Virus record (IMG/VR): IMGVR_UViG_3300029305_006521
Location: 1 to 64,000 of that record
DNA length: 64,000 bases
From: a virus
Lineage: Duplodnaviria > Caudoviricetes
Direction: 5' to 3' (one strand)
Part shown: piece after piece, positions 1 through 64,000 of the stretch
Numbering within the stretch: position 1 is the first letter of the stretch
Layout of the letters: each line of letters begins with the position of its first letter
Notes under the pieces: model-generated
Seen by the model: the letters and a program-made list of their open reading frames with translations, nothing else
Told to the model about the DNA's origin: nothing
Database searches by the model: none
Program-made: the position numbers and the translations under genes

Positions 1-225
1 ATGGTAAACTATATTGCAAGTCAAGGTTTAACTTATTTTGCTTTTAATACTAAAATTCAAGTATGTGAACATAATCATGCTTTCTTTGGCCAAACTTGCC
101 CAGAGTGCGGCGGCTCTGTTGCGGGAGAATATACAAGAATTGTAGGTTTTTATACACCAATTAAAACCTGGTCTAAAGAAAGAAAAAGCGAATATGCACT
201 AAGGGAGTGGGAAAATGTCAACTAA
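1..225 (+). CDS. nrdD: Anaerobic (class III) ribonucleotide reductase large subunit, C-terminal fragment (truncated by window edge)
   Basis: Zn-ribbon CEHNH...CPECG followed by the glycyl-radical motif TRIVGF; followed by nrdG. Confidence 0.9.
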   Translation: MVNYIASQGLTYFAFNTKIQVCEHNHAFFGQTCPECGGSVAGEYTRIVGFYTPIKTWSKERKSEYALREWENVN

Positions 226-439
226 AGAAAAGAATCTCGATACAGTTAAACTTTCACGAATTGAACATTTTGTTGCCACCGTGCGCCGCACCGTAAAAGA
301 GGAAGATATTGATATTAGTTTTGAAGCGGCAGTAGCCTTTTTATTTCCCAGAGTTTGGGAAAATGTGCGTTCAGCACTTACTCAGGAGTATATAAATGGT
401 TATAACGATGCCAAGAAAGAGATGGAGAATGCTGATTAA
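215..439 (+). CDS. Hypothetical protein
   Basis: 74-aa ORF overlapping both neighbours, SD-like GGGAG upstream. Confidence 0.7.
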   Translation: MSTKEKNLDTVKLSRIEHFVATVRRTVKEEDIDISFEAAVAFLFPRVWENVRSALTQEYINGYNDAKKEMENAD

Positions 440-911
440 ATTTCTTGTTGATGAAGATGTAGTTAACTATAAAAAGACTTCAATGTTTATTGGTTTTCCT
501 TACTGCACTTTTAAATGTGGTAAGGAAAACTGCCAAAATTATAATTTGCAATTCACTGGTAATATTGAAATTGAAGCCAGAGAATTAGTTCATAGATACA
601 TAACTAATCCCTTAACCTCTGCTATTGTAATTGGTGGATTAGAACCATTTGATAGTTGGGAAGAACTTCAATGTTTTATTATGGAATTAAGATATAGAAC
701 ACCAGATGATATAGTAATTTACAGTGGTTATATTGCTGATGAGATTCCAGAAGAAATTCATAAATGGTTAGCACTTTATGCTCAAGATGGTCCAATTATT
801 GTAAAATATGGACGTTATTTACCCAATCAAAATTCAATTTTTAATGAAGATTTAGGAGTTACTTTGTCTAGCGACAATCAATATACAATTAATTATGCGA
901 ATTACAATTAA
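429..911 (+). CDS. nrdG: Anaerobic RNR activating radical-SAM protein
   Basis: CxxxC...CQN cluster motif, GGLEPF and IYSGY motifs; start moved to ATG 429 after GGAG. Confidence 0.85.
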   Translation: MLIKFLVDEDVVNYKKTSMFIGFPYCTFKCGKENCQNYNLQFTGNIEIEARELVHRYITNPLTSAIVIGGLEPFDSWEELQCFIMELRYRTPDDIVIYSGYIADEIPEEIHKWLALYAQDGPIIVKYGRYLPNQNSIFNEDLGVTLSSDNQYTINYANYN

Positions 912-1104
912 TCCTGACAAGAAAAAAGTCAAGGCTATTAAAAAAGCTCTAAAAGAAAATAATGGTTACTGCCCCTGTGCTTTAATTCAGAATCAAGATA
1001 CCAAATGTCAATGTAAAGCTTTTCGTGAGCAAGAAAGTGGTTGGTGCCATTGTGGATTATTTTATAAAGGCGAATTAGATTCAGAATTTGACAATTTAGA
1101 TTAA
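895..1104 (+). CDS. Ferredoxin-thioredoxin reductase catalytic-chain-like Fe-S protein
   Basis: GYCPC...CQC...GWCHCGLF resembles the CPC/CPC/CHC triad of the FTR catalytic chain. Confidence 0.75.
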   Translation: MRITINPDKKKVKAIKKALKENNGYCPCALIQNQDTKCQCKAFREQESGWCHCGLFYKGELDSEFDNLD

Positions 1105-1116
1105 TTATGATATAAT
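1088..1116 (+). promoter_or_regulatory. Sigma-A/70 promoter for the thyX-like/dut/ruvC genes
   Basis: TTGACA-17 bp-TATAAT with TG extended -10. Confidence 0.8.
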
Positions 1117-1131
1117 AAGAGAGTAAAGAAA

Positions 1132-1950
1132 ATGATTAAATTAGAAAATGTAAAGGTTTTTAATTTTGAAGGAGCCTTCCGCGGCCTTCGTAATCCAATG
1201 AATTCATGGCATTTAAGTGATTCTATTTTTGGAATTTTAGAAAGTGATGAGGCAATAGAAGCAACTTCTTTGGTAGCACATCGTTACGAAGAAAGTGAAA
1301 AAATACATAAGTCTTATGATGAAGCTTATGATTTTTTATGGTACAACGGAGTATACAATTCTGCTTTTGATTGTTCTAACGATCATAATTATGGTATTGC
1401 AGCACTGCTTGGCCCAAATGATTTAAATTTAGCACAACGAATGATTTTTGGTGGAACTCCTGAATCAAAATTTTTAAGACAAATTTTTGTGTCAATGGAT
1501 ATTACGGCGCCTTTAGCATGGTGGAAAGAAATGGATACTTATAAAGTTGCTACTGTAGCAAATTCGTGTTCTACTATGCACAAAATTGATGCAATGCCTA
1601 TTACTGAAGAGGATTATTCTTTTGACCCAGAACCAGACATGAAACTTACTGATCTACCACTAGATGATTATATTCGTACTTTAGATATCAAAAAACGTGC
1701 AGTTGAGGACGTTGAGTGGTTAAGAAAAAAGTACAAAGAAACTGGTGATAAGCGTTATTGGAGACTTCTTATCCAGGTTAATCCTGATGGTTGGAATCAA
1801 AAAAGAACTTGGACAGGTAATTATCAAAACCTAAGAGAAATGTGTTATTGGCGTCCTAATCACAAACAAATTGAATGGAGAATTTTTTGCAAAGAAATTT
1901 TAAAACTCCCTTATGGAAAAGAATTAATTGGTTATAGAAAGGATAGATAA
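1132..1950 (+). CDS. ThyX-like flavin-dependent thymidylate synthase homologue (divergent)
   Basis: ThyX-like layout (KFLRQIFV..DITAPL.WW.E...SCSTMH...QKRTWTGNY.NLR) among nucleotide-metabolism genes; canonical RHRx7S motif absent. Confidence 0.6.
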   Translation: MIKLENVKVFNFEGAFRGLRNPMNSWHLSDSIFGILESDEAIEATSLVAHRYEESEKIHKSYDEAYDFLWYNGVYNSAFDCSNDHNYGIAALLGPNDLNLAQRMIFGGTPESKFLRQIFVSMDITAPLAWWKEMDTYKVATVANSCSTMHKIDAMPITEEDYSFDPEPDMKLTDLPLDDYIRTLDIKKRAVEDVEWLRKKYKETGDKRYWRLLIQVNPDGWNQKRTWTGNYQNLREMCYWRPNHKQIEWRIFCKEILKLPYGKELIGYRKDR

Positions 1951-1952
1951 AA

Positions 1953-2165
1953 ATGAAAACTTTAAAAATTACAAGAGAACTTAGAGCATATAGTGAAGAA
2001 GAAGCAAGAGAATTTGTCAATGACTTTAAAGCAAGGGCCGCCAGTGAAGGTTATCTGGTAGGTGCAAATGGTTATACTTACAAAAACAAGAAAGCAAAAG
2101 GCGATATTGTTGATGAAGCATGGATTTGTAAGTGTGTAGAAATTCATAATGAGGTATGGGATTAA
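1953..2165 (+). CDS. Hypothetical protein
   Basis: 70-aa ORF with AAGGA SD, coupled to dut. Confidence 0.7.
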   Translation: MKTLKITRELRAYSEEEAREFVNDFKARAASEGYLVGANGYTYKNKKAKGDIVDEAWICKCVEIHNEVWD

Positions 2166-3043
2166 TGGAAGAAAAACAACTTAATTTAGGTGAAATGCTC
2201 GATTCACTTTCAGAACTTAACGGTGAACAATTTAGTCTTGAAGCCTTTGCTTCTATTTTAGCATTACCAGATGAAGAATTTAAAACTCTATCTGGAATTA
2301 TTCTTGATGAATTAAATAAAAGTTTAAACAATCCTAATGATAGACTCCTTCTGGCTCAAAGTTTTAATGCACAAGGTATTACTTCTGATGAAGTAATTGC
2401 TAATTTCAAGGAATTGGCAACACAGATTGATTCCATTGGGGATGATGTACTTCCCCAAGCCAAACGAGATTTTGTAAAACAAATCGTTGGTTTAATGGTT
2501 AATGCTATTGCAGAAACAGAAGGTATTTCAAAACGAATTATTCAAATTCCTATTGAACTATGTCATCCCAATGCTAAAATTCCTGCTTATGCAAAGCCTG
2601 GTGACGCAGGAATGGACATTTATGCTCTTGAAGATTTTGAGGTTGCGCCTGGCGAACGGAAGATTATTAAGACAGGTCTTAAAGTAGCAATCCCTCGTGG
2701 TTATGAACTACAAGTGCGGCCGCGCTCTGGAACCTCAGTAAAAACTGCCCTTCGTGTTGCCAATACTCCTGGTACCATTGATAGTGGTTACAGAGATGAA
2801 ATTGGTGTTATTATTGAGAATATTGAACCAAAAGTAAAGGATATTGATTATGATTTTGATGAAACTGGCCGTCCTGTAATTACTTCAATTCTTTATGGTT
2901 CAGTATTCAATGTTGGAAAAGGCGAACGTTTTGCACAACTTGTGCTTAATGAAGTACCATCTGCGGCCTTCTATCCAGTTGATTCAGTTGCTCAAATTGG
3001 TGAGAACCGCGGCGGTGGCTTTGGTTCTACCGGGAAGGAGTAA
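2165..3043 (+). CDS. dut: Trimeric dUTPase with ~125-aa N-terminal extension
   Basis: Motifs AGMDI, RPRSG, GTIDSGYRDEI, RFAQLV, RGGGFGSTG. Confidence 0.92.
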   Translation: MEEKQLNLGEMLDSLSELNGEQFSLEAFASILALPDEEFKTLSGIILDELNKSLNNPNDRLLLAQSFNAQGITSDEVIANFKELATQIDSIGDDVLPQAKRDFVKQIVGLMVNAIAETEGISKRIIQIPIELCHPNAKIPAYAKPGDAGMDIYALEDFEVAPGERKIIKTGLKVAIPRGYELQVRPRSGTSVKTALRVANTPGTIDSGYRDEIGVIIENIEPKVKDIDYDFDETGRPVITSILYGSVFNVGKGERFAQLVLNEVPSAAFYPVDSVAQIGENRGGGFGSTGKE

Positions 3044-3799
3044 TTGGGCAGATTAAAATATGAAGAAGTAAAAAACATAATTGAAAGTGCAGGATGGTCG
3101 CTTATAACGGAAAGTTATCAAAATCTTGACCAAGAGTTAGAATTGAGATGCCCCGAAAATCATCGTGTTTTTACTTCATTAAAAAAATTCAGAAATGCCC
3201 CCTATTGTCCAAATTGTAGTACAAACTCTTTTAAAATTGCTGATGATAAAATAATCACAAAGAAAAAAGGAATAAAAAGAGTTTTAGCTTTAGATCAATC
3301 GACTCAAGTATCTGGTTGGTCAGTTTATGATGATAGACAATTAATTAAATATGGTATTTTTTACACTTCGCTTGAAAATCAAGAATTGCGCGACCATGCT
3401 TTAAAAGAATGGTTAGTTAATATGATTCATAATTGGAAGCCTGATTTGATAGCGATTGAAGATATACAACTTCAAGAATTTCGAGAAGGGAAAAAGGTCG
3501 ATTCAGATAATATTAAAGGCATTCTAATTTTCAAGACACTTGCACGCTTACAAGGTGTAATCATTGAATGTTGCATAGAGCAAGGAATTGATTATACTGT
3601 TTGCTCAACAAATACATGGCGTGCCCATTGTAAAGTTAAAGGTAACACACGAAGTGATAAAAAACGTTCAATGCAATTACTTGTAAAAGAATGGCACGAT
3701 GTAACCGTAACTGAAGATGAAGCCGATGCCATTGGAATTGGTTATTATGCTTCTGAGATTTATGGGAAACAAAATACCATAGTAAATTGGGAAGAATAA
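3044..3799 (+). CDS. RuvC-like Holliday junction resolvase with N-terminal Zn-ribbon
   Basis: LALDQS, IAIED and DEADAIGI acidic motifs; N-terminal CPENH...CPNC; TTG start after AAGGAG. Confidence 0.8.
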   Translation: MGRLKYEEVKNIIESAGWSLITESYQNLDQELELRCPENHRVFTSLKKFRNAPYCPNCSTNSFKIADDKIITKKKGIKRVLALDQSTQVSGWSVYDDRQLIKYGIFYTSLENQELRDHALKEWLVNMIHNWKPDLIAIEDIQLQEFREGKKVDSDNIKGILIFKTLARLQGVIIECCIEQGIDYTVCSTNTWRAHCKVKGNTRSDKKRSMQLLVKEWHDVTVTEDEADAIGIGYYASEIYGKQNTIVNWEE

Positions 3800-3805
3800 A
3801 AAGAA

Positions 3806-3835
3806 AAGAGAGACGAATTAACGTCTCTCTTTTTT
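3806..3835. terminator. Bidirectional intrinsic terminator between convergent genes
   Basis: AAAGAGAGACG-aattaa-CGTCTCTCTTT flanked by A and T runs. Confidence 0.8.
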
Positions 3836-4202
3836 ATTGAACTTTGTAAATATTCCAAACGTAGTAAGAAGATGGATCAAATGTGTCATAGATAATACCG
3901 TCTATACAACAAGTTATATGACCTCTCATTGTTATAAGATAAATACCATGAGGAAACATATTGGCAATTTCACCAACAGTTTTTTTATTTTTACAATTTT
4001 GACAGTATACTTTATCAAAATTTCTCTCTAAGTATTCATCTATATAATCTACTTCATCTGGCATTATTGCCTGAGCCTGGGCAAACTTACTTAACTCTTC
4101 ATAAGTGGCGTCCCAAGTTCGCCCTGTGGCTAAGGAGATTGCTCTTACAGTACAATCATTAACCCGTCTGCCGCGAGGGTTGGCATTGTGATAAGTAAAC
4201 AT
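3834..4202 (-). CDS. Small papain-like cysteine-peptidase-fold protein (putative)
   Basis: NDCTVRA (Cys), GHITCC (His), IYDTFD (Asp) spacing fits a Cys-His-Asp triad. Confidence 0.55.
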   Translation of the reverse strand: MFTYHNANPRGRRVNDCTVRAISLATGRTWDATYEELSKFAQAQAIMPDEVDYIDEYLERNFDKVYCQNCKNKKTVGEIANMFPHGIYLITMRGHITCCIDGIIYDTFDPSSYYVWNIYKVQ

Positions 4203-4723
4203 TACATACCACTCATCTTTTGAACATGACGCCTAATAATATCTTTTTCTTCAGGTGTTTCTGCAAAATCCATAGCTGATTCAACAAACATGCATACTGC
4301 ATACATTAATTTTTCAAGTCCTTCATATACACGCTCTTCTGAATCACCATGTTGGTAGCGCTCGCGACCATAATCATACATTTCAACACCATCATTAATT
4401 CTATCAAGATGTTCTTTCATGCGGTTATAACCATTATAATTACTACCACCGCGATTATTATAACCACCTCGATTACTATAATCACCCTCTACATAGTAGC
4501 GCCCGCGGCCTTGATAACCGCCTCCACGATTGCTATAACCGCCATCTCTTCCATAACCTCTCATGTTGTAACTACCTCCCATTTGCTCGACTTCTTGTAA
4601 ATCTTTATACATATCTACAAGTTTTTTAGTCATATCTAAATTACTAGCATTTAAACCCTGCTCACCGATTTCTTTTAATTCTTTTTCTACAGAATTAACA
4701 AGCTTATCTATCATACCACTCAA
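4202..4723 (-). CDS. Hypothetical protein with Gly/Tyr/Arg/Asn low-complexity middle
   Basis: YSNRGG-type repeats; SD AAGGAG. Confidence 0.75.
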   Translation of the reverse strand: MSGMIDKLVNSVEKELKEIGEQGLNASNLDMTKKLVDMYKDLQEVEQMGGSYNMRGYGRDGGYSNRGGGYQGRGRYYVEGDYSNRGGYNNRGGSNYNGYNRMKEHLDRINDGVEMYDYGRERYQHGDSEERVYEGLEKLMYAVCMFVESAMDFAETPEEKDIIRRHVQKMSGM

Positions 4724-4734
4724 CTCCTTTTACA

Positions 4735-5136
4735 TTAAGCGCCAGGTGTCGCAGCGGCAGGTGCGGGTAAGGCGGCTAAATTATTTCCACAACGAGAGCA
4801 TGGAATTTTTCCAAGTAGCTTAAAGACGCCACTTGTTATATCTGTTCTTACAACTACTGAATAACGAGTTCTCCTGTTAATAGAGCAGGCATAAACAGTT
4901 GAACAATCGCAATTCATTAAAGGATAAGTTGTAGCTGTATCCCCACCAATGGTAATTGCAACAGGTGCTGTGATTGTTGTAGTATCAGGCAAATTCTGAG
5001 CAACTACTATACAATACTTTTGTCCATTAGCATAATTACCAGCAGGTAGGTCTATTAATAAAGTATTATCAGCAAAAGTAACAGAATTTGAAATTATCAA
5101 TCTGTCACACATTCTTTTATAAGTACTGCATTTCAT
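4735..5136 (-). CDS. Cys-rich hypothetical protein
   Basis: 133-aa ORF with SD AAGGA and several Cys. Confidence 0.75.
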   Translation of the reverse strand: MKCSTYKRMCDRLIISNSVTFADNTLLIDLPAGNYANGQKYCIVVAQNLPDTTTITAPVAITIGGDTATTYPLMNCDCSTVYACSINRRTRYSVVVRTDITSGVFKLLGKIPCSRCGNNLAALPAPAAATPGA

Positions 5137-5154
5137 TTCCTTTCACCCCTTTTA

Positions 5155-5185
5155 AAAAGAGGGGATATTGTATAATATCCCCTCA
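5155..5185 (-). terminator. Intrinsic terminator after the 274-aa Gly/Cys-rich gene
   Basis: GAGGGGATATT-loop-AATATCCCCTC followed by a U-run on the minus strand. Confidence 0.7.
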
Positions 5186-5213
5186 AAATCACGCTTTCGC
5201 GGAGATATAACAA

Positions 5214-6038
5214 CTAGAAGCAGTCGCCGCAACCACAACCGCTGCCACCGTAGCCATACGCGGCGGAAGGATAGCAACAATTGGGATTAGGTACTACAAA
5301 AGCAGGTACGGGACAATCACGACCAAGCCTGCGAATTAATTCAGCAGTCTGAGCTTCTTGATTTGCAGCGATAAAGGAATTCTGATTTGCTTGAGAGATT
5401 TGATTTTTAAGAGTTTGATTTTCATCTCTAAGCGCATCCAGTTTGTCCTGAACGAGGAAATCAAGAATAGAACGAGTGTTCGCATTTTGACTATCAATAA
5501 TATCGCGAGTAGTAGACTGAATTAAGTTTCTAGTGTCACAAGCCTGTGAAGCCATGTCATAACGCATATCGCAGCAGCACTGAGCTAACTGAGAACTTAA
5601 AGCGTTAAAACCTGCCTGATTCTGGAAACTACTTTGCATTATAGATTTGTCGATTCCACAGAAGCCTTGACTCATATTATACTGAGTCTGGCAGCAACAA
5701 TTTTGAATAGCACTAAGGACACCATTAATAGCATTATTAGTAGCATAGAAGCCATCACAAATACCATTAGAGATAGACCGCAGGCTATTATCAATTTGAC
5801 CAAAGTTAAAGGCATCAGTCATGCCCTGCATTGTAGCAGGTACGCAACAAGCGCTGTATCCGTCGCCTCCTCCGCCGTTGCCTCCAAAACCGTTACGACC
5901 CCAGCCGCCGGCGCCGAAAAGAAGAATGAGGATTATAATCCACCAAGCTCCGTCTCCATCACCAAAACCACTAGAACCATTACCAGAATTGCGTAATGCT
6001 AAAGCATCTGCTACAGAGATTCCTTCATTTCCCATCAT
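5214..6038 (-). CDS. Gly/Cys-rich protein with N-terminal hydrophobic helix (WWIIILILLF) and coiled coil
   Basis: CCC motifs, GCGCG C-terminus, strong SD, codon usage typical of highly expressed genes. Confidence 0.8.
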   Translation of the reverse strand: MMGNEGISVADALALRNSGNGSSGFGDGDGAWWIIILILLFGAGGWGRNGFGGNGGGGDGYSACCVPATMQGMTDAFNFGQIDNSLRSISNGICDGFYATNNAINGVLSAIQNCCCQTQYNMSQGFCGIDKSIMQSSFQNQAGFNALSSQLAQCCCDMRYDMASQACDTRNLIQSTTRDIIDSQNANTRSILDFLVQDKLDALRDENQTLKNQISQANQNSFIAANQEAQTAELIRRLGRDCPVPAFVVPNPNCCYPSAAYGYGGSGCGCGDCF

Positions 6039-6077
6039 ATTAAATTTTCTCCTTTCTTTCTTATTTATTAAAATCGC

Positions 6078-6326
6078 TTACAAACTATTGATATCTCTCA
6101 GTAAAGAGTTCAGAGCAGTTTGAACATCTATACCTTGCGCGCCTAATTGTTGTTGAGCGATTTTTTGCAATGTTTGTACGTCTCCTTTTTGTCCCAAAGC
6201 TAATAAATTTTGCATTTCGGGATTATTACGGAAATTGTTTTGAATAATATAGGAAGCAACCCCTTTTGCATTACCAGATTTTAACTGTTGCAAAAGCTGC
6301 ATTGGATTCATTGATTGGTTTACCAT
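6078..6326 (-). CDS. Gln/Asn/Met-rich small protein
   Basis: 82-aa ORF, SD AGGAGG. Confidence 0.75.
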   Translation of the reverse strand: MVNQSMNPMQLLQQLKSGNAKGVASYIIQNNFRNNPEMQNLLALGQKGDVQTLQKIAQQQLGAQGIDVQTALNSLLRDINSL

Positions 6327-6814
6327 TCCAATGTACCTCCTTTCTTATTCTTTTTACCTTCAAGTGCTTCTAATCTATCTAATATTTCTTTAAGTAAATT
6401 ATCATTAGAAGTGTTCTCAGGTTGAACAGAATTTTCATTTGTAGATTGAGCAGTTTCTACATTTTGATTCATTTGTTCTAATGCGCTTAACCGATATCCG
6501 TTTAAAATAATATTACCATTTTGCATGGCTTTTAAGTAAAGCACTCCTTCTGAAAGTGCTAAACCTACGGAAACTCCATTGTTTGCAATCGGAATGTTAT
6601 TAATTTCTTGAGCAGTATTTAAAAAATAAACATTACCTTGAGATTGTGGGAAGAAAAAATTATTTCCCATATTGTTTCCTAAATTATTTGTGGGGTTTAT
6701 ATTATTTTGAGCAGAATTTAATGAGTTAAGATTATTAGAATTAGGATAATTAAAATTCATCTTATTTGGCATTTGTGGGGCCAAATTTGATGAGCTAGTA
6801 TTATAATAACTCAT
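6320..6814 (-). CDS. Asn/Gln-rich protein, first gene of the cassette
   Basis: ATG 6814 lies 8 nt after GGAGG; low-complexity N-terminus. Confidence 0.75.
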   Translation of the reverse strand: MSYYNTSSSNLAPQMPNKMNFNYPNSNNLNSLNSAQNNINPTNNLGNNMGNNFFFPQSQGNVYFLNTAQEINNIPIANNGVSVGLALSEGVLYLKAMQNGNIILNGYRLSALEQMNQNVETAQSTNENSVQPENTSNDNLLKEILDRLEALEGKKNKKGGTLEW

Positions 6815-6820
6815 AAAGAA

Positions 6821-6858
6821 AACCTCCACTTATCGTTTCCTATATATAAGTGGAGGTT
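6821..6858 (-). promoter_or_regulatory. Perfect 13-bp hairpin that sequesters the SD of the 6814 gene
   Basis: AACCTCCACTTAT (6821-6833) / ATAAGTGGAGGTT (6846-6858); the mRNA 3' arm contains GGAGG. Confidence 0.7.
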
Positions 6859-6939
6859 AGCTTTTATTTAGTATAAAATTTTAACAAAATTTTTTAGGTT
6901 CCCTAACAAATTTTTTGGTTAAGATTCCGTTAAAAAAAT

Positions 6940-7323
6940 TTATTCTTTAATAAAAATCATTAACGGCCGCGCCTCAGCATAAGAAAGAGTGAGTGAATCA
7001 AGCTCTTCAAAAGTAAATGAAATATCAGGAATATCGGTAATTTCAATATTGATTAATTCATTCATTTTACTTTGACACTCAGCAATTTTATCAGGGATAA
7101 TTTTTACTGCTTCTGCAGATTCATCTGTATAAAGATAATTACCATTTTCATCACGTTCTGCATAAATATCTACTAAAGCCTGAAATTGAGTCTGGTAAAA
7201 ATCTTTTTCCTTTCCGACAAGTTTAATTAACTTATCGACCTTATAGAGAGTTCGGATTGGAAGTTCTTTTTGAGTAAGTTTTTGAAGAAGTCCTTCCAAC
7301 TCAAGAATTTCAAACATTTTCAT
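6940..7323 (-). CDS. Hypothetical phage protein following the tail fibre genes
   Basis: 127-aa helical acidic ORF with its own promoter and SD AAGGAG. Confidence 0.75.
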   Translation of the reverse strand: MKMFEILELEGLLQKLTQKELPIRTLYKVDKLIKLVGKEKDFYQTQFQALVDIYAERDENGNYLYTDESAEAVKIIPDKIAECQSKMNELINIEITDIPDISFTFEELDSLTLSYAEARPLMIFIKE

Positions 7324-7356
7324 ATTTGCCTTTTACTCCTTTTAATTCTTAATTAT

Positions 7357-7385
7357 ATTATAACAAAATTTGAAGAAGGCGTCAA
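7357..7385 (-). promoter_or_regulatory. Sigma-A promoter
   Basis: TTGACG-17 bp-TATAAT with TG on the minus strand. Confidence 0.7.
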
Positions 7386-7388
7386 GTT

Positions 7389-8639
7389 TTATTGACGCCA
7401 TTCTTCGTTATTGAATACTTTGGAAATTGATAACTTCCATTCACCATTTTCATAAATGTATGGAATTGCAATTTGCCAGTTTTCATTGGTGTAGACACGA
7501 ATATTACTACCAAGTTCCCAGATGGCATAAAGTTGAGGCTGTTCATCTTTTTCAATTTTTAAAGTTGTTAATGGTTCAATAGCAGTCCAAGAAGTATTCC
7601 AACCTAAAAGATTATAACCTGGATATTTAAAACCTTTATCGCCTAAAGTTTCAAGACTTATATCATATTGTTCACCAAAAGTAAATTTATTAGTAGTATC
7701 TTCCCAAGTTTCTTCTCCTGTTGTTGAATGAATACCGCCATTACCATTATAAAGAACTGAATATTCTTTTGCTTTCCAAACTGCATATAAAGTTGCTGCT
7801 GCATTATTAGTATAAGAACCACCAGCAGAATAAGTTGCAGATGTAGCATTTGATGAAGTGGCCCATCCTAGAAACTCATAACCATCTCTTGTTGGCTTGT
7901 CAGAAGATAAAGTAAGTGTCACATTATAAGTTTTTGTTTGGGAGTTTGGCGCGCCGGAGCCGCCATTGGCATTGTAGGAGATTGTATAAGTTTGTGCTGT
8001 CCAATTAGCATACCAAGTATAATCTGTACCATAATAGCCTGTTCTACTAGCCCCTGCTGAATAAGTCGTACTAGCTGAAGAACTAGTTCCCCATCCTTTA
8101 AAAGTATAACCAGTTTTTGACGGTTTACTAGCTAAATAATAAGTAAATTTATTGCCAGCAGTTCCTGTATTTGTATCATCATAGTCATAAAGAGAAGAGC
8201 CATTATAATAATAAATATAACTAGTAACAGAAGCAGACGTTCCATAAATTGCAGCATCTTGAACATATAAATTACAACTAGTTATTGTACCATTTGGGTC
8301 AGATACTTTTAAGGTTAAACTTCCCGAAAATTGACCACTAATATTACTTATAGTAGCATCAGTATAAGATAACTGTTGACTGGTAGAAAATCTAAGCATT
8401 ATATTACCACTAGCATATCCACCATTAGAACCAGTTAAAGTCCACAATAAACCAGGAGAATCAGTAGAACTTGTACCACTACCGCTACTACGATAGCCAC
8501 TAAAATTAATTGACAATTCGTCAATTGTATATGAATTAGAAAATAAGGCCGAACAAGTACCGGTTGCAGTTGAGCTTCCATTGCATTTCCAACCATCGGC
8601 AGAACTACTATAAGAACCACTAAATGAAAAGTTAGCCAT
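7389..8639 (-). CDS. Tail/adhesin protein with about three InlB B-repeat (Listeria-Bacteroides repeat) domains
   Basis: Repeats of YNANGG...PTRDGYEFLGW...TLYAVW. Confidence 0.8.
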   Translation of the reverse strand: MANFSFSGSYSSSADGWKCNGSSTATGTCSALFSNSYTIDELSINFSGYRSSGSGTSSTDSPGLLWTLTGSNGGYASGNIMLRFSTSQQLSYTDATISNISGQFSGSLTLKVSDPNGTITSCNLYVQDAAIYGTSASVTSYIYYYNGSSLYDYDDTNTGTAGNKFTYYLASKPSKTGYTFKGWGTSSSASTTYSAGASRTGYYGTDYTWYANWTAQTYTISYNANGGSGAPNSQTKTYNVTLTLSSDKPTRDGYEFLGWATSSNATSATYSAGGSYTNNAAATLYAVWKAKEYSVLYNGNGGIHSTTGEETWEDTTNKFTFGEQYDISLETLGDKGFKYPGYNLLGWNTSWTAIEPLTTLKIEKDEQPQLYAIWELGSNIRVYTNENWQIAIPYIYENGEWKLSISKVFNNEEWRQ

Positions 8640-8653
8640 TCTACTTCACCACC

Positions 8654-11600
8654 TTATTCATTCTGAATCCAAAGATAAATATCACCTTCAGCAACACTTC
8701 CATCTCCAAAAGGATTGAATCCATCAGTACCAGGTTCAGCATCTCCATAGGCAATGCGGCCAATGCTACGAATATCGCTTGTTTCAACATTACTACTACC
8801 ATTTATATGACCAAATTCATCATAATTTATTTTAATGAATCCTGCATCTTCGATAGAAGCAACTGGTTTTTCATGTGAAATTATATTGTCTTCAACCGCT
8901 ATGTAATCGCCACCTTCAGGTACTAATTTCAAAGCAGTCATTGTACCAGTAGCATCTGCATTATAGAATACATAAGGTTCATAAGAAAGTACTTCTTCTG
9001 AATTTTCTTTAAAAGTCATCCCTAATCCAATAGAACCCATTAAAATTCTATTACCACCGTTTCTAGATGAATCATCATAAAAACCAACAAATGCACCAGA
9101 CATTCCATTTATTTTATTATGAATTCTATCTGCTTCAAGACCAAGAATGTTGGGATAATTATCATTCGCCGCGCTAGTATATTTTTTATCAATAATATAC
9201 AAACTTTCTTCAACTTCATTAAGCTCAGGCTGATTTATACCAAGCTTACCTTGTTGAATCATAAAAGTCTTTTTATTTTGAGAAATATAAATGCTATAAT
9301 TTTCTAATTCAAGTGAATGATTATAAAAACTAATAGTGTTATCAGCATTTACTTTAACACGTTTTACGTTACCGGTTATTGTTACTTCAGCATAAAAATT
9401 AGTAGAACTTTCTTCAGTGCCTTTTATTGGAGAAGGTAAATTAATATAAAGTGTTGTACCAGAAGTTACAACTGGTAATTTAGTTGCACCTTCAACTCCT
9501 TCATATTCTACAATATATTTTCCTTCTAAAGCATCTTGCATCGCCTTGAAGTTATCATAATAATCTTTATATTCTGCGGCGAGTGTGTTATAATCCATCT
9601 CTTGTTGAGAACCAACTAAATACTTTCTTTCTAAAGTTGGGATTAATTCACATTTAATTTTTCCATTTAAAATATTTTCTAAATTAGAATCAGTATATGA
9701 AGTTTTATTTAATTTATTAAAATCTTCAAGAGATAAATTATAATTTACTAAAATATTATTTAAAGTTTCATTTTCTATTTCAATATATTTTCTTGCGCGT
9801 ATTTTGTCGGTCTCTCCATCTTTATTTATAATTTCTTCATAGTAATTAATCGAATAAGTCAAATCAGTTAAACGATTAAATTCAATTAATTTATCTTTAT
9901 CAAGTTTTTCACCACCAATAAATTGGTGCGTAATACCCCAATCAGTTACATAAAGTTTTAATTTTGGTAAAGTAAAGCCAAAATTATCTTTAGTAACACC
10001 AATTCGTTCAATACCAGTTACTTGAATTTTTGGAGAACTTAAACGAGAATTCCAAAAAATAGCATTTGTATCTTCATCTTGACCAATATTGAAGTTATTT
10101 GAATTATTTTCATAATAATAAATACGACTAATTCTTCTACCTTCTTCATCATGATAAACTGGAATAATTTGGAAATATTCAATTTCATCAATATCTTGTT
10201 TATTTAGATTAAAAGATAAATCATATAAATAATAAGAAACTTCTACATTACTATCAATTATTTCTTCTTGTTTTGCTAAATAATTAACATTGGCATTAGA
10301 AGGGTCAAGAGTAATTGGATTTTCACTATTTTTTGATAATTCTATTTTACCTTCAGGTGTTCTTATAAATTTATAAAGAAGATAATAATTAGGATCTATA
10401 CTTTCAGATTTTAGATAATATTTTTTTTCTTTTTCAGAATAATAATAAATTTCATTATTAGTATCACTTTCTTGAAGTTTAGGTTTAATTCCAGGATAAA
10501 ATTTTATAATTAAACTATCTTTATTAAAAACACAAATGGGTTTTATATTTATTTCTTCGTTATAAGGATTTATTGTTTCTGGGCTTAATAATTCTTGAAT
10601 ATTTGAAGAAAAAATAATAGGTCTATGATCAAAATAAGAAGGTTTTCTACAATCATAATAAAAATTATATTCATAGTAATTTTCACTTTCTTGACCATAA
10701 TCATCTACAGCATGAATATGATAACTTATATTGAATTTTTCTCCGTAATTCTGAATCGTTTGATTTTCTAATCCATGAGAAATAAATAAATTATTTAAAT
10801 GAGTATTTTCTTGAAGAATATTTAATTTAAAATCAACTTTATTATCAATTTGTATGGTGTCACCAAAGCCATCTTTCTTTTCCCAAATTGGAATAAATAA
10901 TCCTACCTCTTCAGTAGGAACTTCTCCTTCTGAAGCAGTAAAAACTTTATCTTCCACTAATTGATATTTATCTAACCAAATATTATTTAAATAGATATTT
11001 GCATAAGCTTTATAACCATAAATACCTATGTTTTGCGAGTGAGTACCTTTTATACCAGCAATAATTAAATCTTCAAAATTATCTGCAATTGGCTCTTGAT
11101 TACCTTCTTTGAAATTTACCGGAATAATTTTAGATATTGGTGAAATTTCTCCTAAACTAGTCATTGTTGGTAATTTAGCTATTTGAATATCTTCACCTTT
11201 ATAAGTATAACTATTTAATTCAGTGACAATAAAAAATTCTTCTTCTTGTGTTTCTGAAGCTTGTGTAAGTATTTTTTTAACAATACTAGCAATACTAAGA
11301 GTTAATTTATTAGTAGTATCCCAAAATTTTTCAGGAAAATTATCTGTATTAGATAAATCAACTGTTAATTCATTTGCTCCAAAATTAGTAGTTATAATTG
11401 CTACACCACTATCTTTCCCTTTACTCCAATTAATACGAACTCCTTGCTCATCGTAACCTTCTAAGGTATTTTCATTAAACCCAATAGTTAATTTAGTATC
11501 TTTTGTTAAATATTTACAATTAGAATCTTCTCTCCAATCATAATTATCATTAATTATTTCATAAACTGATTCTAAATCTTTGTTCTTTTTAGTTGTATAA

Positions 11601-13141
11601 TTTAATTTAATAAAATTTAAAGATTTAGGTTTCTCACCAGCAAAAAATAAAAAATTATCCTCTGTATCTTCTTCAGTTTTAGTTGAAATCTGGAAAATTT
11701 CCGAATTATTATATAAAATTTGATTAGCTATTTTAAAACGAATAAATTTACCATTTAAAGTCTCTCCCGTAGGGACTAATGTTGTTATATCATTAATAAA
11801 ATATTCAGGTGTAGTTAAAAATTCAGTATTAAGAATAGACCATTTATTTTCTTCACCAGTTCCATCTTTCCAAATTTTTTTATCTAATGAATATTGATAA
11901 GAAATTTGATATTTAATAGTAAATTTTTCTTTTACTTCATCATGAACTAATATTTCTATAGGGTCCCATTTAATTGTCGCAGATCCAGATGAAAAAGTTG
12001 GATTATCATAATTATAAATTTTCTGCTGGGGTTTTGCATATAAAGTATAAAGATAAAAAGGATTAGAAATAGAATTATAATCAGAAGTAGGGTTACCTCT
12101 TGAAGCTAAAGCTATGATTTGATGAGAAATTTTTTCACCATTTAAATTATAAACTTTAGAGCCAATAGAATAAGAATAATTATTATTATTAGAAGTTATA
12201 TTATCATTACCTATTAAATTTTCATTAATTTTAATATTATAACCACTAACTGAATTATTTTTTATACCTGTAAGTCCAGTCCAATTTACTGAATAATTAG
12301 CTTCATAATTATCATTTAATAAAAGAAATTCTTTTTTTATAGAACTACCAGAAAAAGAAATATCAGTAACTTTTGATAATTGATAAGCAGGGCCAAGAAC
12401 AGTAAAAGTTTTAGTATCACCACTAATATTATGACCTTCTTCATCTGTATCAAATACATCAATATCATAAGTAAATTTTTCATCATCACCATTATTTATA
12501 GGTGTTATTGTAAATGAACCATCTTTATTAGAACTACTATGAATATAACCATAATCATCTGTATTTGCTTTTTTTCCCCAAAGGTCTACTGATAAAATAT
12601 CTGTATTTTCAGCATCAACAGAATAACTAATTGTAATAGAATCTCCAGAATTAATAATTCCTCCATTAGGAGAATAAGTTACTGAACCAGTAACTTTTTT
12701 TTCTGCTTCTTCGCCTCCGCCTCCGCTTTCGGGATCATAATCTAAATTTGCATAATAACTCATGGCGTCTAAATATATAGTCGCATTTTGAGAGCCATTA
12801 TTGATTCTTAAAATAATATATTGACCAGCCTCAAATCGTCCATCTCCTTTATTGGCATCTCTTTTTAATGTAATAACATGATCCCCTTTCTCATATAACG
12901 TTTCACCCGCAAAAGCGTATCGAGTATCACCGTCATCAATTTCATTATCATTACTTACATACATTGCAGCAGAAACTTTCGCTTGCCCATTGCAATGAAA
13001 ATAGACGTATCCGTAATCTAAATATCCACCTACACTACGGGCGCCTTCGCCAAATTTATCTTCTACTTTATTACCCGAAGGTATAGATAAATTTCCATCA
13101 TGGTCTTCGTTGTTATATAAATATATAGTTTTATAAACCAT
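8654..13141 (-). CDS. Large tail fibre / receptor-binding protein (paralogue A)
   Basis: 1495 aa, Ig/FN3-like beta-rich segments, C-terminal EGDIYLW fibre-like motif, position after Tal. Confidence 0.65.
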   Translation of the reverse strand: MVYKTIYLYNNEDHDGNLSIPSGNKVEDKFGEGARSVGGYLDYGYVYFHCNGQAKVSAAMYVSNDNEIDDGDTRYAFAGETLYEKGDHVITLKRDANKGDGRFEAGQYIILRINNGSQNATIYLDAMSYYANLDYDPESGGGGEEAEKKVTGSVTYSPNGGIINSGDSITISYSVDAENTDILSVDLWGKKANTDDYGYIHSSSNKDGSFTITPINNGDDEKFTYDIDVFDTDEEGHNISGDTKTFTVLGPAYQLSKVTDISFSGSSIKKEFLLLNDNYEANYSVNWTGLTGIKNNSVSGYNIKINENLIGNDNITSNNNNYSYSIGSKVYNLNGEKISHQIIALASRGNPTSDYNSISNPFYLYTLYAKPQQKIYNYDNPTFSSGSATIKWDPIEILVHDEVKEKFTIKYQISYQYSLDKKIWKDGTGEENKWSILNTEFLTTPEYFINDITTLVPTGETLNGKFIRFKIANQILYNNSEIFQISTKTEEDTEDNFLFFAGEKPKSLNFIKLNYTTKKNKDLESVYEIINDNYDWREDSNCKYLTKDTKLTIGFNENTLEGYDEQGVRINWSKGKDSGVAIITTNFGANELTVDLSNTDNFPEKFWDTTNKLTLSIASIVKKILTQASETQEEEFFIVTELNSYTYKGEDIQIAKLPTMTSLGEISPISKIIPVNFKEGNQEPIADNFEDLIIAGIKGTHSQNIGIYGYKAYANIYLNNIWLDKYQLVEDKVFTASEGEVPTEEVGLFIPIWEKKDGFGDTIQIDNKVDFKLNILQENTHLNNLFISHGLENQTIQNYGEKFNISYHIHAVDDYGQESENYYEYNFYYDCRKPSYFDHRPIIFSSNIQELLSPETINPYNEEINIKPICVFNKDSLIIKFYPGIKPKLQESDTNNEIYYYSEKEKKYYLKSESIDPNYYLLYKFIRTPEGKIELSKNSENPITLDPSNANVNYLAKQEEIIDSNVEVSYYLYDLSFNLNKQDIDEIEYFQIIPVYHDEEGRRISRIYYYENNSNNFNIGQDEDTNAIFWNSRLSSPKIQVTGIERIGVTKDNFGFTLPKLKLYVTDWGITHQFIGGEKLDKDKLIEFNRLTDLTYSINYYEEIINKDGETDKIRARKYIEIENETLNNILVNYNLSLEDFNKLNKTSYTDSNLENILNGKIKCELIPTLERKYLVGSQQEMDYNTLAAEYKDYYDNFKAMQDALEGKYIVEYEGVEGATKLPVVTSGTTLYINLPSPIKGTEESSTNFYAEVTITGNVKRVKVNADNTISFYNHSLELENYSIYISQNKKTFMIQQGKLGINQPELNEVEESLYIIDKKYTSAANDNYPNILGLEADRIHNKINGMSGAFVGFYDDSSRNGGNRILMGSIGLGMTFKENSEEVLSYEPYVFYNADATGTMTALKLVPEGGDYIAVEDNIISHEKPVASIEDAGFIKINYDEFGHINGSSNVETSDIRSIGRIAYGDAEPGTDGFNPFGDGSVAEGDIYLWIQNE

Positions 13142-13250
13142 TCATAAACCTCCTTTTTTAGGTTTGTTTTAAATAAATTAATTATTTAAAGTCTAAATCT
13201 CTTTTTAAAAGTAAAAAACAGTATATTGAAATATAATAAAAAGGAGATGT

Positions 13251-16200
13251 TTAACCATCTCCTTTAATAATATAAACAAAATCTTCATTACCAAGTTTAA
13301 CAGTACCAAGATTTGGTAGAGTATCTTTTCCTAATATTTCTATTAACGTAGAATCATTATCCGCTGTTAATTTATCACCATTACAAACATACCAAGTTTT
13401 ATAATTATAATATTTTCTTAAAATATCTGTTGGCGTATATCCCTCTCTAATTAAACCTGCTTTTGGGAATAATATAGTAGTTCCAATAGGAATAGGTAAA
13501 TTAGCTAAACTAATTTTTTCAAAAAAATCTTTATTATCATATTTTTTTGCTATTTTCCCTTCACCATAATCATTTTCATTACCATCATCTTTAACTTCAT
13601 CTTCGGTAAAATATTTTCCTTTATAAACAAAATAAGGATAACCAGCTTCCATACCAAAACTTCCCATACGAAAAGGTATGTTTTTTTCATCCACACTATA
13701 GAAACCTATATAAACACTATAATCTGAAGCAGTAGCTTGAGGATTATACTTTCCATCATTTCTATTAAATTGTGGCATTTTAGTATTTTTATCACCTTGT
13801 ATAGAAAAAACATGAGGATAAGTATCATTATATACTGCAATATTACCTATATAATTTCCCGAATCAATTCTATCTTTTGCTACAACATAAAGAGCTTCTT
13901 CAGTTTTTTCAAGATTTGAAAAATTAATACCAACTTTATTTTTTCTTAAAGATAAAGTTGAAAAATCTGCTGGTATATAATGTTTTAGAATTGAAGAAAT
14001 TATTGAAGTTATACTATTACTGCTATATTTATACCCCTGTGCCGCATCTGTTTCAATTGAAAAACGAGTAATTTTAGAATTAGTAGTAACTTCAGCGGAA
14101 AAAGGCATATTATCATAAATTAATTTTAAATCGTTTTCAGTGAAAGTATAAGTTATTAAGTCATCAAAATAATTTCCTTCACCAATTAAATATTTATCAT
14201 TATTATTTAAACTTGTATTAGAAATTTTAATAGAAGATTCTAAGACAAAATTTTTATCATTTTTATTTAAAATACCTTTATCTATTATTTTAAATTTAGG
14301 TTTATAAGTTTTAGAATTATCTTCATTTTTTCTAATAATTTCTTCATATTTTAAAGTTACAGGTACAAAACGACTTAAATGAAAAAAAACAGTGTTACCT
14401 TTTTCCTTAATAGGATAAAGTGTAGATATAGCATTCGCGGCCTTTTCTTCATTATATTCGTCAATATAAGAAGGCATTAAAGTTAAATTAAAATATTCGT
14501 TATTATTATTATTTTTTAAATTCATGCCATAACAACCGATATATTTTTTTACTTCTATTTCTTTTCCATTTTTATCATTTACCTTTCCTATAATTTCTTT
14601 ATAATCACTATCTAATATTAATCTTTTTGAATAAAAATTATTTTCAGTCCATTTATAAAGAGTATAAAGATTCGGGTCTGATGCCTCAGTTGTTAAATAA
14701 TACTTAATTTCACCTTCTTTAACTTCTATTCCTATATAATTATTTTCATGATTTAAATAATCATTTCTATTAAAAGCAGGATACCATTCAAATAAAATAA
14801 AATCTTGTTCTAAACCATCTTTTCCTTTAGTTTGATCATATAATAAATATCCATCTCTAAAATTATCATCTATATAAATAGTAAAATTATCATTTTTTAT
14901 TAATTCTGGCAAACCATTTTCAAATGTTGCTGCTAAACGAAAATCATATTTAACTTCTAAAGTATAATTAATAACACTTTCTTGTTTTAGAATATCAATA
15001 GCGGTAATAACATAATAAAATGTTTCAACTGTTCTTAAAGTTTGTAAAGAAGGAGGATTTTCTTCAATATTAAAAAACATTCGTCTTAAATATTCATCAT
15101 CTCTTAAAATTTGAGGGTAAAACCCGATAAAACCTAGGGTATTAGAATCTGCTGTTTCATTTCCTGATGGAATTAAATTAGATAATACAAAAATTCCATC
15201 TTTTAATTCTACAGGAGTTAATTCAGTACTACCATCTTTTTCAATTGTTTGAAAAAGATAATTTTTATCTACTAGGCAGCCGTTGGTATAATTTTGTTTA
15301 TCTTTAGTGGCATAAATTTTAAAACCATAAATAGGCGCACCACTAGTTATTGTATCAGCACGCAAATCAGATAATCTATAATCCATTTCCCATATTTTAT
15401 TTCCTTCTTCTCCAATACCAGAAATACTATTAATTTGGTTATTAAAGAAATCCACATTACGAATAGCATTTGAATTTAAAGAAGGAATAGTAGAGCCATT
15501 ACTAAACATTTTTGGTGTTGCCGCACGAGTAAATTCATAATTATTTACTTCACCATTTATAGTAATTTTTGGAGAATTATCAAAATTTAAACTTGGACCA
15601 TCTGAATAAATATAAATACCACTACCTTCATCATTTTTTATTATTTCATATAAAGAATAAATTTCAAATCTAACTGAATCTCCAGATTGTGAAAATAATT
15701 GTTTAGCTTCTTCTTCTCTTAATTCAATTTCAAAATATCTATTACCTTCTTCAATTTTTTGAATTTTTTCGCCGGTATATAAACCTTTTTTCCATTTAAT
15801 TTTTACACAATCAAAATAATTAGTACTTGGCTCCCAATCATTATTATGAGTGCATTGAATTAATAAACTATTTTTAAAATTTAAAATACCATTATTTAAA
15901 TCCCAACTATCATTTATAACATTATAAACAACGTTCATAGGACTATTAGCACCATAATAATCACCTTGCGGAATGGAAAAAGTAATTATCTCAAATTTTT
16001 TAGGTAATTCACCTTTAAAAAGCTTTTTGTCTTCATCACTTTCTATTGTTGTTTGGTTATCTAATATCTGACCTTGATAAGTAATAATTCCAGTAACTTG
16101 TAAAGAAACTAATTCGTCATTATTAATATTTTCAACTTGCCAATTATAAAAAGTTTCTGTTAAATTCTCTTCAATAAGAGTATATTCTATTTCATTTAAT

Positions 16201-17411
16201 AAAGCTTGATCAATAGTAGTTTCTTTTTTATATCCTAAATTATAGGTTTTAGTTAATAACTCTGCACCTATACCTTCAATTTGTAATTCTCCCCAGCTAA
16301 TAAAAGTATTTTCAAGCAATACAGCACTTTTTCCAACAGGACCTAAATTTGCATTAAAAGATGGTTTAATAAAATAAAGATAACAAATATCTGAATCTAC
16401 ATAACTTCCACTTTCATCATAAGTCCGAACTTTTATTGAATAAGTTTTATTCAAATTAGGTTTATTAATTATAATTTCTGTTTCAGTTTTTTCTTTGATT
16501 AAATTATCAATTTCAAAATCATCAATTATAATTTTATAACCATTTACTTTGTTATTTTCGCCAGGTGAAGCTTCTGACCATTTAATTGGAATCGATATAT
16601 TTTCTTCGTTTTTAAAAATACAAAAACCGGGGTTGGAAAAAATCTTTCCAACCCTAATATTACTAGCGGGATTATTTGCATTACGAATTCCTAAAGTTAA
16701 AAGATTACTAGGAGAACTATAACCTGCTGTATCTTCAACAACTATTTTGTAAGTAGTTTTTGCAGTTATAATATCCTCAGCAGTAGTTGTATTAATATTA
16801 TATTCTTTATAAATTTTATTATTTTTATAAAGAATATATTTACTTAATGGATTTGTTCCTTGAGCGGCGCCAGACCAACTTAATTTTACTGTAGAGCCAT
16901 TAGTATAAACATTACTAGAAGCTTTTAATGTTGGTGCAGTAGGACCATAAACAGGAGGTACATATACATCCCAATCTACATTAATTTGGATTATATTAGA
17001 AGAACCATTATAATCTTTTCCCAACCAAGTCATGGGAGATCCATTACTTCCATATGCGTTATTTGCATAATTATTAGGGGAATATTCAGCTATATAACAA
17101 TTATAAGTTTTAGAACCACTTCCACTAGTATTAACTGGAATAGAAACATTAACACTAGTATTATAAGTTGCCCCTTTAGTAAAAGTTGTATAATTACCAA
17201 AAATTTTGCCAGAGTAATAACTACCTCCAACATCTATATAAAAACTAAGTCCATTTACCCAAGTTCCACCGGTAGCACTACTTAGACTAAAAAATAAAGG
17301 TATATTTATTTTTATTGTATTTGAATTTACTCTTGTAGATGTAATATTTTTACCATTGGCGGGCACTTCAACATATGTAGTTTTAGACGAAGCAGCATAA
17401 TATATGCTCAT
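13251..17411 (-). CDS. Large tail fibre / receptor-binding protein (paralogue B) with C-terminal tail-collar-like motif
   Basis: 1386 aa, FN3-like PTAP...LSWS module, C-terminal PIGTTILF...WYVCNG...LPNL collar-like motif. Confidence 0.65.
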   Translation of the reverse strand: MSIYYAASSKTTYVEVPANGKNITSTRVNSNTIKINIPLFFSLSSATGGTWVNGLSFYIDVGGSYYSGKIFGNYTTFTKGATYNTSVNVSIPVNTSGSGSKTYNCYIAEYSPNNYANNAYGSNGSPMTWLGKDYNGSSNIIQINVDWDVYVPPVYGPTAPTLKASSNVYTNGSTVKLSWSGAAQGTNPLSKYILYKNNKIYKEYNINTTTAEDIITAKTTYKIVVEDTAGYSSPSNLLTLGIRNANNPASNIRVGKIFSNPGFCIFKNEENISIPIKWSEASPGENNKVNGYKIIIDDFEIDNLIKEKTETEIIINKPNLNKTYSIKVRTYDESGSYVDSDICYLYFIKPSFNANLGPVGKSAVLLENTFISWGELQIEGIGAELLTKTYNLGYKKETTIDQALLNEIEYTLIEENLTETFYNWQVENINNDELVSLQVTGIITYQGQILDNQTTIESDEDKKLFKGELPKKFEIITFSIPQGDYYGANSPMNVVYNVINDSWDLNNGILNFKNSLLIQCTHNNDWEPSTNYFDCVKIKWKKGLYTGEKIQKIEEGNRYFEIELREEEAKQLFSQSGDSVRFEIYSLYEIIKNDEGSGIYIYSDGPSLNFDNSPKITINGEVNNYEFTRAATPKMFSNGSTIPSLNSNAIRNVDFFNNQINSISGIGEEGNKIWEMDYRLSDLRADTITSGAPIYGFKIYATKDKQNYTNGCLVDKNYLFQTIEKDGSTELTPVELKDGIFVLSNLIPSGNETADSNTLGFIGFYPQILRDDEYLRRMFFNIEENPPSLQTLRTVETFYYVITAIDILKQESVINYTLEVKYDFRLAATFENGLPELIKNDNFTIYIDDNFRDGYLLYDQTKGKDGLEQDFILFEWYPAFNRNDYLNHENNYIGIEVKEGEIKYYLTTEASDPNLYTLYKWTENNFYSKRLILDSDYKEIIGKVNDKNGKEIEVKKYIGCYGMNLKNNNNNEYFNLTLMPSYIDEYNEEKAANAISTLYPIKEKGNTVFFHLSRFVPVTLKYEEIIRKNEDNSKTYKPKFKIIDKGILNKNDKNFVLESSIKISNTSLNNNDKYLIGEGNYFDDLITYTFTENDLKLIYDNMPFSAEVTTNSKITRFSIETDAAQGYKYSSNSITSIISSILKHYIPADFSTLSLRKNKVGINFSNLEKTEEALYVVAKDRIDSGNYIGNIAVYNDTYPHVFSIQGDKNTKMPQFNRNDGKYNPQATASDYSVYIGFYSVDEKNIPFRMGSFGMEAGYPYFVYKGKYFTEDEVKDDGNENDYGEGKIAKKYDNKDFFEKISLANLPIPIGTTILFPKAGLIREGYTPTDILRKYYNYKTWYVCNGDKLTADNDSTLIEILGKDTLPNLGTVKLGNEDFVYIIKGDG

Positions 17412-17424
17412 TTAATTCCTCCTT

Positions 17425-20400
17425 TTAAATAACAAAATCGATACCACGATCAAATTCAACTTCTTCATTGTAATATCTTTTTATTTGAACTACAACTTCA
17501 TCTGTTTCTGTAATAAAATTTAAATAATTTAAAGTATCAATTTCATCATCTACTCTTATTTTACCTTTTACTCCTAATTTAACTTCATCATTATTTCTTT
17601 CAAAAGTGACTAAATTATTTTCTTTTTCTTTAAATTTATTTCCAATATTAAGTATTCCTTCAGTATCAGAAATATACCAATCAGGTTCAGTATTAAAAGC
17701 TTCTTTTTCTAATTTTTCAAAAGAAATAATTTCATTAGTTGTATTAGTATTATTATATCTAATAAAAGAAATATTACCATTATTAATTTGAATAAAAGAA
17801 TTTATTTTTTCTTTTTCAAACTTTCCAATATTTAATCCAGTACTATATAACCTATAATTTTCTGCGTCAATAGCTTTAATATAAGGGAATGGATCTTCTT
17901 TAGTAAGCTCATTATTATAACCATAATAATTTTCTAAAAATTCTTTTGATGGTTCAATTTGTAAATTATCACGCCAACCAGTAGCATAGTCACTATAGAT
18001 ATTAAGACCGCCTTCCCAAATTGAAAGTCCTTTTTTATCAATTTGAAGAATCTTATCTCTATTTTCAGGTATTTTGTTTATATCATCTTTATCATAGGCG
18101 ACATAAAATACACTTTCTGGAGACTTATTATCATCGCCTATATTAAAAATTAATTTTTCAGTAAGTATATCATCATATTTATAATTTGTTCCATTATATT
18201 TATTAAAATCATTTATATCAAGTTGATACTTTGTAAGAAAAGTTTTTATATACTTACAATTAATTTTATTATCTTCTTTATAATATAAAACTAATTTATT
18301 TTTTAAATCTTCTGGTATATTATTACTAATTTCATATTCTGTAGAATTAATTGTATTAAAAATTGTCATATCTAAATCAGATAAATTAGATACATTCTCT
18401 TTTAAATCTGAAAAAACAAAAATACTGCTTGACAAAGCTAAAATAATTGTATATTCACCTATAATTACAATATCATTATTTTTTAAAGAATCTGATAAAA
18501 CATCTTGTAATTCTTTAACAGTATTATTAATTTTTATTGTAGTTTCATTTATATTAGGTAAATAATTTTTTATTAATTCTTCAACTGTAATTTTATAATC
18601 TGATTCTATAATAAAATATTTTTTATTTGTTTCTTCAATATAAATTTCATCTAATTCATAAGTTTTTTGATTATCATCAATTAAAATACCAGTTGTTTGC
18701 AACCAACCACTAAAAGTGCTGTTAGTAGCTTGAATAATACCGCTAAATATACCTTTAGACGCGTAAAGAGAACCATCTTGTGTAACAACAAAAGGAGCAG
18801 TAGATTTTTCTTTCGGGACAGAACCAGCCCACATACGAATTTGCTGTCCTTCTCCACTACTTATTTTATTTTCACCATTATATTCTTCTTCATCATTAGT
18901 AATACCAGCATTGGGTAAATAAACTTTTCCAGTTAAATAGACATTTTGACCATAAAGACCATATCCATCCAATGGTTCAGTAAAAATATCATCTTGAATA
19001 CCAGATAAACGTCCTAATTGGGTAGTAACCTGGCCATTTTTACTAATATCAGTGATAATTATTGCTGGTCCTAAAATATTACCAGCGGTTAAATCAATAC
19101 CACAACCTGCAGTAAGAGCAATTGAAAAATTAGAAATTTTGCCATAAGTATTAGCTATTTTAGGTATTTCATTAGAATCTAAATTTTCTAAATTCTGTGG
19201 ATAATAATAAATATAAAAATAATAATTAATATTATCTGTGACTTTAAATAATCTACCTTCATTATTATTATATTCAATAGGATATTCTTCAGTAGAAATA
19301 AAATTAAATTTTATATTAACATATTCATTTAATTCGCTATTAAAAGGATAAGTATTTATTTTATCTTCAAATTTTATTACTATTTCATTTTCTTTTTCTT
19401 CTAATAAATAAATTTTATCTCCCCAAATATCTCTATCAAAAGTTTCTTTATCTACTTTTATTTTAAATATTAAAGGCGCCTGATTTATTAAAATAGTTGT
19501 ATTATTATAATCATAATAAGTTGGTGCAATATATAAATCACCACCCATAGTATTAACGCTATTATAAGTAAAAGTAGCTGATACAATTTCACCACGAGCA
19601 TTAATATTAGAGAAATAAGCATCTCCCTTCATATCAATTTTCCAACCATAAGCCGAATTAAAGTTAGAAGTGCTTATACCTTTATCATTATCAATAATAA
19701 TATAATTTTCTTTTCCTTTTCCAACTAACAATTTTCCTTCTAAAGAAGCATTATTAGCAATTAATGAACCATCTCCAAGATTAATAGAATTAGCAATTAC
19801 TTTACCATCTAATCCTACAGAAAAAGCTGAATTTTTATAATTATTATTTTTTGCACCTGCCCAAAAAGCTAAATCATTATTATTTTTAATATCAGCACTA
19901 TTCTCTAAATAATTAATACCAGCTTTATAGTAAGTATTTGTTACTATAATAGAATTACCATTTTCATCAGTGATAGTATCTTTTTTATTATCTTCTCCAA
20001 TTAAAATTGATTTTTTCAAATAAATATTAGAAGCATACAAATCACCAGTATTAGTAACATAAAAATTACTATCAGTTTTTGAATTTAAACTATTATCCTC
20101 ATGAATCCAAAGAATAACTTCATCTTCTGAAGTAATACCAGCGCGGTTATCTGGAATTAATAATTCTTTTATAATACCATTTTCAGCTATAATTGAACCG
20201 CTAATATCAGCGTTTTTAGCATGAAGTTTACCAGTATAATCTACACTAAATTGATAATTTATTTCCTCATTTTTTTCGGATTTTCCGCCCCAAAGAATAT
20301 AACCATTTTCTACGGCAGAACCATCAATACCATGCCTACCATCACCAATAGTTAATAAACCACTGATATTACCAGAGTCTGCCTGAATATTACCTTTAAT

Positions 20401-23400
20401 ATAAGCTTTTTCAGCAATTAGAGTACCATTTTCTAAAATCAAAAAAGGTGAACTACTAATTTTTAAATTTTCGGCGCCAGACCAAATTCTAATAGATCTT
20501 TTACTTAAATAATCATTTGTAATTTCTTCTGCAGCAGGTTCTAATTTTGATAAAGCATTTTCTAAATTTTTAATTTCTTCTTCTGAAATAATTTTAGCAT
20601 TTAAACCAACTGTGGTAGATAGTTTAGACGAATCATAAAGATTACCCCAAGGCCCAACAAAAATTCTATCTTGAACCCAAAGTTCACCATTATTGTCCGT
20701 AGTAAGAGTTACATAACCTTCTCGATTTCTTAACCGCAAACCATAAACCGGTTCTTTTTTAATAATAATTGTATTTCCTAAATCATCTTTTTTCTCATAA
20801 GGAGTACAAGGCATATCAGGAAATTGACCAACCGCAAGAATTGGGAAAAAGCGATTATCACCAGTATACTCATATGAAGTACCATCTCCCTTTCCAAACC
20901 TAGCAAAATAATAAGGCATTTGATTAAGAATATCTGTTTTATTTGCTATTTCTTCTGCTGTTGCTTTAAAGCTATATTCTTCATTTATTAACCTTAAGCC
21001 TTGTCCGGCATCAAGTTTTACGGCTTGCCACTCACTATAATCACCGCCGCTAGCCACTAAACTTAAGCCTTTCCAAGTCAAAGCAAAAGAAGCATTTTTT
21101 TCAATTACTTCTAATTTTTTATCTAAAGTGGATTCATTTGCAATTAATTTATCTAAATCAGAACCATTAATGCTTCCATTTACAATTGGACTATCCGCGC
21201 CTATTGCATAAATACCATATTGATTAAAACGAACATATCTATTTGTATCATAAGTTTCGCCTGTAATTTGACCATCTTTAATTACACTATCAACCTTAAA
21301 AGCAGTAATACCATTAGTATCCCATCTAAAATAAGGAACAGTACCATTAACAATATTAACTTTACTTGCATCAATTTGCCCAGCAATTAAATATTTGGTA
21401 TTAATTCCATTACCAGAAATAGCATTACTCCAAGTAACACCGCCATCACTTGAAATGAATACACCGCCGCCGACTACTCGGACACGATTGTTGCTACTTC
21501 GATTATCAATAACTTCAATACCAGTACCAGTATCCCAAATGACACTTTGGTTATCTGAGCCGGAAAGAATTAATGAGTTATTCTGGAAAGATTGTTCAAG
21601 AGTCGAAACTTTAATCTCACCAGTGGGAGTTACAACACCGGCCGCCCTAGCATATTCGCCAACTTGATATTGGAGGCTTTGAGTCGTTGCGGTAATTTTT
21701 TGAAAGAGTTCTTCAAATTGATTTTTATAGTTTTTAATGGTAATTGTTGTCTTAGAAGCATCATCAAGATTTTGATTGCGCTCGCTGACAATAACTTCCA
21801 TTCGATATGGAGTTTTTGCACTCATACCATTAAATTCTTTTGTTACATAACCAAAGAACTCAACATCCTCAATATAAGTTCTATCACCGACATTAAACTT
21901 ATAAGCTTCATATCCATCTACATCTTCAACACTAAGAACGTTAATAGTATAAGAAACTTGCGGATAAGCAGAAGTGTTAGAAATTTTTACAGCATCAAGA
22001 TAATAAAGTTCATCATCTACATAAGATTCATCTGTCCAAGTTCCTTCTTGAATGAAGCGAGAGTATTTGGTATAGAATTTTAACTTTAAATCTTCTTTTT
22101 CTTCTTGTAATTTTTTAATTCTTTCTTCCGCAACATCAATTAAACCTTGATATTTACTTAAAGTTCCCGTAACAGTATCATTCTCTTTTTTCTCAATTGC
22201 ATCACGATTTTGTAAAGCAACATTTCTTAAAATTTCTAAACGTGCAATTTCATTTGCATATTGTGTTCTCTTTTCATCATTAACATTTAAATTATTAAGA
22301 TAAGAAGTTAATTCAGAAATTTCATTGTCATATGCTAAAATCTCAGCATTATATAAATCATATTGTCCTTCTAACTCAGAAACCGTATTACTATAAGCAT
22401 TTACATAAGTTGCTTCTTCATTAATCTGTTTATTAAGATTCTTCAACTTAGCAAAATATCTTAAATCAGTCGCGCCAGTACCATAAAGGTCATTTATAAC
22501 TTGACCATAACTAATTAAACCCTGATTGATATAATAATCAAAATTAATAATTTCTGTTTCACCAGTTTGATTAGAAGGCGCGCGAGCGATTGTGCACATA
22601 CCATCTGTCGCATATTCTTGATTATTTGGTTTTACAATAACTTTAGAAGCGATGGAATTTGAATCAACAGTGCGCTTAATACCTTTTAAATTAATACCAT
22701 ACTTAAAACCAGCATGATTCTCTGCACTGTTAGGTGAATACTGAGAGAATTTAACCGTTTTAACCGGTTTGCCATTCTCAAGCCAAATTTGACCATTCTT
22801 CTTATGTTTTATATGGAAGCTAACCCATACTTCGAATAGTTCAGCAAGAGATTGAATGTTGTTGAAATAGTTAGATTCTTGAGTTTCAAAGAAACGAACT
22901 GAATGATAACCATCCTCATGCAAAGGTTCAAAATTTGAGCCATCATAATAGACAGCTTTACCGTTTTCAACTTTATAGAAATATCTTTTATCTTCAATAG
23001 TAGAAGTAGGAGCATCACCGGGGAAAATAATCTCTCCGTTTTCTTCTTGATATTTAAATAATTGAATATCATAAAGATAAAAGTCATTCGCAGCGGATAT
23101 TGTAAAAATTAATGATTGTTTTGAAGTTGAAGATTTTCCTTTTTCAATTGTTAAAATACAATATTTATAAGTTTTTTCTTCTTCCTCTCCATTTATTTGT
23201 ATTACTTTGTTTTTTAAATCAGAAAAATTAATTATAACATTTCCAAAATAAAAATTTTCATCAGTAGTTTCTTTATCTCTATCTGCTATTCCGAAGTTAA
23301 AACTATCTGGAGAATTATCCCAATCTCCTAAAATATTAACTATATATTTCTCGCCTTCAATTACCTTTAAACCAGCATTAGTAGGCCCACTATTCTTATA

Positions 23401-24693
23401 AGTTTGACCGCCTTCTAATACCAAACTATTTTTTGAATTTTCCCATATAACTTTATCTCGGCCATTTTCATCTTTACCAATAGTTGGCTCAGGGTAAAGA
23501 GTTAAAATTGGGTCTTCTTGTTCTTTATTTAAATTTTTCCAACCAGCATTTGAAGTAAAATTAGTTGAATTAGTTAAATAATTTTGAACAAGAGGGCTAA
23601 CATGATATTCTGTTTCAGTATAACTAAAATATTCCTCAGAACCATTAGTGTAAACTTCAACATACTTATCTAATGTAGACTCATAAACAGTACGTGTTCT
23701 ATCTTGAATTCGATAACCACTATAACCAGTTACTTCTACGTTGACTGCGGCAGATGCTATCTTGTAGTTGAATAAATAATTATCATCAATTACTACTCGA
23801 CCATCATCAATAGCGACCGGATTAGTTTCATCATCAATTCTTCTACCGAAATAAAGAATTTGAACAGATTCTTTTGCTTTAATTCTCCATTGACCATCTT
23901 TTCCACTTTCTTCTGGCTCAGAAAATTCGGCATCATCATAGAAGAAATAAATATATTCATTCGCAGAAATAGTGATTTCTTTATTGTTACCATCATCACC
24001 TTTTCTCATGGCGACGGCCGCAATCGACGTACCTTCTGGAATTTTATACTCAAATAATGGCTCTTTAATTCTTTCAATAGGAGAATAACCTTTTTTTACT
24101 TTCCAATCTGAACCATCTAATACCTTTTCAGCTAACCGCTCAACAGTACCGTAATTATTTTCTAATTCTGTATTCAGCGTTACTGACCAACCATTTTTCC
24201 CAAGTTCATTAACAAATATCTCTTTTGCAACAATATTAGCAACATGAGTATTCGAATCTTTATCTATTGTTTTAATAACAAAATCACGCCAACGGTTGTC
24301 ATAGTCTACACTTGTATCTTCATAATTTGGATTTTCTTCATTGAAATCTATTTCACCATTTAAAATAGTAAAATCAATTTCACCTTTTGAATTAATAAAT
24401 CCATACTCTTCGCCACGGCGCAACTTTAATTTAATTTCATTCTTTAATAATTCAAATAATGGATTGTTGACCCTTTCGCCATCTTTTTCATAATCATAAA
24501 GCATAGAAAAGGTAAGTGTACAATCACCATTTGTTAATTCCTTTAAAGATACATCATAGGCTTTCAATGGAGAATCCATTGAATCAGAACCAATGATAGC
24601 AACTTTCTCATCTGTAAAATATCCATCTGTTTCAAGAGTCCCGGCAATCGGCACGTCTCTCCAGACAGATAATTCATAGGGTTGTTTACCCAT
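17425..24693 (-). CDS. Tal-like tail tip / central fibre protein
   Basis: 2422 aa directly after Dit; hub-like N-terminus, coiled coil, repeated APFVVTQDGSLYASKG-type beta-helix units. Confidence 0.75.
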   Translation of the reverse strand: MGKQPYELSVWRDVPIAGTLETDGYFTDEKVAIIGSDSMDSPLKAYDVSLKELTNGDCTLTFSMLYDYEKDGERVNNPLFELLKNEIKLKLRRGEEYGFINSKGEIDFTILNGEIDFNEENPNYEDTSVDYDNRWRDFVIKTIDKDSNTHVANIVAKEIFVNELGKNGWSVTLNTELENNYGTVERLAEKVLDGSDWKVKKGYSPIERIKEPLFEYKIPEGTSIAAVAMRKGDDGNNKEITISANEYIYFFYDDAEFSEPEESGKDGQWRIKAKESVQILYFGRRIDDETNPVAIDDGRVVIDDNYLFNYKIASAAVNVEVTGYSGYRIQDRTRTVYESTLDKYVEVYTNGSEEYFSYTETEYHVSPLVQNYLTNSTNFTSNAGWKNLNKEQEDPILTLYPEPTIGKDENGRDKVIWENSKNSLVLEGGQTYKNSGPTNAGLKVIEGEKYIVNILGDWDNSPDSFNFGIADRDKETTDENFYFGNVIINFSDLKNKVIQINGEEEEKTYKYCILTIEKGKSSTSKQSLIFTISAANDFYLYDIQLFKYQEENGEIIFPGDAPTSTIEDKRYFYKVENGKAVYYDGSNFEPLHEDGYHSVRFFETQESNYFNNIQSLAELFEVWVSFHIKHKKNGQIWLENGKPVKTVKFSQYSPNSAENHAGFKYGINLKGIKRTVDSNSIASKVIVKPNNQEYATDGMCTIARAPSNQTGETEIINFDYYINQGLISYGQVINDLYGTGATDLRYFAKLKNLNKQINEEATYVNAYSNTVSELEGQYDLYNAEILAYDNEISELTSYLNNLNVNDEKRTQYANEIARLEILRNVALQNRDAIEKKENDTVTGTLSKYQGLIDVAEERIKKLQEEKEDLKLKFYTKYSRFIQEGTWTDESYVDDELYYLDAVKISNTSAYPQVSYTINVLSVEDVDGYEAYKFNVGDRTYIEDVEFFGYVTKEFNGMSAKTPYRMEVIVSERNQNLDDASKTTITIKNYKNQFEELFQKITATTQSLQYQVGEYARAAGVVTPTGEIKVSTLEQSFQNNSLILSGSDNQSVIWDTGTGIEVIDNRSSNNRVRVVGGGVFISSDGGVTWSNAISGNGINTKYLIAGQIDASKVNIVNGTVPYFRWDTNGITAFKVDSVIKDGQITGETYDTNRYVRFNQYGIYAIGADSPIVNGSINGSDLDKLIANESTLDKKLEVIEKNASFALTWKGLSLVASGGDYSEWQAVKLDAGQGLRLINEEYSFKATAEEIANKTDILNQMPYYFARFGKGDGTSYEYTGDNRFFPILAVGQFPDMPCTPYEKKDDLGNTIIIKKEPVYGLRLRNREGYVTLTTDNNGELWVQDRIFVGPWGNLYDSSKLSTTVGLNAKIISEEEIKNLENALSKLEPAAEEITNDYLSKRSIRIWSGAENLKISSSPFLILENGTLIAEKAYIKGNIQADSGNISGLLTIGDGRHGIDGSAVENGYILWGGKSEKNEEINYQFSVDYTGKLHAKNADISGSIIAENGIIKELLIPDNRAGITSEDEVILWIHEDNSLNSKTDSNFYVTNTGDLYASNIYLKKSILIGEDNKKDTITDENGNSIIVTNTYYKAGINYLENSADIKNNNDLAFWAGAKNNNYKNSAFSVGLDGKVIANSINLGDGSLIANNASLEGKLLVGKGKENYIIIDNDKGISTSNFNSAYGWKIDMKGDAYFSNINARGEIVSATFTYNSVNTMGGDLYIAPTYYDYNNTTILINQAPLIFKIKVDKETFDRDIWGDKIYLLEEKENEIVIKFEDKINTYPFNSELNEYVNIKFNFISTEEYPIEYNNNEGRLFKVTDNINYYFYIYYYPQNLENLDSNEIPKIANTYGKISNFSIALTAGCGIDLTAGNILGPAIIITDISKNGQVTTQLGRLSGIQDDIFTEPLDGYGLYGQNVYLTGKVYLPNAGITNDEEEYNGENKISSGEGQQIRMWAGSVPKEKSTAPFVVTQDGSLYASKGIFSGIIQATNSTFSGWLQTTGILIDDNQKTYELDEIYIEETNKKYFIIESDYKITVEELIKNYLPNINETTIKINNTVKELQDVLSDSLKNNDIVIIGEYTIILALSSSIFVFSDLKENVSNLSDLDMTIFNTINSTEYEISNNIPEDLKNKLVLYYKEDNKINCKYIKTFLTKYQLDINDFNKYNGTNYKYDDILTEKLIFNIGDDNKSPESVFYVAYDKDDINKIPENRDKILQIDKKGLSIWEGGLNIYSDYATGWRDNLQIEPSKEFLENYYGYNNELTKEDPFPYIKAIDAENYRLYSTGLNIGKFEKEKINSFIQINNGNISFIRYNNTNTTNEIISFEKLEKEAFNTEPDWYISDTEGILNIGNKFKEKENNLVTFERNNDEVKLGVKGKIRVDDEIDTLNYLNFITETDEVVVQIKRYYNEEVEFDRGIDFVI

Positions 24694-24707
24694 GCCTTTT
24701 CCTCCTT

Positions 24708-25856
24708 TTATAGATAGAGATAATCATAATCAATATTAGAAAATTCAGCAGAACCTTCATAACCTTCAGGTAAAGAAAAAATTGAAAGTTTTAAATTATT
24801 ATTATCTTTTGGTGTCAAATATAAAAAAGTACTTGCTAAAATTAAATTATTGACAGGTTTGTCTCCGTCTAAAATTAATTGTAAATTTGAATCAATTTTA
24901 TAATTTTTATTAGGCTCCATTTTTGAGGCATCAAAATACATATAATATTGACCAATCTCTAAACCTATTACTCCTTTTTCTGGAGCTTTACTAGTTGTAT
25001 AATAATTACGAGGAAGTAAAATATCCATATTAGAACTATAATTAGTTCCATGAATTATATTAAACAATTCAAGATTAATTCCTAAAACATTTAAAGCGTC
25101 TTGCACTGTTTTTTCTTCCCCTTCTTCAACTTTAAATCCAATTTTTCCTCTTAAAATTAAATCTCCTTTTATAGGACTTATAATATCACCAGCATAATAT
25201 AAGTCAACATTATTGCCACTAATAACTCCCGTATTAGGAGAATTTTCCGTAATTTTACCTGCTATATTCCATTCATCTTGGCTACCAAAACCACCTTCTT
25301 TAGTATTAGAATTATAATAAGAAAGTTCTTTGGATGGCGCCTTCGCATAAGGATAATAAGCCGTTAATCCAATTGCACCTTCTCCTTTATAAATACGTCC
25401 GCTACTTGTCACAATACTTGGTAGATAAACTACTGGTGGGTCATTTTCGCCACGTTCAGGATCTGTCGTAGTTATCTCTCTATCAAACACCAAATAACTC
25501 AACTTTGGTTGAGTGTTCGGTTTTACCATATAAGCCTTATACGGCTCTTCATCAAAAATTAATTCTCCTTGTTCCAATGGATTCAGCCATTCGCGCAATT
25601 CACGCACGTCTTCTTCAGCCAAATCATCATAAGCAAAATTAATTGTAAATTGTCTTTGTTGTATTTGTGTATTAAAATAATACAATCCTTTACCTCCAGG
25701 AACTTCAGCAGTTGAATCCTTAAAAGAAGGGGAAAGGGGCATTTCTGCCCGATTCCCCGTATTGATTCTTACAATGCCGAGTTCTGAAGAATGGCGGCCG
25801 TTGTATGTAAAACCAAGAAACGGTCCTTGGAAATCTTTTTTAGCTTCTCTTGCCAT
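24708..25856 (-). CDS. Distal tail protein (Dit)
   Basis: FTYNGRHSSELG...EVPGGKG...LIFDEEP...AYYPYA; follows the tape measure gene. Confidence 0.8.
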   Translation of the reverse strand: MAREAKKDFQGPFLGFTYNGRHSSELGIVRINTGNRAEMPLSPSFKDSTAEVPGGKGLYYFNTQIQQRQFTINFAYDDLAEEDVRELREWLNPLEQGELIFDEEPYKAYMVKPNTQPKLSYLVFDREITTTDPERGENDPPVVYLPSIVTSSGRIYKGEGAIGLTAYYPYAKAPSKELSYYNSNTKEGGFGSQDEWNIAGKITENSPNTGVISGNNVDLYYAGDIISPIKGDLILRGKIGFKVEEGEEKTVQDALNVLGINLELFNIIHGTNYSSNMDILLPRNYYTTSKAPEKGVIGLEIGQYYMYFDASKMEPNKNYKIDSNLQLILDGDKPVNNLILASTFLYLTPKDNNNLKLSIFSLPEGYEGSAEFSNIDYDYLYL

Positions 25857-25868
25857 TCTTTCCTCCTT

Positions 25869-28800
25869 TTAACGGATTAGATTGATTGCATTTGTATTAC
25901 GATAACGAGCATCGTCATTAATAATCCGTTTGACTTTGTCTGCTACTTGTTCAACATCATAATCGTTGCTCAAGGTGTCTACTTCTATGTGAATTTCGAA
26001 GTAATTATCTCCACCAGAAGTCTTTCCATCTGAAACTAAATTCATATCGCGGAGAATGTCGCGAAGTTCAAGGAAATTTGCGGTGTCGCGAGCATTCAGG
26101 ACGATTTCAGGATGAGTTTTGGTGCCATCGAGCCATGCAGGACCGGTAAAGTCAGCAAGACCACCAGTCGCATATTTACGATATTCAGAAGCCATTACCG
26201 CTGCATGCGTATCTTGACCGTAATACCCATCTACTTTTACGCCAAGTATCTTCTGTAAATCTTTAACAGCTTTTTCCGTTTTTGAACCATATATGCCATC
26301 AATTGCCCCTGAGTAAAGACCTATACTTGCTAAAGCATTTTGTAGAGTTTTAATTTCATCTGAACTCATGCTTTTTGTAGGTTTTTTCGCTGCTGGTGCT
26401 AATTGAGCAAAATAACCTCCGCCGCTACCAAAATCGCCAGAGCCATAATTACCATTACCACCTTGCGCGCCGCCAATTGCAGCATCAACATCAGTTGGAT
26501 TCATCCACTCTTTCAAGCCGGCCATTGCTTCTGCAACAGTTTTCTGAAGATTTGTCCACCAGTTCTGTTTTCCAAAATCGCTCAAAGCTTTATAACCTTC
26601 AGTAGATTTTAACAATTCAACCAATGGAGAATTATTATTCAAACTACCATCTGGATTAATTGCCGAATGAAGAAGTTCATTAACTTGACCCCAGAACTTA
26701 CCATTTTCCTTGTCCCAATCAAGTTGATGTTGGAGTAAATCAATTTGTTGTTGACGTTGTTCTTCTGCTTTTTCATTTGCATTTCCCATCTCGTCAATTG
26801 CTTGGTCAATTAATGCATCAGTATAGCTTTGTTGTGCATCACCAATCTGCTCTTCAAGTGCCCTAATCTCCAAATCGCTCGCGCCGGAAGTGTCTTGACG
26901 CAACATGGCCAAGCGGCGTTGCATTTCTTCGATATCGGCCTTTTGTTCTTCTAATTCACGAAGCGCACGCTGTTCGCTAATAACGTCTTGAATTGCGGAA
27001 AGAATTGAACTATTTGATTCAGAAATTAAATCATAAGTTTCTTGAAGTTCATCAATTTCAGCCTGACGTTGTGCAACCAATGCTTCAACAACTCTATCTT
27101 CAAAATCAAGATAGGCTTGTTTGAGTTCTTCGAGTTTTTCACGAAGGTCTTCCTTCATTTCCTCGATTTGCTCTTCTGCGTCAAACATTGCGTCTTCAGC
27201 GTCCCACATCGCATCGCGCAATTCTTCAAGTTTGCTGACGTAATCTTCTATCTTTTGGTCTTTTTCTTCATCTTTTACTTTATCAATTGCATCCCAATTA
27301 ATAAAGATTTGTTGGCTACCGCTATCATAGTAAGCATACTTGCGCAGTGAAGAATTTTTTGCCATGTAAGATTGTAACTGCTCACCTTTGCCTCGATACA
27401 TAGAAGACTGAAGAGCGTAATCTCGACGTAATATATCTGCCTGTTCTTTTAAATTTTGAATTTGAGCAGAAATATTTCTTGCATAATCAGTAGTATTAAG
27501 AATTTGAACTTGTTCGCGTAGAAGTTTATTATATGTTCTTTCTAATTTTTCACGTTCACGAAGGTTACGATTGATTGCTTCAGAAAGGTTGTAAAGTTTA
27601 TCAAAAACGTTTTCCCAAACATTCTCATTTTTGGAATCTTTGCTAGAGGTTTTTCCAGGAGTAGTATCTCCATATGCACTAACTGCGGCATTGCCTGAAA
27701 CAAGAGCTCCACTGGCTCGAGAATTAATTGAGCCATGTTTTAAAAGTTCTTCTGTTTGTAAATGATTAAAAACTATTGGATTATTAGGTAAATTAACAAA
27801 TTCTGCGCCATTATTGCCAACAGTTGTCCATGTGTTTGTTGCTGGGTCAACAACCATTTCTGGACCAAGTTCCCCAACAAGAGTGCCAGAAACTTTAGCA
27901 TTACCAGAAACTCTTGATAATCCACGAGAACGTCCCGCAAGAGTTTTTCGTTGATTGGGAGTAAGGTTAGAAGTAGTATCTGTATTTAAAGTTGTTGATA
28001 CTAATGGTATGGTGCCATCCTTAGAATCATAAACAATCTCAATTGTTTTTGTTTCTGTTTTAAGTAATTCTTCTAAAGTGGCTTTTGCTTCACTATCATC
28101 TAAATAAACTTGAATTGGTGATTCTTCCCAAACTTGTTTTTCAATTTCAGCGGCAATTCGTGCTTCTTCTTCAATATGTTTTTTATCAATTTCAGGTTTT
28201 AAGTCTTTTGGGTCTTTAATTTCTATAGTCTGCATTTCGCCGTAAACAGGAACTTTGATAGAATATATACCATCTTTATTTGTTCCATATTCGGCTAAAA
28301 TTTCCTCTGGACTAAAACCAGTAACTTCAGAAACTTCAACTAAAGCTTGATAAGATAATACGCGTCCACTAGTGTTTCTTCCAATTGTAAAATCTTCAAT
28401 GGTAATTCCTGCATCAGCTAAAGCCGAGCCTAAAGTTTTATTTGGGTCTTTAAGTTTAAAGTCAACATCAAATTCAAAAATTTGCTGTTCTTTATTTAGT
28501 TCTTTTAAATCTGCTAAAATTTCTTCTTTGCTTTTTCCCCAAACAGAAGCTAAACCTTCAACTGTTTTTGAAGTTATAATAGTTTTACCGTTAACTTCAT
28601 CTAAAGCTTCGGAAGCCAATTTTAAACCTTTATTATAATCTTCTTTTTCCATAAACTGAGCCATATTTGGAGAATAGTCTTTGGCATCAGTTATCATCAT
28701 ACCGGCGCCCTGCTCAGTAATATCTAGGGCCTCAGAAATAAGTTTTCTAAGTTCATCTCCAGTATAATTTTCAAGATTATTAAAAATTAATTCACCATTT

Positions 28801-31800
28801 TTATTACTAATATCTAAACCAGCTTGCTGAAGTTTTTCTAAATTGTCAATCCAGAATTGTTCCATGTTACTAGAATTTTCATCAAACATGGATTGAGCTT
28901 CTTTTAAACGAGCCTTATAAGCATCATCACTAAGTTTTTCACCGTTTTCGTCTTCTAAGAAATCTGCACCATAAAAGAATTTAGCGGCATTGGCTAGTTG
29001 AGCATTACCCCAACGACCTTCATCCATTAATTCTTTCATGTTTTCGGCTTGGTCTTTAAACCAATTACTTACATCTCTTCCGTCTAAACCAGCTTCGTAA
29101 TCTTCAATAGATTGTATAGTGTCTTTTATAACTTCATCTAATGAATCAAATGCTCCAAGTGATGCTAAAACAGCATCTGTCATATGGGTAATATTTAATT
29201 CACCAGTAGTTAATTTAGTTAAAGTTTTTGCTAAACCGCTTACAGAGATTTTATTTTGTTTTAAAAATTTATTTAAAGTCTGACTTTCTTCTGCTAATTC
29301 CCGAATATTATCAGCACTTAATTCATCATTGGCTTCTAATATTCCATTTAATTCTTCTTGGACTTCTTGGAAATCGTCAGAATTAAGCCAAGATTTAAAC
29401 TGCGCAGACGTACTAAAAATATCAGCATTTAAATCTAAAAATTGCTGTGCAAGGGCCTTTACATTTCCAGTCCCATATTTAACTTGATTGCTTAATTGAC
29501 TTATTGCAGCAATTGGGTCACTCCAAGAAATACTATTAATTAAACTTTCTGCTTCAGCAATGGATTCAGTATTTAAATTTAAGCTTAATTGAGCAGATAA
29601 AATATCAACCCCAGTTTGGCCTAGATATTGGTTAATATTATCATATAAACTACTTAATTTTTGAACATCTTCTTGAGATAAAGATGGAAACTGATTAATT
29701 AATGATTCTCTTATTTTCCCACCAGAAGACTCAAAATATTTTTGTAATTTTGCTTGATTTTTAGCTTGTTGTTTAATAATTGCTGCGTAGTTTTTGGCAA
29801 AAGTCGATTTTAATTCACCAACATCTATACCTAAAGCATCAGCATATTTTTGAGCTATTTCATCATCGCTTATTACTTCATTAAAAACATTCCCAATTTC
29901 TTCTATACTAGTAGATGCATCTTGTTGCCAAACTTGAAGGAAATCATCAAAACGAGAGGTGCCTTTTTCTGCAGTCATAAAATCATTAAATTCTATGCCT
30001 ATTGTTTCGGCAGCTTCAATAGATGCAATTTTTTCTAATATATCCCTAGTATTTAATCCTTTATCAACATCTTCGGCACTTTCTAAACCAGCAATGGCAG
30101 CATAAACTACTGCAGCATCATGTCGTTCAACACCATTAAATTTAGCAGTGTCTACTCCATATTTTTTTGCTACCTCTAAAAATTCTTTGTTTTTAGATAG
30201 GTCATCAAACCAAGTAAGGTCTCCCTGTGCCCTTGTACCAAAACCCCATTTTAAAGTATACTCGTCTAATACATCTTGAGAAATACCATCTTGTTGAGAA
30301 AAATTTTTAGAAAAAACTTCTGCCGCTGCGTCAAAATTTTTATCTTGTTTATTTTCTTCAGAAACTGTAGTATGATATACTCCTTTTATAAAGCCAGACA
30401 TTTCAGCCTGATTTGTTTTTAATTCTTCAGTATATCCAACAAGAGCTTCTTGTGCAGTTTTTAATTGTTTGGAAGTTAACTGGGTTTCAATACCCATTGT
30501 TTTTAAACTTCCTTCTACATCTTTCCAAAAATCAGCATTATCTATATTTTCAAGAAAAGCTCTTTGTACATCTCTTTCTACTACAAGGTCATTATTTTCA
30601 AATTTAGAGTCAAACTCTTTATTTATTAATTCTTTTTGAAAACTTGAGTTTTGTAGTTGAGCAGATAAGTTTCCTAAAGCAGTAGCCCTTACTATGCGTT
30701 GCTGTTGATTAATTACTTCATTCCAACCATTGTCACTAATGACCATTTGTCCATGTTCACCAGTTTCTAAATATTTAGCTAATGTTGGATATTTAGTAAT
30801 TAATTCTAAAACTTGTTGATTAACTTCTGCTAGTTTTTCTCGCCAAGCATCTGTGCCTTCAACTAATTCATCTAAAGTATTTTGTAAATCATCATACTCA
30901 GATTTATCACCTAAAAGTTCATCATAAGCAGCTTTAGCATTTTCTGCGGCCTCTGCCGCCTGCTTCATATTTTCGTTTAAACGCTCTTGTTTTTCTGCAT
31001 CGGTTTCAATTGCGTTGGCCAATAAAAGTGCGCCCGCCGCGACCGCAGCAATTGCCGCAAAAATCCACCCAAGAGGACAAGCTAAAAATGCAGCAGTTAA
31101 GGCATTTGTTGCCCCTGTTGCGACACCTTCTGAGGCAGCTAGGCCAAGGGTTGCAACTGCACCTTTTCTTTTTTCTGCATTACCAAATAATAAAGCAGCT
31201 ATATTACTTAGTTTAGTTAATACACCTACTCCTTGGACCTGATTTAAGCTAGCCTCTGCTGCCATTTGTCCATAAGTTGTAGCTATTTCATTAAGACGAT
31301 TTTTTATTTCTTCTTTTGATAGCCCGTTAGCTATCATATCTACCTTGTGTTGTAATAGTTTTTGAGCTATGGCTTTATTTGTTAGGGCTATTTCTTGATT
31401 ATCTAAAGTTAAACCTAATGCTTGAATTGCTTGCTGTTGTTTTTCAGATATTCCTACCGCACGAAGAGCATTATTTAATTGTTGACTTGCTGCTGTTAAT
31501 TTTATTTGGTCATCTGCGGCCTCTCTTAGACCATTAAAAGCATCTTTTACTCCATCAAAAGCATCTTTTGGAGGATGAATACCAACCCAAAAATCTTTTT
31601 TAAAGATTTTTTTAACCTTGGTTAAACCAGAATTAAGATTATCAGCAAAACTTTTACTAGCTTTTGCTCCTGCTCCACCAAAAGCTTCCGAAACTCCACC
31701 AAGTATTTTGTTAAAAACATTTTTGCCAATTTTTAAACCACCAAAAGTTAAACCAATACTTAAAATACTTTTAATTAATCCATTTTTACCAGAAACACTA

Positions 31801-34028
31801 TCAATTATTTTATTTATAGTAGTAATTAATTTTGTTAATAAATCTACCGCGCTCTTGATAAAATCAGAATTAGCCAACCCCATTGAAAACGCATCCCATG
31901 CGTTTTTAAGATTATTTAATTTACTTTCTAAACTTTCAGTTGTTTTTTCAAATTGAGCTTGACTCGCGCCGGCGCTATTATTTGCAGCACCAACTAATTC
32001 CATTGTACGGTCATAGTTGCTCATCATAGCAATAAAACGAGACTGTTGACGAGAACCTGCTGCCATAGTGGCAATATAGCGCTGAGTATTAGTATCTAAT
32101 CCATCCCATTTCTGAGCGATTTCAATGAAAACATCATCTAAATCGCGGAACTGACCGCTTGTATCACGAAGGGAAACATTGATGGTTCTTAACGCTGTTT
32201 CAATTTTGTTAGCATCAACAATTTCACCATCAACTTCACCAATTTCTGCTGGGTCTTTCTTTAATTCCTGGAAACGAGCAACAACAGTTTTCATTGCTGT
32301 ACCAGCAGTTTCAGCAGATTCACGAGTGGTTTCAATAATCTGTGACAAGAAAGCCGCAGTAGTTTCAAATTCCATATTTGCGCTATCTGCAATAGAAGCA
32401 GTCTTCGTCATAGCAGTAGCAATTTCTTCAGTATCTGCTGCAGTAATAGCCGCTAATTCAGAATAAACATCATTTACACGCTTAGCGCTAGTTTCATTTA
32501 ACTCCATATTAAAACCACGAAGGGCAGCAGTCATTTTGTCTGTTGCATCAGCATAATCCATGCCAGCAATTCGTGCCATCTTCATGGTTTCAGTGCCTAT
32601 TTCAAAAACTTCATTGGTTTCAAGACCCTGTTGATAGAACAAAGTCATAGTTTCATAGGCACCAAGTGTTGTAGTTCCTAATTTATTAGCAGCTTCAGTA
32701 TATTGAGGTAACTGGTCCCACATATCACTAACTGAAAAGTCAGTAACTACTGCGGTTTCAGTCATCGCTTTATCAAGTTCTTTTACCGTTTCAAAAGCGC
32801 TTCTAACAGTACGCTTAAATATTTCAACAGCGTTACCAATTGAGAAGAAATGAAGTAGGTTATTTCGTAAGTTCTCAATATCCTTCTGCTTATCCGTCAT
32901 TTCTTTTAAACCATCGCCAGCTTCATGACTTGCGCGGCCAAGACCTCTAACTGGTTCTTCAGCACTATCGGCAGTTGCGCGAACTTGTTTTAAAGCTTCA
33001 GCTGCACGTGCGGCAGAATCGGTACCTAATTGTTCAAGAACTCTCTCAAATTCTTCCATTGAATTTATGGAAGAAACATCTATTCCAATTTCATCCCAAT
33101 TAATACCAGTTAATTGGGTTAAAGAATTTTTTAAATTATCAAAAGCTTCGGTTTTTACAGATTTGCCTTGAGTTTCATTAAAGGTTTTTAATGCCTGTTC
33201 TGCTTTTACTACATTTTGTTCTAAAGCTTCATATTCTTTATCTAAATCTGATTGAAGAACAAATTGTTCGGTTTTGGCTAGTTGTTCATTATAAGCTTTT
33301 TGCGCAGCATCAAGGTCTTTGGTTGTTTTAACCAACTCTTTACCTTCTTTGGTTTGATTAAAACCCTTACTACCAAAGTTTTCATATTTTACATTGCCGT
33401 TTTTATCAGTCTCTTTTTTAGCAATTCTTTCATTTGCTGCAGATAATGCTTCATCTCTTAATTTGGCCGCTTCTTTAAGATTTTTCTTTAAAATTTCAAG
33501 GTTATTTATTTCATTTTGATATTGGTTTTTAGCATTTATATCACTATCTTTAATAACTATTTTTTTAGCAGATTTAGAACCTTGTTCTAAAGCTTTTTTT
33601 GCCTTTTCAAGATTTCTATTTAATTTATTTTGTTCAGTATTAGTACTCTTAACACTTTCATTATAAATTCTTTGTAACTTTGCCATTTCTGTCAAAGCTT
33701 TTTGGTCTTCTTTTAAAAGAGAGGTTTTAACACCATGTTTTTCTAATTTATTAATTAAATCATCATAAATATTTTCTATATTAGAAACTGTTTTTTGAAA
33801 TACTTTTTCATCAACTAGTTTTAATTTACCACCAGCAGTTAATTCACTAGCTTTTTCAATTTCTTTAAAAGCCTTTTTAAAACTTGTTGTAAAACTTTCT
33901 GACAATTGAGGTCCTAAATTTAGATTCCCCAACTGGCTTTCCATGATTTTTAGTGCTTTGGAAAAATTATCTAGCTTTCCAATAACATCAACATTAACCG
34001 CAATGGTACTTGTCTGCTTATTTGCCAT
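25869..34028 (-). CDS. Tail tape measure protein with C-terminal peptidoglycan-binding domain
   Basis: ~2720 aa helical; TP901-type TMP core (ELDKAMTE...SAETAGTAMKT...AAGSRQ); C-terminal LQNAL...IDGIYGSKT...VDGYYG PG-binding repeat; start moved to ATG 34028 after GGAGG. Confidence 0.9.
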   Translation of the reverse strand: MANKQTSTIAVNVDVIGKLDNFSKALKIMESQLGNLNLGPQLSESFTTSFKKAFKEIEKASELTAGGKLKLVDEKVFQKTVSNIENIYDDLINKLEKHGVKTSLLKEDQKALTEMAKLQRIYNESVKSTNTEQNKLNRNLEKAKKALEQGSKSAKKIVIKDSDINAKNQYQNEINNLEILKKNLKEAAKLRDEALSAANERIAKKETDKNGNVKYENFGSKGFNQTKEGKELVKTTKDLDAAQKAYNEQLAKTEQFVLQSDLDKEYEALEQNVVKAEQALKTFNETQGKSVKTEAFDNLKNSLTQLTGINWDEIGIDVSSINSMEEFERVLEQLGTDSAARAAEALKQVRATADSAEEPVRGLGRASHEAGDGLKEMTDKQKDIENLRNNLLHFFSIGNAVEIFKRTVRSAFETVKELDKAMTETAVVTDFSVSDMWDQLPQYTEAANKLGTTTLGAYETMTLFYQQGLETNEVFEIGTETMKMARIAGMDYADATDKMTAALRGFNMELNETSAKRVNDVYSELAAITAADTEEIATAMTKTASIADSANMEFETTAAFLSQIIETTRESAETAGTAMKTVVARFQELKKDPAEIGEVDGEIVDANKIETALRTINVSLRDTSGQFRDLDDVFIEIAQKWDGLDTNTQRYIATMAAGSRQQSRFIAMMSNYDRTMELVGAANNSAGASQAQFEKTTESLESKLNNLKNAWDAFSMGLANSDFIKSAVDLLTKLITTINKIIDSVSGKNGLIKSILSIGLTFGGLKIGKNVFNKILGGVSEAFGGAGAKASKSFADNLNSGLTKVKKIFKKDFWVGIHPPKDAFDGVKDAFNGLREAADDQIKLTAASQQLNNALRAVGISEKQQQAIQALGLTLDNQEIALTNKAIAQKLLQHKVDMIANGLSKEEIKNRLNEIATTYGQMAAEASLNQVQGVGVLTKLSNIAALLFGNAEKRKGAVATLGLAASEGVATGATNALTAAFLACPLGWIFAAIAAVAAGALLLANAIETDAEKQERLNENMKQAAEAAENAKAAYDELLGDKSEYDDLQNTLDELVEGTDAWREKLAEVNQQVLELITKYPTLAKYLETGEHGQMVISDNGWNEVINQQQRIVRATALGNLSAQLQNSSFQKELINKEFDSKFENNDLVVERDVQRAFLENIDNADFWKDVEGSLKTMGIETQLTSKQLKTAQEALVGYTEELKTNQAEMSGFIKGVYHTTVSEENKQDKNFDAAAEVFSKNFSQQDGISQDVLDEYTLKWGFGTRAQGDLTWFDDLSKNKEFLEVAKKYGVDTAKFNGVERHDAAVVYAAIAGLESAEDVDKGLNTRDILEKIASIEAAETIGIEFNDFMTAEKGTSRFDDFLQVWQQDASTSIEEIGNVFNEVISDDEIAQKYADALGIDVGELKSTFAKNYAAIIKQQAKNQAKLQKYFESSGGKIRESLINQFPSLSQEDVQKLSSLYDNINQYLGQTGVDILSAQLSLNLNTESIAEAESLINSISWSDPIAAISQLSNQVKYGTGNVKALAQQFLDLNADIFSTSAQFKSWLNSDDFQEVQEELNGILEANDELSADNIRELAEESQTLNKFLKQNKISVSGLAKTLTKLTTGELNITHMTDAVLASLGAFDSLDEVIKDTIQSIEDYEAGLDGRDVSNWFKDQAENMKELMDEGRWGNAQLANAAKFFYGADFLEDENGEKLSDDAYKARLKEAQSMFDENSSNMEQFWIDNLEKLQQAGLDISNKNGELIFNNLENYTGDELRKLISEALDITEQGAGMMITDAKDYSPNMAQFMEKEDYNKGLKLASEALDEVNGKTIITSKTVEGLASVWGKSKEEILADLKELNKEQQIFEFDVDFKLKDPNKTLGSALADAGITIEDFTIGRNTSGRVLSYQALVEVSEVTGFSPEEILAEYGTNKDGIYSIKVPVYGEMQTIEIKDPKDLKPEIDKKHIEEEARIAAEIEKQVWEESPIQVYLDDSEAKATLEELLKTETKTIEIVYDSKDGTIPLVSTTLNTDTTSNLTPNQRKTLAGRSRGLSRVSGNAKVSGTLVGELGPEMVVDPATNTWTTVGNNGAEFVNLPNNPIVFNHLQTEELLKHGSINSRASGALVSGNAAVSAYGDTTPGKTSSKDSKNENVWENVFDKLYNLSEAINRNLREREKLERTYNKLLREQVQILNTTDYARNISAQIQNLKEQADILRRDYALQSSMYRGKGEQLQSYMAKNSSLRKYAYYDSGSQQIFINWDAIDKVKDEEKDQKIEDYVSKLEELRDAMWDAEDAMFDAEEQIEEMKEDLREKLEELKQAYLDFEDRVVEALVAQRQAEIDELQETYDLISESNSSILSAIQDVISEQRALRELEEQKADIEEMQRRLAMLRQDTSGASDLEIRALEEQIGDAQQSYTDALIDQAIDEMGNANEKAEEQRQQQIDLLQHQLDWDKENGKFWGQVNELLHSAINPDGSLNNNSPLVELLKSTEGYKALSDFGKQNWWTNLQKTVAEAMAGLKEWMNPTDVDAAIGGAQGGNGNYGSGDFGSGGGYFAQLAPAAKKPTKSMSSDEIKTLQNALASIGLYSGAIDGIYGSKTEKAVKDLQKILGVKVDGYYGQDTHAAVMASEYRKYATGGLADFTGPAWLDGTKTHPEIVLNARDTANFLELRDILRDMNLVSDGKTSGGDNYFEIHIEVDTLSNDYDVEQVADKVKRIINDDARYRNTNAINLIR

Positions 34029-34048
34029 CTTTTCCCTCCAAAATAAAA

Positions 34049-34079
34049 AAATAGACATTAATCAAATTAATGTCTATTT
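34049..34079 (-). terminator. Terminator-like hairpin upstream of the tape measure gene
   Basis: AAATAGACATTAAT-caa-ATTAATGTCTATTT followed by a U-rich tract on the minus strand. Confidence 0.6.
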
Positions 34080-34084
34080 AACAC

Positions 34085-34894
34085 TTACATATCAGCATCT
34101 ATATCTTGGTTGAGGATTATATAATCAACTACTTGTTTATCGCCTTTTCCGCCAACTGGATAAGCTACTCCATAAAAATTTGCTACAACTGGATTAGCTT
34201 GCGGCCCCAACCTCATAGATAAATCAGACATTAATTTAAATCTTGGCATTGTGATTAATGCCGTGACAGTTCGTCCTGTATTATCATCTTTAAGTCGGGT
34301 TTTTCCTTCTAGGCGTAAATAACCTTCAATTAGTCTTTGACCAATTCTAATAACAGTGCCGCCATCATCATAATTATAACAATAACGCACCAATACATCA
34401 ACGTAAGGCTTATCTATTTTAATTAGATTATATTCACCATCAACAAAACCATAATTCATAATGCGATTCCCAGTTTCTTTCTCATAAATAAACAAATCAC
34501 AATATGGAACATGGTCTAGTTTAATTACGCCATTTTCGTCGCTTTCCTTTTCTTCTTTCATTGGCACATAAATGATTTCTTTCTTTGGAACTTCTATTAA
34601 TCTTGAATTACTTAACAATCCAAATTGTGCCTTTGAAAAAACGCCCTGTGAAAAATAAAACCCAACTTCCTTTGTCTCATCCCAATTTACCCAAGCGCGA
34701 TTATCAAATCCACCGCGGGCCGCAACATGGGACTTTAATTCTTGCGTGGTCGAGATAAAGATTTTGTCAAATTCAAATACTGTTTCGTTGGGAACAAATT
34801 CTCTATCTCCGACCTTCATGTTATAAGTGGCTTTTAAGCACACGTCGTATAATTCTTTGAATGAATAATTATCAGTTACACCAAAATTTTGCAT
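34085..34894 (-). CDS. Tail tube protein paralogue (minor)
   Basis: Aligns by eye to the upstream gene: KELYDV/KEVADV, ARGG..N...W.W..KEV/ARGG..N...SW...KEI, GVFS/ALFS. Confidence 0.65.
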   Translation of the reverse strand: MQNFGVTDNYSFKELYDVCLKATYNMKVGDREFVPNETVFEFDKIFISTTQELKSHVAARGGFDNRAWVNWDETKEVGFYFSQGVFSKAQFGLLSNSRLIEVPKKEIIYVPMKEEKESDENGVIKLDHVPYCDLFIYEKETGNRIMNYGFVDGEYNLIKIDKPYVDVLVRYCYNYDDGGTVIRIGQRLIEGYLRLEGKTRLKDDNTGRTVTALITMPRFKLMSDLSMRLGPQANPVVANFYGVAYPVGGKGDKQVVDYIILNQDIDADM

Positions 34895-34907
34895 TGGGTT
34901 CTCCTAT

Positions 34908-34943
34908 TAAAAAAAAGGAGGATGGTTTCCACCAACCTCCTTT
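34908..34943 (-). terminator. Intrinsic terminator after major tail gene
   Basis: AAGGAGG..GG/CC..CCTCCTT stem with a U-run on the minus strand. Confidence 0.65.
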
Positions 34944-34966
34944 GATTATTATTTGATTTGATTCGA

Positions 34967-35902
34967 TTAGCCGCTAGCCTGTTCATCAGGATTAGAAGCT
35001 TGTAAATCAGCCATATTGTTAGTAATTAAAATATGGTTATGGTCAATATCTTTATAAGTACCACCACTTGTACTGGTATCCACAGCATCAACTAAGTCAT
35101 ACTTAACAAGCTTCATCATCTTACCATCAGAAGGACGAAGAACCTTAAGACTCATATTAAATACAGAAGGATCACCTTCAGCTTCAAGAGTAATAGTATT
35201 TTCAGACTGAACCTTAGCCTTAGGTATAATAAACTGGAAGAATTCATCAGTACCAGAAGCTTCAGAACGAGCATAAGTATCACCAGTTACATAATAAGTA
35301 CCAGGGAAAGAATCAGCAGAAACTTCAATAACAGCACCATCAACCTTTAAGTCATAAGAGCAGAAATATCTCTTCTCATTTTCAATTTTAGTAACGGGAG
35401 CTGCTACTTCTACATCACTACCAGACTTAAATGCAGCATCGGCCTCATAAAATTTAGGATTATGTTTTACATAACGCTTGCCATCGGGAGCAGTAAAGTA
35501 AGGATCCCAACCAAAAGTTTTTTCAGTAATCATACTATCCTTAGTAGGAACTGTAGCAGAATCTGCATCAGCCAGAAATACTTCAGACTTCATAATATAA
35601 GCCTGATCACCAGTATATTCATTAACCTTACCATTACCAAACATAATAGCCATGGACTTAGCAGAGAAAAGAGCATCTTCAAGAGTTACGTTAATTTCCT
35701 TACCATAGTCCCAAGAAATAAGTGCGGCATTACCTTTACCACCACGAGCATCAGAACTCTCAGCGGTCTGTTCGATAGTAGAAACCTTAAGAGTATCTAA
35801 ATAAAGAACAGGAAAAGCAGGCTTACCAAGCTTATTTAACTCATAAAACACGACATCGGCAACTTCCTTAATGCCGTACTTAGCAAGAATATCAATAGCC
35901 AT
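34967..35902 (-). CDS. Major tail (tube) protein
   Basis: ARGGKGN.ALISWD, IPKAKVQS..TITLEAEGDPSVF; high-expression codon usage; position before TMP. Confidence 0.8.
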   Translation of the reverse strand: MAIDILAKYGIKEVADVVFYELNKLGKPAFPVLYLDTLKVSTIEQTAESSDARGGKGNAALISWDYGKEINVTLEDALFSAKSMAIMFGNGKVNEYTGDQAYIMKSEVFLADADSATVPTKDSMITEKTFGWDPYFTAPDGKRYVKHNPKFYEADAAFKSGSDVEVAAPVTKIENEKRYFCSYDLKVDGAVIEVSADSFPGTYYVTGDTYARSEASGTDEFFQFIIPKAKVQSENTITLEAEGDPSVFNMSLKVLRPSDGKMMKLVKYDLVDAVDTSTSGGTYKDIDHNHILITNNMADLQASNPDEQASG

Positions 35903-35916
35903 TTAAAATAGCCTCC

Positions 35917-36666
35917 TTAATTATCTAATTGTCTAATCCAATATTTTGGTTTTATTTTTTTCGGGTCAGCACCAGCTTGTAAGGAGCGAACTTCTGTTTC
36001 ATACTTCTCTTTTTCTTGATAAGTATCAACTAACACCTTCACCGATGCATAACTAATCTCTCCGATATTAAGTGGGTTTAATCCCATATTCATACAACAA
36101 ATTGAAGCAAGTAAAGTACCAAAATCAATACCTAAACCTTTCTTCGCTTTAATGTAATCCCTATATCGGGCTTTTGCTTTCATTGCTTTAATTCGTGGAT
36201 GTTCATTAGGATTAGGTGGTTCAAGAGGTTTATCACCTAGAGAACGGCGAACCGCATTTTGGAACTCTAAAAATTCATCCTCTTTAATTAATCTCAACTT
36301 TTCCACACTTTTAGCTTTTTTAATTTCTTTTTCCAAACTACCAATAACCACCATTTTCGGTTCAGGAAGAAAATTAACTTCCTCATGTAAAAAGAACTCA
36401 AAAGCTTTTTTTGCAATTGCCGCAAATTGTATATTTTGTTTTATATTTATAAACAAATAATCATATACAGAAGGAACTGTTTCTTTTAAATTACCTTTCG
36501 CAGCACGAGTAAATTCATCTTCTAACTCTTCTTGACTTATCGTTAAAAGTCTCCTATATTGTGGAAACATTTCGTCCGATAGCGTCTGCCGCACTGTAGG
36601 TGGATAAATCTTGCATTTTCCTTTATAAGAAAAAGGAATTGCTAAAAAACCATTTAAATCAATCAT
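35917..36666 (-). CDS. Tail assembly protein (putative chaperone)
   Basis: Position in the head-tail block; no specific motif. Confidence 0.5.
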   Translation of the reverse strand: MIDLNGFLAIPFSYKGKCKIYPPTVRQTLSDEMFPQYRRLLTISQEELEDEFTRAAKGNLKETVPSVYDYLFINIKQNIQFAAIAKKAFEFFLHEEVNFLPEPKMVVIGSLEKEIKKAKSVEKLRLIKEDEFLEFQNAVRRSLGDKPLEPPNPNEHPRIKAMKAKARYRDYIKAKKGLGIDFGTLLASICCMNMGLNPLNIGEISYASVKVLVDTYQEKEKYETEVRSLQAGADPKKIKPKYWIRQLDN

Positions 36667-37153
36667 AAGTAACTATATTGAAAAACATTTCAAAAGCAGA
36701 GATTTCTTCAGTATTAAAATTTGACTGAAAATCTCCACCTTCAATTCGACCCAAACCATTAATAGTTTTTCCTTCTAATGATTTTTGTATTTCTCCCATT
36801 ATTAAAAAGGGACGCAAATTATCACTTTTTAAAGTCCATTGACTTAAAGGTACAAAAACTTCAATACCTAAAGATAAATTCTTAAACTCTTGATTCTCGG
36901 GATTTTTTACTCCATTAATTACCTTTAAAGCAATTACTGAATTTGCTTTTTCTTCATTATCAAGTTTAGGAACAATCTTTATTAATTTCTGATAAACTTT
37001 ATGGCGAATTTCATCATCGGTTAAATCTGGATTATCCAAAGGGTCTTTATCAGTATAATATAAATATTTCACCAAAGTTTGATTTGCCATTAATCGTTTA
37101 ATAATCTTTTGAAGATTTTCACCTAATTCATTTAAATATTTAATTCCTGCCAT
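36659..37153 (-). CDS. Head-tail joining / tail terminator protein (putative)
   Basis: Size and synteny. Confidence 0.5.
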   Translation of the reverse strand: MAGIKYLNELGENLQKIIKRLMANQTLVKYLYYTDKDPLDNPDLTDDEIRHKVYQKLIKIVPKLDNEEKANSVIALKVINGVKNPENQEFKNLSLGIEVFVPLSQWTLKSDNLRPFLIMGEIQKSLEGKTINGLGRIEGGDFQSNFNTEEISAFEMFFNIVTYD

Positions 37154-37908
37154 TATTGATCTTCACCACCATCTAGCCAGAAGAATTCATCTGGTTCATT
37201 ATAAGGTTCTTTGTTATCAGGTATATCTTCTTCTCCACGTTGCGGTGGAGCGGTCAAATCATGAATATATGTTGGGTCAATAGTTACATATTCAACACCA
37301 AGTGAAGAATTAAAATCGTAACCAGTAACTTGATAATGCTCTAAAAATGGAGGTTCACCAACCTCAATAATTACATCCTTTCTAATGAATTCATTTCTTG
37401 GTATTACTAAGAAGTTGGACTTCAGATTTTCTGCATAAAGAACATCCATACGAGAACGCGACCTAACTTCATTTTTCAACATATTATTCTGCTGACCATA
37501 AAGATAAGCATAACTACAACATCTATGGCCCTCATATTCCCAATGAATTTCATGGGTCATTCTTAGCATTTTATAATTATTATACCCTCTATCAACTAAA
37601 TCCTCTTGATACCAAACAAGCCATGGCCGCAAGTCGCCAGTTCTCTTATCTGGAATAAAAAGAATTTCACCTTGATCAATTTCTGTTTCAACTCTTGTTA
37701 ATAAATCAAAAGTTACCTGTGTTTCATCCTGTTTATCAGGTTCAAAACACGCAGGAATTATCTTATTCTTATATGAAAAATCAATTCTATAGACTGATTT
37801 ATTCAACAGATTCTCAAATTCTAATTCACGTTTATTCTGAACTCTTGTTTGATGGTCATATCCAAATCTATTTAATCGCCGCAGATAAACATCATCAAAG
37901 TATTTCAT
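37153..37908 (-). CDS. Head closure / neck protein (putative)
   Basis: Size and synteny. Confidence 0.5.
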   Translation of the reverse strand: MKYFDDVYLRRLNRFGYDHQTRVQNKRELEFENLLNKSVYRIDFSYKNKIIPACFEPDKQDETQVTFDLLTRVETEIDQGEILFIPDKRTGDLRPWLVWYQEDLVDRGYNNYKMLRMTHEIHWEYEGHRCCSYAYLYGQQNNMLKNEVRSRSRMDVLYAENLKSNFLVIPRNEFIRKDVIIEVGEPPFLEHYQVTGYDFNSSLGVEYVTIDPTYIHDLTAPPQRGEEDIPDNKEPYNEPDEFFWLDGGEDQ

Positions 37909-38167
37909 CGCCTATTTTACTCACTAAAGTCATACAATCAAAGATTGTAGTTCTGAAATACTTATAACTTAAGTATTTAAGAGAACTAAGTTTGTGGAAA
38001 AGTATGTAATAGTTAATCGTCTTTTCTTCTTCTGAATAACCCATTAATTCAATCAAAATTGAATCTAGGAACTTTTCCCATTCTCTTCCTCTTTCATACT
38101 CTCTTAATAAACCAAAAAGACGACTTTTTAGTTTATTATTGCTTGCTTCAATTACATCAGGAAGCAT
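37895..38167 (-). CDS. Hypothetical morphogenesis protein
   Basis: Coupled ORF in the structural operon. Confidence 0.6.
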   Translation of the reverse strand: MLPDVIEASNNKLKSRLFGLLREYERGREWEKFLDSILIELMGYSEEEKTINYYILFHKLSSLKYLSYKYFRTTIFDCMTLVSKIGDEIL

Positions 38168-38610
38168 TAATCTACGCGACTGGCAAGACGAGAATATTTA
38201 AAAGGTTTACCCTTAATAGAACGATAATAAACCGCCTCTAAACGTAAAGCATTTTTCTTTTCATTTTCAAGTGTTTCATTGAATTTATCAAGCAAATTCG
38301 CCTGTGAAAAATCTCTTTCATCGTAAAGAGGTTTAATATTCTCCCAAGAAAGTATAGTACGATTTAGCCACTCACATTTCATATAAGTAGCCAAGATTTG
38401 GACTTCTTCAGGGCCGAGTTCAGCATAAAACCCTTCATCATTCCTATCCAAATCAACTCTTGGAAACTTAAACCAAGGAATTCCTCCCTCTAATAACTCC
38501 CTCAAGTCAATTTGAATTTCTTCCCATTCCCAATGTGCCCATTCATCATCGAGAATTTTTGCTAAAAAAGCATTAAACACTCTTTCGTAAGGAGTCATTA
38601 CCGTTTTCAT
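38167..38610 (-). CDS. Head-tail adaptor protein (putative)
   Basis: TPYERVFNAFL...EVQILA..M..EW...DFSQAN helical adaptor-like pattern; start moved after GAGGAGG. Confidence 0.6.
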   Translation of the reverse strand: MKTVMTPYERVFNAFLAKILDDEWAHWEWEEIQIDLRELLEGGIPWFKFPRVDLDRNDEGFYAELGPEEVQILATYMKCEWLNRTILSWENIKPLYDERDFSQANLLDKFNETLENEKKNALRLEAVYYRSIKGKPFKYSRLASRVD

Positions 38611-39088
38611 CAGGCAGAACCTCCTCATTCTGTTTCTTTAAGTTATAAATCTTTAAAACATCCATGCCACAAAGACTCTTCATAATCTCAGCCTTATTCA
38701 TATCAATCATAGCATGGTCAACAGCATACTGAGCAACTTCCTTCATCTGAATATCAGTAAGCTTTTTAAATTCCGCTCTAAATTCAGCAACAGGCATATT
38801 AGTCAGCATACGTTCAATCATTTTATCTTCAAGTAAAACAATAGTTTCTTTTACTGCATCATAAGGCTCTAAACCAATCTCTTTTTTAAAGTCTAAATCT
38901 TCAATATAAAGAATACCCTTTTCAAAAAGATAAGAAACGCCAGGATTAAAAATTGCTTCACGAAGCACATCCTTTGGTACAGGGAACCTAGCTTTTTTCT
39001 TCTGCCAAACTCTCTTAAATCTTAGTTCGGGAATAGAAAAACCTACATTACCATTAACAGTACTTACTACAAAAACATTATCTGTCAT
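38573..39088 (-). CDS. Hypothetical protein after the major capsid gene
   Basis: 171-aa ORF with SD AAGGAG. Confidence 0.7.
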   Translation of the reverse strand: MTDNVFVVSTVNGNVGFSIPELRFKRVWQKKKARFPVPKDVLREAIFNPGVSYLFEKGILYIEDLDFKKEIGLEPYDAVKETIVLLEDKMIERMLTNMPVAEFRAEFKKLTDIQMKEVAQYAVDHAMIDMNKAEIMKSLCGMDVLKIYNLKKQNEEVLPDENGNDSLRKSV

Positions 39089-39125
39089 ATTTAATTACTC
39101 CTTTTTACGCCTATATTTATATAAA

Positions 39126-39153
39126 ACAAGGGAGAGGGATTACCTCTCCCCTT
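39126..39153 (-). terminator. Intrinsic terminator after major capsid gene
   Basis: GGGAGAGG-loop-CCTCTCCC stem followed by TTGTTTT on the minus strand. Confidence 0.7.
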
Positions 39154-39163
39154 TAACTAACAA

Positions 39164-40213
39164 TTACAGATTGGGGTAAGGGAATTCAGAAGTATCTGCA
39201 ATAGCAGTATTCTGATAAACAGCCCAATTGTGATGATGCATAATAGCAGCGCCCATCTTCTTATAAGCATGTACTTCAACAGACTGATCGCGGTTTACGA
39301 AGTCATACATTTGAGTTTCGCCCTCAAGAACAACCTTAACAACCTTTTCTTTACCAGAAGGAAGAATGTAAGCGAACTGAGGATTCATCCAAGTCTTAGT
39401 ATTGGTTTCATCAAGATAGGATTGTGGAATCTCAATAATGGGAGTACCACGGAAAAGATTGATGCGGCCAACATTGTGAATACGATCGATATCCTGGGGA
39501 TGATAAACACCCTGAGCGCCAGAAACGGCAGGAACAATAGCATCAGGACCCATAGCATCAACGAATTCAGGGCAAGCAAAAATTACAACGCTCTGACCAT
39601 AATTCTTAACTGTGGTAACGAGCTTCTGCATTTGTTCGGCATCAAAACCAGCAAAAATAACCTTGTTAGCAGCAGGACGACCAACTGCATCAACTGCAGC
39701 GATAAGAGCCTTCTGAATTTCACCGAATACTGCATCGGTAAGACCTTCAGTAAGAACATCCATTAATTCGCTTAGACTTTCAGCGCCATCAAGGAAACGC
39801 TCGAAGTCCATGGTGATAGCTCCACCAACAGCCTTTCCTTCAAGAGTAAAGGTATCAGTATCAAGACGGAATGTCTCGTATACACCAGAAAGACCAACCT
39901 GGGTCAGGAACTTACGGGCACGATTCTTACCCATAATACCACGCTTGAAGATAGCTTTCTGTCCCTGAGGAACACGCTGTACTTCAGCAAAAGCACCAAC
40001 TGCATCAAGAACCTTGTTAGGAACGATTTCGTCAGCGTTCTTAATAATTATTTCATAAATATCATACTTGTTCCGCATGAAGTCATTAACAGAACCACAG
40101 AGTTCCTTAAGACCGTCAGCAAGAGCAGCATTAACATTTTCACATTCAAAATTAGCAGGAGCAGTACCATGAGCGGCATGACGAGCTAACTCTTTTAACT
40201 GTTGAATAGTCAT
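39164..40213 (-). CDS. Major capsid protein
   Basis: 349 aa, strongly biased codons, FRGTPIIEIP HK97-like motif, follows portal and scaffold genes. Confidence 0.85.
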   Translation of the reverse strand: MTIQQLKELARHAAHGTAPANFECENVNAALADGLKELCGSVNDFMRNKYDIYEIIIKNADEIVPNKVLDAVGAFAEVQRVPQGQKAIFKRGIMGKNRARKFLTQVGLSGVYETFRLDTDTFTLEGKAVGGAITMDFERFLDGAESLSELMDVLTEGLTDAVFGEIQKALIAAVDAVGRPAANKVIFAGFDAEQMQKLVTTVKNYGQSVVIFACPEFVDAMGPDAIVPAVSGAQGVYHPQDIDRIHNVGRINLFRGTPIIEIPQSYLDETNTKTWMNPQFAYILPSGKEKVVKVVLEGETQMYDFVNRDQSVEVHAYKKMGAAIMHHHNWAVYQNTAIADTSEFPYPNL

Positions 40214-40236
40214 ATTCTCAATTCCTCCTATTAAGA

Positions 40237-40794
40237 TTAAGCCTTAAGAGCCTGAAGCATTACACCAGGCTGGCCGTCAGGCATAGTGGTGAACTCAACA
40301 ACCTTAAGTACAGGACCTTCAGCAGGCTGAGTAGCAGACAACTTAGTAGCGCCACCATCAACATCGAGACCACCATAAACAGGAGTCTCCTTGCAAGCTT
40401 CGAGAGCTTCAATCAGAGCATCGTCATCAGCAAATTCGCCATCATCATAGCAGAGGCAATTAGTAGTCCACTTATCACCAACAGCAAGCAGACCTATACG
40501 AGGTAAGAAAGAACCACGCTTTAAAGAAAAGTTCTTCAGACCAGGTAGACGCTCATCATACATATGCTCGGTAGAATAATGTAAACCGATAGGAAGAAGT
40601 TCGCCAGCATCAGGGAAGCGAACTACGCGATTAGCACGGTCAATAGCTAAAAGCATGCCGTTCTCGGCAGGAAGAGTTTCAAAATCAGTAGCATCAAGAT
40701 GGCACTGTGCTTCAATGCGGCCATCACGACGGAAAGCGACGTTATTTAATTCAATCTGACCGTAACCGTCAATTGTAAATCTTTTGGTAGCCAT
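40237..40794 (-). CDS. Capsid decoration / cement protein (putative)
   Basis: 185 aa immediately before MCP with the same codon bias; AENGM...GDKWTTN pattern. Confidence 0.6.
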   Translation of the reverse strand: MATKRFTIDGYGQIELNNVAFRRDGRIEAQCHLDATDFETLPAENGMLLAIDRANRVVRFPDAGELLPIGLHYSTEHMYDERLPGLKNFSLKRGSFLPRIGLLAVGDKWTTNCLCYDDGEFADDDALIEALEACKETPVYGGLDVDGGATKLSATQPAEGPVLKVVEFTTMPDGQPGVMLQALKA

Positions 40795-40810
40795 TTATAT
40801 TCCTCCAAAA

Positions 40811-42181
40811 TTATTTCTTATACTTAGATAAAATTTCTGACAAACCATCAGTAGGAACATCCTTAGGAACGAACTGAGGTGTCTTAGTGAAAACTGAAGG
40901 ATTAGTATTAACTAATTCAAAAGCTAATTCCTTCTCAATAGAGTCAACAGTATATTCAGATAGATTTTCAGTATACTTAGAAATAATACTATCATCAAGC
41001 AGTTCGCTGTAACGATCAACAACAGCCTGCTTCTGAGCATTCTCACTGTCAAGCTTATATTGAGCTAATTGCTCGTTTTCAGTCTTTAAAGAATTAAGAG
41101 AGTTATTCGCTTCGTCTAATTGAGTCTGAATTTCTCCCTTTTCTGTTGTTAAAGTAGAAACTGAAGTATTAAGTTCTTCAATTTTTGATTCAAAATTCTG
41201 TCTATCTTCATCAAAAGAATTTGCGGCAACGAAATTTTCGTTTACCATTTCAAAAGTACCACCATTCATTGCATGGAGAGCTTCAAGGGCGGCCTTTTCA
41301 TTTTCAGTAATATCAACTATGAAGCACTTGCGGCGCTCACCGATTGTTACTACATCAGCGGCATCATCTTTAGTATAATCAACTTGCTCATACTGACCAG
41401 CTTCATAATTATAGCAAAGAGCGTACTTTTCATAAACATCAAGTACGGTATAAGTAATTGTCCAATTACCTTCTTCATTAAAAGAAGGATTAAGTCCCAT
41501 AAAAATGGCACTATGCTTTTCTGAGTCAGAAAGCTTGAAATTTACATTAGGCATTTCAGCTTGTCCTCCTTTATTATCATCTTGTTTTAAAGTAAAATCT
41601 TTTATATTATCTAAAGTTTCTTTTAAAGAAGTATAGAGACTATAAAAGGCGCTTCCTTCAAAACAAGGTTCAACTAATTCACCCAATGCTTGCAAGCCTA
41701 AGAAACAAGCATCGGTATATTCAAAACATCTACGTCCATCACGTATAATTACTGAACCCTGAATAGAAGGCTCATAAAGCTCCATTGATTGGCTTTTACC
41801 AGGAATTTCTTTGGCTTCTTCATAAAGACCTGTCCAAAGAAGTACGTTGGCGCAAGCATATTCACGCTCTATTCCATCTTCATCTAAATGAGTTTCCCAA
41901 GAAAAATCTAAATCATCTGGCCCCATAACCACACCATATGCCCGACCTTCGGTGCGGGCTTCTCCGTGTGTAGTAAAGTCGCCATCTTCGTAGATGCCCT
42001 TTACCGGTGCATAGGGAAGAGTTTTTAGTAATTTTTCAGCAAATTCATCTGTTATATAAGTACCATTTCGATTGTGCCCTTTATAAAAAATACGCACACG
42101 CGCTTTAGAAAGTACTTTATTATATTCTTCTAAATTATTGTATATAACAACTGGAAACTCTTTTATTTTATCAAAATTCAT
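40811..42181 (-). CDS. Prohead protease / scaffold fusion
   Basis: NRNGTYI...QSMEL...PCFEGS N-terminal domain plus acidic coiled-coil C-terminus; between portal and capsid genes. Confidence 0.7.
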   Translation of the reverse strand: MNFDKIKEFPVVIYNNLEEYNKVLSKARVRIFYKGHNRNGTYITDEFAEKLLKTLPYAPVKGIYEDGDFTTHGEARTEGRAYGVVMGPDDLDFSWETHLDEDGIEREYACANVLLWTGLYEEAKEIPGKSQSMELYEPSIQGSVIIRDGRRCFEYTDACFLGLQALGELVEPCFEGSAFYSLYTSLKETLDNIKDFTLKQDDNKGGQAEMPNVNFKLSDSEKHSAIFMGLNPSFNEEGNWTITYTVLDVYEKYALCYNYEAGQYEQVDYTKDDAADVVTIGERRKCFIVDITENEKAALEALHAMNGGTFEMVNENFVAANSFDEDRQNFESKIEELNTSVSTLTTEKGEIQTQLDEANNSLNSLKTENEQLAQYKLDSENAQKQAVVDRYSELLDDSIISKYTENLSEYTVDSIEKELAFELVNTNPSVFTKTPQFVPKDVPTDGLSEILSKYKK

Positions 42182-43656
42182 TTAGAGCCTCCTTGTCCAG
42201 TTTTTTCCTGTGACTCTTTGTTTTTAATTGTCTTAGGAGATTGCTCTGTTCCTTCTTTTGCTGGGCGGCCGGCACCTTCAGCAGTTTGAGTATAAGCAGT
42301 TTGTAGAGGAATTAATATCTTTTCTAATTTCAAAACATCATTCTCAAGCATTTTAATGTTAACTAAATCACGTTGAGTCAGTCCCAATGCCATTGAGGGA
42401 ATTAAGAAGCTATAGCCCATACCAGCAAGTTTAAAACTTTCTTCAACATATTCTTTTTCGTTATACCAAGTGATTGGTAAAATTGTATATTTAAAATTAA
42501 CGTTTGAATTAGCATAAAGCATATTTATGAGATTAGTTAGGAAATTGGAATATTTATTACCTAGTACCATCATTAAAGCAGTATCATTCTTAATACTCTT
42601 ATCCAATGAAGAACTACCAGTTGCCGCAAATAATTCTTTACTTGCGCCAGCTTGGTCATAAATATTTTGAACCATCTTCTCTAAGCGATTTGTTGTTGCT
42701 TCACCAGAAGTTTTTGACACAATTGCATCAACATCGTCATAAGTAGTTAAAACGGAAATATTCTTATTACCTCTTAACATACCGACGGCCGCCATATGCA
42801 TTTCTTCTGCTTCTTCAGGTTCAAATAATAAACTTCCATCATTTAAATGAGGTACTTTTTGAACAATAATTTTTCTGATTTCATCTAAATCTCTTTCTCT
42901 TTCTGTATCAACCGCCATATCATACTCAATTGCGGCAGGAATAACATCTAAAAAAATGGGTCTTCCATCAAAGAAAGGAAAACATATACCTACATCAGAA
43001 GGAATCATTACAAATTTCTTTGCTTTACCTTTTTTAAATTTCCTGTAAGCATTACTAATAAAATCAGGATAAACATCTAATGCTTCTTGCCTTGCCGCTT
43101 TATCAAAAATTGTATCAAAATAAGAAACATCAAATTGAATTATATCATTTCCATGAATATCCTTAAAATTAGAAGAACAATATCCAACAGGTAAATCTAA
43201 AATACATAAAGAATTTTTATCTGCAGAAAGTAATAACCCATAGTAACTACCATCTACCAAAGCCCTATAAGAACAATTAGTTAAAAGCGATGGAAGTTTT
43301 GCACGTTCAATAAAATCAAGCGCTGAATGATATCGTTTTTGGATGTGTTCTTGGGAGAGATTTTTACCAAAACTTGGATTAGCGATTAATACACCCGAAT
43401 ATTTTAATATCGTGGCGTAATAAATTATCAAACGTTTATAAAATCCATCTTTATAAAAGTAATTTCTTGAAAGTTTTTGTTGTTCTTCTAAAGAACCAGA
43501 TTCAATAATTTTTTTAACTTCTTCTAAACTATAGTCCTTAATTCTTGTAACTCGACGATAGTTCCATGAACTATCTTCATATGCATTTGGGGTGGTTGCA
43601 ACTCTTTTACCCAAAGTGCGTTTAAATTCAGATAAAAACTTAGTATCCTTCTCCAT
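42178..43656 (-). CDS. Portal protein
   Basis: 492 aa directly after TerL; C-terminal TAYTQT...AGRP tail. Confidence 0.75.
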   Translation of the reverse strand: MEKDTKFLSEFKRTLGKRVATTPNAYEDSSWNYRRVTRIKDYSLEEVKKIIESGSLEEQQKLSRNYFYKDGFYKRLIIYYATILKYSGVLIANPSFGKNLSQEHIQKRYHSALDFIERAKLPSLLTNCSYRALVDGSYYGLLLSADKNSLCILDLPVGYCSSNFKDIHGNDIIQFDVSYFDTIFDKAARQEALDVYPDFISNAYRKFKKGKAKKFVMIPSDVGICFPFFDGRPIFLDVIPAAIEYDMAVDTERERDLDEIRKIIVQKVPHLNDGSLLFEPEEAEEMHMAAVGMLRGNKNISVLTTYDDVDAIVSKTSGEATTNRLEKMVQNIYDQAGASKELFAATGSSSLDKSIKNDTALMMVLGNKYSNFLTNLINMLYANSNVNFKYTILPITWYNEKEYVEESFKLAGMGYSFLIPSMALGLTQRDLVNIKMLENDVLKLEKILIPLQTAYTQTAEGAGRPAKEGTEQSPKTIKNKESQEKTGQGGSK

Positions 43657-45460
43657 AAGTAAAACCTCCTGAGAAGAAAGTTAGCTTACGCTTAACTCCT
43701 CCACCACGGCGGCGAATCTTCTTAGCTGATTCTTCTTCGAGTTCCTTTATACGCCATAGCCCATAAACGAAAGAATAATATTTATCGTCAGGGAAACGGG
43801 TATTAATCGGTTCGAGAACAATGTCCAAAGATGCCCCGGTACGTTTAAGACGTAAATTAGACATTTCTTCAAATAGTTTGGTAGTCATCTCATGCGGCAG
43901 TAAGCGTCGAACACGCTGTTCTGGCGTCATTTTTTGACCTACTTTAGTGGCCATGAGGGCATTTTTTGCTTCTTGTTCTTTAATTAAGAAACGAACCATA
44001 CCACTGTTTATTCTAGAAAAAGCGTTACCGTTAATCTGTGATTTAAGTGGTCCATTAGCTTTGATGCCATAAAGAATTTTAGGAGCATCTTTTGGTTGAA
44101 TTTTCTTGTAGTTATCGTCATTAATAAAACCATAAGCAGGAAGAATGTTTCCTTCAATGTCATATTGTTGACGAATCATTTCATCACCAAGACCAACACC
44201 AAGACCATTGGTATCAATAACGCATTCTTTTACGTTATAGGCCGCAATCATCTTCTTTATGTCGATTGCTTGTTGATGGAATGTTTTTGTTTCGGCAGTG
44301 CGACCGAGTACAACAAGATTAACCAAAGTAGCATAATATTTACCATTTAAAATATTAACTCGAAAAACGCAAACAACAGTTTGGTCATTTAAACGACCTA
44401 CGTCCACTGACATTAAGTAGAAATAGTTACTATCGGGTCTTCGAATTTCGCGTAATTCTGGATTTTTTAATTTACGGTAATTTTGAAGTTTGTCATATTG
44501 GAACCAAGATTCTTCAGAACCACCAGACCAAATACCAAGATATTCGCGGGCGAAGGATTCTTCATCATATGAGGGTGACATTTGAAGGTCACGAATGTAG
44601 TCTATATCTAAAAGACCGTGCTTCGCGGGAATACGATAATCACAGCCGATGTTGATTGCTTTGGTTGGATCAATAATTGATTTTTCAAAAACATCAATTA
44701 ATTTATCAAAAGCAAATGAAGTTTTGACTCCGGCAGATGTACACATTATTTGTTGCTGGTTTGGTTCATTAGGATTAACTGTATTGTCAGGAAGACGACG
44801 TGAAACGTTCATCAATGGTAAAACAACTTCATTAATCGGTTCTTCTTCGTGGTCACGTATCTCATCAATTAGTCCGCCATGACGGCGGCCGCCACGAGTA
44901 GTATCTAAAGCACCAACAACGTCAAGTACTGAACCATTTCTGAATTTAAGTGTAACATAATCTTTACCGAAATTACCTGGAGTATCTGAAATTTCACCGC
45001 CTACCACTTCTTTTCTCAAAAGCGGCCAATGATCATAAATTTCAACAATCTTTTCTTTTGCAATTTGTGCAGATTGATTTTTGTTGGGAGCACAAATAAA
45101 TCGTTTAGTCTTTGGCATGAATACACATTGTAGCATCATTCCAAGAATTGTAAGAAATGACTTTGAAAAAGCACGGCAAGCAGTAATGTAAATGCTCTTA
45201 TAACGCATGAGCGCACGCAGTACAATTCTTTGATAAAAGAAAAGGTCAAAGTTTGAATCAACTGGTTTAATCATATCCAGATAAAGGTCTGGATAAGCAG
45301 TGAAAAATTCAGCATATTGAATGAATAAATCTTCGTGTTGCTTTAAATATTCTTCTGTGATGACCACACCTTTTTCTAATTCAACATCGTCGCGTATTGC
45401 AAGTTTAAGCTTTCCTTCTTCAATTGCCGTAGTATTAGTTGTTAAAAAGGCATTACTCAT
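43640..45460 (-). CDS. Terminase large subunit
   Basis: LFFYQ adenine-binding motif, variant Walker A ACRAFSKS, RGGRR..GLIDE Walker B, SVDVGR and PDDKY nuclease motifs. Confidence 0.9.
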   Translation of the reverse strand: MSNAFLTTNTTAIEEGKLKLAIRDDVELEKGVVITEEYLKQHEDLFIQYAEFFTAYPDLYLDMIKPVDSNFDLFFYQRIVLRALMRYKSIYITACRAFSKSFLTILGMMLQCVFMPKTKRFICAPNKNQSAQIAKEKIVEIYDHWPLLRKEVVGGEISDTPGNFGKDYVTLKFRNGSVLDVVGALDTTRGGRRHGGLIDEIRDHEEEPINEVVLPLMNVSRRLPDNTVNPNEPNQQQIMCTSAGVKTSFAFDKLIDVFEKSIIDPTKAINIGCDYRIPAKHGLLDIDYIRDLQMSPSYDEESFAREYLGIWSGGSEESWFQYDKLQNYRKLKNPELREIRRPDSNYFYLMSVDVGRLNDQTVVCVFRVNILNGKYYATLVNLVVLGRTAETKTFHQQAIDIKKMIAAYNVKECVIDTNGLGVGLGDEMIRQQYDIEGNILPAYGFINDDNYKKIQPKDAPKILYGIKANGPLKSQINGNAFSRINSGMVRFLIKEQEAKNALMATKVGQKMTPEQRVRRLLPHEMTTKLFEEMSNLRLKRTGASLDIVLEPINTRFPDDKYYSFVYGLWRIKELEEESAKKIRRRGGGVKRKLTFFSGGFTYGEGY

Positions 45461-46437
45461 TAAACATCCACCTCAAATTCTTCATCACTATAAAGCTCAT
45501 TAAAAGCTTCGTTTTCAAAAGCATCAAGGTCGTAAGTCTTATCAGTATCATATAAATTTTCAGCATCGGCCGCAATCTTCAAAGCTTCTATGCGGCGAGT
45601 AATTTCTTCACCAATACCGGTTTCATTGGTATAAAGTCGCTGATTAAAGGCTTGGAAGTTTTTTAATGTTTCATCTACTACGTCTCTGGTGACGTTGTCG
45701 TAAAACTTATTCTTCCAACCTCTCTTCTCCAACCACTTAAACAATTCTCCGACTGAATCAAAATCTGAAGCATTTTTGGTGTTCTTTGGAGTAAATTCTG
45801 CAATTTTAACCAGCTTATCATAGGAAGCAAGAATCTTATCAAAATCTGTTCCCGCCCGAATACGTGAATCAATTTCCAAAGAAATCTTGCACAACTTTTC
45901 TGCTTGGTCAACTTGAAGAGCGCCATTGATGTTTTGACTCTGTAACATACCATTGTACAGTGTATCTAAATAGGAAAGTTCTTCTTCCGAATAATTAGCC
46001 CCCCACTTATCTCTCATCTTTCCTAAGCGTTCTTCTTGAATAAGGGGTAATTCCTGCTCGATGAGTTCCATCTTTTCGAGTTTCTTGAACTCCTCAAAAT
46101 ACATCCCCCAGTCTAAGTGTTCATACTCTTCCTTAAAGAATACTGCGGCATATCGTTGAAAAGCATCATCGGGGTTTTCTTCATAAAAGCGTATCCATTC
46201 TTTGGGAATGAAGGGAATGTTCAGTGCAGCGCAAATTTGATTGACAATTTTCCAATTAGAGTCGTTTTCACGGAGAATGCGGCCGATGCAATCATTACAA
46301 ACATCGGCAAACCCATCTGCCGCAAGAATTGATTTGCTTCTAACATAATGCGCGGCAGGATGGTCTTGGCCGCAACAAGTGCAGGTTTTGGTTAAAAAAG
46401 AAGCCCGAACTCCGGGCATTCTGGGAGCAAGTCCCAT
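45460..46437 (-). CDS. Zn-finger protein upstream of TerL (possible small terminase)
   Basis: CTCCG...VCNDC N-terminus; stop overlaps TerL start. Confidence 0.5.
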   Translation of the reverse strand: MGLAPRMPGVRASFLTKTCTCCGQDHPAAHYVRSKSILAADGFADVCNDCIGRILRENDSNWKIVNQICAALNIPFIPKEWIRFYEENPDDAFQRYAAVFFKEEYEHLDWGMYFEEFKKLEKMELIEQELPLIQEERLGKMRDKWGANYSEEELSYLDTLYNGMLQSQNINGALQVDQAEKLCKISLEIDSRIRAGTDFDKILASYDKLVKIAEFTPKNTKNASDFDSVGELFKWLEKRGWKNKFYDNVTRDVVDETLKNFQAFNQRLYTNETGIGEEITRRIEALKIAADAENLYDTDKTYDLDAFENEAFNELYSDEEFEVDV

Positions 46438-46686
46438 TTATTTGTTTTTGGTAGCGGCACGCAAAGCACGAAGAATTTCACGACGTTGCGGCCGACCGCA
46501 TTTTTCAAAATGATCAAGGACGTCATCGAGCAAATCTGCAAAATCTCGGTTACGTTCTCCGTCAAGCAATGGCACACAGAGAATTTTGGTCAGCCCCAAG
46601 AATTCAACTGCATTAAGTTTGCTGACAAGCATTAAAAATTCTTCAAAAGACTTTGAATGGTCTTTTTGTTTTACATTAAAGTTCAT
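46438..46686 (-). CDS. Hypothetical protein
   Basis: Start moved to ATG 46686 after GAGGT. Confidence 0.65.
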   Translation of the reverse strand: MNFNVKQKDHSKSFEEFLMLVSKLNAVEFLGLTKILCVPLLDGERNRDFADLLDDVLDHFEKCGRPQRREILRALRAATKNK

Positions 46687-46693
46687 TAGTTGT

Positions 46694-48019
46694 TTACCTC
46701 TTGTTCGCTGTGCGGCGTTGACGGTCTTTCTTGTCGCAAATCTTACACTTCGAGGCGAAACCGTCTGATGAATTGGCTTTCCGCACAAAGTTGTTACTAT
46801 CTATTAAGTACCATTTGCCGCAACAATTACACTTCTTGAAGTTTTCTTCAAAGAAGACATTTTCCATCAATTTTATATGGTAGGCCGCAGTATTGCAAAT
46901 TCTGCCGATGACTTTTTGGCGGAAGATGGTGGAAATGTAATTGGCGGTGTAGGTCTTGGAGTATTTTTCATTGATGTGGTCTGCGATTTCTTGATTTTTG
47001 TATTTTCTTGCTTTCATGTGGAGGATTTCTAATTGATAAGGTTCGAGATAAGTTTGTTCTTCGTAGAATTTAAGTGTTTCAAGAAGTGCAGAGTGTTTTT
47101 CTTTTTCGATTTCCTCAAAGGTGATGTCATAGAAGCCCAAGTAAAGTTCTGCAACATGCGCAGGATTGGAGAAGTCGAAAAAGAGGGAGGACGAGGGTTT
47201 CTCTCTCCAAAGATAATCTGAGATGACCTTGAGGTCATCTTCGCTGTAGATTTCAGTATGGACTTCTTCAAAAGGATGGAAGAAGACTTCTGCGGCGCAG
47301 TTGCCGTTTTTCAATCCAAAGGGGAATACAGGGATTTCTGCGTCAAATTCAGGAACCAAATATTCAGCAGGTCGCCGCAGCATTTGGGTATTCATAATGG
47401 GATCAACGAAGGAGTCACGAATTGAGTATTGCTCACTTCGGTATTCAACGAGAAGATGTCGACGCTTCAAGTATTGATACTGGTTGAGGTGAGCGGCTTT
47501 TTCATGCGCTTCGGCAATTTGTTCTTCGGTGAATTTTTCGAGTAATTCGGGGCGAATGGGCTTTTTGCGCTTGCCGTGCCGCAGGTCGTAGCAGTTAAGG
47601 AGAAGGTCAAGTGCGTCAATTTTTTCCCAGAGTGGTTCCAGAAGGGAACGCATTTCAGGATTAAGGGATGCTTCTTCTCGGGAGAAGGCTTCTCTGCGTA
47701 CTTTGGGTGCGGCTGGTGCATTGATAGGAAAGATTTGGTTTTCGTTGAAGGAGGGGTTTTCGAGGATTGCCTCGTAGGATTCTTCTTCTTTGCGGTCCCA
47801 TGTGCCGTAACGAGTAGCGATTTGGACATCTTTGTGTTGGACGGCATTTTTGCCGGATTCATCTTTTCCATAGAGAAGATAATTGCCGATGGTTTCGAGT
47901 TCATCGGGGGTAAGTGGGCTAATCTTCCATTGGGGAAGTGCCAAATATTTTTCAATGAATTCCACTCGCTCCACGTTGGTGGGGAGTGAGAAGTCTAAGT
48001 TAAGTCGATTTTTTGCCAT
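46694..48019 (-). CDS. Putative transcription regulator: sigma-region-4-like HTH plus C-terminal Zn finger
   Basis: QLEILHM..RKYKNQEIAD.I...YIS HTH-like segment; CNCCG...CKIC; first gene of the morphogenesis strand. Confidence 0.55.
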   Translation of the reverse strand: MAKNRLNLDFSLPTNVERVEFIEKYLALPQWKISPLTPDELETIGNYLLYGKDESGKNAVQHKDVQIATRYGTWDRKEEESYEAILENPSFNENQIFPINAPAAPKVRREAFSREEASLNPEMRSLLEPLWEKIDALDLLLNCYDLRHGKRKKPIRPELLEKFTEEQIAEAHEKAAHLNQYQYLKRRHLLVEYRSEQYSIRDSFVDPIMNTQMLRRPAEYLVPEFDAEIPVFPFGLKNGNCAAEVFFHPFEEVHTEIYSEDDLKVISDYLWREKPSSSLFFDFSNPAHVAELYLGFYDITFEEIEKEKHSALLETLKFYEEQTYLEPYQLEILHMKARKYKNQEIADHINEKYSKTYTANYISTIFRQKVIGRICNTAAYHIKLMENVFFEENFKKCNCCGKWYLIDSNNFVRKANSSDGFASKCKICDKKDRQRRTANKR

Positions 48020-48096
48020 CTATAGGTGAGCTTCGTCGTTGGCGAAGTAAAGGTTTGCCAGCGGCAAAGCAGGTCTCCTTTTTTAATTACACTTGT

Positions 48097-48125
48097 AGTA
48101 TAACACAATTTTGGGGAGTTGTCAA
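48097..48125 (-). promoter_or_regulatory. Sigma-A promoter for the leftward (morphogenesis) strand
   Basis: TTGACA-17 bp-TATACT with TG. Confidence 0.8.
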
Positions 48126-48255
48126 ATTTTCAAATTAGTTTCGTGGGACGAGTTTTCCAGGTAGGGGTATTTGATTGTTAAAAAATTCACAATTTCCCAC
48201 AAACCACCCGCCCCTTTGTTAAAAAAATAACTAATAAAAAAAATAATAAAAAGTG

Positions 48256-48284
48256 TTGACATATTTAGATGTATGCTGTATACT
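48256..48284 (+). promoter_or_regulatory. Sigma-A promoter of the first rightward unit; a palindrome half-site lies in its spacer
   Basis: TTGACA-17-TATACT, A-tract UP element upstream, TTTAGATGT at 48264-48272. Confidence 0.85.
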
Positions 48285-48332
48285 AATACTCGTAAGGAAC
48301 ACCAAACAAAACAAAGAAAGGAACACAAAACC

Positions 48333-48851
48333 ATGAGCAAAATCTATGTATTCAAGGCAACCGACAAGGGTATCATTGGCAAAGCCTTTGAAATGGCTAT
48401 CAAAGACAGCCTGAACCGCAAAAATGCTGACAGGGTCAGCCCCTGCGGAACTTGCGATTTCCGCTATAATCGCAAAGCCTATGATACTAAACAGAACGGC
48501 TCTGTTCTCAAGTATGACGGCGTAGACGGCTATGTTCGCGGCTCTTCCCGTGTTATCTATGCAACCCATGTTGCCCACACCATGAGCGTGCAGGGTGAGC
48601 AGGCTTTCATCTCTATCGACCTGATGAACACTGAAATGTTCGTCCTTGACAAAAAGGACTTTGTGGAAGAGCTTGAGCGCATGAACGCTATGAAGTACAA
48701 TGCCGCAAGGCATGAAATCAATATCCAGACCATGTACAACTACAAAAAGGACGCCTACCACGGCAAGAAAGGCAAGGACCTTGAACAGTGGGCATGGGAG
48801 AACTGCCTTGAGGATGATATCCTTGACGCAATCATTGAGGGGCTTGAATAA
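48333..48851 (+). CDS. PD-(D/E)XK restriction-endonuclease-like nuclease (putative)
   Basis: GKAFE helix...CD...YDTK arrangement; start ATG 48333 after AAGGA. Confidence 0.5.
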   Translation: MSKIYVFKATDKGIIGKAFEMAIKDSLNRKNADRVSPCGTCDFRYNRKAYDTKQNGSVLKYDGVDGYVRGSSRVIYATHVAHTMSVQGEQAFISIDLMNTEMFVLDKKDFVEELERMNAMKYNAARHEINIQTMYNYKKDAYHGKKGKDLEQWAWENCLEDDILDAIIEGLE

Positions 48852-48859
48852 AGCCCCTT

Positions 48860-48907
48860 TGGGTCAGCCGGTAAGAGTCCGGCTCTGATGAGCAAGAGCG
48901 AAACCCA
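48860..48907 (+). ncRNA. Type III hammerhead ribozyme
   Basis: UGGGUC|AGCCGG-loop-CCGGCU-CUGAUGA-GC-AAGA-GC-GAAACCCA: intact core, GUC cleavage triplet, stems I, II and III all pair. Confidence 0.85.
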
Positions 48908-48929
48908 TAAAAGAAAGGAAGCTAAGAAA

Positions 48930-49238
48930 ATGAAAGAAGCCTATACTGATATCTGCAAGATGATTGTCAAGATGATGGAGAAAGAAGCTAAGTATGAAGC
49001 TGAATATGATGCCGCATATGAAGCCTTTTTCGACCAGAACCACGCTGTCACCTACTGGGAAGAACGGTATAAAGAAGAAGGGGAAGCCGTAGGTAGTGAA
49101 CTGGATGCCGCCTATGATGCTAACCATGAAGCTTGGCAAAAGCAGAGTGATGCTGGTGATAAACTTGATGTAGTCCGTGATATTCTAAGGCACCTTAGAG
49201 AAGCCGCCGAACTGATTGAAGATAATGAGGGGATATAA
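48930..49238 (+). CDS. Acidic helical hypothetical protein
   Basis: ATG 48930 after GAAAGGA, immediately downstream of the ribozyme. Confidence 0.8.
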   Translation: MKEAYTDICKMIVKMMEKEAKYEAEYDAAYEAFFDQNHAVTYWEERYKEEGEAVGSELDAAYDANHEAWQKQSDAGDKLDVVRDILRHLREAAELIEDNEGI

Positions 49239-49277
49239 ATCCCCTTTTTATTTATTGTTTAGTTTCTCAATAGGAAA

Positions 49278-49335
49278 CTTAGATGTAGCACATCTAAATC
49301 CCAATGTTGACAAATGGGAAACTATGTAGTACAAT
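49278..49335 (+). promoter_or_regulatory. Palindrome plus sigma-A promoter (gap 8)
   Basis: TTGACA 49307, 17-bp spacer, TACAAT 49330. Confidence 0.85.
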
Positions 49336-49367
49336 GTATATACAGTAAAGGAAAGGGGAACACGAAC

Positions 49368-49826
49368 ATGAGTAACTATACTATCTACTTTGACATGGAC
49401 GGTACCATTGCAAACCTGTATGGGGTTGACAACTGGCTTGACAAGCTGAGGGCTGAGGATGCAAGCCCATATGTAGAAGCTGAGCCTATGGTCGATATGT
49501 GTGAACTGAGTCGCCTCCTGTGTAAAGCTGTTGAGATGGGCTACAGGCTGGGTATTATCAGTTGGCTGAGCCGAGAGGCATCGCAGGAGTATAAGAAAGA
49601 AATCCGAGCTGCAAAGCGTGCATGGTTGGAAGAAAATCTCGATGTAGATTTTGATGAAATTCATCTTGTGCAGTATGGCACAAGAAAAGATTATGTGGCA
49701 CAGGATAAACAGGGAATTATCTTTGATGATGATGAAAGAGTGAGAAATAATTGGAAAGGTTTTGCAATCAATCCAGAGGAAACAAATATGATTGATTTTC
49801 TGAAATTTATTGTAATGGACGAGTAA
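49368..49826 (+). CDS. HAD-superfamily 5'(3')-nucleotidase-like hydrolase
   Basis: FDMDGTIA motif I, IIS motif II, K and IFDD motifs. Confidence 0.8.
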   Translation: MSNYTIYFDMDGTIANLYGVDNWLDKLRAEDASPYVEAEPMVDMCELSRLLCKAVEMGYRLGIISWLSREASQEYKKEIRAAKRAWLEENLDVDFDEIHLVQYGTRKDYVAQDKQGIIFDDDERVRNNWKGFAINPEETNMIDFLKFIVMDE

Positions 49827-49851
49827 TCGTCCATTTTTTTTGAGAAAAAGA

Positions 49852-49909
49852 TTTAGATGTGGAACATCTAAATTGGGGTATTGACAAAATTGTCCCGAAA
49901 TGGTATACT
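49852..49909 (+). promoter_or_regulatory. Palindrome plus sigma-A promoter (gap 8)
   Basis: TTGACA 49881-17-TATACT 49904. Confidence 0.85.
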
Positions 49910-49942
49910 TTAAGTACAGTAAAGGAAAGGAAAAATAAAAAA

Positions 49943-50221
49943 ATGAAAAAAGCATTTGAAATGAACAAAATCGCATCTGAGGCAGTTATGGAAAAAATCG
50001 AAAAAATGGAAAAAAATGCCGTAGAAACCGTAGAAAAGAAAATTTTCCCTCAGATTGAAGCCGAAGCAAAAAAAGGTTTCTACAATGTAAAATTTCATGT
50101 AGATAGCAATATTGAAAAAAATATTGTTGTAAAAATTTTGGAAGAAAATGGTTATGTAGTAAAAGCAAATGGATACCATCTTTCTATTGATTGGTATATG
50201 GCAAGAGAAATTGGGGAATAA
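49943..50221 (+). CDS. Hypothetical protein (paralogue of 55291-55566)
   Basis: AKKG...L.E.GY.V....I.W pattern; SD AAGGAAAGG. Confidence 0.75.
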   Translation: MKKAFEMNKIASEAVMEKIEKMEKNAVETVEKKIFPQIEAEAKKGFYNVKFHVDSNIEKNIVVKILEENGYVVKANGYHLSIDWYMAREIGE

Positions 50222-50238
50222 TTTTCCCTTTTTCTAAA

Positions 50239-50306
50239 TTTAGATGTACCACATCTAAAAACAAAATAATTTTCCTATTGCTTTTTTCAGAAATATCTGT
50301 TATAAT
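50239..50306 (+). promoter_or_regulatory. Palindrome plus sigma-A promoter (gap 18)
   Basis: TTGCTT 50278-17-TATAAT 50301. Confidence 0.8.
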
Positions 50307-50373
50307 TTAATTACAGTAAAGGACAGGGAAAAACAAAATCCCGAAATTAAAAGAAAGAAAAGGAGAAAAGAAA

Positions 50374-50766
50374 ATGCGAGTAACTAAGACTGTCAGGGAG
50401 TATATCGAAAAGAAGGTAGCCGAAAAGGTATATGTAAAGTATGAAGCTGAGAAGCTGGAAGCAAAGCTGCAGAATGAAGAAATTCATAATTTTGTCGAAG
50501 AACTTGAAGATACAATGAATGAATATGTTGACAAACATATCAAGATGTTTGTTGAAGAACATCCTTATGCCGAAAGAAGCGCACGAGAAAGACTGGTTTC
50601 TTTTTACAGTCCTATTAACATTATTGACCGTCATATGAATTCTTCTGTTCATAACTGGCAGAGTCGTGCCCGCGCAGAAATCAAGGAAAAAGTTGATGAT
50701 ATCATCGTCACTCTTGAACTTGGTGGTACTAAGGCAGATTTGGAGCGGATGATTTCTGAAATTTAA
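50374..50766 (+). CDS. Hypothetical protein
   Basis: 130-aa ORF, SD AAGGAG. Confidence 0.8.
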   Translation: MRVTKTVREYIEKKVAEKVYVKYEAEKLEAKLQNEEIHNFVEELEDTMNEYVDKHIKMFVEEHPYAERSARERLVSFYSPINIIDRHMNSSVHNWQSRARAEIKEKVDDIIVTLELGGTKADLERMISEI

Positions 50767-50843
50767 TTTCTGCAAAATGGTTGATATAGATGTTCCTTTC
50801 TTTGGAGAGAGTCGGGAGAAATCCCGATTTTCTTCTAAAATAA

Positions 50844-50911
50844 TTTAGATGTACTACATCTAAATTTGACATTCTTTTTTATTTGACAAAATTTCTAATT
50901 TGTGTTATACT
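50844..50911 (+). promoter_or_regulatory. Palindrome plus sigma-A promoter (gap 18)
   Basis: TTGACA 50883-17-TATACT 50906. Confidence 0.85.
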
Positions 50912-50943
50912 AATTACAGAAAAAAGGAAAGGAAATCCCGAAA

Positions 50944-51111
50944 ATGATTAACGAAATTAAAATACTATTTGCAGATGATTATATTAAAGTTGGCCGCAAG
51001 GTAATACGACCTTTCTCCTTCGCTTGGTGGTGTATTCAGCTAAGCAAGGTTTTGATTGGTGTCCTTTCTTTTTATTTCCTTTACTGTTCCTTGTGGATGC
51101 TGGCGGCATAA
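50944..51111 (+). CDS. 55-aa membrane protein (absent from ORF track)
   Basis: MINEIKILFADD...VLIGVLSFYFLYCSLWMLAA; own promoter, SD and a hairpin over the stop codon. Confidence 0.75.
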   Translation: MINEIKILFADDYIKVGRKVIRPFSFAWWCIQLSKVLIGVLSFYFLYCSLWMLAA

Positions 51112-51127
51112 GCTGCCAGCTCCAATA

Positions 51128-51185
51128 TTTAGATGTTCTACATCTAAATTCCTTTGTTGACAAAATAAGATTACTATGGTACAAT
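51128..51185 (+). promoter_or_regulatory. Palindrome plus sigma-A promoter (gap 8)
   Basis: TTGACA 51157-17-TACAAT 51180. Confidence 0.85.
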
Positions 51186-51216
51186 GTATATACAGTAAAG
51201 GAAAGGAAACAAAACA

Positions 51217-51459
51217 ATGAAGATTATTGATGTTATTAATTTTTACTATACTAACCATGAAGTTATTAAAGTCAAAGTAGAGGCTAATGAAGGTATTGAA
51301 GGGAGATATCATAAGCTCACAAAGCAGGAAGCATATGATTTTCTTGATGGTTTTTACGATGAAGAAGTTGTTGTAATTATTTTCGAAACTCATACTACAT
51401 TTTGTGGAAAAATTTCTCGTGAACTTGAGATTCCTCTTTTGTATATTCTTTACAAGTAA
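51217..51459 (+). CDS. Hypothetical protein
   Basis: 80-aa ORF with SD and terminator. Confidence 0.75.
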   Translation: MKIIDVINFYYTNHEVIKVKVEANEGIEGRYHKLTKQEAYDFLDGFYDEEVVVIIFETHTTFCGKISRELEIPLLYILYK

Positions 51460-51487
51460 TAATTTAGGGGATTATTCCCCTTTTAAT

Positions 51488-51545
51488 TTTAGATGTTCTA
51501 CATCTAAATTCTTCTATTGACTTTTAATATTTATTGTGATAGAAT
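51488..51545 (+). promoter_or_regulatory. Palindrome plus sigma-A promoter (gap 8)
   Basis: TTGACT 51517-17-TAGAAT 51540. Confidence 0.8.
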
Positions 51546-51574
51546 TATATTAACAAAAGAAAGGAAATAAAAAA

Positions 51575-52039
51575 ATGATTTCATTCATTGTATTTAATGT
51601 TATCAATGTTATTATTCAAACTATTAAATCTATCGTTACTATCAAATGTAATAAGTATGTTGCCGCAGTTGTCAATGCAGTTGCTTATGGTCTTTATACT
51701 TATATTGTAGTATTGACTGCAAGTGATTTGGATTTGTGGTTTAAGATTACAGTAACTGCCGCCGCGAATCTTGTTGGTGTGTTTGTAGTCAAATGGGTAG
51801 AAGAAAAGAAGCGCAAGGATAAACTTTGGAAAGTAGAAGCAACAGTTTATGATGTTTATACTGAAAGTTTGCATAATGATTTGAAGAAAGCCGAAATTCC
51901 CCATAATTATATTACAGATATCGGAAAGTATTCTATTTTTAACATCTATTGTGAAACTCAAAAAGATAGCGCAAAAGCAAAACAAATTCTTGATTATAAT
52001 AAAGCAAAATATTTTGTTAGTGAGACTAAAATTTTGTAA
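51575..52039 (+). CDS. Membrane protein, DUF5698/DUF2179-like
   Basis: Three N-terminal TM helices (NVIIQTIKSI...K..K..AA...NLVGV) plus a soluble C-terminal domain. Confidence 0.6.
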   Translation: MISFIVFNVINVIIQTIKSIVTIKCNKYVAAVVNAVAYGLYTYIVVLTASDLDLWFKITVTAAANLVGVFVVKWVEEKKRKDKLWKVEATVYDVYTESLHNDLKKAEIPHNYITDIGKYSIFNIYCETQKDSAKAKQILDYNKAKYFVSETKIL

Positions 52040-52049
52040 GAGGTAAAAT

Positions 52050-52154
52050 ATGAAAGGAATTTTTATAGAAATAATTTTAAGAATATTATACGTATTAACT
52101 ATATTTTTGTGTTGGGGATTGGTTGTTATTGGTATTTTAACACTTTTCGTATAA
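52050..52154 (+). CDS. 34-aa single-TM peptide (absent from ORF track)
   Basis: MKGIFIEIILRILYVLTIFLCWGLVVIGILTLFV; SD GAGGT; followed by a terminator. Confidence 0.6.
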   Translation: MKGIFIEIILRILYVLTIFLCWGLVVIGILTLFV

Positions 52155-52188
52155 GGCGGGCAACCGTCTTTTTTTTTGTAGAAAATTA

Positions 52189-52246
52189 TTTAGATGTTCT
52201 ACATCTAAATTCTCCAGTTGACAAAATTAAAATAAAATGTTATACT
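52189..52246 (+). promoter_or_regulatory. Palindrome plus sigma-A promoter (gap 8)
   Basis: TTGACA 52218-17-TATACT 52241. Confidence 0.85.
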
Positions 52247-52279
52247 AAATACAACAAAAAGGAAAGGAAATTAAAAAAA

Positions 52280-52651
52280 ATGAAGGCAACTGGTATTGTA
52301 AGGCGTATTGATGATTTGGGTCGTGTGGTTATCCCTAAGGAAATTCGGAGAATGATGAATATCAAAGAAGGTGAAGCTCTGGAAATTTTTACCGAAGATA
52401 AAAAGGTAATTTTTCAGAAATATTTTACTCCCGAAGAAAATATTTCCGAAGCAAGTGCGGAATGGGTGAGGTCTCATGCAAAGGAAATCAAGTTTGTTAA
52501 TTCTGTTGAAGGTGTAACAACTTGCGGTTTTAACAGTGGTTCAATTCGTATGGCGTGCGTCAAGCATAATCCTTCCGATAAATTTGATTTGAATGTTGCA
52601 ATTTGTTACTGTGCAAAGAAAGCAGGTTATTATGTAGAGCATTTGAATTGA
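52280..52651 (+). CDS. AbrB/SpoVT-family DNA-binding protein
   Basis: MKATGIVRRIDDLGRVVIPKEIRR matches the SpoVT N-terminus as I recall it; C-terminus too short for the GAF domain. Confidence 0.88.
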   Translation: MKATGIVRRIDDLGRVVIPKEIRRMMNIKEGEALEIFTEDKKVIFQKYFTPEENISEASAEWVRSHAKEIKFVNSVEGVTTCGFNSGSIRMACVKHNPSDKFDLNVAICYCAKKAGYYVEHLN

Positions 52652-52680
52652 TAAAAGGGGATTTTCCCCTTTTTTTATTT

Positions 52681-52748
52681 TTTAGATGTTCTACATCTAA
52701 ATTTATTTTTCAAAATCCGTTGACTTTTTCCCTATTATTTGGTATACT
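52681..52748 (+). promoter_or_regulatory. Palindrome plus sigma-A promoter (gap 18)
   Basis: TTGACT 52720-17-TATACT 52743. Confidence 0.85.
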
Positions 52749-52818
52749 TAATACAACGAAAGGGGAACAAACCCCAAATAAGGGTAGCGACCTAACCGCT
52801 AAATGAAAGGAAACTAAA

Positions 52819-53190
52819 ATGGAAAACACTGCTAACAAGATGACCGCCCGCAACTTCTACAACGCAATCGCCGCCGGCACTATCAACAGTGAGCTGATGG
52901 AGTACGCCGCCGAAGCTCTCCGTAAGATGGATGAAGCCAATGAAAAGCGCAAGACGAAGATTTCTCCCTCTCAGCTCGAGAATGAGAAGCTCAAGAATGA
53001 AATCGCAGAAAAGATGGTTGGCATGGGTTATACTACTGCCGCGACCATTGCAGAAATGATGGGTATTTCTCCCAACAAGGCAAGCGCACTTTGCCGCATG
53101 ATGGCGGATGAAAAGGATGGTCGTTTCGTAGTCACGGAAGTGAAGAACGAAAAAAAGAACAAGGTTAAGGCGTACAAACTTGCAGACTAA
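52819..53190 (+). CDS. Winged-helix DNA-binding protein (paralogue of 56885-57226)
   Basis: TAATIAEMMGISPNKASALCR HTH followed by a beta-wing ending KAYKLA. Confidence 0.7.
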   Translation: MENTANKMTARNFYNAIAAGTINSELMEYAAEALRKMDEANEKRKTKISPSQLENEKLKNEIAEKMVGMGYTTAATIAEMMGISPNKASALCRMMADEKDGRFVVTEVKNEKKNKVKAYKLAD

Positions 53191-53232
53191 TAAAAGTGGG
53201 GACGGAAGTCCCCATTTTTTTTAACGAAAAAA

Positions 53233-53300
53233 TTTAGATGTTCAACATCTAAAAAATAAATAATTTGACTATTGCAATTTATTCCCCGTTGTGGTATACT
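53233..53300 (+). promoter_or_regulatory. Palindrome plus sigma-A promoter (gap 18)
   Basis: TTGCAA 53272-17-TATACT 53295. Confidence 0.8.
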
Positions 53301-53332
53301 TTAAGTACAGTAAAGGAAAGGAATACCAAACC

Positions 53333-53995
53333 ATGATTGATAAGCGTAAGACCTATTATCTCACCATTGACACCGAAACCGCAAATAATCTTGACAATCC
53401 TTTTGTCTTTGATATTGGCGGAGCTGTGCATGATAAGCATGGAAATGTGGAAGAAACTTTTTCTTTCATTGTCCGTGAAGTTTTTATCGAAATGCCCGAC
53501 CTGATGAAAGAATGTTTTTATCAGTCTAAGCTACCTGCATATCGTGAACAAATCCGGCAGGGCGAACGCATTGTAAAAAATTATTATGAAATCCGCAAGC
53601 ACATCAACAACTTGTGTGAAAAGTATAATATCAAGGCAATTATTGCCCATAATATGCGCTTTGATTATCGTTCCACCACTACCACTCAGCGCTATATTAC
53701 TTACTCAAAGTATCGTTATTTTTTCCCTTGTGATGTTGAATTGTGGGATACTTTGAAAATGGCGCAAGATACAATTTGCAAGCAAAAAACTTATATCCGT
53801 TTTTGTGAAGAAAATGGATATACCAAAAAGAACGGAAGTCCCAGGGCAACCGCCGAAATTCTTTACCGTTATATCAGCGGAAATAATGATTTTGTTGAAA
53901 GTCATACAGGTTTGGAAGATGTTTTGATAGAGAAAGAAATTTTTGCCAAGTGTATGGCACAACATAAAAAAATGAGAAAAAACGTTTGGGAGTAA
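53333..53995 (+). CDS. DEDDh 3'-5' exonuclease
   Basis: IDTET (ExoI), AHNMRFD (ExoII), HTGLED (ExoIII). Confidence 0.85.
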   Translation: MIDKRKTYYLTIDTETANNLDNPFVFDIGGAVHDKHGNVEETFSFIVREVFIEMPDLMKECFYQSKLPAYREQIRQGERIVKNYYEIRKHINNLCEKYNIKAIIAHNMRFDYRSTTTTQRYITYSKYRYFFPCDVELWDTLKMAQDTICKQKTYIRFCEENGYTKKNGSPRATAEILYRYISGNNDFVESHTGLEDVLIEKEIFAKCMAQHKKMRKNVWE

Positions 53996-54019
53996 TCCCA
54001 AACTTTTTTTCAAAGACAA

Positions 54020-54097
54020 TTTAGATGTTCTACATCTAAAAAGTCTTTTAGAAAATTATAAAAAGGGGTTGCAATCTATCATTTATTGTGGTATACT
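54020..54097 (+). promoter_or_regulatory. Palindrome plus sigma-A promoter (gap 28)
   Basis: TTGCAA 54069-17-TATACT 54092. Confidence 0.8.
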
Positions 54098-54129
54098 TAA
54101 TACATCAAAAGGAAAGGAAAATAAACCAA

Positions 54130-54459
54130 ATGAAAAACACCACTGCTAATGTAATCCGTGAACGCTATCTGTCCGCAATCATGTCCTATTTCACCGATGA
54201 AGATATCGGGCGTATTACCTCTAACAGCTTTAACTTCCCCATTGTAGAGGGTGATGAAGAGGGCTGGGTTGAAATCGTGGTGAAAATTCCCAAAGAATCT
54301 GGGGATGAGGGCTACGACAAGAGGGAAGAATATCGCCTGAAACTTGAAGAAAAGGCACAGAAAGCGGAAGAACGGCAGAAAGCCAAGGAAAAGAAAATCG
54401 AGCGGGATAAGAAATTGAGAGAAGAAAAGAAAAAGAAAAAGGAAGAACAGAGCGAATAA
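54130..54459 (+). CDS. Hypothetical protein with highly charged K/E C-terminal helix
   Basis: ATG 54130 after AAGGAAAGG. Confidence 0.75.
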   Translation: MKNTTANVIRERYLSAIMSYFTDEDIGRITSNSFNFPIVEGDEEGWVEIVVKIPKESGDEGYDKREEYRLKLEEKAQKAEERQKAKEKKIERDKKLREEKKKKKEEQSE

Positions 54460-54501
54460 AAAAGAATGGGGAGCAATCCCCATTTTTTTTTGAAAAGACT
54501 T

Positions 54502-54558
54502 TTTAGATGTTCTACATCTAAATTTGTTGTTGACAATTGGCGGCCGACAGTGTATAAT
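54502..54558 (+). promoter_or_regulatory. Palindrome plus sigma-A promoter (gap 7)
   Basis: TTGACA 54530-17-TATAAT 54553. Confidence 0.85.
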
Positions 54559-54581
54559 AGAACTATCGAAAGGAGATAAAA

Positions 54582-54893
54582 ATGGAAAAGAAAGATTTTG
54601 TTTACTTTATACGAATAGGCGAACCCGAAGAAAATCTATATAAGATTGGAACGACCAACAATATGGATAGGCGGATGAAAGAACATCAGCGATATTATAA
54701 AAAAGAAATTACTGTTCTTTGGCAGTCGCCGCCCTATTCAAAATGGACTACATTGCGCGTAGAAGAGAACACCAAAGAAATTTGGAAAAAAACTGAAGGT
54801 TTTGAATATTTGAGGAATGACAGATTTATAATTAATCCCGAAATTAGACAGGTGAAAATTAAGGTTAGAAAAGAATGGGTGATAGACTTTTAA
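54582..54893 (+). CDS. GIY-YIG superfamily (T5orf172-like) nuclease
   Basis: FVYFI...YKIGTT.N..RR..E motif. Confidence 0.75.
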   Translation: MEKKDFVYFIRIGEPEENLYKIGTTNNMDRRMKEHQRYYKKEITVLWQSPPYSKWTTLRVEENTKEIWKKTEGFEYLRNDRFIINPEIRQVKIKVRKEWVIDF

Positions 54894-54918
54894 GGTCTAT
54901 CACTTTTTTTTGAAACAA

Positions 54919-54975
54919 TTTAGATGTTCTACATCTAAATTTATTGTTGACAAACTGCCGCCAATGATGTAAAAT
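54919..54975 (+). promoter_or_regulatory. Palindrome plus sigma-A promoter (gap 7)
   Basis: TTGACA 54947-17-TAAAAT 54970. Confidence 0.85.
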
Positions 54976-55007
54976 GGTATTAAAGAAAAGGAAAGGAAAT
55001 AAAGAAA

Positions 55008-55268
55008 ATGAATGAAATTAAAATGCTTTGGTTGATGTTCATAAGTCTGTGCCACGACACTGGACAGCACATTATTTTTGATGTGCGGATGTGGTGGGAA
55101 TCTCGATTCAACCATAAGAATTTTGGCTATTCTCACACTTTTGGCAAAAATGGTTATTTCATTAATTGCAATAATTGGTTTGTTCCTTGTGATAAGTCTT
55201 TCTCTTATGGTTGCGTAGATACAATGGTTGAATGGCGAAATGGAAACCCTTATTTTGTAAAAAGTTAA
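55008..55268 (+). CDS. Hypothetical aromatic-rich protein
   Basis: 86-aa ORF with SD. Confidence 0.7.
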   Translation: MNEIKMLWLMFISLCHDTGQHIIFDVRMWWESRFNHKNFGYSHTFGKNGYFINCNNWFVPCDKSFSYGCVDTMVEWRNGNPYFVKS

Positions 55269-55290
55269 AAAGGAAAGAGAGGTAAATAAA

Positions 55291-55566
55291 ATGTTCTATC
55301 CCTTCACCGCCCCTATGGCATGTGTCGCTTCCAAAACTTCTGTTGATGAAACCAAATTCGAGACCGAAATCCTTATTAAGGCTTATGCGGAAATTGCTCA
55401 TGTGTGGATTAATCGTGCCGCAAAAAAGGGTTGCTTCAGGACTACTATTTATGTCCCTTACGAAGCCCGCAGGCTTCTCGATGATTTGAAAGAATCTGGT
55501 TTTGAAGTCAAGCATCTTGAGAAAAATTATTATGGTGTTCATTGGGGTGATGGTGCTATTCTCTAA
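55291..55566 (+). CDS. Hypothetical protein (paralogue of 49943-50221)
   Basis: AAKKG...LKESGFEV....VHW. Confidence 0.75.
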   Translation: MFYPFTAPMACVASKTSVDETKFETEILIKAYAEIAHVWINRAAKKGCFRTTIYVPYEARRLLDDLKESGFEVKHLEKNYYGVHWGDGAIL

Positions 55567-55612
55567 ATAATGAAGTATCCCATTGGGATACTTCTTTTTT
55601 TTGAAAAAGTTT

Positions 55613-55669
55613 TTTAGATGTTCTACATCTAAAGAATCATTTGACATTTGCGGCGGTATGTGGTATTAT
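55613..55669 (+). promoter_or_regulatory. Palindrome plus sigma-A promoter (gap 7)
   Basis: TTGACA 55641-17-TATTAT 55664 with TG. Confidence 0.8.
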
Positions 55670-55698
55670 ATACTTACAGAAAGGAAGGAGATAAAAAA

Positions 55699-55860
55699 AT
55701 GAAAGAATACAGGATTTATTTCACCAAGTATTATACCTATTATGTAGAAGCAGAAACCGAAGATGAAGCAATCGAAATTGCGGAAGATGATTTTGAAGCA
55801 GATATGCGTTGTCCCATTGCAGATACAACTTATGACGAAGTAGAGGTAGAAGAAGTATGA
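55699..55860 (+). CDS. Small acidic protein (VEAE.EDEA motif)
   Basis: ATG 55699 after AAGGAG. Confidence 0.7.
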   Translation: MKEYRIYFTKYYTYYVEAETEDEAIEIAEDDFEADMRCPIADTTYDEVEVEEV

Positions 55861-55988
55861 GTTACTGTGAACAGAGCAATTGCGGTTACTACTGGAAAGA
55901 AGAGGGAGAAGACTTCCCTTGTTGCCATTTTGAAGGATGGATTGCACCATGTGAATATGAGGATGATTATGAGGAGGAAGAGGAATGA
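55857..55988 (+). CDS. 43-aa Cys-rich acidic protein (absent from ORF track)
   Basis: MSYCEQSNCGYYWKEEGEDFPCCHF...EEEEE; ATGA overlaps at both ends. Confidence 0.65.
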   Translation: MSYCEQSNCGYYWKEEGEDFPCCHFEGWIAPCEYEDDYEEEEE

Positions 55989-56173
55989 AAATTGCCGAAT
56001 GTCCTTATTGTAAAGAAGAACTTGAAATTGATGAAAGTTATGATATCGATGTTGAAGATATCGATATGGTAATAAATAGAGTAGCAGGACATTGCCCCAA
56101 TTGCAATAAAGAATTTCAATGGGAAGAAATTTATAAATACAGTCATTTTTCTAATTTGGAGGAAATTTGTTAA
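55985..56173 (+). CDS. Zn-ribbon protein
   Basis: CPYC...CPNC. Confidence 0.7.
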   Translation: MKIAECPYCKEELEIDESYDIDVEDIDMVINRVAGHCPNCNKEFQWEEIYKYSHFSNLEEIC

Positions 56174-56355
56174 TGAGATTTATACAAAGTGAAAAAATTG
56201 TTTTGTCTCAGAGTGAAAATAACACTTTCTATGATTTCTTTAATCTCATTACAGGACTTGCAAGAGGTACACGAAATCCTAATACTGAAAGAGCAATTCT
56301 AAAAATTCAGGAACTTGTTAGTGATTTGTGGGAAGGATTGGAAGTAGAAGAATAA
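56173..56355 (+). CDS. Hypothetical protein
   Basis: TAATG coupling, SD GGAGG. Confidence 0.65.
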   Translation: MRFIQSEKIVLSQSENNTFYDFFNLITGLARGTRNPNTERAILKIQELVSDLWEGLEVEE

Positions 56356-56611
56356 AAATTTGGGTCTTAACAGACCCTATTTTTTTACAAAAAAAATTTA
56401 GATGTGTCACATCTAAGTCAAATTTTTTCTTTTTCAAATTTTCTCCACCGGTGGCGTCGCGTCAAATTTTTTCTTTTGTCAAATTTTCAAATGAGCTGCA
56501 AATGAGCTGCGATGTCAAATTTCAGCTGCTAAGCTGCGAATCGCGGCGGTTGTCAAATTTTGTGTGGTTGAGCTGTGAATTGAGCTGTAAAAACTTGACA
56601 GCAGCTGCGAT

Positions 56612-56751
56612 TTGAAAAAACTGCAATTTTTTATTATAATATATATAGAAAGTGAGAGAAAAATAATAAAAAGGAGACACCCCTTTCACAGTGTTCTTTA
56701 CTCACTTTCTGCACGGGATCTTTTGCAAATGAGTTGCGGGTTCGCCCGCAA
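56612..56751 (+). ncRNA. Candidate small non-coding RNA with its own promoter
   Basis: TTGAAA-17-TATAAT; AGAAAGTGAG (56647) pairs with CTCACTTTCT (56701); ends in GCGGG-UUCG-CCCGC; no SD-linked ORF. Confidence 0.5.
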
Positions 56752-56771
56752 AATGTTAATAAAGCGAAAAT

Positions 56772-56800
56772 TTGAAAAACATTCAAAAATGCGCTATAAT
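56772..56800 (+). promoter_or_regulatory. Sigma-A promoter of the second wHTH gene
   Basis: TTGAAA-17-TATAAT followed by ATAGAAAGTGAGA. Confidence 0.75.
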
Positions 56801-56884
56801 ATTTATAGAAAGTGAGAGAGAGATAGTAACTCTCTCCGCAAATAAAAAACTGGGTGGCGACCGACGCTGAAAGGATAATAAACT

Positions 56885-57226
56885 ATGACTAACCGTGAAT
56901 TCTTCGAAGCTATCGTATCTAACACTTCCCTCTCTGCTGAAATGCATGAGCACGCCGAAAAGGAAATCGCTCGTATTGATGCCGCCAATGAGAAGGCCGC
57001 CGCGAAGCGTGCTGAAAAGGCAGCTGAAGATCAGCCCCTGCTCGATGCACTGACTGCTGCGCTGACCACTGAATTCCAGACCGCCTCCGATCTGAAGAGT
57101 GTAATTGAGTGCTCTGTACAGAAGACCTCTTCTCTGCTTCGTAAGCTTGTTAAGGCAAACGTAGCTGTTGATGGCGAAGTAAAGATTCCCAAGAAGGGTA
57201 TGCAGAAGGCTTATAAGCTGGCTTAA
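56885..57226 (+). CDS. Winged-helix DNA-binding protein (paralogue of 52819-53190)
   Basis: TASDL...SVQKTSSLLRKLV HTH, ends KAYKLA; strongly biased codons. Confidence 0.7.
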   Translation: MTNREFFEAIVSNTSLSAEMHEHAEKEIARIDAANEKAAAKRAEKAAEDQPLLDALTAALTTEFQTASDLKSVIECSVQKTSSLLRKLVKANVAVDGEVKIPKKGMQKAYKLA

Positions 57227-57243
57227 CGTATACGAATACATAG

Positions 57244-57274
57244 AAAAAGACACCGAAAGGTGTCTTTTTTTTTT
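57244..57274 (+). terminator. Intrinsic terminator
   Basis: AAAAAGACACC-GAAA-GGTGTCTTTTT plus long T-run. Confidence 0.9.
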
Positions 57275-57426
57275 TGATTCAAAAAATTTTTTTATTTTGA
57301 AAAATTTGCAAGGGGTTTGAAATTTTGCCAGGTATTTTTACTCCCCACTGCCAATCATCTCTCTTTTTGAGCATCGCCCCGTCATGTGAACCACCACACC
57401 ATTTTTTAACCACCAGCAACATAATC

Positions 57427-57780
57427 TACGTATTCTACTACGTAGAGCACTGCGTCGAAACCTGCGTTGATGACAACTGGATAACTTTCTCCGCTACTAT
57501 CCCCTTGGCCCTCGCCCTTAATAACGTAATTAAATACGTATACTTCTACGTTGTCGTGAATTTGCCTTTCCGCCCTTGGCGAAAGTCAAATTCAGCGCTG
57601 CGCGCATTGTCTTGACTGACCCTAGATTACCCTTTATCCTACCTGGCCCTTAATTACGTTTAAGTATAAATATACTATTACGTATACTACTACGTTTATT
57701 AATACGTTAATAATTAATTATATTACTATATATATTAATACGTACTTAATAACGTATACTAATACGTATTCATCTACGTA
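57427..57780. repeat. Degenerate 12-bp-periodic repeat with WACGTW core
   Basis: Cores start at 57427, 57439, 57523, 57535, 57547, 57655, 57679, 57691, 57703, 57739, 57751, 57763, 57775; all in the same phase modulo 12. Confidence 0.8.
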
Positions 57781-57968
57781 TTAAAGTCTTTTTTCTCTCT
57801 TGGTTCCTCTACAATTTTCCGAAAATTTTTCTCTCTCAAATTTTACATTATGATTTTCTGCAAAATTTTCCTCAAAATTCCATTGGACTCTGCGGCCGAT
57901 GCTATTCTCAACGCTGATTTTTCCCAGAATTTTTTATCATTAGCCGCAACCAACAAAAAAAAGACTGC

Positions 57969-58127
57969 TTAATCAAGCAGCCATTCATCTTCAACTTCAA
58001 TCAATCTAACATCTCGCCTTGGAGCAGCATACTTTACACCATGATACTCCCAACTTACCATACCATTCTGCTCCATAATATTCTCAATTTCAGAAAAATT
58101 AAAATAACTAAACCTTTTCTCGTCCAT
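57969..58127 (-). CDS. 52-aa hypothetical protein (absent from ORF track)
   Basis: MDEKRFSYFNFSEIENIMEQNG...; coupled to the upstream stop; hairpin plus U-run over its stop. Confidence 0.65.
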   Translation of the reverse strand: MDEKRFSYFNFSEIENIMEQNGMVSWEYHGVKYAAPRRDVRLIEVEDEWLLD

Positions 58128-58351
58128 TATCTCCCTCTTCTTCCTACAACTATCTGCTCATCATCAGGAAAACAATCAACCAATGATTCAATACAATCAA
58201 CACAGTAAACTCTTTTTGCTTTTTCAACATCATTTTTTGTTTTCAAAAGCTGCCACTGAATTGCACCACCTTCATTGGGATTAATCACTTTTGTAATAAC
58301 TGCCGCGAAATCAGTAACAGAAGTTTCACAACGACAACAATATTTAGCCAT
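58127..58351 (-). CDS. Small Zn-finger protein
   Basis: CCRC...CVDC. Confidence 0.65.
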   Translation of the reverse strand: MAKYCCRCETSVTDFAAVITKVINPNEGGAIQWQLLKTKNDVEKAKRVYCVDCIESLVDCFPDDEQIVVGRRGR

Positions 58352-58702
58352 TTATTTTCCTTCCTTTCTAATTGATTCAAGTTCTTCGATAACAATTTCC
58401 ATTATTGTTCTTTTATCTTGATCAGTAATCTTATAACCAAGCTTATTTAATCTTTCATCAACTTTAGTATAAACATCATTCAAATGTTTTTCATAATAAA
58501 CATTAATATTTGTTTCATCAATTAAACCTGCTTGCTTTCTCTTTAAATATTCCAGAAAATATTCACCAGATAAAGTTAATTGAGATTTAAAAAATGCTTT
58601 CCTTACGCTCTTTTTCAAGTTCAACCAAAATATTTCTAAATTTAATTTCACGTTGTTCCACTTGCTCTTCATCATCTTTGTATATATATCCTGCATAATC
58701 AA
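58352..58702 (-). CDS. Hypothetical protein
   Basis: ORF overlapping the kinase 3' end; start uncertain. Confidence 0.5.
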   Translation of the reverse strand: MIMQDIYTKMMKSKWNNVKLNLEIFWLNLKKSVRKAFFKSQLTLSGEYFLEYLKRKQAGLIDETNINVYYEKHLNDVYTKVDERLNKLGYKITDQDKRTIMEIVIEELESIRKEGK

Positions 58703-59333
58703 TAATTACCAAATTATCATTATCATCATAACCTACATTACCACAATGTAAATCATCAATTTCAGCAAAATTAAGAAATTGAAAAAGCCTATCAGCTTCT
58801 TTATCACCATAATAATCCAGAAAAGCTTGATTCACTGCAGTGGTCTCATCAAAATTGTGATTATACCAAATTTCAACGTCATCATCATCTTCAGAATCAC
58901 CATCATAAAGAGAGTAAAAATGGTCACTTACTCGAGTTTCATCAACATATACTTTCTTCATCACATACACTGGAATCGTTCCCCATTCACATTCAAATGG
59001 TACGAGTTCTGCGGCCGCTGCAAAAAAGTTATCAAAACCCATTTTCTCAGCAAGTTGATAAGTCATTACTTCAATAATACAGTCATTAGGCTTTTCACTA
59101 AATCTGGCCAATCGAGGAATTTTCAACACCCAATCAAAATCATCAAAAACAAATACTGTTCGATAAAGCCCAGATTCTACAGAAAAATCATAAAGTCTCG
59201 TCAACTTTCTATCAGCATCACGCAAACTGTTATCACTGTAATAACCAGTGTCAGGCCGCACCAACCATTCTCCAAGACCACAATCAACCGCGTCTTTCAA
59301 AAAATGATGCATGAATTTCTGAACTTCCTTCAT
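58587..59333 (-). CDS. Protein-kinase-like (PKL fold) enzyme
   Basis: SGLYRTVF Gly-loop, VLKIP lysine, helix-C Glu, DLHCGN catalytic loop, IIDYAG (DFG equivalent). Confidence 0.75.
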   Translation of the reverse strand: MKEVQKFMHHFLKDAVDCGLGEWLVRPDTGYYSDNSLRDADRKLTRLYDFSVESGLYRTVFVFDDFDWVLKIPRLARFSEKPNDCIIEVMTYQLAEKMGFDNFFAAAAELVPFECEWGTIPVYVMKKVYVDETRVSDHFYSLYDGDSEDDDDVEIWYNHNFDETTAVNQAFLDYYGDKEADRLFQFLNFAEIDDLHCGNVGYDDNDNLVIIDYAGYIYKDDEEQVEQREIKFRNILVELEKERKESIF

Positions 59334-59674
59334 TATTCAATCTCCATTCGATCAATTGCTTTAAGAATTAAATAGCTGTAAAACTGTTTATAAAAAGAAG
59401 TATAAAGTTTTGTATTAGCCTTTAAACCATTCTCTTTACAATAATCTCTGAAATAACAACGGAACAAAGCAAAAGTTAAACTATCAAGTTCTTCTTGTTT
59501 AAAAAATATACCATCGGCTGCTTCTCTCCAAATAATATAAACATTTTTATACTTAGTAATTTGAAAAGAACTTTTAGGTGTAGTAATATACCATTTACTT
59601 CCATCCCATTCAATGCAACCATAATCATGATATTTAATCATATATGACGCAAATTCTTTTGCTTCTTTAATCAT
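59333..59674 (-). CDS. Hypothetical protein
   Basis: Start moved to ATG 59674. Confidence 0.6.
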   Translation of the reverse strand: MIKEAKEFASYMIKYHDYGCIEWDGSKWYITTPKSSFQITKYKNVYIIWREAADGIFFKQEELDSLTFALFRCYFRDYCKENGLKANTKLYTSFYKQFYSYLILKAIDRMEIE

Positions 59675-59957
59675 AATTAACCAGCACCCACTCACAATTA
59701 TCCATTTCAGGATTATGCCACTGAAGAACCCAAATGCCGCAATCTTCATAATAAAGACGCATTTCAGTATATTCCATTTCCTTTAGAAGAGGAATCATCT
59801 GAGAAATCTGTTCCCATTTCCCAGACACATGAGAGACTGTTTCATTCAACTGTTCATCAAAAGGTATCGCTACAATTTCACTTTCATCATAAGCATGACT
59901 TTCCATCAACTCTTGAACTACTTCTTCTTTAAAATCACTTAGAAAAAAATCTCTCAT
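59667..59957 (-). CDS. Hypothetical protein
   Basis: SD AGGAG. Confidence 0.7.
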   Translation of the reverse strand: MRDFFLSDFKEEVVQELMESHAYDESEIVAIPFDEQLNETVSHVSGKWEQISQMIPLLKEMEYTEMRLYYEDCGIWVLQWHNPEMDNCEWVLVNYD

Positions 59958-59958
59958 T

Positions 59959-60282
59959 TTATTCTCCTAAATCAATATATTTTGTTAAAAATAAATCTTC
60001 AATAGTAAAGGTTGGCAAAGTTAAAACTTCTTCTTCTTTAATGCCTGTGCCAATAATAAGATTAACAAAGTCATATTCTTCAATCTTACCGCAAATAGGA
60101 CAATAAGAAGCTTTTACCAACTTATAAACCGGAACTCTTCCATGGACTTCGTCAAAAGAAGGTACCGGCGCCCTCAACATACAAGGTTGATATTCATGTT
60201 TATGTTTGGACTTCTTCGGCGGCCGACGCTGTGATTTCTTTCGATACTTTACTTCTTCATCTTCGTACATAGTCATCACCAA
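59959..60282 (-). CDS. Hypothetical protein with basic N-terminus and HKH...C...CPIC motif
   Basis: ORF track; coupled to neighbours. Confidence 0.7.
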   Translation of the reverse strand: MVMTMYEDEEVKYRKKSQRRPPKKSKHKHEYQPCMLRAPVPSFDEVHGRVPVYKLVKASYCPICGKIEEYDFVNLIIGTGIKEEEVLTLPTFTIEDLFLTKYIDLGE

Positions 60283-60506
60283 ATAAAATTATGTTTTATC
60301 TCAGAAAAAAATTCATAAGTAAGACCATCTAATTCATAAACCATAGAATCGCCAATGGGAGAAAGATAAAAAATTTCTTCAATACCTTCAAAATTATTCT
60401 CAAGATTCTTTGCGGCATCACTCAAACTATCACCCATTACAATACCCATCTTATCAGCAAGTTCATTATCTTCCCAAACAGTGATTTTAAACAGATTCAA
60501 ATTCAT
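60276..60506 (-). CDS. Hypothetical acidic protein
   Basis: ATG 60506 after AAGGAG. Confidence 0.7.
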   Translation of the reverse strand: MNLNLFKITVWEDNELADKMGIVMGDSLSDAAKNLENNFEGIEEIFYLSPIGDSMVYELDGLTYEFFSEIKHNFIW

Positions 60507-60670
60507 TCTCTTTCTCCTTTCTTCTTTATAAAGCAAGAAGATAATCAACCTAAGAGCGTACTCAGCACAAATGCCTTATGGGTGTTTCAGGGTTGCTCGT
60601 ATTGACTGTTTAAGAGCAAGCTACTATCAACTATCCTTTTTCACTTTCTCTCTTCTCACTTTCTATAATT

Positions 60671-60699
60671 ATTATAACACAAATTTCAAAAAAAAGCAA
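60671..60699 (-). promoter_or_regulatory. Sigma-A promoter with the ATAGAAAGTGAGA leader
   Basis: TTGCTT-17-TATAAT with TG on the minus strand. Confidence 0.75.
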
Positions 60700-60753
60700 A
60701 TTAAATGCTTTTATCTTCCAAACAAAAACACTCAATTTGCTTTTAAAATTTTA

Positions 60754-60996
60754 TTAAATATCTCTAAAACAAAATTCTCCACCACACCTACACTTAACTA
60801 CAGCAATATCACCAAGAGAAGTAGGAGTAAACTCATAAGAGAAGCGGGCGCCGTAACCCATATAATTTTTTGCATAATGTATTTCTTTAATATGTTTTTC
60901 TTGCCAAGCTATTATTTTCTCTGCTTCTTCAGGAAAAACACCAAAAAGCCAACCTTTTTTATCCATTATCATAACGTCGCTGCCTCTCTTATACAA
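60754..60996 (-). CDS. Hypothetical protein
   Basis: GARFSYEFTPTSLG..VKC.CG; true start probably near 60972. Confidence 0.65.
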   Translation of the reverse strand: MYKRGSDVMIMDKKGWLFGVFPEEAEKIIAWQEKHIKEIHYAKNYMGYGARFSYEFTPTSLGDIAVVKCRCGGEFCFRDI

Positions 60997-61370
60997 TCCT
61001 CACAAAGATACTTCTCTTTAGATTTTTCTTTTCCACAGGCTGGACAAATGCCAATAGTAGATTTACAATAAGAATTAATAACTTCTTCTACTTGTGCATA
61101 AGTTGTCCCATATTCATCAACTTCATTATCTGTTAAAATATAAACCCTAAGTTGGCCATACTTTTCTTTTATTTCAAGAATTTCAAAATCTTCTTTAAAG
61201 GGTTCCAGTGTTTGACACATACACAGAAAACTTTCCTGCCAACCTATGGGGACAGAATCCAACCAAGTAAAATTATAAGTGCGGTCGCAATCAAGAAAAG
61301 GATAAAGCCTACAAAGCTCTCTATTTTCTTTTACTGTATCATTCATCCAATCTTTCATTTCATTACTCAT
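60969..61370 (-). CDS. Hypothetical protein with KEKYG.LR motif and C-terminal Zn-ribbon
   Basis: GW...IKEKYGQLRVY...CPACG...LCEDC. Confidence 0.7.
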   Translation of the reverse strand: MSNEMKDWMNDTVKENRELCRLYPFLDCDRTYNFTWLDSVPIGWQESFLCMCQTLEPFKEDFEILEIKEKYGQLRVYILTDNEVDEYGTTYAQVEEVINSYCKSTIGICPACGKEKSKEKYLCEDCIREAATL

Positions 61371-61617
61371 TTTCCACCTCTATTAACTGGCCGCAAGTAG
61401 GACAATAATTATAAACAATAGAAGGTTCTATATCTACAACAGGCTGTTCTTCTTCTGCAAAACTATTAATTCCAATTATTGCTATCACTATAGCAACAAC
61501 CATTAATCCTGCTACTAAATAATTTTTATCTGCAACTGAGAAACAAAAAATTACAACAAACAAAGCAATAAGCAATCCAGGAATAAAAATACTCAAAAAA
61601 GTTCCAAAAATTGTCAT
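61363..61617 (-). CDS. Two-TM membrane protein with C-terminal CPTCG
   Basis: Start moved to the ATGA overlap at 61617. Confidence 0.65.
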   Translation of the reverse strand: MTIFGTFLSIFIPGLLIALFVVIFCFSVADKNYLVAGLMVVAIVIAIIGINSFAEEEQPVVDIEPSIVYNYCPTCGQLIEVENE

Positions 61618-61772
61618 AGCTTCTTCAACTCCCATGTCATAAGCAACCACACAGCACGGCAGAGGCAATAAATGATATCATTCTGCCAAATCTCGGCACG
61701 AGTACCGCCAAGCCTTTCCATTGCAGTTTCCATTTGTTGAAGAACTTCAACTATATATTCACGCTTAGTCAT
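61614..61772 (-). CDS. 52-aa hypothetical protein (absent from ORF track)
   Basis: MTKREYIVEVLQQMETAMERLGG...; SD AAGGAGG. Confidence 0.65.
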   Translation of the reverse strand: MTKREYIVEVLQQMETAMERLGGTRAEIWQNDIIYCLCRAVWLLMTWELKKL

Positions 61773-62100
61773 TATATTCCTCCTTATCCATCTTTGCGCC
61801 GCAATGGGGACAGTATTTTGTTGTTTCCCCCTTTTTTTCTACATTACATTCTGAACATTCGTGTACACGCCAGCAATTACCACGCCCATCAATCTGCCAA
61901 CTCGAATCCCCGTACCAACCTTTGTCTATCCACCGTCCATGCCGCACTTCCACTACATCGGCGGCGGGAGTATTTTTTATAGCCCGTTTTGCACTCAGAT
62001 ATATTTCCCTATATTCAGAATTAAAGTCAAAGTCATGTCCCATTGCTTCAAGAAATATTTGTCTTAGTGCTTCTTCACGCTCTATATATTCTTTACTCAT
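61765..62100 (-). CDS. Zn-ribbon phage protein
   Basis: YIEREEAL...PAADVVEVRHGRWI...CSEC...YCPHCGAKMD. Confidence 0.75.
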   Translation of the reverse strand: MSKEYIEREEALRQIFLEAMGHDFDFNSEYREIYLSAKRAIKNTPAADVVEVRHGRWIDKGWYGDSSWQIDGRGNCWRVHECSECNVEKKGETTKYCPHCGAKMDKEEYND

Positions 62101-62383
62101 AAACATAATCCTCATCTACATGAACAAATTCTTGATAAATCTTCTCTTCAAGAAGGAATTTCTGCCCATCTTTTGCTAAGTTTAACATTTCATCAATCAA
62201 TGATTTAAGTCCTTCAACAGTGGTTTCACCATCGTAATCAAATGCTATACCTCTAATAAGTTCAAGGCAACTCTCTACGCTATTAGGTACAGAGATATGA
62301 TTTTTATAAATTTTCATATTGTTATCCCTATAAGGATTAGTATATGAAGGATAACAATAATTTCCATCGTTATTGACAGACAA
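62093..62383 (-). CDS. Hypothetical protein
   Basis: ORF track; start uncertain. Confidence 0.55.
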   Translation of the reverse strand: MSVNNDGNYCYPSYTNPYRDNNMKIYKNHISVPNSVESCLELIRGIAFDYDGETTVEGLKSLIDEMLNLAKDGQKFLLEEKIYQEFVHVDEDYVYE

Positions 62384-62483
62384 AGATATGTTATTTTAGA
62401 AAAACGACGGTAGTTTTTATAATAAAGCACCGCATTGATTTGCCATATTATTGCTGCAACTATATTAACTATAATTTCAAACA

Positions 62484-63404
62484 TTATGCGTTCTCCTTAT
62501 CTGCTTCATTAAGTTCCTGAATCAAACCAACAATTTCTTCATCATCAATCCATTCATACAAACTCTTCAAAGCTTTTTCATCCCTCAGAAAAGGTTCCAT
62601 ATGATACTGAATTACCATAGCACGCTTATACTTTTCAAAACCATCGGTATCATTTTCATCAACAAGCAAACTCAAATAAGCACCAACAAAACCATGCCCA
62701 TAATAATGAGCCTGCCCATCAACCTTGCCATTCAACTTTTGGAAATCCTTTGTAAAAGGTTTCCCGAAATCATGAAGTGCGCCAACTTTCCAATATTTCG
62801 AGAAAGGTTCACCCATCGCGGCCGCCACTTTCAAAGAATGTTCAAGTACATCATACTGATGGTGCTCATTGTTGTGAGGAATATCAATTACTTTCAATAC
62901 ATCACCCCAAGGAATAATCTGACTGTTAAGATAATATGCAATACTATCCCAACCTTCATCATACCAAGGAAGACAAATCGTCTTAAAATGATGTTCAATT
63001 ACACAAATTGGTACGTGACGTCCTCTTTTCTGGTTATTCTTCAAACAATCTTCAAAAGAAGTAACCATAACCACAGCAATAAACTTTACTTCAATGTCAT
63101 GCGCTTCACAAAAAATCTTGAAAGTTTTAAGTACTCCGCGGCGACGCTTGCGAGAAAGATTAGTAGCATCATAAATTACATTATGCCCTGCTTGCAAAGA
63201 ATCCATGATGCGATTATGAAGAATATTAAAAACATACTGAGGATTCTGCTGATTATTTGCATTACCCCAAAGTTCTTCACGAAGATCATCAGAAGAATGA
63301 ATATCCCATTCCTCACCATCACATTTCCTATTATAGATATAATCTTTTGCCCAAGTAGACTTACCACAACCACTGGGACCAATAAGCATAATGAATTCTT
63401 GCAT
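62484..63404 (-). CDS. Polynucleotide kinase (AAA_33-type P-loop) fused to an HD phosphohydrolase domain
   Basis: GPSGCGKST, SSDDLR, YDATNL; C-terminal H...LHDFGKP...HYYGH...YHM...D. Confidence 0.8.
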   Translation of the reverse strand: MQEFIMLIGPSGCGKSTWAKDYIYNRKCDGEEWDIHSSDDLREELWGNANNQQNPQYVFNILHNRIMDSLQAGHNVIYDATNLSRKRRRGVLKTFKIFCEAHDIEVKFIAVVMVTSFEDCLKNNQKRGRHVPICVIEHHFKTICLPWYDEGWDSIAYYLNSQIIPWGDVLKVIDIPHNNEHHQYDVLEHSLKVAAAMGEPFSKYWKVGALHDFGKPFTKDFQKLNGKVDGQAHYYGHGFVGAYLSLLVDENDTDGFEKYKRAMVIQYHMEPFLRDEKALKSLYEWIDDEEIVGLIQELNEADKENA

Positions 63405-63417
63405 TATCTTCTCTCCT

Positions 63418-63723
63418 TTAACGAAGTACTACACCATTAAGTTTTTCATTGGTATGAAGTATTTCAGGTTCTTTGCGCTCTTCACTACGTTCACGCCAAC
63501 CATATTTTACCAGTTCCATATACTGTTCTTTATTAAGAGATACAATAGTTTCACCAAGACAGTCTACTACGAAACTCAACATTGAACCATTATAATACTT
63601 TGAAACAATACTGGCGGCCTCATCAAAACTGTAGGCTTCAAGACAATGATAACCAACTTCCTTCTTACGCGTGGCTTCGCTCCAATAACAAACTTTAAAA
63701 AGATAAGTAAATCTCTGTTCCAT
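63418..63723 (-). CDS. Hypothetical protein
   Basis: SD GAGGAG. Confidence 0.7.
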   Translation of the reverse strand: MEQRFTYLFKVCYWSEATRKKEVGYHCLEAYSFDEAASIVSKYYNGSMLSFVVDCLGETIVSLNKEQYMELVKYGWRERSEERKEPEILHTNEKLNGVVLR

Positions 63724-63724
63724 C

Positions 63725-63868
63725 TTATTCTATCTCCTCTATAATCACTTCATCAACAGAATTAAACCAATTACAATAATCAGAATCACAATATTCTTGA
63801 GCTTTTTCTAGTGCTTCCCAAGGATTATCTGCTTCGACTTCTTTATTGAAAGTTACTTGATACTTCAT
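63725..63868 (-). CDS. 47-aa acidic protein (absent from ORF track), resembles 55699-55860
   Basis: MKYQVTFNKEVEADNPWEALEKAQEY...; SD GAGGT. Confidence 0.6.
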   Translation of the reverse strand: MKYQVTFNKEVEADNPWEALEKAQEYCDSDYCNWFNSVDEVIIEEIE

Positions 63869-64000
63869 CTTTCTACCTCACAATAATCCTTCAAAATAAT
63901 ATCTACGCAGTTTTCAAAATCAAGTTCATCAAGTTCTTCTTCAGTAGCATTGGGAAAATATTCCCTAATAATTTTATCATATTCGCTACCACAAAACATC

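Follow-up and report, generated by a model that had tools for sequence, protein, structure and literature searches.

Why should a hammerhead, an RNA fold that cuts its own strand, lie between the two genes of an early phage operon, and what would its cleavage do to the message that carries both of them? The locus that raises this question belongs to an uncultured gut-type phage (Duplodnaviria; Caudoviricetes) whose virus record, IMGVR_UViG_3300029305_006521, is complete (144.6 kb; CheckV 100%), and the first 64,000 nucleotides of that record constitute the stretch of DNA analysed here, referred to below as the window. The terminase of the phage is closest to those of Geobacillus virus E3 (43% at the amino acid level), of SPbeta/YonF-type Bacillota phages and of other large Bacillota phages, and its matches include Bacillus, Enterococcus and Clostridium phages. 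Together with the SD sequences and the sigma-70-type promoters, these matches indicate that the host is probably a member of the Bacillota. A crAss-like affiliation, suggested by the giant minus-strand genes, is ruled out by the terminase, the use of SD sequences and the sigma-70-type promoters. In the GenBank phage collection, blastn finds no match to the region. As set out below, the hammerhead between the two phage genes is real and evolutionarily conserved, and it is predicted to cut itself.

A complete hammerhead at a single site in the genome

The overall architecture of the element is that of a complete hammerhead ribozyme, and the positions of its parts are collected in Table 1 with those of the genes and signals around it. 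The stems, loops, core, GUC triplet and GAA that the first-pass annotation, a reading of the DNA letters by a model, had assigned to this stretch are all present where it had placed them, and on the same sequence reading A15.1 (A48903) is paired with U16.1 (U48864). Stems I, II and III comprise 6, 2 and 5 bp, all of them Watson-Crick pairs, and the hammerhead is of type III because the ends of the element lie in stem III. The three-way junction is the MFE structure of the isolated 58-mer, and also the MFE structure within contexts of 161 and 291 nt (ViennaRNA), in which loops close stems I and II while stem III is left open. The folding energy itself is unexceptional (z = -1.4). By its core, its topology and the covariation of stems I and III shown below, the element falls within the hammerhead class, with cleavage as the predicted consequence.

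Table 1. Features of the ribozyme and of the two-gene unit around it (window coordinates)
Feature	Position	Strand	Details
Sigma-70-type promoter TTGACA-17-TATACT	48256..48284	+	11/12 matches; no other strong rightward promoter 5' of the ribozyme
Gene 1, 172 aa, PD-(D/E)xK nuclease-like	48333..48851	+	Large unannotated family; start reset; homologues, AF2
GC-rich hairpin	48838..48858	+	TAA stop 48849-51 in the loop; only UUU follows; not a canonical terminator
Type III hammerhead ribozyme	48860..48907	+	Complete; sequence reading, fold, relatives, family model R1
Stem III, 5' arm UGGGU	48860-64	+	Pairs with ACCCA 48903-07; 5 bp
Cleavage triplet GUC	C17 = 48865	+	Predicted scissile bond C48865/A48866; sequence reading
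Stem I, AGCCGG 48866-71 / CCGGCU 48879-84	48866..48884	+	6 bp; loop 1 UAAGAGU 48872-78
Catalytic core CUGAUGA (C3-A9)	48885-91	+	Sequence reading
Stem II, GC 48892-93 / GC 48898-99	48892-99	+	2 bp (G10.1-C11.1, C10.2-G11.2); loop 2 AAGA 48894-97
GAA (G12-A13-A14)	48900-02	+	Sequence reading; core, stem-loop II and GAA together 48885..48902
SD AAAGGAAG of gene 2	48914..48921	+	8-nt spacing to ATG 48930
Gene 2, 102 aa	48930..49238	+	ORF; no family match
Intrinsic terminator with T-run	49227..49254	+	Closes the two-gene unit; terminator scan (49227-46, with T-run)
Palindrome	49279-97		Followed by the next promoter, 49307-35

Chance is excluded as the origin of this hammerhead, the expectation being below 0.001 per genome. 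Chance was modelled by first-order Markov sequence, 24 Mb in total and matched to the genome in composition, and the descriptor run on it demanded CUGANGA, GAA, H17 and three stems. With stems of at least 5/2/5 bp and compact loops, no match occurs in the 24 Mb of simulated sequence, and a 4/2/4 descriptor gives two matches, equivalent to 0.024 per genome. In the whole 144,568-bp phage genome the descriptor recovers one good hammerhead only. A covariance model built for the family described below (R1) finds the window site and no other in the genome, at 73.4 bits and an E-value of 1.8e-19 that is, like all R1 E-values, rough.

Rfam 15 at gathering thresholds reports nothing in the window. The Infernal search with Rfam hammerhead models, proposed as a check by the first-pass annotation, accordingly stays below threshold: a permissive match to RF00008 (Hammerhead_3) reaches 16.4 bits (E 0.53) against a gathering score of 48.5, in an alignment that is misregistered and takes the wrong GUC. 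Hammerheads of the same type in the loci of 14 relatives likewise give no score above the Rfam gathering threshold. RF00008, a model of viroid- and satellite-type hammerheads, shares with the window element its topology (stem III open), its core and its GUC site, whereas the model aligns a longer stem II, with 12 nt for the hairpin compared with 4 in the window, where stem II has 2 bp. We attribute the sub-threshold score to a limitation of the curated model and do not count it against the ribozyme.

A covarying family with one fixed geometry

A search of IMG/VR with the core pattern CTGATGAGC-4N-GCGAAAC yields 113 stretches, and the descriptor identifies about 75 of them as complete hammerheads of a single fixed geometry. 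A 6-bp stem I closed by a 7-nt loop 1 and a GC/GC stem II whose loop has 4 nt define this geometry, together with a stem III of 3-10 bp and a cleavage site that is GUC, or GUU in two members. Forty-two distinct sequences of 52 nt align without gaps (alignment A1), and counting the pairs across them reveals a stem I that is 100% paired, with both sides changed in five of its six pairs. The inner pairs of stem III covary across the same 42 sequences, and the third pair from the core (pair 5-48) occurs as four pair types while remaining 100% paired. For this set, which was picked by a descriptor that demands pairing and is made up of phylogenetically non-independent members, a covariation score of 0.50 compares with 0.11 in shuffled alignments, and none of 500 shuffles reaches the observed value. 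Controls with slid partners give about 0.07-0.13, with about 28-40% of cells paired. Independent of the choice by pairing, two thirds of the core matches show perfect helices at the fixed spacing.

The core, the GAA and the A15.1-U16.1 pair are invariant in the 42 relatives; at H17, 40 of them have C and two have U. A lack of conservation or covariation of the stems in relatives had been named by the first-pass annotation as grounds for abandoning its call; both were looked for and are clearly present in stems I and III, and core, helices, conservation and covariation agree on a type III hammerhead with a predicted cut after C48865. Loop 1 follows the consensus U-R-N-R-A-G-U, with U1, A5 and U7 in 42 of 42 sequences, and loop 2 the consensus A-N-N-A, with the 3' A equally constant (42/42); the conservation of both loops was not imposed by the first core-pattern search. 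The loop 2 consensus fits the RNnA motif of Dufour et al. [quoted passage not shown] The 5' U that every one of the 42 sequences has in loop 1 fits UNmYN, but the pyrimidine is the last nucleotide of the loop and not the penultimate one (PMC2632901). Watson-Crick complementarity of loop 1 with loop 2, or of either loop with the flanks, gives no signal above permutation controls, and no Watson-Crick pseudoknot of these kinds is seen.

The first pattern had fixed stem II, and the scan was therefore repeated with the 8-nt stem-loop II left unconstrained. In this rescan GC....GC is found in 70 of 73 matches, and the remaining three carry single mismatches, none of which is compensated. Stem II is thus invariant, and its pairing is backed by invariance and not by covariation, where invariance neither proves nor disproves pairing. 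Two-base-pair stems II are common in natural hammerheads, and hammerheads with a stem II of 2 bp, or even 1 bp, are active (Perreault et al. 2011, PMC3088659). The very short stem II, entered as a caveat by the first-pass annotation, loses its force in view of how common such stems are (PMC3088659) and of the constancy in 70 of 73 matches.

Clostridia (Butyrivibrio, Eubacteriales, Caproicibacter) make up most of the named genomes in which this ribozyme architecture recurs, and two MAG contigs labelled Bacteroidales carry it as well. Other structured RNAs occur in some of these loci. In L005 (9181-9261) and L009 (126-660, 6734-6781), relatives with the same hammerhead type, the additional elements are a skipping-rope RNA (RF02924, 76.6 bits) about 900 nt upstream of the ribozyme, a gut-2 RNA (RF02990) and a five-tRNA cluster.

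The two-gene transcription unit

The ribozyme sits inside the first early operon of the array, the order of the unit being promoter, gene 1, non-terminating hairpin, ribozyme, SD, gene 2 and terminator. The flanks are as the first-pass annotation had described them, with a hairpin spanning the stop of the nuclease gene on one side and the SD of the gene at 48930 just 3' of the ribozyme on the other. The terminator scan does not call the hairpin at 48838-58, and no T-run follows it. That annotation had also contrasted this junction with most other terminator-like junctions of the array, which have a palindrome and a promoter where this one has the ribozyme, and the contrast is borne out, as no promoter is found between the ribozyme and gene 2. 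The start of gene 1 is placed at ATG 48333 and not at ATG 48273, the start of the longest ORF, because the latter lies inside the promoter of the gene, in the spacer between its -35 and -10 elements; ATG 48333 gives a protein of 172 aa, the length of the homologues.

Gene 1 has no Pfam or PHROG match, but at least 170 homologous proteins, each about 172 aa long, form a family with it. Its AF2 model (pLDDT 88) finds as its best structural matches PD-(D/E)xK restriction-endonuclease folds with modest Z scores, including NhoI (Z 6.7) and Eco15I-N (Z 5.1), and the top matches are nearly all PD-(D/E)xK enzymes. A Foldseek search of the model against the PDB gives no match at E<=0.001. The conserved residues are E20, D42 and [D/E]51-x-K53, and 'putative nuclease' is a reasonable, if unproven, name for the protein. 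Gene 2 has no relative in viral contigs, and the gene located 3' of the ribozyme in relative L001 is at best marginally similar to it (E 0.018). In the window, the AUG contained in CUGAUGA shares the reading frame of gene 2; a coding reading of this AUG is rejected, since the same frame meets a stop in L001.

The next unit (49314-49826) encodes a HAD-type protein that matches the 5'-3' deoxyribonucleotidase family phrog_2643 (1.5e-8) and, more weakly, the polynucleotide kinase family phrog_415 (2.7e-4), and L001 has a homologue of it at the same relative place (4775-5374). Any link between this protein and the RNA ends that the ribozyme would make is pure speculation.

The same junction in relatives

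A comparison with related viral loci reveals both how the ribozyme is maintained at this junction and how often the junction does without it. The gene 1 protein leads to L001/L003 (57% aa identity), where a hammerhead occupies the same junction and stem I reads UGCAGG/CCUGCA in place of AGCCGG/CCGGCU, that is, with two compensatory pair changes. In L001 near-identical hammerheads with the same stem I lie on either side of the gene 1 homologue (2967-3012 and 3565-3614), and the mRNA of this gene would consequently be released as a unit with a 5'-OH and a 2',3'-cyclic phosphate end.

From the terminase onward, relative L006 follows the window collinearly, with about 70% nucleotide identity in the terminase and matches that run in order through 43.6-51.2 kb. 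The best-conserved stretch is the hammerhead with its 3' flank (88% nucleotide identity over 74 nt), in which stems and loops are identical, and the genes on both sides of it are unlike those of the window (L006:5491-6275 compared with window 48333-49238). Apart from the ribozyme, nothing in the 161-aa upstream gene of L006 matches the window at the nucleotide level. The C-terminus of this gene resembles, by eye only, that of a 126-aa gene located 5' of the middle ribozyme of L069, which in turn has no detectable similarity to gene 1 of the window. The comparison of L006 with the window suggests that cassettes may have been exchanged around a conserved ribozyme junction. On the minus strand of L069 (1145-1983), each of three successive junctions between small genes carries a hammerhead. 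The middle one differs from that of the window only by the swap of an A-U for a C-G pair in stem I, and the first copy (1983-1932) has the core CCGAUGA (U4 changed to C), is matched by the covariance model only (72.3 bits) and, judging from this change, may be attenuated or dead.

In the small sample of homologous junctions reached through related viral loci, 9 of about 11 distinct gene 1 junctions are without a ribozyme. Among these, L130, L131, L134, L138 and L139 have a hairpin, an SD and an ATG, and L132, L133/L135, L136 and L137 have a terminator, a palindrome and a promoter. With most gene 1 homologues lacking the ribozyme at this junction, the 48-nt element appears as a facultative module between a pre-existing hairpin and an SD. 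Two of the junctions without ribozyme (L133:741-900, L137:681-800) have a palindrome of the form TTTAGATGT...ACATCTAAA right after the gene 1 homologue, and the same palindrome also heads promoters of the window's array (window 49279-97).

The surroundings of the ribozyme recur across the family as a coding-strand unit of gene stop, hairpin, hammerhead, SD and ATG. A stable hairpin (dG <= -10) ends within 12 nt upstream in 38 of 57 family members (67%), compared with 17% of random sites in the same loci, and an SD-like motif and start codon follow within 40 nt downstream in 42 of 55 (76%), compared with 15%. The SD GGAGG is part of the 3' arm of stem III, or abuts it, in 19 of 55 contexts, a number that includes many related ones; examples are L009:3041-3090, L027:9523-9572, L032:1752-1797 and L043:9114-9163. 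Folding predicts a more accessible SD after cleavage for some of these relatives (from 0.32 to 0.83 in L027) and not for all, so that an SD embedded in stem III could, by these folding predictions, act as a ribosome-binding site released by cleavage.

What cleavage would do to the message

The position of the ribozyme at a promoter-less junction makes processing of the dicistronic mRNA the best reading of the locus. We put the probability at roughly 70% that an active, cis-cleaving hammerhead splits the dicistronic early mRNA into two hairpin-capped, uncoupled monocistronic messages. Promoter 48256-84 would transcribe gene 1, the ribozyme and gene 2 as one early mRNA, and the ribozyme would fold co-transcriptionally and cut between C48865 and A48866. 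The upstream message would then end with the stop-codon hairpin, 7 further nucleotides and a 2',3'-cyclic phosphate, and the downstream message would start with a 5'-OH paired flush in the 6-bp stem I hairpin, with the SD of gene 2 following 30 nt later. The products would be two separate monocistronic mRNAs, uncoupled in stability and translation, the same separation that a terminator and a promoter would achieve at the other junctions of the array. Terminal hairpins protect mRNA from 3' exonucleases and from RNases that depend on the 5' end. The layout of the unit, with a promoter upstream, a hairpin that does not terminate, no internal promoter and a terminator after gene 2, supports the processing reading, which the first-pass annotation had also proposed. 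From the motif, its conservation and covariation and this layout we infer that cleavage takes place in vivo and that it affects stability and translation. Transcript processing, proposed as the fate of long transcripts carrying gene-flanking phage hammerheads, is the standard hypothesis for such elements (PMC3088659; review PMC6765202).

Some features of the locus limit or qualify this role. The hairpin at 48838-58 with its UUU might partly terminate transcription and leave less substrate for the ribozyme, and the 9 of about 11 gene 1 junctions that lack a ribozyme make any benefit of it dispensable. Unmasking of the ribosome-binding site is not supported for the window, where the SD of gene 2 is predicted to be mostly unpaired before and after cleavage and its accessibility does not improve (unpaired probability 0.72 before and 0.56 after).

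An active ribozyme might instead turn gene 2 down, with RNase J1 attacking the exposed 5'-OH and leaving the distal cistron lower or more briefly expressed. In Bacillota, 5'-OH ends can promote decay by RNase J1 instead of protecting the RNA, as in the case of glmS. We consider this outcome rather unlikely here, where the 5' nucleotide of the product would be flush-paired in a conserved, covarying and GC-rich 6-bp hairpin of a kind generally known to block 5'-end-dependent RNases, and where the succession of hairpin, ribozyme, SD and ATG looks made for expression and not for destruction. The points that nevertheless speak for it are the probable Bacillota host, an SD whose accessibility is not improved by cleavage and the precedent of glmS, in which cleavage lowers expression through cellular RNases (review PMC6765202).

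That the element is kept mainly as a junction module of a portable or selfish kind, or as a seam in the DNA at which recombination swaps cassettes, with cleavage incidental, is suggested by its patchy presence at homologous junctions, by the identical ribozyme between unrelated genes in L006 and by the near-identical copies at two to three adjacent junctions in L001 and L069. The compensatory changes, however, keep the pairing of the RNA and so require selection on the RNA; no target-site duplications or other signatures of mobility are seen, and an identity of 48 nt is short for homologous recombination, all of which makes such an origin of its persistence unlikely. Least probable by far is that the window holds an inactive look-alike, a decayed or chance motif with a 2-bp stem II unable to support folding. 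Its short stem II, its Rfam scores below threshold and its folding energy (z = -1.4) would agree with this, but the simulated sequence excludes chance, the strong covariation, purifying selection and intact core contradict decay, and hammerheads with 2-bp and even 1-bp stems II are active (PMC3088659).

Beyond processing at this one junction, a wider and more tentative proposal can be made, which we regard as possible though doubtful. Hairpin, hammerhead and SD might together form a portable insulator of operon-internal junctions in Bacillota phages, around which cassettes are exchanged; in the roughly one third of cases with the SD in stem III, cleavage might in addition serve as a one-shot switch freeing the ribosome-binding site. 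The hammerheads concerned form a tight subclass invisible to current Rfam models.

Relation to known systems and significance

The arrangement has been known in phages since 2011, and the window provides a clean new example of it. The phage and prophage hammerheads of Perreault 2011 (PMC3088659) have the same intergenic, coding-strand placement between small phage genes, and the role proposed for them, the production of gene-length mRNAs by processing, is the role proposed for the window ribozyme. Exact hammerhead sequences from the present set were not found in a string search of the literature or in the supplements of that report (PMC3088659). The clustered gene-flanking pattern of Perreault 2011 is absent from the window genome, which has a single copy in 145 kb, whereas the classic two to three copies flanking single genes are seen in relatives L001 (two) and L069 (three). 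The window junction is promoter-less, and the rest of its array uses terminator, palindrome and promoter, unlike the arrangement of Perreault 2011.

Somewhat new are the single copy at a promoter-less junction, the comparison of relatives with and without the ribozyme, and the SD embedded in stem III of relatives. A sharply defined subclass, with a 6-bp stem I, a URNRAGU loop 1 and a GC-ANNA-GC stem-loop II, that is missed by Rfam is likewise somewhat new. In synthetic insulators of the RiboJ type, a hammerhead just upstream of the RBS cleaves so that the downstream cistron has a defined and structured 5' end, whatever sequence precedes it. The window hammerhead is likewise located just upstream of an RBS; RiboJ is synthetic, follows a promoter and has an added downstream hairpin, whereas the window element is natural, lies between two cistrons and is without such a hairpin. 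The glmS ribozyme of Bacillota is similar in that an mRNA cleaves itself in a Gram-positive setting and yields a 5'-OH product, a predicted one in the case of the window, whose fate would set expression. It differs in its unrelated fold and its dependence on a metabolite, and its 5'-OH product is degraded, whereas the 5' end in the window would be buried in a hairpin.

The phage hammerhead subclass described here, with at least 70 members in IMG/VR, lies below Rfam thresholds, and annotation pipelines therefore undercount such elements. For the question of what bacterial and phage hammerheads do, the locus offers a well-controlled natural case. Among close relatives this junction occurs in both states, with the ribozyme and lacking it, which makes the hypothesis of mRNA processing and insulation directly testable.

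What the first reader, a model, noticed from the sequence alone, without database searches (positions are those of the whole stretch)
49278..56417. Array of self-contained gene cassettes, each delimited by a conserved 21-bp palindrome
Seen: TTTAGATGT-N3-ACATCTAAA occurs 14 times in 7.1 kb, and I saw no full copy elsewhere in the window. The arms are nearly invariant (only the outermost base differs in the first and last copies) while the centre varies (TCT x8, AGC, GGA, ACC, ACT, TCA, GTC). Thirteen copies follow one grammar: terminator hairpin, palindrome, sigma-A promoter with 17-bp spacer, purine-rich SD, then 1-4 short unrelated ORFs (nucleotidase, exonuclease, GIY-YIG, SpoVT-like, wHTH, membrane peptides). 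The 14th copy closes the array with no adjacent promoter. Known: phage early/host-takeover regions (e.g. SPO1) have many strong promoters, and conserved arms with a free centre typify dimeric DNA-binding sites. Inference: this is one regulon of plug-in effector cassettes under a single factor, or the palindrome also marks junctions for cassette gain, loss and shuffling in an integron-like way. I do not recognise the motif from any described system.
Basis: partly seen in the sequence, partly recalled or inferred. Interest (0 to 1): 0.92.

Follow-up and report, generated by a model that had tools for sequence, protein, structure and literature searches.

The report
Phased palindromic operator heading phage cassettes
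An uncultured 145-kb gut phage puts one invariant 19-bp palindrome, always on the same face of the DNA helix, in front of 13 strong host-type promoters of small early-gene units; it is most likely the docking site of a still unidentified regulator, and it is also the seam at which related phages gain, lose and swap these units.

Summary
TTAGATGT-N3-ACATCTAA occurs 14 times in window 49279-56416 (0 expected). It occurs nowhere else in the 144,568-bp phage genome.

Thirteen copies lie 7-8, 18 or 28 bp upstream of a near-consensus sigma-A -35 box. The same motif occurs about 800 times in related uncultured phages whose core proteins are only 30-75% identical. Gaps there follow the same ~10.5-bp ladder.

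Two sister groups use mirror-symmetric variants, TTAGACGT..ACGTCTAA and TTAGGTGT..ACACCTAA. Each genome uses one class only.

This fits a dimeric, sequence-specific protein that touches RNA polymerase. The protein was not identified. The AbrB-like gene is not universal. The winged-helix, g54130, exonuclease-like and nucleotidase-like families show no residues that track the palindrome class. No host regulon was seen.

Close relatives of this phage differ by whole cassettes, with several junctions at the palindrome edges and others in the promoter/leader or SD. No integrase or resolvase is present. Exchange therefore looks like ordinary homologous recombination, as at T4 PeSL elements, not integron-like.

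The scan found this motif before on other DNA (e1-5746844, e1-5750769) and read it the same way. I class it as a new variant of a known kind.

The parts
48256..48284 (+). First promoter of the rightward early block: TTGACA-17-TATACT with one lone half-site TTAGATGT (48265-48272) inside the spacer. There is no upstream palindrome.
   Evidence: The syntenic first promoters of relatives G001 (TTGACATCTAA overlapping the -35 box) and G002 also carry one half-site in the core promoter.
48333..49238 (+). Two genes driven by the first promoter: 48333-48851 (172 aa, PD-(D/E)xK-nuclease-like by motif; positional homologues in G001 and G002 share KATDxG..G.AFE.A) and 48888-49238 (116 aa, helical).
   Evidence: no Pfam match; alignment of the three first genes.
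49278..49826 (+). Cassette 1. Palindrome 49278-49298 (centre AGC, first base C). Gap 8. Promoter 49307-49335. Gene 49368-49826 (152 aa, HAD-like DxDGT motif, function unverified).
   Evidence: Homologues in 28 class-1 and 36 class-2 loci.
49852..50221 (+). Cassette 2. Palindrome 49852-49872 (GGA). Gap 8. Promoter 49881-49909. Gene 49943-50221 (92 aa, ORFan).
50239..50766 (+). Cassette 3. Palindrome 50239-50259 (ACC). Gap 18. Promoter about 50278-50306 (TTGCTT-17-TATAAT, read by eye). Gene 50374-50766 (130 aa, ORFan).
50844..51111 (+). Cassette 4. Palindrome 50844-50864 (ACT). Gap 18. Promoter 50883-50911. Gene 50944-51111 (55 aa, hydrophobic).
51128..51459 (+). Cassette 5. Palindrome 51128-51148 (TCT). 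Gap 8. Promoter 51157-51185. Gene 51217-51459 (80 aa). The whole cassette is absent from close relative L272.
51488..52154 (+). Cassette 6. Palindrome 51488-51508 (TCT). Gap 8. Promoter 51517-51545. Genes 51575-52039 (154 aa, membrane) and 52050-52154 (34 aa).
52189..52651 (+). Cassette 7. Palindrome 52189-52209 (TCT). Gap 8. Promoter 52218-52246. Gene 52280-52651 (123 aa, AbrB/MazE/SpoVT-type N-domain).
   Evidence: (PF04014, 5.5e-11). The family is absent from G002-G005.
52681..53190 (+). Cassette 8. Palindrome 52681-52701 (TCT). Gap 18. Promoter 52720-52748. Gene 52819-53190 (123 aa, winged-helix paralogue 1).
53233..53995 (+). Cassette 9. Palindrome 53233-53253 (TCA). Gap 18. Promoter 53272-53300. 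Gene 53333-53995 (220 aa, DEDDh-exonuclease-like by motif; phrog_20187).
   Evidence: Present in the arrays of all five genomes and in 40+43 loci.
54020..54459 (+). Cassette 10. Palindrome 54020-54040 (TCT). Gap 28. Promoter 54069-54097. Gene 54130-54459 (109 aa, very conserved family with a beta-hairpin core and a long Lys-rich helix).
54502..54893 (+). Cassette 11. Palindrome 54502-54522 (TCT). Gap 7. Promoter 54530-54558 (12/12 consensus). Gene 54582-54893 (103 aa, T5orf172/GIY-YIG).
   Evidence: Absent from relative L272.
54919..55566 (+). Cassette 12. Palindrome 54919-54939 (TCT). Gap 7. Promoter 54947-54975. Genes 55008-55268 (86 aa; absent from L272 and L273) and 55291-55566 (91 aa).
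55613..56355 (+). Cassette 13. Palindrome 55613-55633 (TCT). Gap 7. Promoter 55641-55669. Four overlapping small genes: 55699-55860, 55857-55988, 55985-56173 (Zn-ribbon-like) and 56173-56355.
56397..56417 (.). 14th palindrome (centre GTC, last base G). It follows the last terminator and has no promoter at a phased distance.
56418..57226 (+). Conserved distal anchor of the array. A control region carries GTCAAATTT and AGCTGC repeats and two tandem promoters of a second class (56612-56640, 56772-56800; leader TATAGAAAGTGAGAGA). The terminal winged-helix gene is 56885-57226 (113 aa).
   Evidence: The same arrangement follows the last palindrome in G001 and G002.

Best explanation
The palindrome is an operator. 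It is the binding site of a dimeric, sequence-specific DNA-binding protein, one monomer per 8-bp arm with arm centres about one helical turn apart. The site sits upstream of the -35 box on the same helical face as RNA polymerase, with its centre near -54, -64 or -74, and so co-regulates all 13 early cassettes at once.

Shown: the site is invariant, genome-specific in class, and helically phased to near-consensus sigma-A promoters. One half-site lies inside the core of the first early promoter.

Inferred: the protein contacts RNA polymerase, probably through the alpha C-terminal domain. The promoters are already near consensus. By analogy with phi29 p4 at the strong A2c promoter, the more likely effect is a coordinated shut-off or clamp of early transcription (about 55:45 over activation). 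The lone half-site would act by occlusion at the first promoter. The factor is unidentified. I lean towards a phage-encoded protein outside the array (about 0.45) over a host factor (about 0.3).

Second role, shown by comparison: the palindrome plus promoter/leader is repeated every 0.3-0.8 kb, so it serves as the homology seam at which general recombination adds, deletes and swaps cassettes, as PeSL elements do in T4-type phages.
For: (1) There are 14 exact copies against 0 expected, confined to 7.1 kb of a 144.6-kb genome.
(2) Gaps to the -35 box in this phage are 7-8 (x8), 18 (x4) and 28 (x1), although the gap sequences are unrelated.
(3) Family-wide, class 1 gives 677 unique promoter contexts. 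574 have gap 7-9. Of the 78 with gap 12 or more, 57 lie within 2 bp of 8+n*10.5 (p=4e-10). The opposite side of the palindrome gives a flat control.
(4) Class 2 has 367 of 386 contexts in phase, with peaks at 8, 17-18, 28, 38-39 and 49-50. Class 3 has 59 of 59 in phase.
(5) The arms are exact in 782 of 911 sites even when 3 mismatches are allowed. The phages carrying them share only 30-75% identity in core proteins and two of them read TAG as sense.
(6) Most variant sites change one arm only, including T-to-C changes that would give A.C mismatches in a hairpin. Sequence is conserved rather than pairing.
(7) Three classes differ by a mirrored dinucleotide and are mutually exclusive per genome: 796 to 1 in class-1 loci and 0 to 487 in class-2 loci.
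(8) Lone half-sites lie in the core of the syntenic first promoter in G000, G001 and G002. G002 has extra half-sites beside full sites.
(9) Seam evidence: of 278 internal homology breakpoints between close relatives, 47% lie within 30 bp of a palindrome centre, against 12% at random. L111 carries two extra cassettes bounded by palindromes. Against this phage's own relatives L271, L272 and L273, the block 53233-54939 ends exactly at -10 and +10 of palindrome centres in both genomes, and cassette 5 is deleted through the palindrome-promoter-leader repeat.
(10) The free centre triplet is homogeneous within a genome and differs between genomes, which indicates concerted evolution.
Against: No binding protein was found. 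No HTH-type protein is shared by the five class-1 genomes. The AbrB-like gene is missing from four of them. The four most widespread array families (winged helix, g54130, exonuclease-like, nucleotidase-like) have no alignment column that separates the palindrome classes. The winged-helix recognition helix is the same in classes 1 and 2. No host regulon with the motif was seen in 185,579 species representatives; there are only single, unrelated copies plus mis-binned phage fragments. The promoters are near consensus and may need no activator, so the direction of regulation is an inference. The class-defining changes are mirror-symmetric and therefore also preserve hairpin potential. The 14th copy has no promoter. 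There are no expression, footprint or TSS data.
Confidence: 0.7

Rival explanations
1. A variant of the operator reading. The site is bound by a host transcription factor that the phages exploit to tie early transcription to host state, as phi29 uses Spo0A boxes near its early promoters. The three classes would then correspond to three host lineages with diverged factors.
For: The arms are invariant across phages with 30-75% core identity and two genetic codes. That is easier to explain by an external, slowly evolving partner. No universal phage-encoded HTH protein was found. No array family co-varies with class. There is a precedent: host Spo0A sites near phi29 early promoters (PMC2731898).
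Against: No multi-site regulon was seen in any prokaryote representative genome. The few Clostridia hits are single copies in unrelated contexts or terminator-like hairpins. All three classes occur in phage contigs from one metagenome, 3300031994, which is compatible but not telling. The true hosts may be missing from the collection.
Confidence: 0.3
2. The palindrome acts as a hairpin or cruciform, not as duplex DNA. It could be an N4-type hairpin promoter for a phage RNA polymerase, or an RNA stem-loop in read-through transcripts (processing site or back-up terminator).
For: It is a perfect 8-9-bp stem with a 3-nt loop, as in N4 early promoters (own knowledge). The phage encodes gyrase A. The class-defining changes are compensatory. 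The site lies just downstream of terminators.
Against: Sequence, not just pairing, is invariant over about 800 copies. Most variants change one arm, including A.C-forming changes. The stem is weak (-6.7 kcal/mol as RNA, -5.6 as DNA). The distance to the terminator varies while the distance to the -35 box is phased. No T7/N4-type RNA polymerase domain was found, though this is a weak test. No Rfam family matches. Lone half-sites in promoters cannot form hairpins.
Confidence: 0.07
3. The primary role is site-specific recombination. A dedicated enzyme, for example the PD-(D/E)xK-like product of the first early gene or a GIY-YIG protein, would cut or exchange at the palindrome in an integron-like cassette system without an integrase.
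For: Cassette junctions in relatives fall exactly at palindrome edges. The centre triplet is homogenised within genomes. A nuclease-like gene holds the conserved first position and its promoter carries a half-site. Cassette genes show no class-specific residues, as if they move between classes.
Against: No tyrosine or serine recombinase occurs in five genomes. Other junctions lie in the promoter/leader or SD repeats, not in the palindrome. Helical phasing to the -35 box has no role in recombination. The first-gene family evolves fast, unlike the invariant site. No circles or clean deletion joints were seen, though contig data cannot exclude them.
Confidence: 0.1

Closest known systems
PeSL (promoter-early stem-loop) regulatory cassettes in hyperplastic regions of T4-type phages (Arbiol et al. 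2010, PMC2839356; Comeau et al. 2014, PMC4122927)
   Same: Both are composite terminator plus strong sigma-70-type early promoter modules, repeated between small, mostly ORFan early genes in one plastic region. Close relatives differ by insertion, deletion and replacement of cassettes with junctions in the repeated modules.
   Different: PeSLs have no invariant sequence-specific palindrome; their stem-loops are G+C-rich terminators at variable places in or around the promoter. Here a separate A/T-rich 19-bp palindrome with fixed arms sits at helically phased distances from the -35 box and exists in three genome-specific classes. The phages are unrelated to T4: they carry a DnaE-type polymerase, have Firmicute-type signals and no cultured relative. 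Mini-circles were not shown here.
phi29 protein p4 sites at promoters A2c, A2b and A3, and host Spo0A boxes near phi29 early promoters (PMC2731898; p4 mechanism from own knowledge of Monsalve, Rojo, Salas et al.)
   Same: An inverted-repeat site lies upstream of sigma-A promoters, and the bound protein acts through contact with RNA polymerase. With a strong -35 box the outcome is repression of early promoters; without one it is activation. A host factor can use sites in the same regions.
   Different: phi29 has a handful of sites with a different sequence and spacing. Here one site is copied before 13-41 promoters per genome. No p4 homologue or any other binder was identified.
Class I CRP-type activator sites (centres -61.5, -71.5, -82.5, -92.5; own knowledge) and CcpA cre at -56.5 of B. 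subtilis ackA (own knowledge)
   Same: A palindromic dimer site upstream of the -35 box works only at integral helical turns. The ladder seen here (about -54, -64, -74, -85) has the same logic.
   Different: Those are host regulons with degenerate sites. Here the arms are essentially invariant and confined to a phage early region.
Integrons (IntI, attI, attC cassette arrays)
   Same: Both are arrays of small unrelated genes separated by a repeated palindromic element at which cassettes are gained and lost.
   Different: No IntI or other recombinase is present. The element is a perfect, sequence-conserved palindrome rather than a structure-conserved imperfect attC. Every cassette has its own promoter, SD and terminator.

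Membership tests
PeSL-type regulatory cassettes (T4-type phages) | Strong sigma-70-like early promoter in each repeat | tested here: met
   13 promoters with 9-12 of 12 consensus matches (10 of them with 10-12), 17-bp spacers, many with TGn (cassette 3 read by eye). 727 of 784 copies in relatives have one. Promoter activity itself was not assayed.
PeSL-type regulatory cassettes (T4-type phages) | Stem-loop acting as terminator or attenuator within the repeat | tested here: met
   Terminator-like hairpins with T-runs lie just upstream of most copies. At least 289 of 677 family contexts have one by a crude detector. Here the terminator is a separate element upstream of the palindrome.
PeSL-type regulatory cassettes (T4-type phages) | Located in a hyperplastic region next to ORFans | tested here: met
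   Array size ranges from 14 to 41 sites among relatives, and most array genes are not shared.
PeSL-type regulatory cassettes (T4-type phages) | Indels and replacements between close relatives have junctions in the repeats | tested here: met
PeSL-type regulatory cassettes (T4-type phages) | Mini-circles formed by exchange between neighbouring repeats | tested here: inconclusive
   Only assembled contigs were available. One contig joins 49900 to 53292 through a shared 31-nt -10/leader stretch, which may be an assembly artefact.
PeSL-type regulatory cassettes (T4-type phages) | Host lineage: T4-like myoviruses | tested here: not met
   No cultured phage relative was found. The replication module is DnaE/DnaB/RecJ/gyrase. 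It works like a PeSL but is not a member by descent.
Integron | IntI-type tyrosine recombinase next to the array | tested here: not met
   PF00589 and PF00239 are absent from G000, G001, G002, G003 and G005. Controls were positive in 14 and 12 reference genomes.
Integron | Promoterless cassettes read from one common promoter | tested here: not met
   Each cassette has its own promoter, SD and terminator.
Integron | attC: imperfect hairpin conserved in structure, not sequence | tested here: not met
   The palindrome is perfect with invariant arms; 782 of 911 sites are exact.
N4-type hairpin early promoters | Virion or phage single-subunit RNA polymerase | tested here: inconclusive
   PF00940 was not found in five genomes, but the control set cannot ring for this family and divergent polymerases would be missed. 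The 2,422-aa protein at 17425-24693 has no Pfam match.
N4-type hairpin early promoters | Function depends on hairpin pairing rather than duplex sequence | tested here: not met
   Single-arm variants dominate among imperfect sites, and lone half-sites lie in promoters.
Operator of an RNAP-contacting dimeric regulator (CRP class I / phi29 p4 logic) | Dyad-symmetric site with conserved arms and a free centre | tested here: met
Operator of an RNAP-contacting dimeric regulator (CRP class I / phi29 p4 logic) | Position restricted to integral helical turns from the core promoter | tested here: met
Operator of an RNAP-contacting dimeric regulator (CRP class I / phi29 p4 logic) | A cognate protein that binds the site | not testable with these tools
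   Candidates were examined without support. This needs EMSA or pull-down.

The most novel reading that the evidence does not exclude
The three palindrome classes are alleles of a phage-borne 'address' system. A still unknown family of DNA-binding proteins, encoded outside the arrays and unlike known HTH families, co-evolves with 14-41 operators per genome. The same protein, or the conserved first-gene nuclease, also initiates exchange at the palindrome, so that any cassette entering a genome is re-fitted with the resident address. That would be a combined regulation and cassette-capture system, functionally parallel to integrons but without a recombinase.
Probability: 0.12. Interest if true: 0.85.

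Novelty: new variant of a known kind. Interest (0 to 1): 0.62.

Why it matters
Early, host-takeover regions of large phages hold most genes of unknown function, and how they are switched and renewed is poorly known outside T4, SPO1 and phi29.

Here a single 19-bp site tags every early promoter in a large, uncultured clade of gut and rumen phages. I found about 1,350 copies in three mutually exclusive classes.

- It gives a sequence handle for finding early genes in metagenomic phages.
- It predicts a missing regulator whose specificity can be read from the class of site.
- It shows, with exact junctions, how promoter-operator modules act as seams for gene exchange in a lineage unrelated to T4.

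The class system offers a clean experiment: three oligonucleotides that differ by one mirrored dinucleotide.

Tried and rejected
- **AbrB/SpoVT-like protein as binder:** rejected. PF04014 is found only in G001 among G001-G005.
- **Winged-helix family as binder:** it is strongly associated with arrays, and one copy always follows the last palindrome. But its recognition helix is the same in classes 1 and 2, and no column separates the classes. It is demoted, not excluded.
- **g54130, exonuclease-like and nucleotidase-like families:** widespread, but with no class-specific columns. The g54130 model is of low confidence in its N-domain (pLDDT 52-71), and the Atlas gave only unnamed viral clusters.
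- **Universal small DNA-binding protein in five genomes:** none found, including after reading TAG as sense in G003 and G005.
- **Host regulon:** none. Prokaryote hits are single copies in unrelated contexts, apart from short MAG contigs that are phage fragments binned as Acutalibacteraceae, Oscillospiraceae or Bacillota.
- **Cultured phages:** no relative. Only a 134-nt AbrB-domain match to a Bacillus phage.
- **Literature:** the two arm strings occur together only in unrelated papers.
- **Sequencing runs:** no RNA holder is listed. Only assembled contigs of animal-faeces DNA runs were available; they break at the repeats, and the short 'joints' are other phages sharing the palindrome.
- **Recombinases and T7-type RNA polymerase:** not found.
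- **Rfam:** no family at gathering score in the window.
- **PDB sequence search:** empty for the 'nucleotidase' and 'exonuclease'.
- **Foldseek on the winged-helix model:** only weak PadR/MarR/TFE/TubR-type matches, E 0.0075 or weaker.
- **Complex prediction:** not used, because no protein-protein claim is made.

Full report
**Observation.** The pattern TTAGATGT-N3-ACATCTAA occurs 14 times between 49279 and 56416, against none in 100 dinucleotide-preserving shuffles. The window is the first 64 kb of a 144,568-bp IMG/VR virus record that CheckV rates complete. Its ends overlap by about 130 bp inside an NrdD gene, so the assembly is circular or permuted. No further copy with up to 3 mismatches exists in the genome; there are only five lone half-sites.

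**Anatomy in the window.** Thirteen copies are followed by a near-consensus sigma-A promoter. This is TTGACA or a close variant, a 17-bp spacer, a -10 box often preceded by TGn, a conserved leader, the SD AAAGGAAAGGA, and one to four short genes. Most copies are preceded by a terminator-like hairpin with a T-run.

The distance from the end of the 21-mer to the -35 box is 8, 8, 18, 18, 8, 8, 8, 18, 18, 28, 7, 7, 7 bp. The sequences filling these gaps are unrelated. With the usual promoter geometry the dyad centre lies near -54, -64 or -74. The distance to the upstream terminator is variable.

Only two gene labels have family support: the AbrB/MazE/SpoVT N-domain (52280-52651) and T5orf172/GIY-YIG (54582-54893). 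The two winged-helix paralogues (52819-53190 and 56885-57226, 33% identical) are supported by a confident model of the latter: pLDDT 92, a long helix followed by a winged helix, with weak PadR/MarR-type structural matches. 'Nucleotidase' and 'exonuclease' rest on short motifs only.

**The flanks are part of the system.** The first rightward promoter (48256-48284) has no palindrome. It carries one half-site inside its spacer: TTGACAtatTTAGATGTatgctgTATACT. The syntenic first promoters of two relatives also carry one half-site in the core promoter, and the first gene is a weakly conserved PD-(D/E)xK-like protein in all three.

The 14th palindrome has no promoter at a phased distance. It abuts a control region with GTCAAATTT and AGCTGC repeats and two promoters of a second class: aaTTTGAaaaa, then TATAAT, then ATATATAGAAAGTGAGAG. 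These drive the terminal winged-helix gene 56885-57226. This arrangement is conserved after the last palindrome in G001 and G002.

**Relatives.** The exact motif occurs in 115 stretches of IMG/VR contigs, about 800 copies, with 16-41 copies per genome in a single cluster. Core proteins of four fetched genomes are 30-75% identical to those of this phage. Two of them (G003, G005) read TAG as sense.

No cultured phage is related. The phage carries a 2,729-aa tape-measure protein, DnaE-type polymerase, DnaB, RecJ, gyrase A and NrdD. It occurs in DNA runs labelled as animal faeces metagenomes. Short MAG contigs with two or more copies each (up to six) are binned as Acutalibacteraceae, Oscillospiraceae or Bacillota, which is a weak pointer to the host.

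**Phasing.** I took 677 unique class-1 promoter contexts.
- 574 have a gap of 7-9 bp.
- The rest cluster at 16-20, 27-31, 37-40 and near 65, with none at 10-15, 23-26 or 32-36.
- Of the 78 with a gap of 12 or more, 57 lie within 2 bp of 8+n*10.5 (38% expected; p=4e-10).
- The promoter-less side of the palindrome gives a flat distribution.

Such a ladder is the signature of a duplex-bound protein that must face RNA polymerase. Common descent alone would give a spread of indel lengths.

**Sequence, not structure, is conserved.** Allowing up to 3 mismatches, 782 of 911 sites are still exact. Variation concentrates at the symmetric positions 3/17 and 5/15 and is mostly in one arm, including changes that would create A.C mismatches in a hairpin. 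The hairpin is weak: -6.7 kcal/mol as RNA. Lone half-sites, extra half-sites 6 nt beside full sites in G002, and a block of four direct repeats each carrying a half-site upstream of the G005 array all point to a protein that reads the 8-bp arm.

**Three classes.** A more distant relative, found through the terminal winged-helix protein, carries TTAGACGT-N3-ACGTCTAA in the same grammar. This class has 487 copies in 80 stretches of viral contigs and never mixes with class 1: 0 class-1 sites there, and 1 class-2 site among 796 in class-1 loci. A third class, TTAGGTGT-N3-ACACCTAA, was found with a degenerate pattern.

Phasing holds in both new classes: 367 of 386 and 59 of 59 contexts in phase, and class 2 shows peaks at 8, 17-18, 28, 38-39 and 49-50. 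Mirror-symmetric, genome-wide uniform switches of one dinucleotide per arm are what a change in the specificity of a dimeric binder would produce.

**Who binds?** This was not resolved.
- The AbrB-like gene is absent from four of five relatives.
- No HTH-type protein is shared by the five class-1 genomes, also after reading TAG as sense.
- The winged-helix family is a hallmark of the arrays, with two copies in G000, G001 and G002 and presence in most class-2 loci. But its recognition helix (S-V/T-Q-K-A-S-x-L-L/C-R) is the same in classes 1 and 2.
- The very conserved g54130 family (207 homologues; core SNSFNFPIV..EEGWVEIVVKIPK plus a Lys-rich helix), the exonuclease-like family and the nucleotidase-like family are equally widespread.
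- None of these four families has a single alignment column that separates the classes.
- No host regulon was seen.

The determinant is therefore encoded outside the arrays or in the host. The lack of class-specific residues in cassette genes also suggests that cassettes move between classes and take on the recipient's palindrome.

**Direction of regulation (inference).** The promoters are near consensus. In phi29, an upstream protein that contacts the alpha subunit represses a promoter with a strong -35 box and activates one without; this is my own knowledge of the p4 literature, and one search supports the phi29 promoter background and the Spo0A precedent. On that analogy a coordinated shut-off of early transcription is somewhat more likely than activation. 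The half-site inside the first promoter fits repression by occlusion. This step is not shown.

**Cassette exchange.** Among IMG/VR relatives at 88% nucleotide identity or more, 47% of 278 internal homology breakpoints inside arrays lie within 30 bp of a palindrome centre, against 12% at random, with a sharp peak at its edges. L111 has two extra cassettes relative to L078, bounded by palindromes.

For this phage itself, metagenome contigs L271, L272 and L273 (85-94% identity) show the following.
- L271 replaces 52055-53233 by other cassettes.
- The aligned block 53233-54939 ends exactly 10 bp either side of palindrome centres in both genomes.
- L272 lacks cassette 5, with the crossover in the palindrome-promoter-leader repeat.
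- L272 and L273 lack genes with junctions in the promoter/leader or SD.

The free centre triplet is uniform within a genome and differs between genomes, which indicates concerted evolution. No tyrosine or serine recombinase is present. The pattern is that of homologous recombination between repeated regulatory modules, as described for PeSLs of T4-type phages.

**Comparison and novelty.** The system works like PeSL cassettes, but in an unrelated phage lineage. It adds a feature PeSLs lack: an invariant, phased, class-switching operator. It is not an integron, because three defining features were tested and not met. I found no paper describing the motif. The scan itself met the same palindrome in two other genomes and reached the same reading (e1-5746844, e1-5750769). 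The additions here are the three classes, the negative co-variation tests, the half-site in the first promoter, the conserved terminal anchor, and junctions in this phage's own close relatives.

**Verdict.** The feature is real. It is a new variant of a known kind. The mechanism is well constrained but the key protein is missing. Interest 0.62.

Noticed in passing
window 56612-56640, 56772-56800, and minus strand near 60665, 64124; genome 66184, 69541, 93344, 128684: A second promoter class: aaTTTGAaaaa, about 17 bp, TATAAT, then an invariant ATATATAGAAAGTGAGAG leader that doubles as the SD. It heads the leftward small-gene region, the terminal winged-helix gene and a MarR-like 83-aa gene. It is conserved in G001, G002 and G005. 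It may mark a middle temporal class.
   Followed up: partly
window 56418-56600: Five GTCAAATTT repeats and several GAGCTGC/AGCTGC repeats lie between the last palindrome and the terminal winged-helix gene. Similar repeats hold the same place in G001 and G002. They could be an operator set for another factor or an origin.
   Followed up: partly
window 57400-57800: A non-coding A/T-rich zone with many TACGTA/TACGTT cores lies at the convergence of rightward and leftward transcription. I saw it in the sequence but did not analyse it.
   Followed up: no
relatives G003 (IMGVR_UViG_3300031994_000024) and G005 (IMGVR_UViG_3300032038_000007): Both read TAG as a sense codon: the longest ORFs rise from about 1,340 aa to 4,700-6,000 aa when TAG is open. 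G000, G001 and G002 use the standard code. The same palindrome therefore spans two genetic codes.
   Followed up: yes
Rfam gives no match at gathering score in the whole window. A permissive search of 48700-49050 gives only a chance lncRNA hit at E 0.3.
   Followed up: partly
G005 153180-153335: Just upstream of that phage's array lie four direct ~41-bp repeats. Each holds one TTAGATGT half-site plus a different palindrome (GGTTAGTTATGACTAACTAACC). They are followed by a TTAGATGT-N4-ACATCTAA site. The second palindrome also sits beside a motif copy in MAG contig L164.
   Followed up: no
window 54130-54459: A 109-aa protein family that is unusually conserved for an early ORFan: 207 homologues, with the N-domain about 90% identical in phages whose other genes are about 60% identical. 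It has a helix, a beta-hairpin and a long Lys/Glu-rich helix. No known family matches.
   Followed up: partly
window 58587-59333 (minus strand): A 248-aa protein shared by all five genomes (phrog_4301, unknown function). It has HxGN and IIDYAG motifs reminiscent of a protein-kinase-like fold. This rests on motifs only.
   Followed up: no
window 49900 / 53292: One assembled contig of a faecal DNA run joins 49900 to 53292 through the 31-nt stretch shared by the -10/leader of cassettes 2 and 9. It is either a natural deletion of cassettes 2-8 or a k=31 assembly artefact.
   Followed up: no
genome 87978-88601 (L268:3978-4601, minus strand): A GIY-YIG homing-endonuclease-like gene with a NUMOD-like DNA-binding tail. 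Copies occur at non-syntenic places in the relatives.
   Followed up: no

Follow-up and report, generated by a model that had tools for sequence, protein, structure and literature searches.

The window analysed here, a stretch of 64,000 nucleotides, belongs to the genome of an uncultured gut/rumen-type phage of 144,568 bp (~145 kb), for which comparison with deposited phages gave nothing but one 134-bp match. Its early array is built of repeated units in which a terminator is followed by a palindrome, a sigma-A-type promoter and a small gene. The palindrome is a perfect 21-bp dyad of 9+3+9 bp, TTTAGATGT-N3-ACATCTAAA; copy 1 reads CTTAGATGT-AGC-ACATCTAAA. When the whole 144,568-bp genome was scanned, 14 perfect copies were found, all of them inside 49278–56417, and no copy lay outside this interval even with two mismatches permitted. 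A promoter lies downstream of 13 of the 14. Copy 14, which sits beyond the range covered by the first-pass annotation (49278–55669), is the one without. The features of the array are listed below, with palindromes (from a pattern scan) given without strand and the gap being the distance in bp from the palindrome end to the −35 hexamer.

48256–48284, + strand, first rightward promoter; upstream palindrome absent; drives first operon (48333–49238)
49227–56377, + strand, intrinsic terminator series; scan gave 35 terminator-like sites against 6.8 expected
49227, 49814, 50213, 51466, 52153, 52653, 53984, 54877, 55572 and 56362, terminator stems, + strand
53197–53214 and 54465–54484, terminator stems listed on the other strand
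49278–49298, palindrome copy 1
49307–49335, + strand, promoter 1, TTGACA-17-TACAAT, gap 8; drives HAD-like gene (49368–49826)
49852–49872, palindrome copy 2
49881–49909, + strand, promoter 2, TTGACA-17-TGnTATACT, gap 8
50239–50259, palindrome copy 3
50278–50306, + strand, promoter 3, TTGCTT-17-TGnTATAAT, gap 18; weak −35
50844–50864, palindrome copy 4
50883–50911, + strand, promoter 4, TTGACA-17-TGnTATACT, gap 18
51128–51148, palindrome copy 5
51157–51185, + strand, promoter 5, TTGACA-17-TGnTACAAT, gap 8
51488–51508, palindrome copy 6
51517–51545, + strand, promoter 6, TTGACT-17-TGnTAGAAT, gap 8
52189–52209, palindrome copy 7
52218–52246, + strand, promoter 7, TTGACA-17-TGnTATACT, gap 8; drives AbrB/MazE-like gene (52280–52651)
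52681–52701, palindrome copy 8
52720–52748, + strand, promoter 8, TTGACT-17-TGnTATACT, gap 18
53233–53253, palindrome copy 9
53272–53300, + strand, promoter 9, TTGCAA-17-TGnTATACT, gap 18; drives DEDDh-exonuclease-like gene (53333–53995)
54020–54040, palindrome copy 10
54069–54097, + strand, promoter 10, TTGCAA-17-TGnTATACT, gap 28 (the sole gap-28 unit); drives candidate regulator gene
54130–54459, + strand, array gene for candidate palindrome-binding protein of 109 aa ('A4 family')
54502–54522, palindrome copy 11
54530–54558, + strand, promoter 11, TTGACA-17-TATAAT, gap 7
54919–54939, palindrome copy 12
54947–54975, + strand, promoter 12, TTGACA-17-TAAAAT, gap 7
55613–55633, palindrome copy 13
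55641–55669, + strand, promoter 13, TTGACA-17-TGnTATTAT, gap 7
56397–56417, palindrome copy 14; past the last terminator (56362–56377), promoter absent after it

For almost all copies the terminator ends 2–15 nt before the palindrome. The −35 and −10 hexamers are separated by 17 bp in all 13 promoters of our own scan, and an independent consensus scanner recovered 12 of them at identical coordinates, missing promoter 3, whose TTGCTT at 50278 matches the −35 consensus at 3/6 positions and fell under threshold. Within the genome, strong promoters of the sigma-70 type cluster in the palindrome array. The first gene of the palindrome-less first operon is a member of a restriction-enzyme-like family (PD-(D/E)xK-like motif).

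The first-pass annotation had claimed that the palindrome is helically phased to the −35 box, and its 13 gaps (8, 8, 18, 18, 8, 8, 8, 18, 18, 28, 7, 7, 7 bp) were reproduced exactly. With the −10 hexamer set at −12 to −7, the palindrome centres fall at −53/−54, −64 and −74 as it had stated, and since the minimum gap in the window is 7 the core promoter is never overlapped. Neither the central 3 bp nor the gap sequence is conserved; the gaps are unrelated overall, as had been noted, apart from one clearly paralogous pair (50260–50277 and 53254–53271). If the gaps are taken as independent and uniform, their falling in two adjacent residues modulo 10 has, by our own arithmetic, p ~1e-8. Independence within one genome is not guaranteed, and the decisive support therefore comes from related phages.

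We examined 910 palindromes in ~34 related phage contigs, 824 of which have a promoter. The main gap class is 8 bp (600 sites), with 7 (73) and 9 (40), and satellite classes occur at 16–20 (27), 27–32 (32) and 38–40 bp (9). The troughs at 10–13, 23–26 and 33–37 are empty, and the minimum gap is 2–3 bp. With the sites de-replicated to 37 clusters, a period of 10.5–10.9 bp fits best, in phase with the main class (R=0.65, p ~2e-7), and none of 5000 uniform simulations matched it. A continuous gap distribution in relatives, which had been named as an outcome that would refute the claim, was thus not seen; there is a main class with satellites ~10, 20 and 31 bp farther away. The whole-turn rule is independently replicated with three other palindromes of related phages, having TAGACGT (gaps 6–9, 17–20, 26–30 and 36–39), TTGTCTA (9, 18, 29–32 and 39–40) and CGTACGT (5–8) cores. 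Altogether, whole-turn spacing holds at ~1,000 such sites of related phages. The geometry behind the proposed face-specific interaction with RNA polymerase therefore holds and is much strengthened by the relatives and by the three other operators. Two observations qualify it. The preferred proximal offset is 3, 6, 7, 8 or 9 bp depending on lineage, and thus there is no single universal face, and ~7% of palindromes, window copy 14 among them, lack a promoter on both sides. A few sites in the relatives are off phase (gaps 22, 31–32, 44–46 and 64–66).

Whole-turn spacing upstream of −35 is, in textbooks, a mark of activators and not of repressors. CRP class I sites are dyads upstream of −35 that work solely at whole-turn spacings (−61.5, −72.5 and −82.5), and the P2 Ogr / P4 Delta late-promoter sites are centred near −55, with alpha-subunit contact by Ogr; promoters of both kinds have poor cores and are activator-dependent. 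The palindromes resemble CRP sites in lying upstream of −35 without overlap, and their natural spacing is quantised at ~10.5 bp for four operator types; however, the offsets of −54, −64, −74 and −85 are unlike those of CRP and the cores here are near consensus. In the relatives the mean match is 5.15/6 at −35 and 5.4/6 at −10, 80% of promoters carry the TG of an extended −10 and 76% have a 17-bp spacer. Such promoters should fire unaided, and the class I analogy drawn in the first-pass annotation fits poorly. A dimer of this type would recruit RNA polymerase through the alpha-CTD from −54, −64, −74 or −85, the array forming a delayed-early class after the palindrome-less first operon. The constant upstream position, the absence of overlap and the whole-turn spacing fit recruitment, and the palindrome-less promoter at 48256 could supply an immediate-early activator, but the gene family of the first operon is detectable in just 10 of 19 other palindrome phages. 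The three weakest −35 boxes of the window do carry the palindrome and, as had been observed, all fall in the 18/28 class. This link fails in the relatives, where mean −35 matches are 5.15 for the proximal class, 5.07 at 16–20, 5.50 at 27–32 and 5.89 at 37–41, and where TTGCAT and TTGCTT boxes are common at gap 7–8; it is a coincidence of this window only. The distal-class promoters, which have the best −35 boxes, also have A-tracts of their own directly before the −35 box. We consider recruitment by a class I-type activator possible but rather unlikely, because promoters already near consensus would not need it.

The layout of the array also recalls the PeSLs of T4-type phages of Gram-negative hosts, in which a terminator stem-loop, an AT-rich stretch and a sigma-70-like early promoter are repeated beside small orphan genes (PMC2839356, PMC4122927). 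In both systems repeated composite terminator/promoter motifs border small genes with little conservation, the region is hypervariable, and cassettes could plausibly be exchanged at the motifs; in the array, only 2 of ~20 window genes are widely shared among relatives. PeSLs, however, lack a distinct invariant dyad between the terminator and the promoter, whole-turn spacing classes are not reported for them, and the hosts here are probably Clostridia-type, with an extra element that is operator-like. Were the palindrome and promoter simply a module of this kind, kept for cassette gain, loss and shuffling, the gap would be inherited with the module, and promoterless palindromes would be no surprise. 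Inheritance accounts for the main class, but not for satellites displaced by +10, +20 and +31 bp whose gap sequences are unrelated, nor for the same rule in three other palindromes. Homologous recombination does not require a dyad, and exact conservation of 16–18 bp of the palindrome while the proteins diverged to 25–55% identity points to a sequence-specific reader. A seam and nothing more is thus improbable, and the earlier preference for a transcriptional role over a pure recombination joint or simple occlusion of the core promoter is supported by the phased satellites and the other operators, which are hard to explain otherwise.

Variation within the arms bears on how the site is read. In core variants, arm position 4 or 6 has G in place of A, and A/G hybrid copies occur in both orientations inside single genomes, where they break hairpin pairing. 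The arms thus vary independently and the palindrome is read as two independent half-sites, which points to a protein dimer rather than a hairpin. The perfect 9-bp arms, the 3-nt loop and the position directly after terminators would suit an RNA hairpin (a terminator helper or processing site) or an extruded DNA cruciform or hairpin promoter element. The hybrids nevertheless give A–C mismatches in one strand and are common within single genomes, the arm sequence itself is invariant beyond what pairing would require, and it is the downstream promoter that fixes the position, while the distance to the upstream terminator varies; we regard a structural role as highly improbable.

Might the reader be supplied by the host? 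A conserved host DNA-binding protein, for example a global regulator of an Oscillospirales-type host, would couple early transcription to host state. The invariance of the operator across phages with such divergent proteins is consistent with this, as is our failure to find a canonical transcription factor common to all palindrome phages. Across the 185,579 species genomes scanned, however, single palindrome matches were found at approximately the number expected by chance, and the only bacterial entries with multiple copies were small phage-like contigs. Operators are lineage-dependent, and close relatives from the same kinds of sample use other palindromes or none, which resembles phage-borne specificity groups. 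The reader thus appears specific to a phage lineage and is therefore most likely phage-encoded, making a host factor unlikely.

Taken with the spacing, the palindrome looks like a docking site for a putative regulator that acts against RNA polymerase. Our main reading, to which we give a probability of about 55%, is that it serves as the operator of a dimeric, sequence-specific and most likely phage-encoded protein that contacts polymerase and dampens or shuts off the early array. The dimer would be centred at ~−54, where the C-terminal domains of the alpha subunits and the UP element normally lie, and in a minority of units would sit one, two or three whole turns farther upstream, so that it would always face RNA polymerase from one side. 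Once bound, it would touch or compete with the polymerase, most plausibly at the alpha-CTD. The net effect is taken to be negative, since the promoters are near consensus as they stand; this sign is favoured on promoter strength alone, and a damper or shut-off factor is accordingly favoured over a CRP-like activator. The whole early array would be expected to be dampened or shut off at a set time, either through contact inhibition of the phi29 p4/GalR type or because the alpha-CTD is displaced from its UP site. The gene for the regulator itself would stay in a distal, in-phase arrangement, under which the effect may be weaker.

Repression from the UP position and through the alpha subunit has precedent in phi29 (PMC2731898 and its references 17 and 28). 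In the early/late switch of phi29 described there, p4 acts through the RNAP alpha subunit and Spo0A blocks the alpha-CTD at the A2b UP element (PMC2731898). The mechanism proposed for the array would be alike in that a phage or host protein upstream of −35 controls strong sigma-A promoters via the alpha-CTD, by UP occupancy or by contact, which may activate or, at a strong promoter, repress. The differences are that phi29 has only a few sites, all at a single locus, whereas identical sites number 14 in this genome and 30–41 in relatives, and that a p4 homologue was not identified here.

The AbrB/MazE-like gene of the array (52280–52651) was considered as the binder and set aside, being absent from four relatives (G001–G004) that each have 36–41 palindromes. 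The best candidate is the array gene at 54130–54459, whose family occurs in all 19 other palindrome-bearing genomes tested and in none of 13 palindrome-less relatives. The promoters of A4 genes themselves are distal in 25 of 39 cases, against 59 of 749 for other genes (odds ratio 21, p=7e-17). The predicted structure of the protein comprises a helix, a sheet of three strands and a long helix rich in Lys and Glu; no match to a Pfam family, a known fold or a recognisable DNA-binding fold was detected for the family, and its >3,700 homologue clusters are every one annotated as hypothetical. As A4 is also present in a lineage with merely 3–4 other palindromes, its association with the palindrome may be phylogenetic, and A4 sequence clusters follow operator type imperfectly, the window copy grouping with those of TAGACGT-type phages. 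We tentatively suggest that A4 could be a new class of dimeric DNA-binding regulator without a known fold, which would read lineage-specific dyads, make contact with RNA polymerase on one fixed face of the helix, autoregulate from a distal in-phase site and govern the early array; operators and their regulators would diverge in pairs, as immunity groups do, and the identical sites would serve in addition as seams for exchanging cassettes. If true, A4 would control the entire early-gene array in a large and widespread group of gut/rumen phages.

We found no paper describing a phased-operator layout, but two known systems share other traits of the array. The stoperators of cluster A mycobacteriophages likewise comprise dozens of near-identical repressor sites per phage genome, and their variants differ by lineage and mark out specificity groups. 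They are asymmetric, bound by a monomer and set in one orientation within transcribed regions, where they halt elongation (PMC9283540, PMC6550527), whereas the sites here are perfect dyads that follow terminators and are phased to promoters. The SPBRE of Bacillus phage SPbeta is a 15-bp element present in ~10 intergenic promoter regions and recognised by the master repressor MrpR (YopR) (PMC10516654). It belongs to a temperate phage and serves lysogeny, and phased spacing is not reported for it; the likeness lies in a short conserved element repeated in many promoter regions of one large Firmicute phage, with 14 copies here. SPBRE was predicted in silico decades before its binder was found, and that binder is an atypical repressor with a tyrosine-recombinase fold (PMC10516654).

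Direct reading of the + strand between 49000 and 56000 showed a single layout that is strictly repeated, unit after unit. A small gene is followed by a GC-rich hairpin with a T-run and, 2–15 nt further on, by a 21-bp dyad, after which come a short AT-rich gap, a TTGACA-17-(TG)nTATAAT promoter and, ahead of the next gene, a leader rich in purines. The features considered below are as follows.

48333–48851: first palindrome-less gene (A6 family)
49278–56417: the 14 dyad copies
49368–49826: HAD-like gene
52280–52651: AbrB-like gene
54130–54459, + strand: A4-family gene, 109 aa
56397: dyad copy 14

The dyad has the sequence TTTAGATGT-N3-ACATCTAAA, and all 14 copies have perfect 7-bp core arms. No extra copy was found in the whole 144,568-bp phage genome (33% G+C, with overlapping ends) when up to two mismatches were allowed. 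Scoring of -35/-10 pairs downstream of the copies reproduced the gaps between dyad and -35 hexamer that the first-pass annotation had listed, namely 8, 8, 18, 18, 8, 8, 8, 18, 18, 28, 7, 7 and 7 bp, with a spacer of 17 bp at all 13 promoters. These promoters are consensus calls rather than mapped starts; an independent consensus scanner recovered 12 of the 13 at identical coordinates, and the thirteenth (TTGCTT) has only three -35 matches. The same scanner also found 35 terminator-like sites where 6.8 were expected, one of them preceding nearly every palindrome. Copy 14 lies downstream of the last terminator and carries no promoter. This 7-kb array, in which the genome's strong sigma-70-type promoters cluster, has the leftward structural module on one side and a zone of non-coding DNA on the other, so that in location and appearance it resembles an early region for host takeover. 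A lone half-site in the promoter at 48256 was discounted, five stray 8-mer half-sites being present genome-wide against ~4.4 by chance.

Two of the gap-18 spacers in the window are clearly paralogous (repeat family D6), and since the units of one genome may be paralogues of each other we examined relatives. An IMG/VR scan for the exact pattern, which fetches copies perfect at the 16 specified bases (degeneracy being judged inside the fetched loci), gave 115 loci with 796 copies, which come from ~34 multi-copy contigs of 24–190 kb. Each fully fetched relative has a single array of 30–41 copies over 18–22 kb, adjoining the structural module. In the final set, in which the exact copies were joined by two purine variants and by six small fragments binned into MAGs, a promoter was present on one side of 824 of 910 palindromes, counts that mix paralogues with orthologues and to which clustering was applied.

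Table. Gaps between palindrome and -35 hexamer in relatives (gap, count).
3 bp: 19
6 bp: 4
7 bp: 73
8 bp: 600
9 bp: 40
16–20 bp: 27
22 bp: 3
27–32 bp: 32
38–40 bp: 9

A handful of gaps exceed 40 bp, and among the 824 promoter-bearing sites there are none of 10–13, 15, 21, 23–26 or 33–37 bp. When gaps of 10–50 bp were collapsed at 70% identity over the gap, the promoter and 60 nt downstream, the resulting 37 clusters gave a Rayleigh peak at a period of 10.5–10.9 bp (R = 0.65, p ~2e-7), a value reached by 0 of 5000 uniform simulations, and the phase is that of the main gap class; after much harsher clustering (14 groups) p was 0.002. The gaps in related phages are therefore quantised, and the continuous distribution that the first-pass annotation had named as fatal to helical phasing was not seen. 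On contig 3300001528_000197 (fetched loci L009, L035, L056, L080 and L094) the same palindrome stands not 8 but 3 bp (17 sites) or 6 bp (4 sites) from the -35 box, which displaces it by half a turn relative to the main class, and the A4-family protein of this contig is a divergent singleton.

The HAD-like gene is the one widely conserved gene of the array, and its use as bait brought in 79 further loci, in which related phages carry different dyads at the equivalent place.

Table. Other dyads at the equivalent place (dyad; unique sites; gaps in bp with counts).
TAGACGT-N3-ACGTCTA; 150; 6–9: 97, 17–20: 12, 26–30: 19, 36–39: 6
CGTACGT-N3-ACGTACG; 34; 5–8, peak at 7
ACTTGTCTA-N3-TAGACAAGT; 44; 9: 19, 18: 2, 29–32: 11, 39–40: 5

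A favoured proximal offset, to which whole turns may be added, is thus the rule with four different operator sequences. The proximal offset itself is lineage-specific: one contig has 3 bp, and the values elsewhere are 6, 7, 8 or 9 bp. Many other relatives have promoter-dense arrays of the same kind without any dyad. In some distal-gap units (in L100, L011, L086, L103, L022 and L004, and in L013/L029/L064/L066/L081) the interval from the main palindrome to the -35 box contains a further dyad, either a second type (TGTATAC-N3-GTATACA) or a third (TTATACA-N6-TGTATAA). Many such units drive the A4-family gene, and the additional dyads hint at a second layer of regulators.

The only core variants are A-to-G changes, at arm position 4 in one lineage and at position 6 in another. 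A and G arms mix freely inside single genomes, and the mixtures include A-left/G-right hybrids that would produce A-C mismatches in a hairpin. Almost no information content resides in the central triplet or in the 8-bp gap, and the two 7-bp cores, 10 bp apart from centre to centre, lie on the same helix face. Together with the free mixing of arms, these features fit a dyad made of two half-sites that would be read by a symmetric dimer, and they argue against selection for base pairing in RNA or in a cruciform.

With the -10 hexamer set to -12 to -7, the dyad centres fall at -53/-54, -64, -74 and -85. GalR at gal OE and P2 Ogr at ~-55 are cases of alpha-linked control from this region. A main-class site covers -64 to -44, the usual zone of the alpha-CTD and UP elements, and in the distal classes a UP-type A-tract is usually found between dyad and -35. 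The geometry resembles that of class I CRP sites, Ogr-type sites and phi29 p4, but the array fails the class I test in that its promoters are not weak. Near-consensus promoters occur in every gap class, so an activator seems unnecessary, and we consider the activator version of a face-specific operator unlikely. The association of weak -35 boxes with distal sites, which had been proposed from the window, proved to be a local coincidence: in relatives -35 quality rises with distance, and weak TTGCAT/TTGCTT boxes are frequent at gaps of 7–8 bp too. In phi29, strong sigma-A promoters are controlled from upstream, p4 working via the alpha subunit and Spo0A repressing A2b by keeping the alpha-CTD from the UP element (PMC2731898 and its refs 17, 28). 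On the basis of promoter strength and these precedents we favour a face-specific operator of negative sign, to which we give a probability of roughly 0.55; the factor on the dyad would contact polymerase as a damper or shut-off factor, a sign that we infer.

When prokaryotic species were scanned, each represented by one genome, the palindrome matched 118 times, by our arithmetic about the chance expectation for 16 bases in 596 Gb. Multiple copies that obey the gap rule were present only on small contigs, plainly pieces of phage arrays, which had been binned with Acutalibacteraceae, Oscillospiraceae or Bacillota MAGs. The chance-level scan and the lineage-specific operators make a host protein the less likely binder. 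Among deposited phages there was no relative, the sole similarity being a 134-bp match; a full-text literature search for the arm sequences returned primer coincidences only, and no published account was found of early promoters with a palindromic operator phased to them.

The phage's own genome has no XRE-type HTH (HTH_3) or Sigma70_r4 domain, and in a Pfam pass over 119 ORFs AbrB/MazE was the only transcription factor-type fold among the 25 families listed. The AbrB-like gene was rejected as the binder since it is missing from four relatives with 36–41 palindromes each (G001–G004). A weak HTH_17 match came from the tail end of an HNH homing endonuclease, and a 'conserved' small ORF beside the arrays was spurious, an antisense reading of the large gene next to it. 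The HNH enzyme, with its C-terminal HTH (L234:11535–12059; 75535–76059 of the phage genome G000, minus strand), and a GIY-YIG/NUMOD endonuclease (G000 87978–88601) are mobile nucleases outside the window. A conserved, basic, 77-aa protein with a zinc-knuckle-like LHQYSKNK-x-HCSCxxC motif (L234:11168–11398; G000 75165–75398, minus strand) occurs in about half of related phages, at times as tandem pairs; it was dismissed as a universal binder, since of 9 near-complete palindrome phages only 5 carry it. Two paralogous proteins of ~115–120 aa (52819–53190 and 56885–57226) have a C-terminal part that looks winged-helix-like by eye; Pfam and PHROG gave no support, and they are present in only one or two relatives.

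The best phyletic match among the candidates is the A4 family. Its profile hit every one of the 19 other palindrome phages, the divergent TAGACGT and TTGTCTA types among them, and 0 of 13 dyad-less relatives. Four further carriers have only small dyad sets (4x TATACGT-N3, 3x CTTGTAC-N8, 4x AGTTAGT-N4 and 2x TATACGT-N4), so the association could be partly phylogenetic. The A4 gene is the window's single gap-28 unit, and across the unique cases its own promoter is distal in 25/39 as against 59/749 for other genes (odds ratio 21, p = 7e-17), the arrangement expected if it encodes an autoregulated regulator; the periodicity survives removal of the A4-gene promoters (n = 54, p ~1e-9). An AlphaFold model (pLDDT 81) combines a helix and a three-stranded sheet with a Lys/Glu-rich helix 50 residues long. 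Fold searches with the whole model gave coiled-coil matches to the long helix only and no meaningful neighbour, and those with the head alone gave noise-level rows (best Z 4.3). The protein belongs to no Pfam family, and its more than 3,700 homologue clusters are all hypothetical. Clusters of A4 sequences agree only imperfectly with operator type, a comparison confounded by phylogeny. We regard A4 as a tentative candidate for the palindrome binder. The A6 protein is retained as a secondary candidate: its family evolves fast, has a restriction-enzyme-like D...E-x-K motif and supplies the leading gene of the array in several relatives, and the family's profile hit 10 of 19 other palindrome phages and none of the palindrome-less ones.

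Among known systems the closest architecture is that of the PeSL cassettes of T4-type phages, in which a terminator stem-loop and a strong early promoter flank orphan genes and mediate shuffling (PMC2839356, PMC4122927). Unlike the array, PeSLs have no separate invariant dyad and no phased classes. SPBRE/MrpR of SPbeta (PMC10516654), a phage regulon with many identical sites, and stoperators (PMC9283540, PMC6550527), of which there are many identical sites per phage, resemble the array in function, but the array fails the stoperator test for symmetry and position. If our reading is correct, evolution has already carried out the half-turn versus full-turn insertion experiment some 1000 times, over several operator specificities, at strong sigma-A promoters and in uncultured Firmicute-type phages, providing a ready data set on communication between an upstream factor and RNA polymerase. 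It would also flag a large hypothetical phage protein family as possible regulators and explain the common control of dozens of small, fast-changing host-takeover genes in these phages, and terminator, operator and consensus promoter would form a compact, portable unit, possibly a switchable part for Gram-positive hosts.

Other elements lie close to the array. Related AT-rich repeats with GTCAAATTTT bracket it at 48119–48138 and 56417–56600 (48119–48138 and 56476–56495 match at 95%; family D18). Several GTCAAATTTT-type copies follow the promoter-less fourteenth palindrome, and these repeats may be a boundary or origin-proximal element. Just beyond the array, the promoters at 56612–56640 and 56772–56800 (TTGAAA-17-TATAAT) have a common conserved downstream leader, ATATATAGAAAGTGAGAGA (family D7), and no palindrome upstream, and represent a different promoter class. 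Many array 5' leaders of relatives (e.g. L018, L099, L088) would start with a conserved hairpin, GTTCC-aaggg-GGAAC, an alternative leader there being GAAAGTGAAGGAAAACACT...CCAGAAAGG; the array leaders of the window instead have ACAGTAAAGGAAAGG in common (family D3). Such conserved leaders may act as 5' stabilisers or translation signals. Positions 1–170 of the window, where an anaerobic ribonucleotide reductase gene ends, are repeated with a 1-base difference at G000 144400–144568, which indicates that the record is a circularly closed or permuted assembly. In the relative G002 a G+C-rich leader of ~200 nt, which stands out from the sequence around it, precedes the first palindrome-less gene (L266:13000–13230; G002 33000–33230) and may be a structured RNA.
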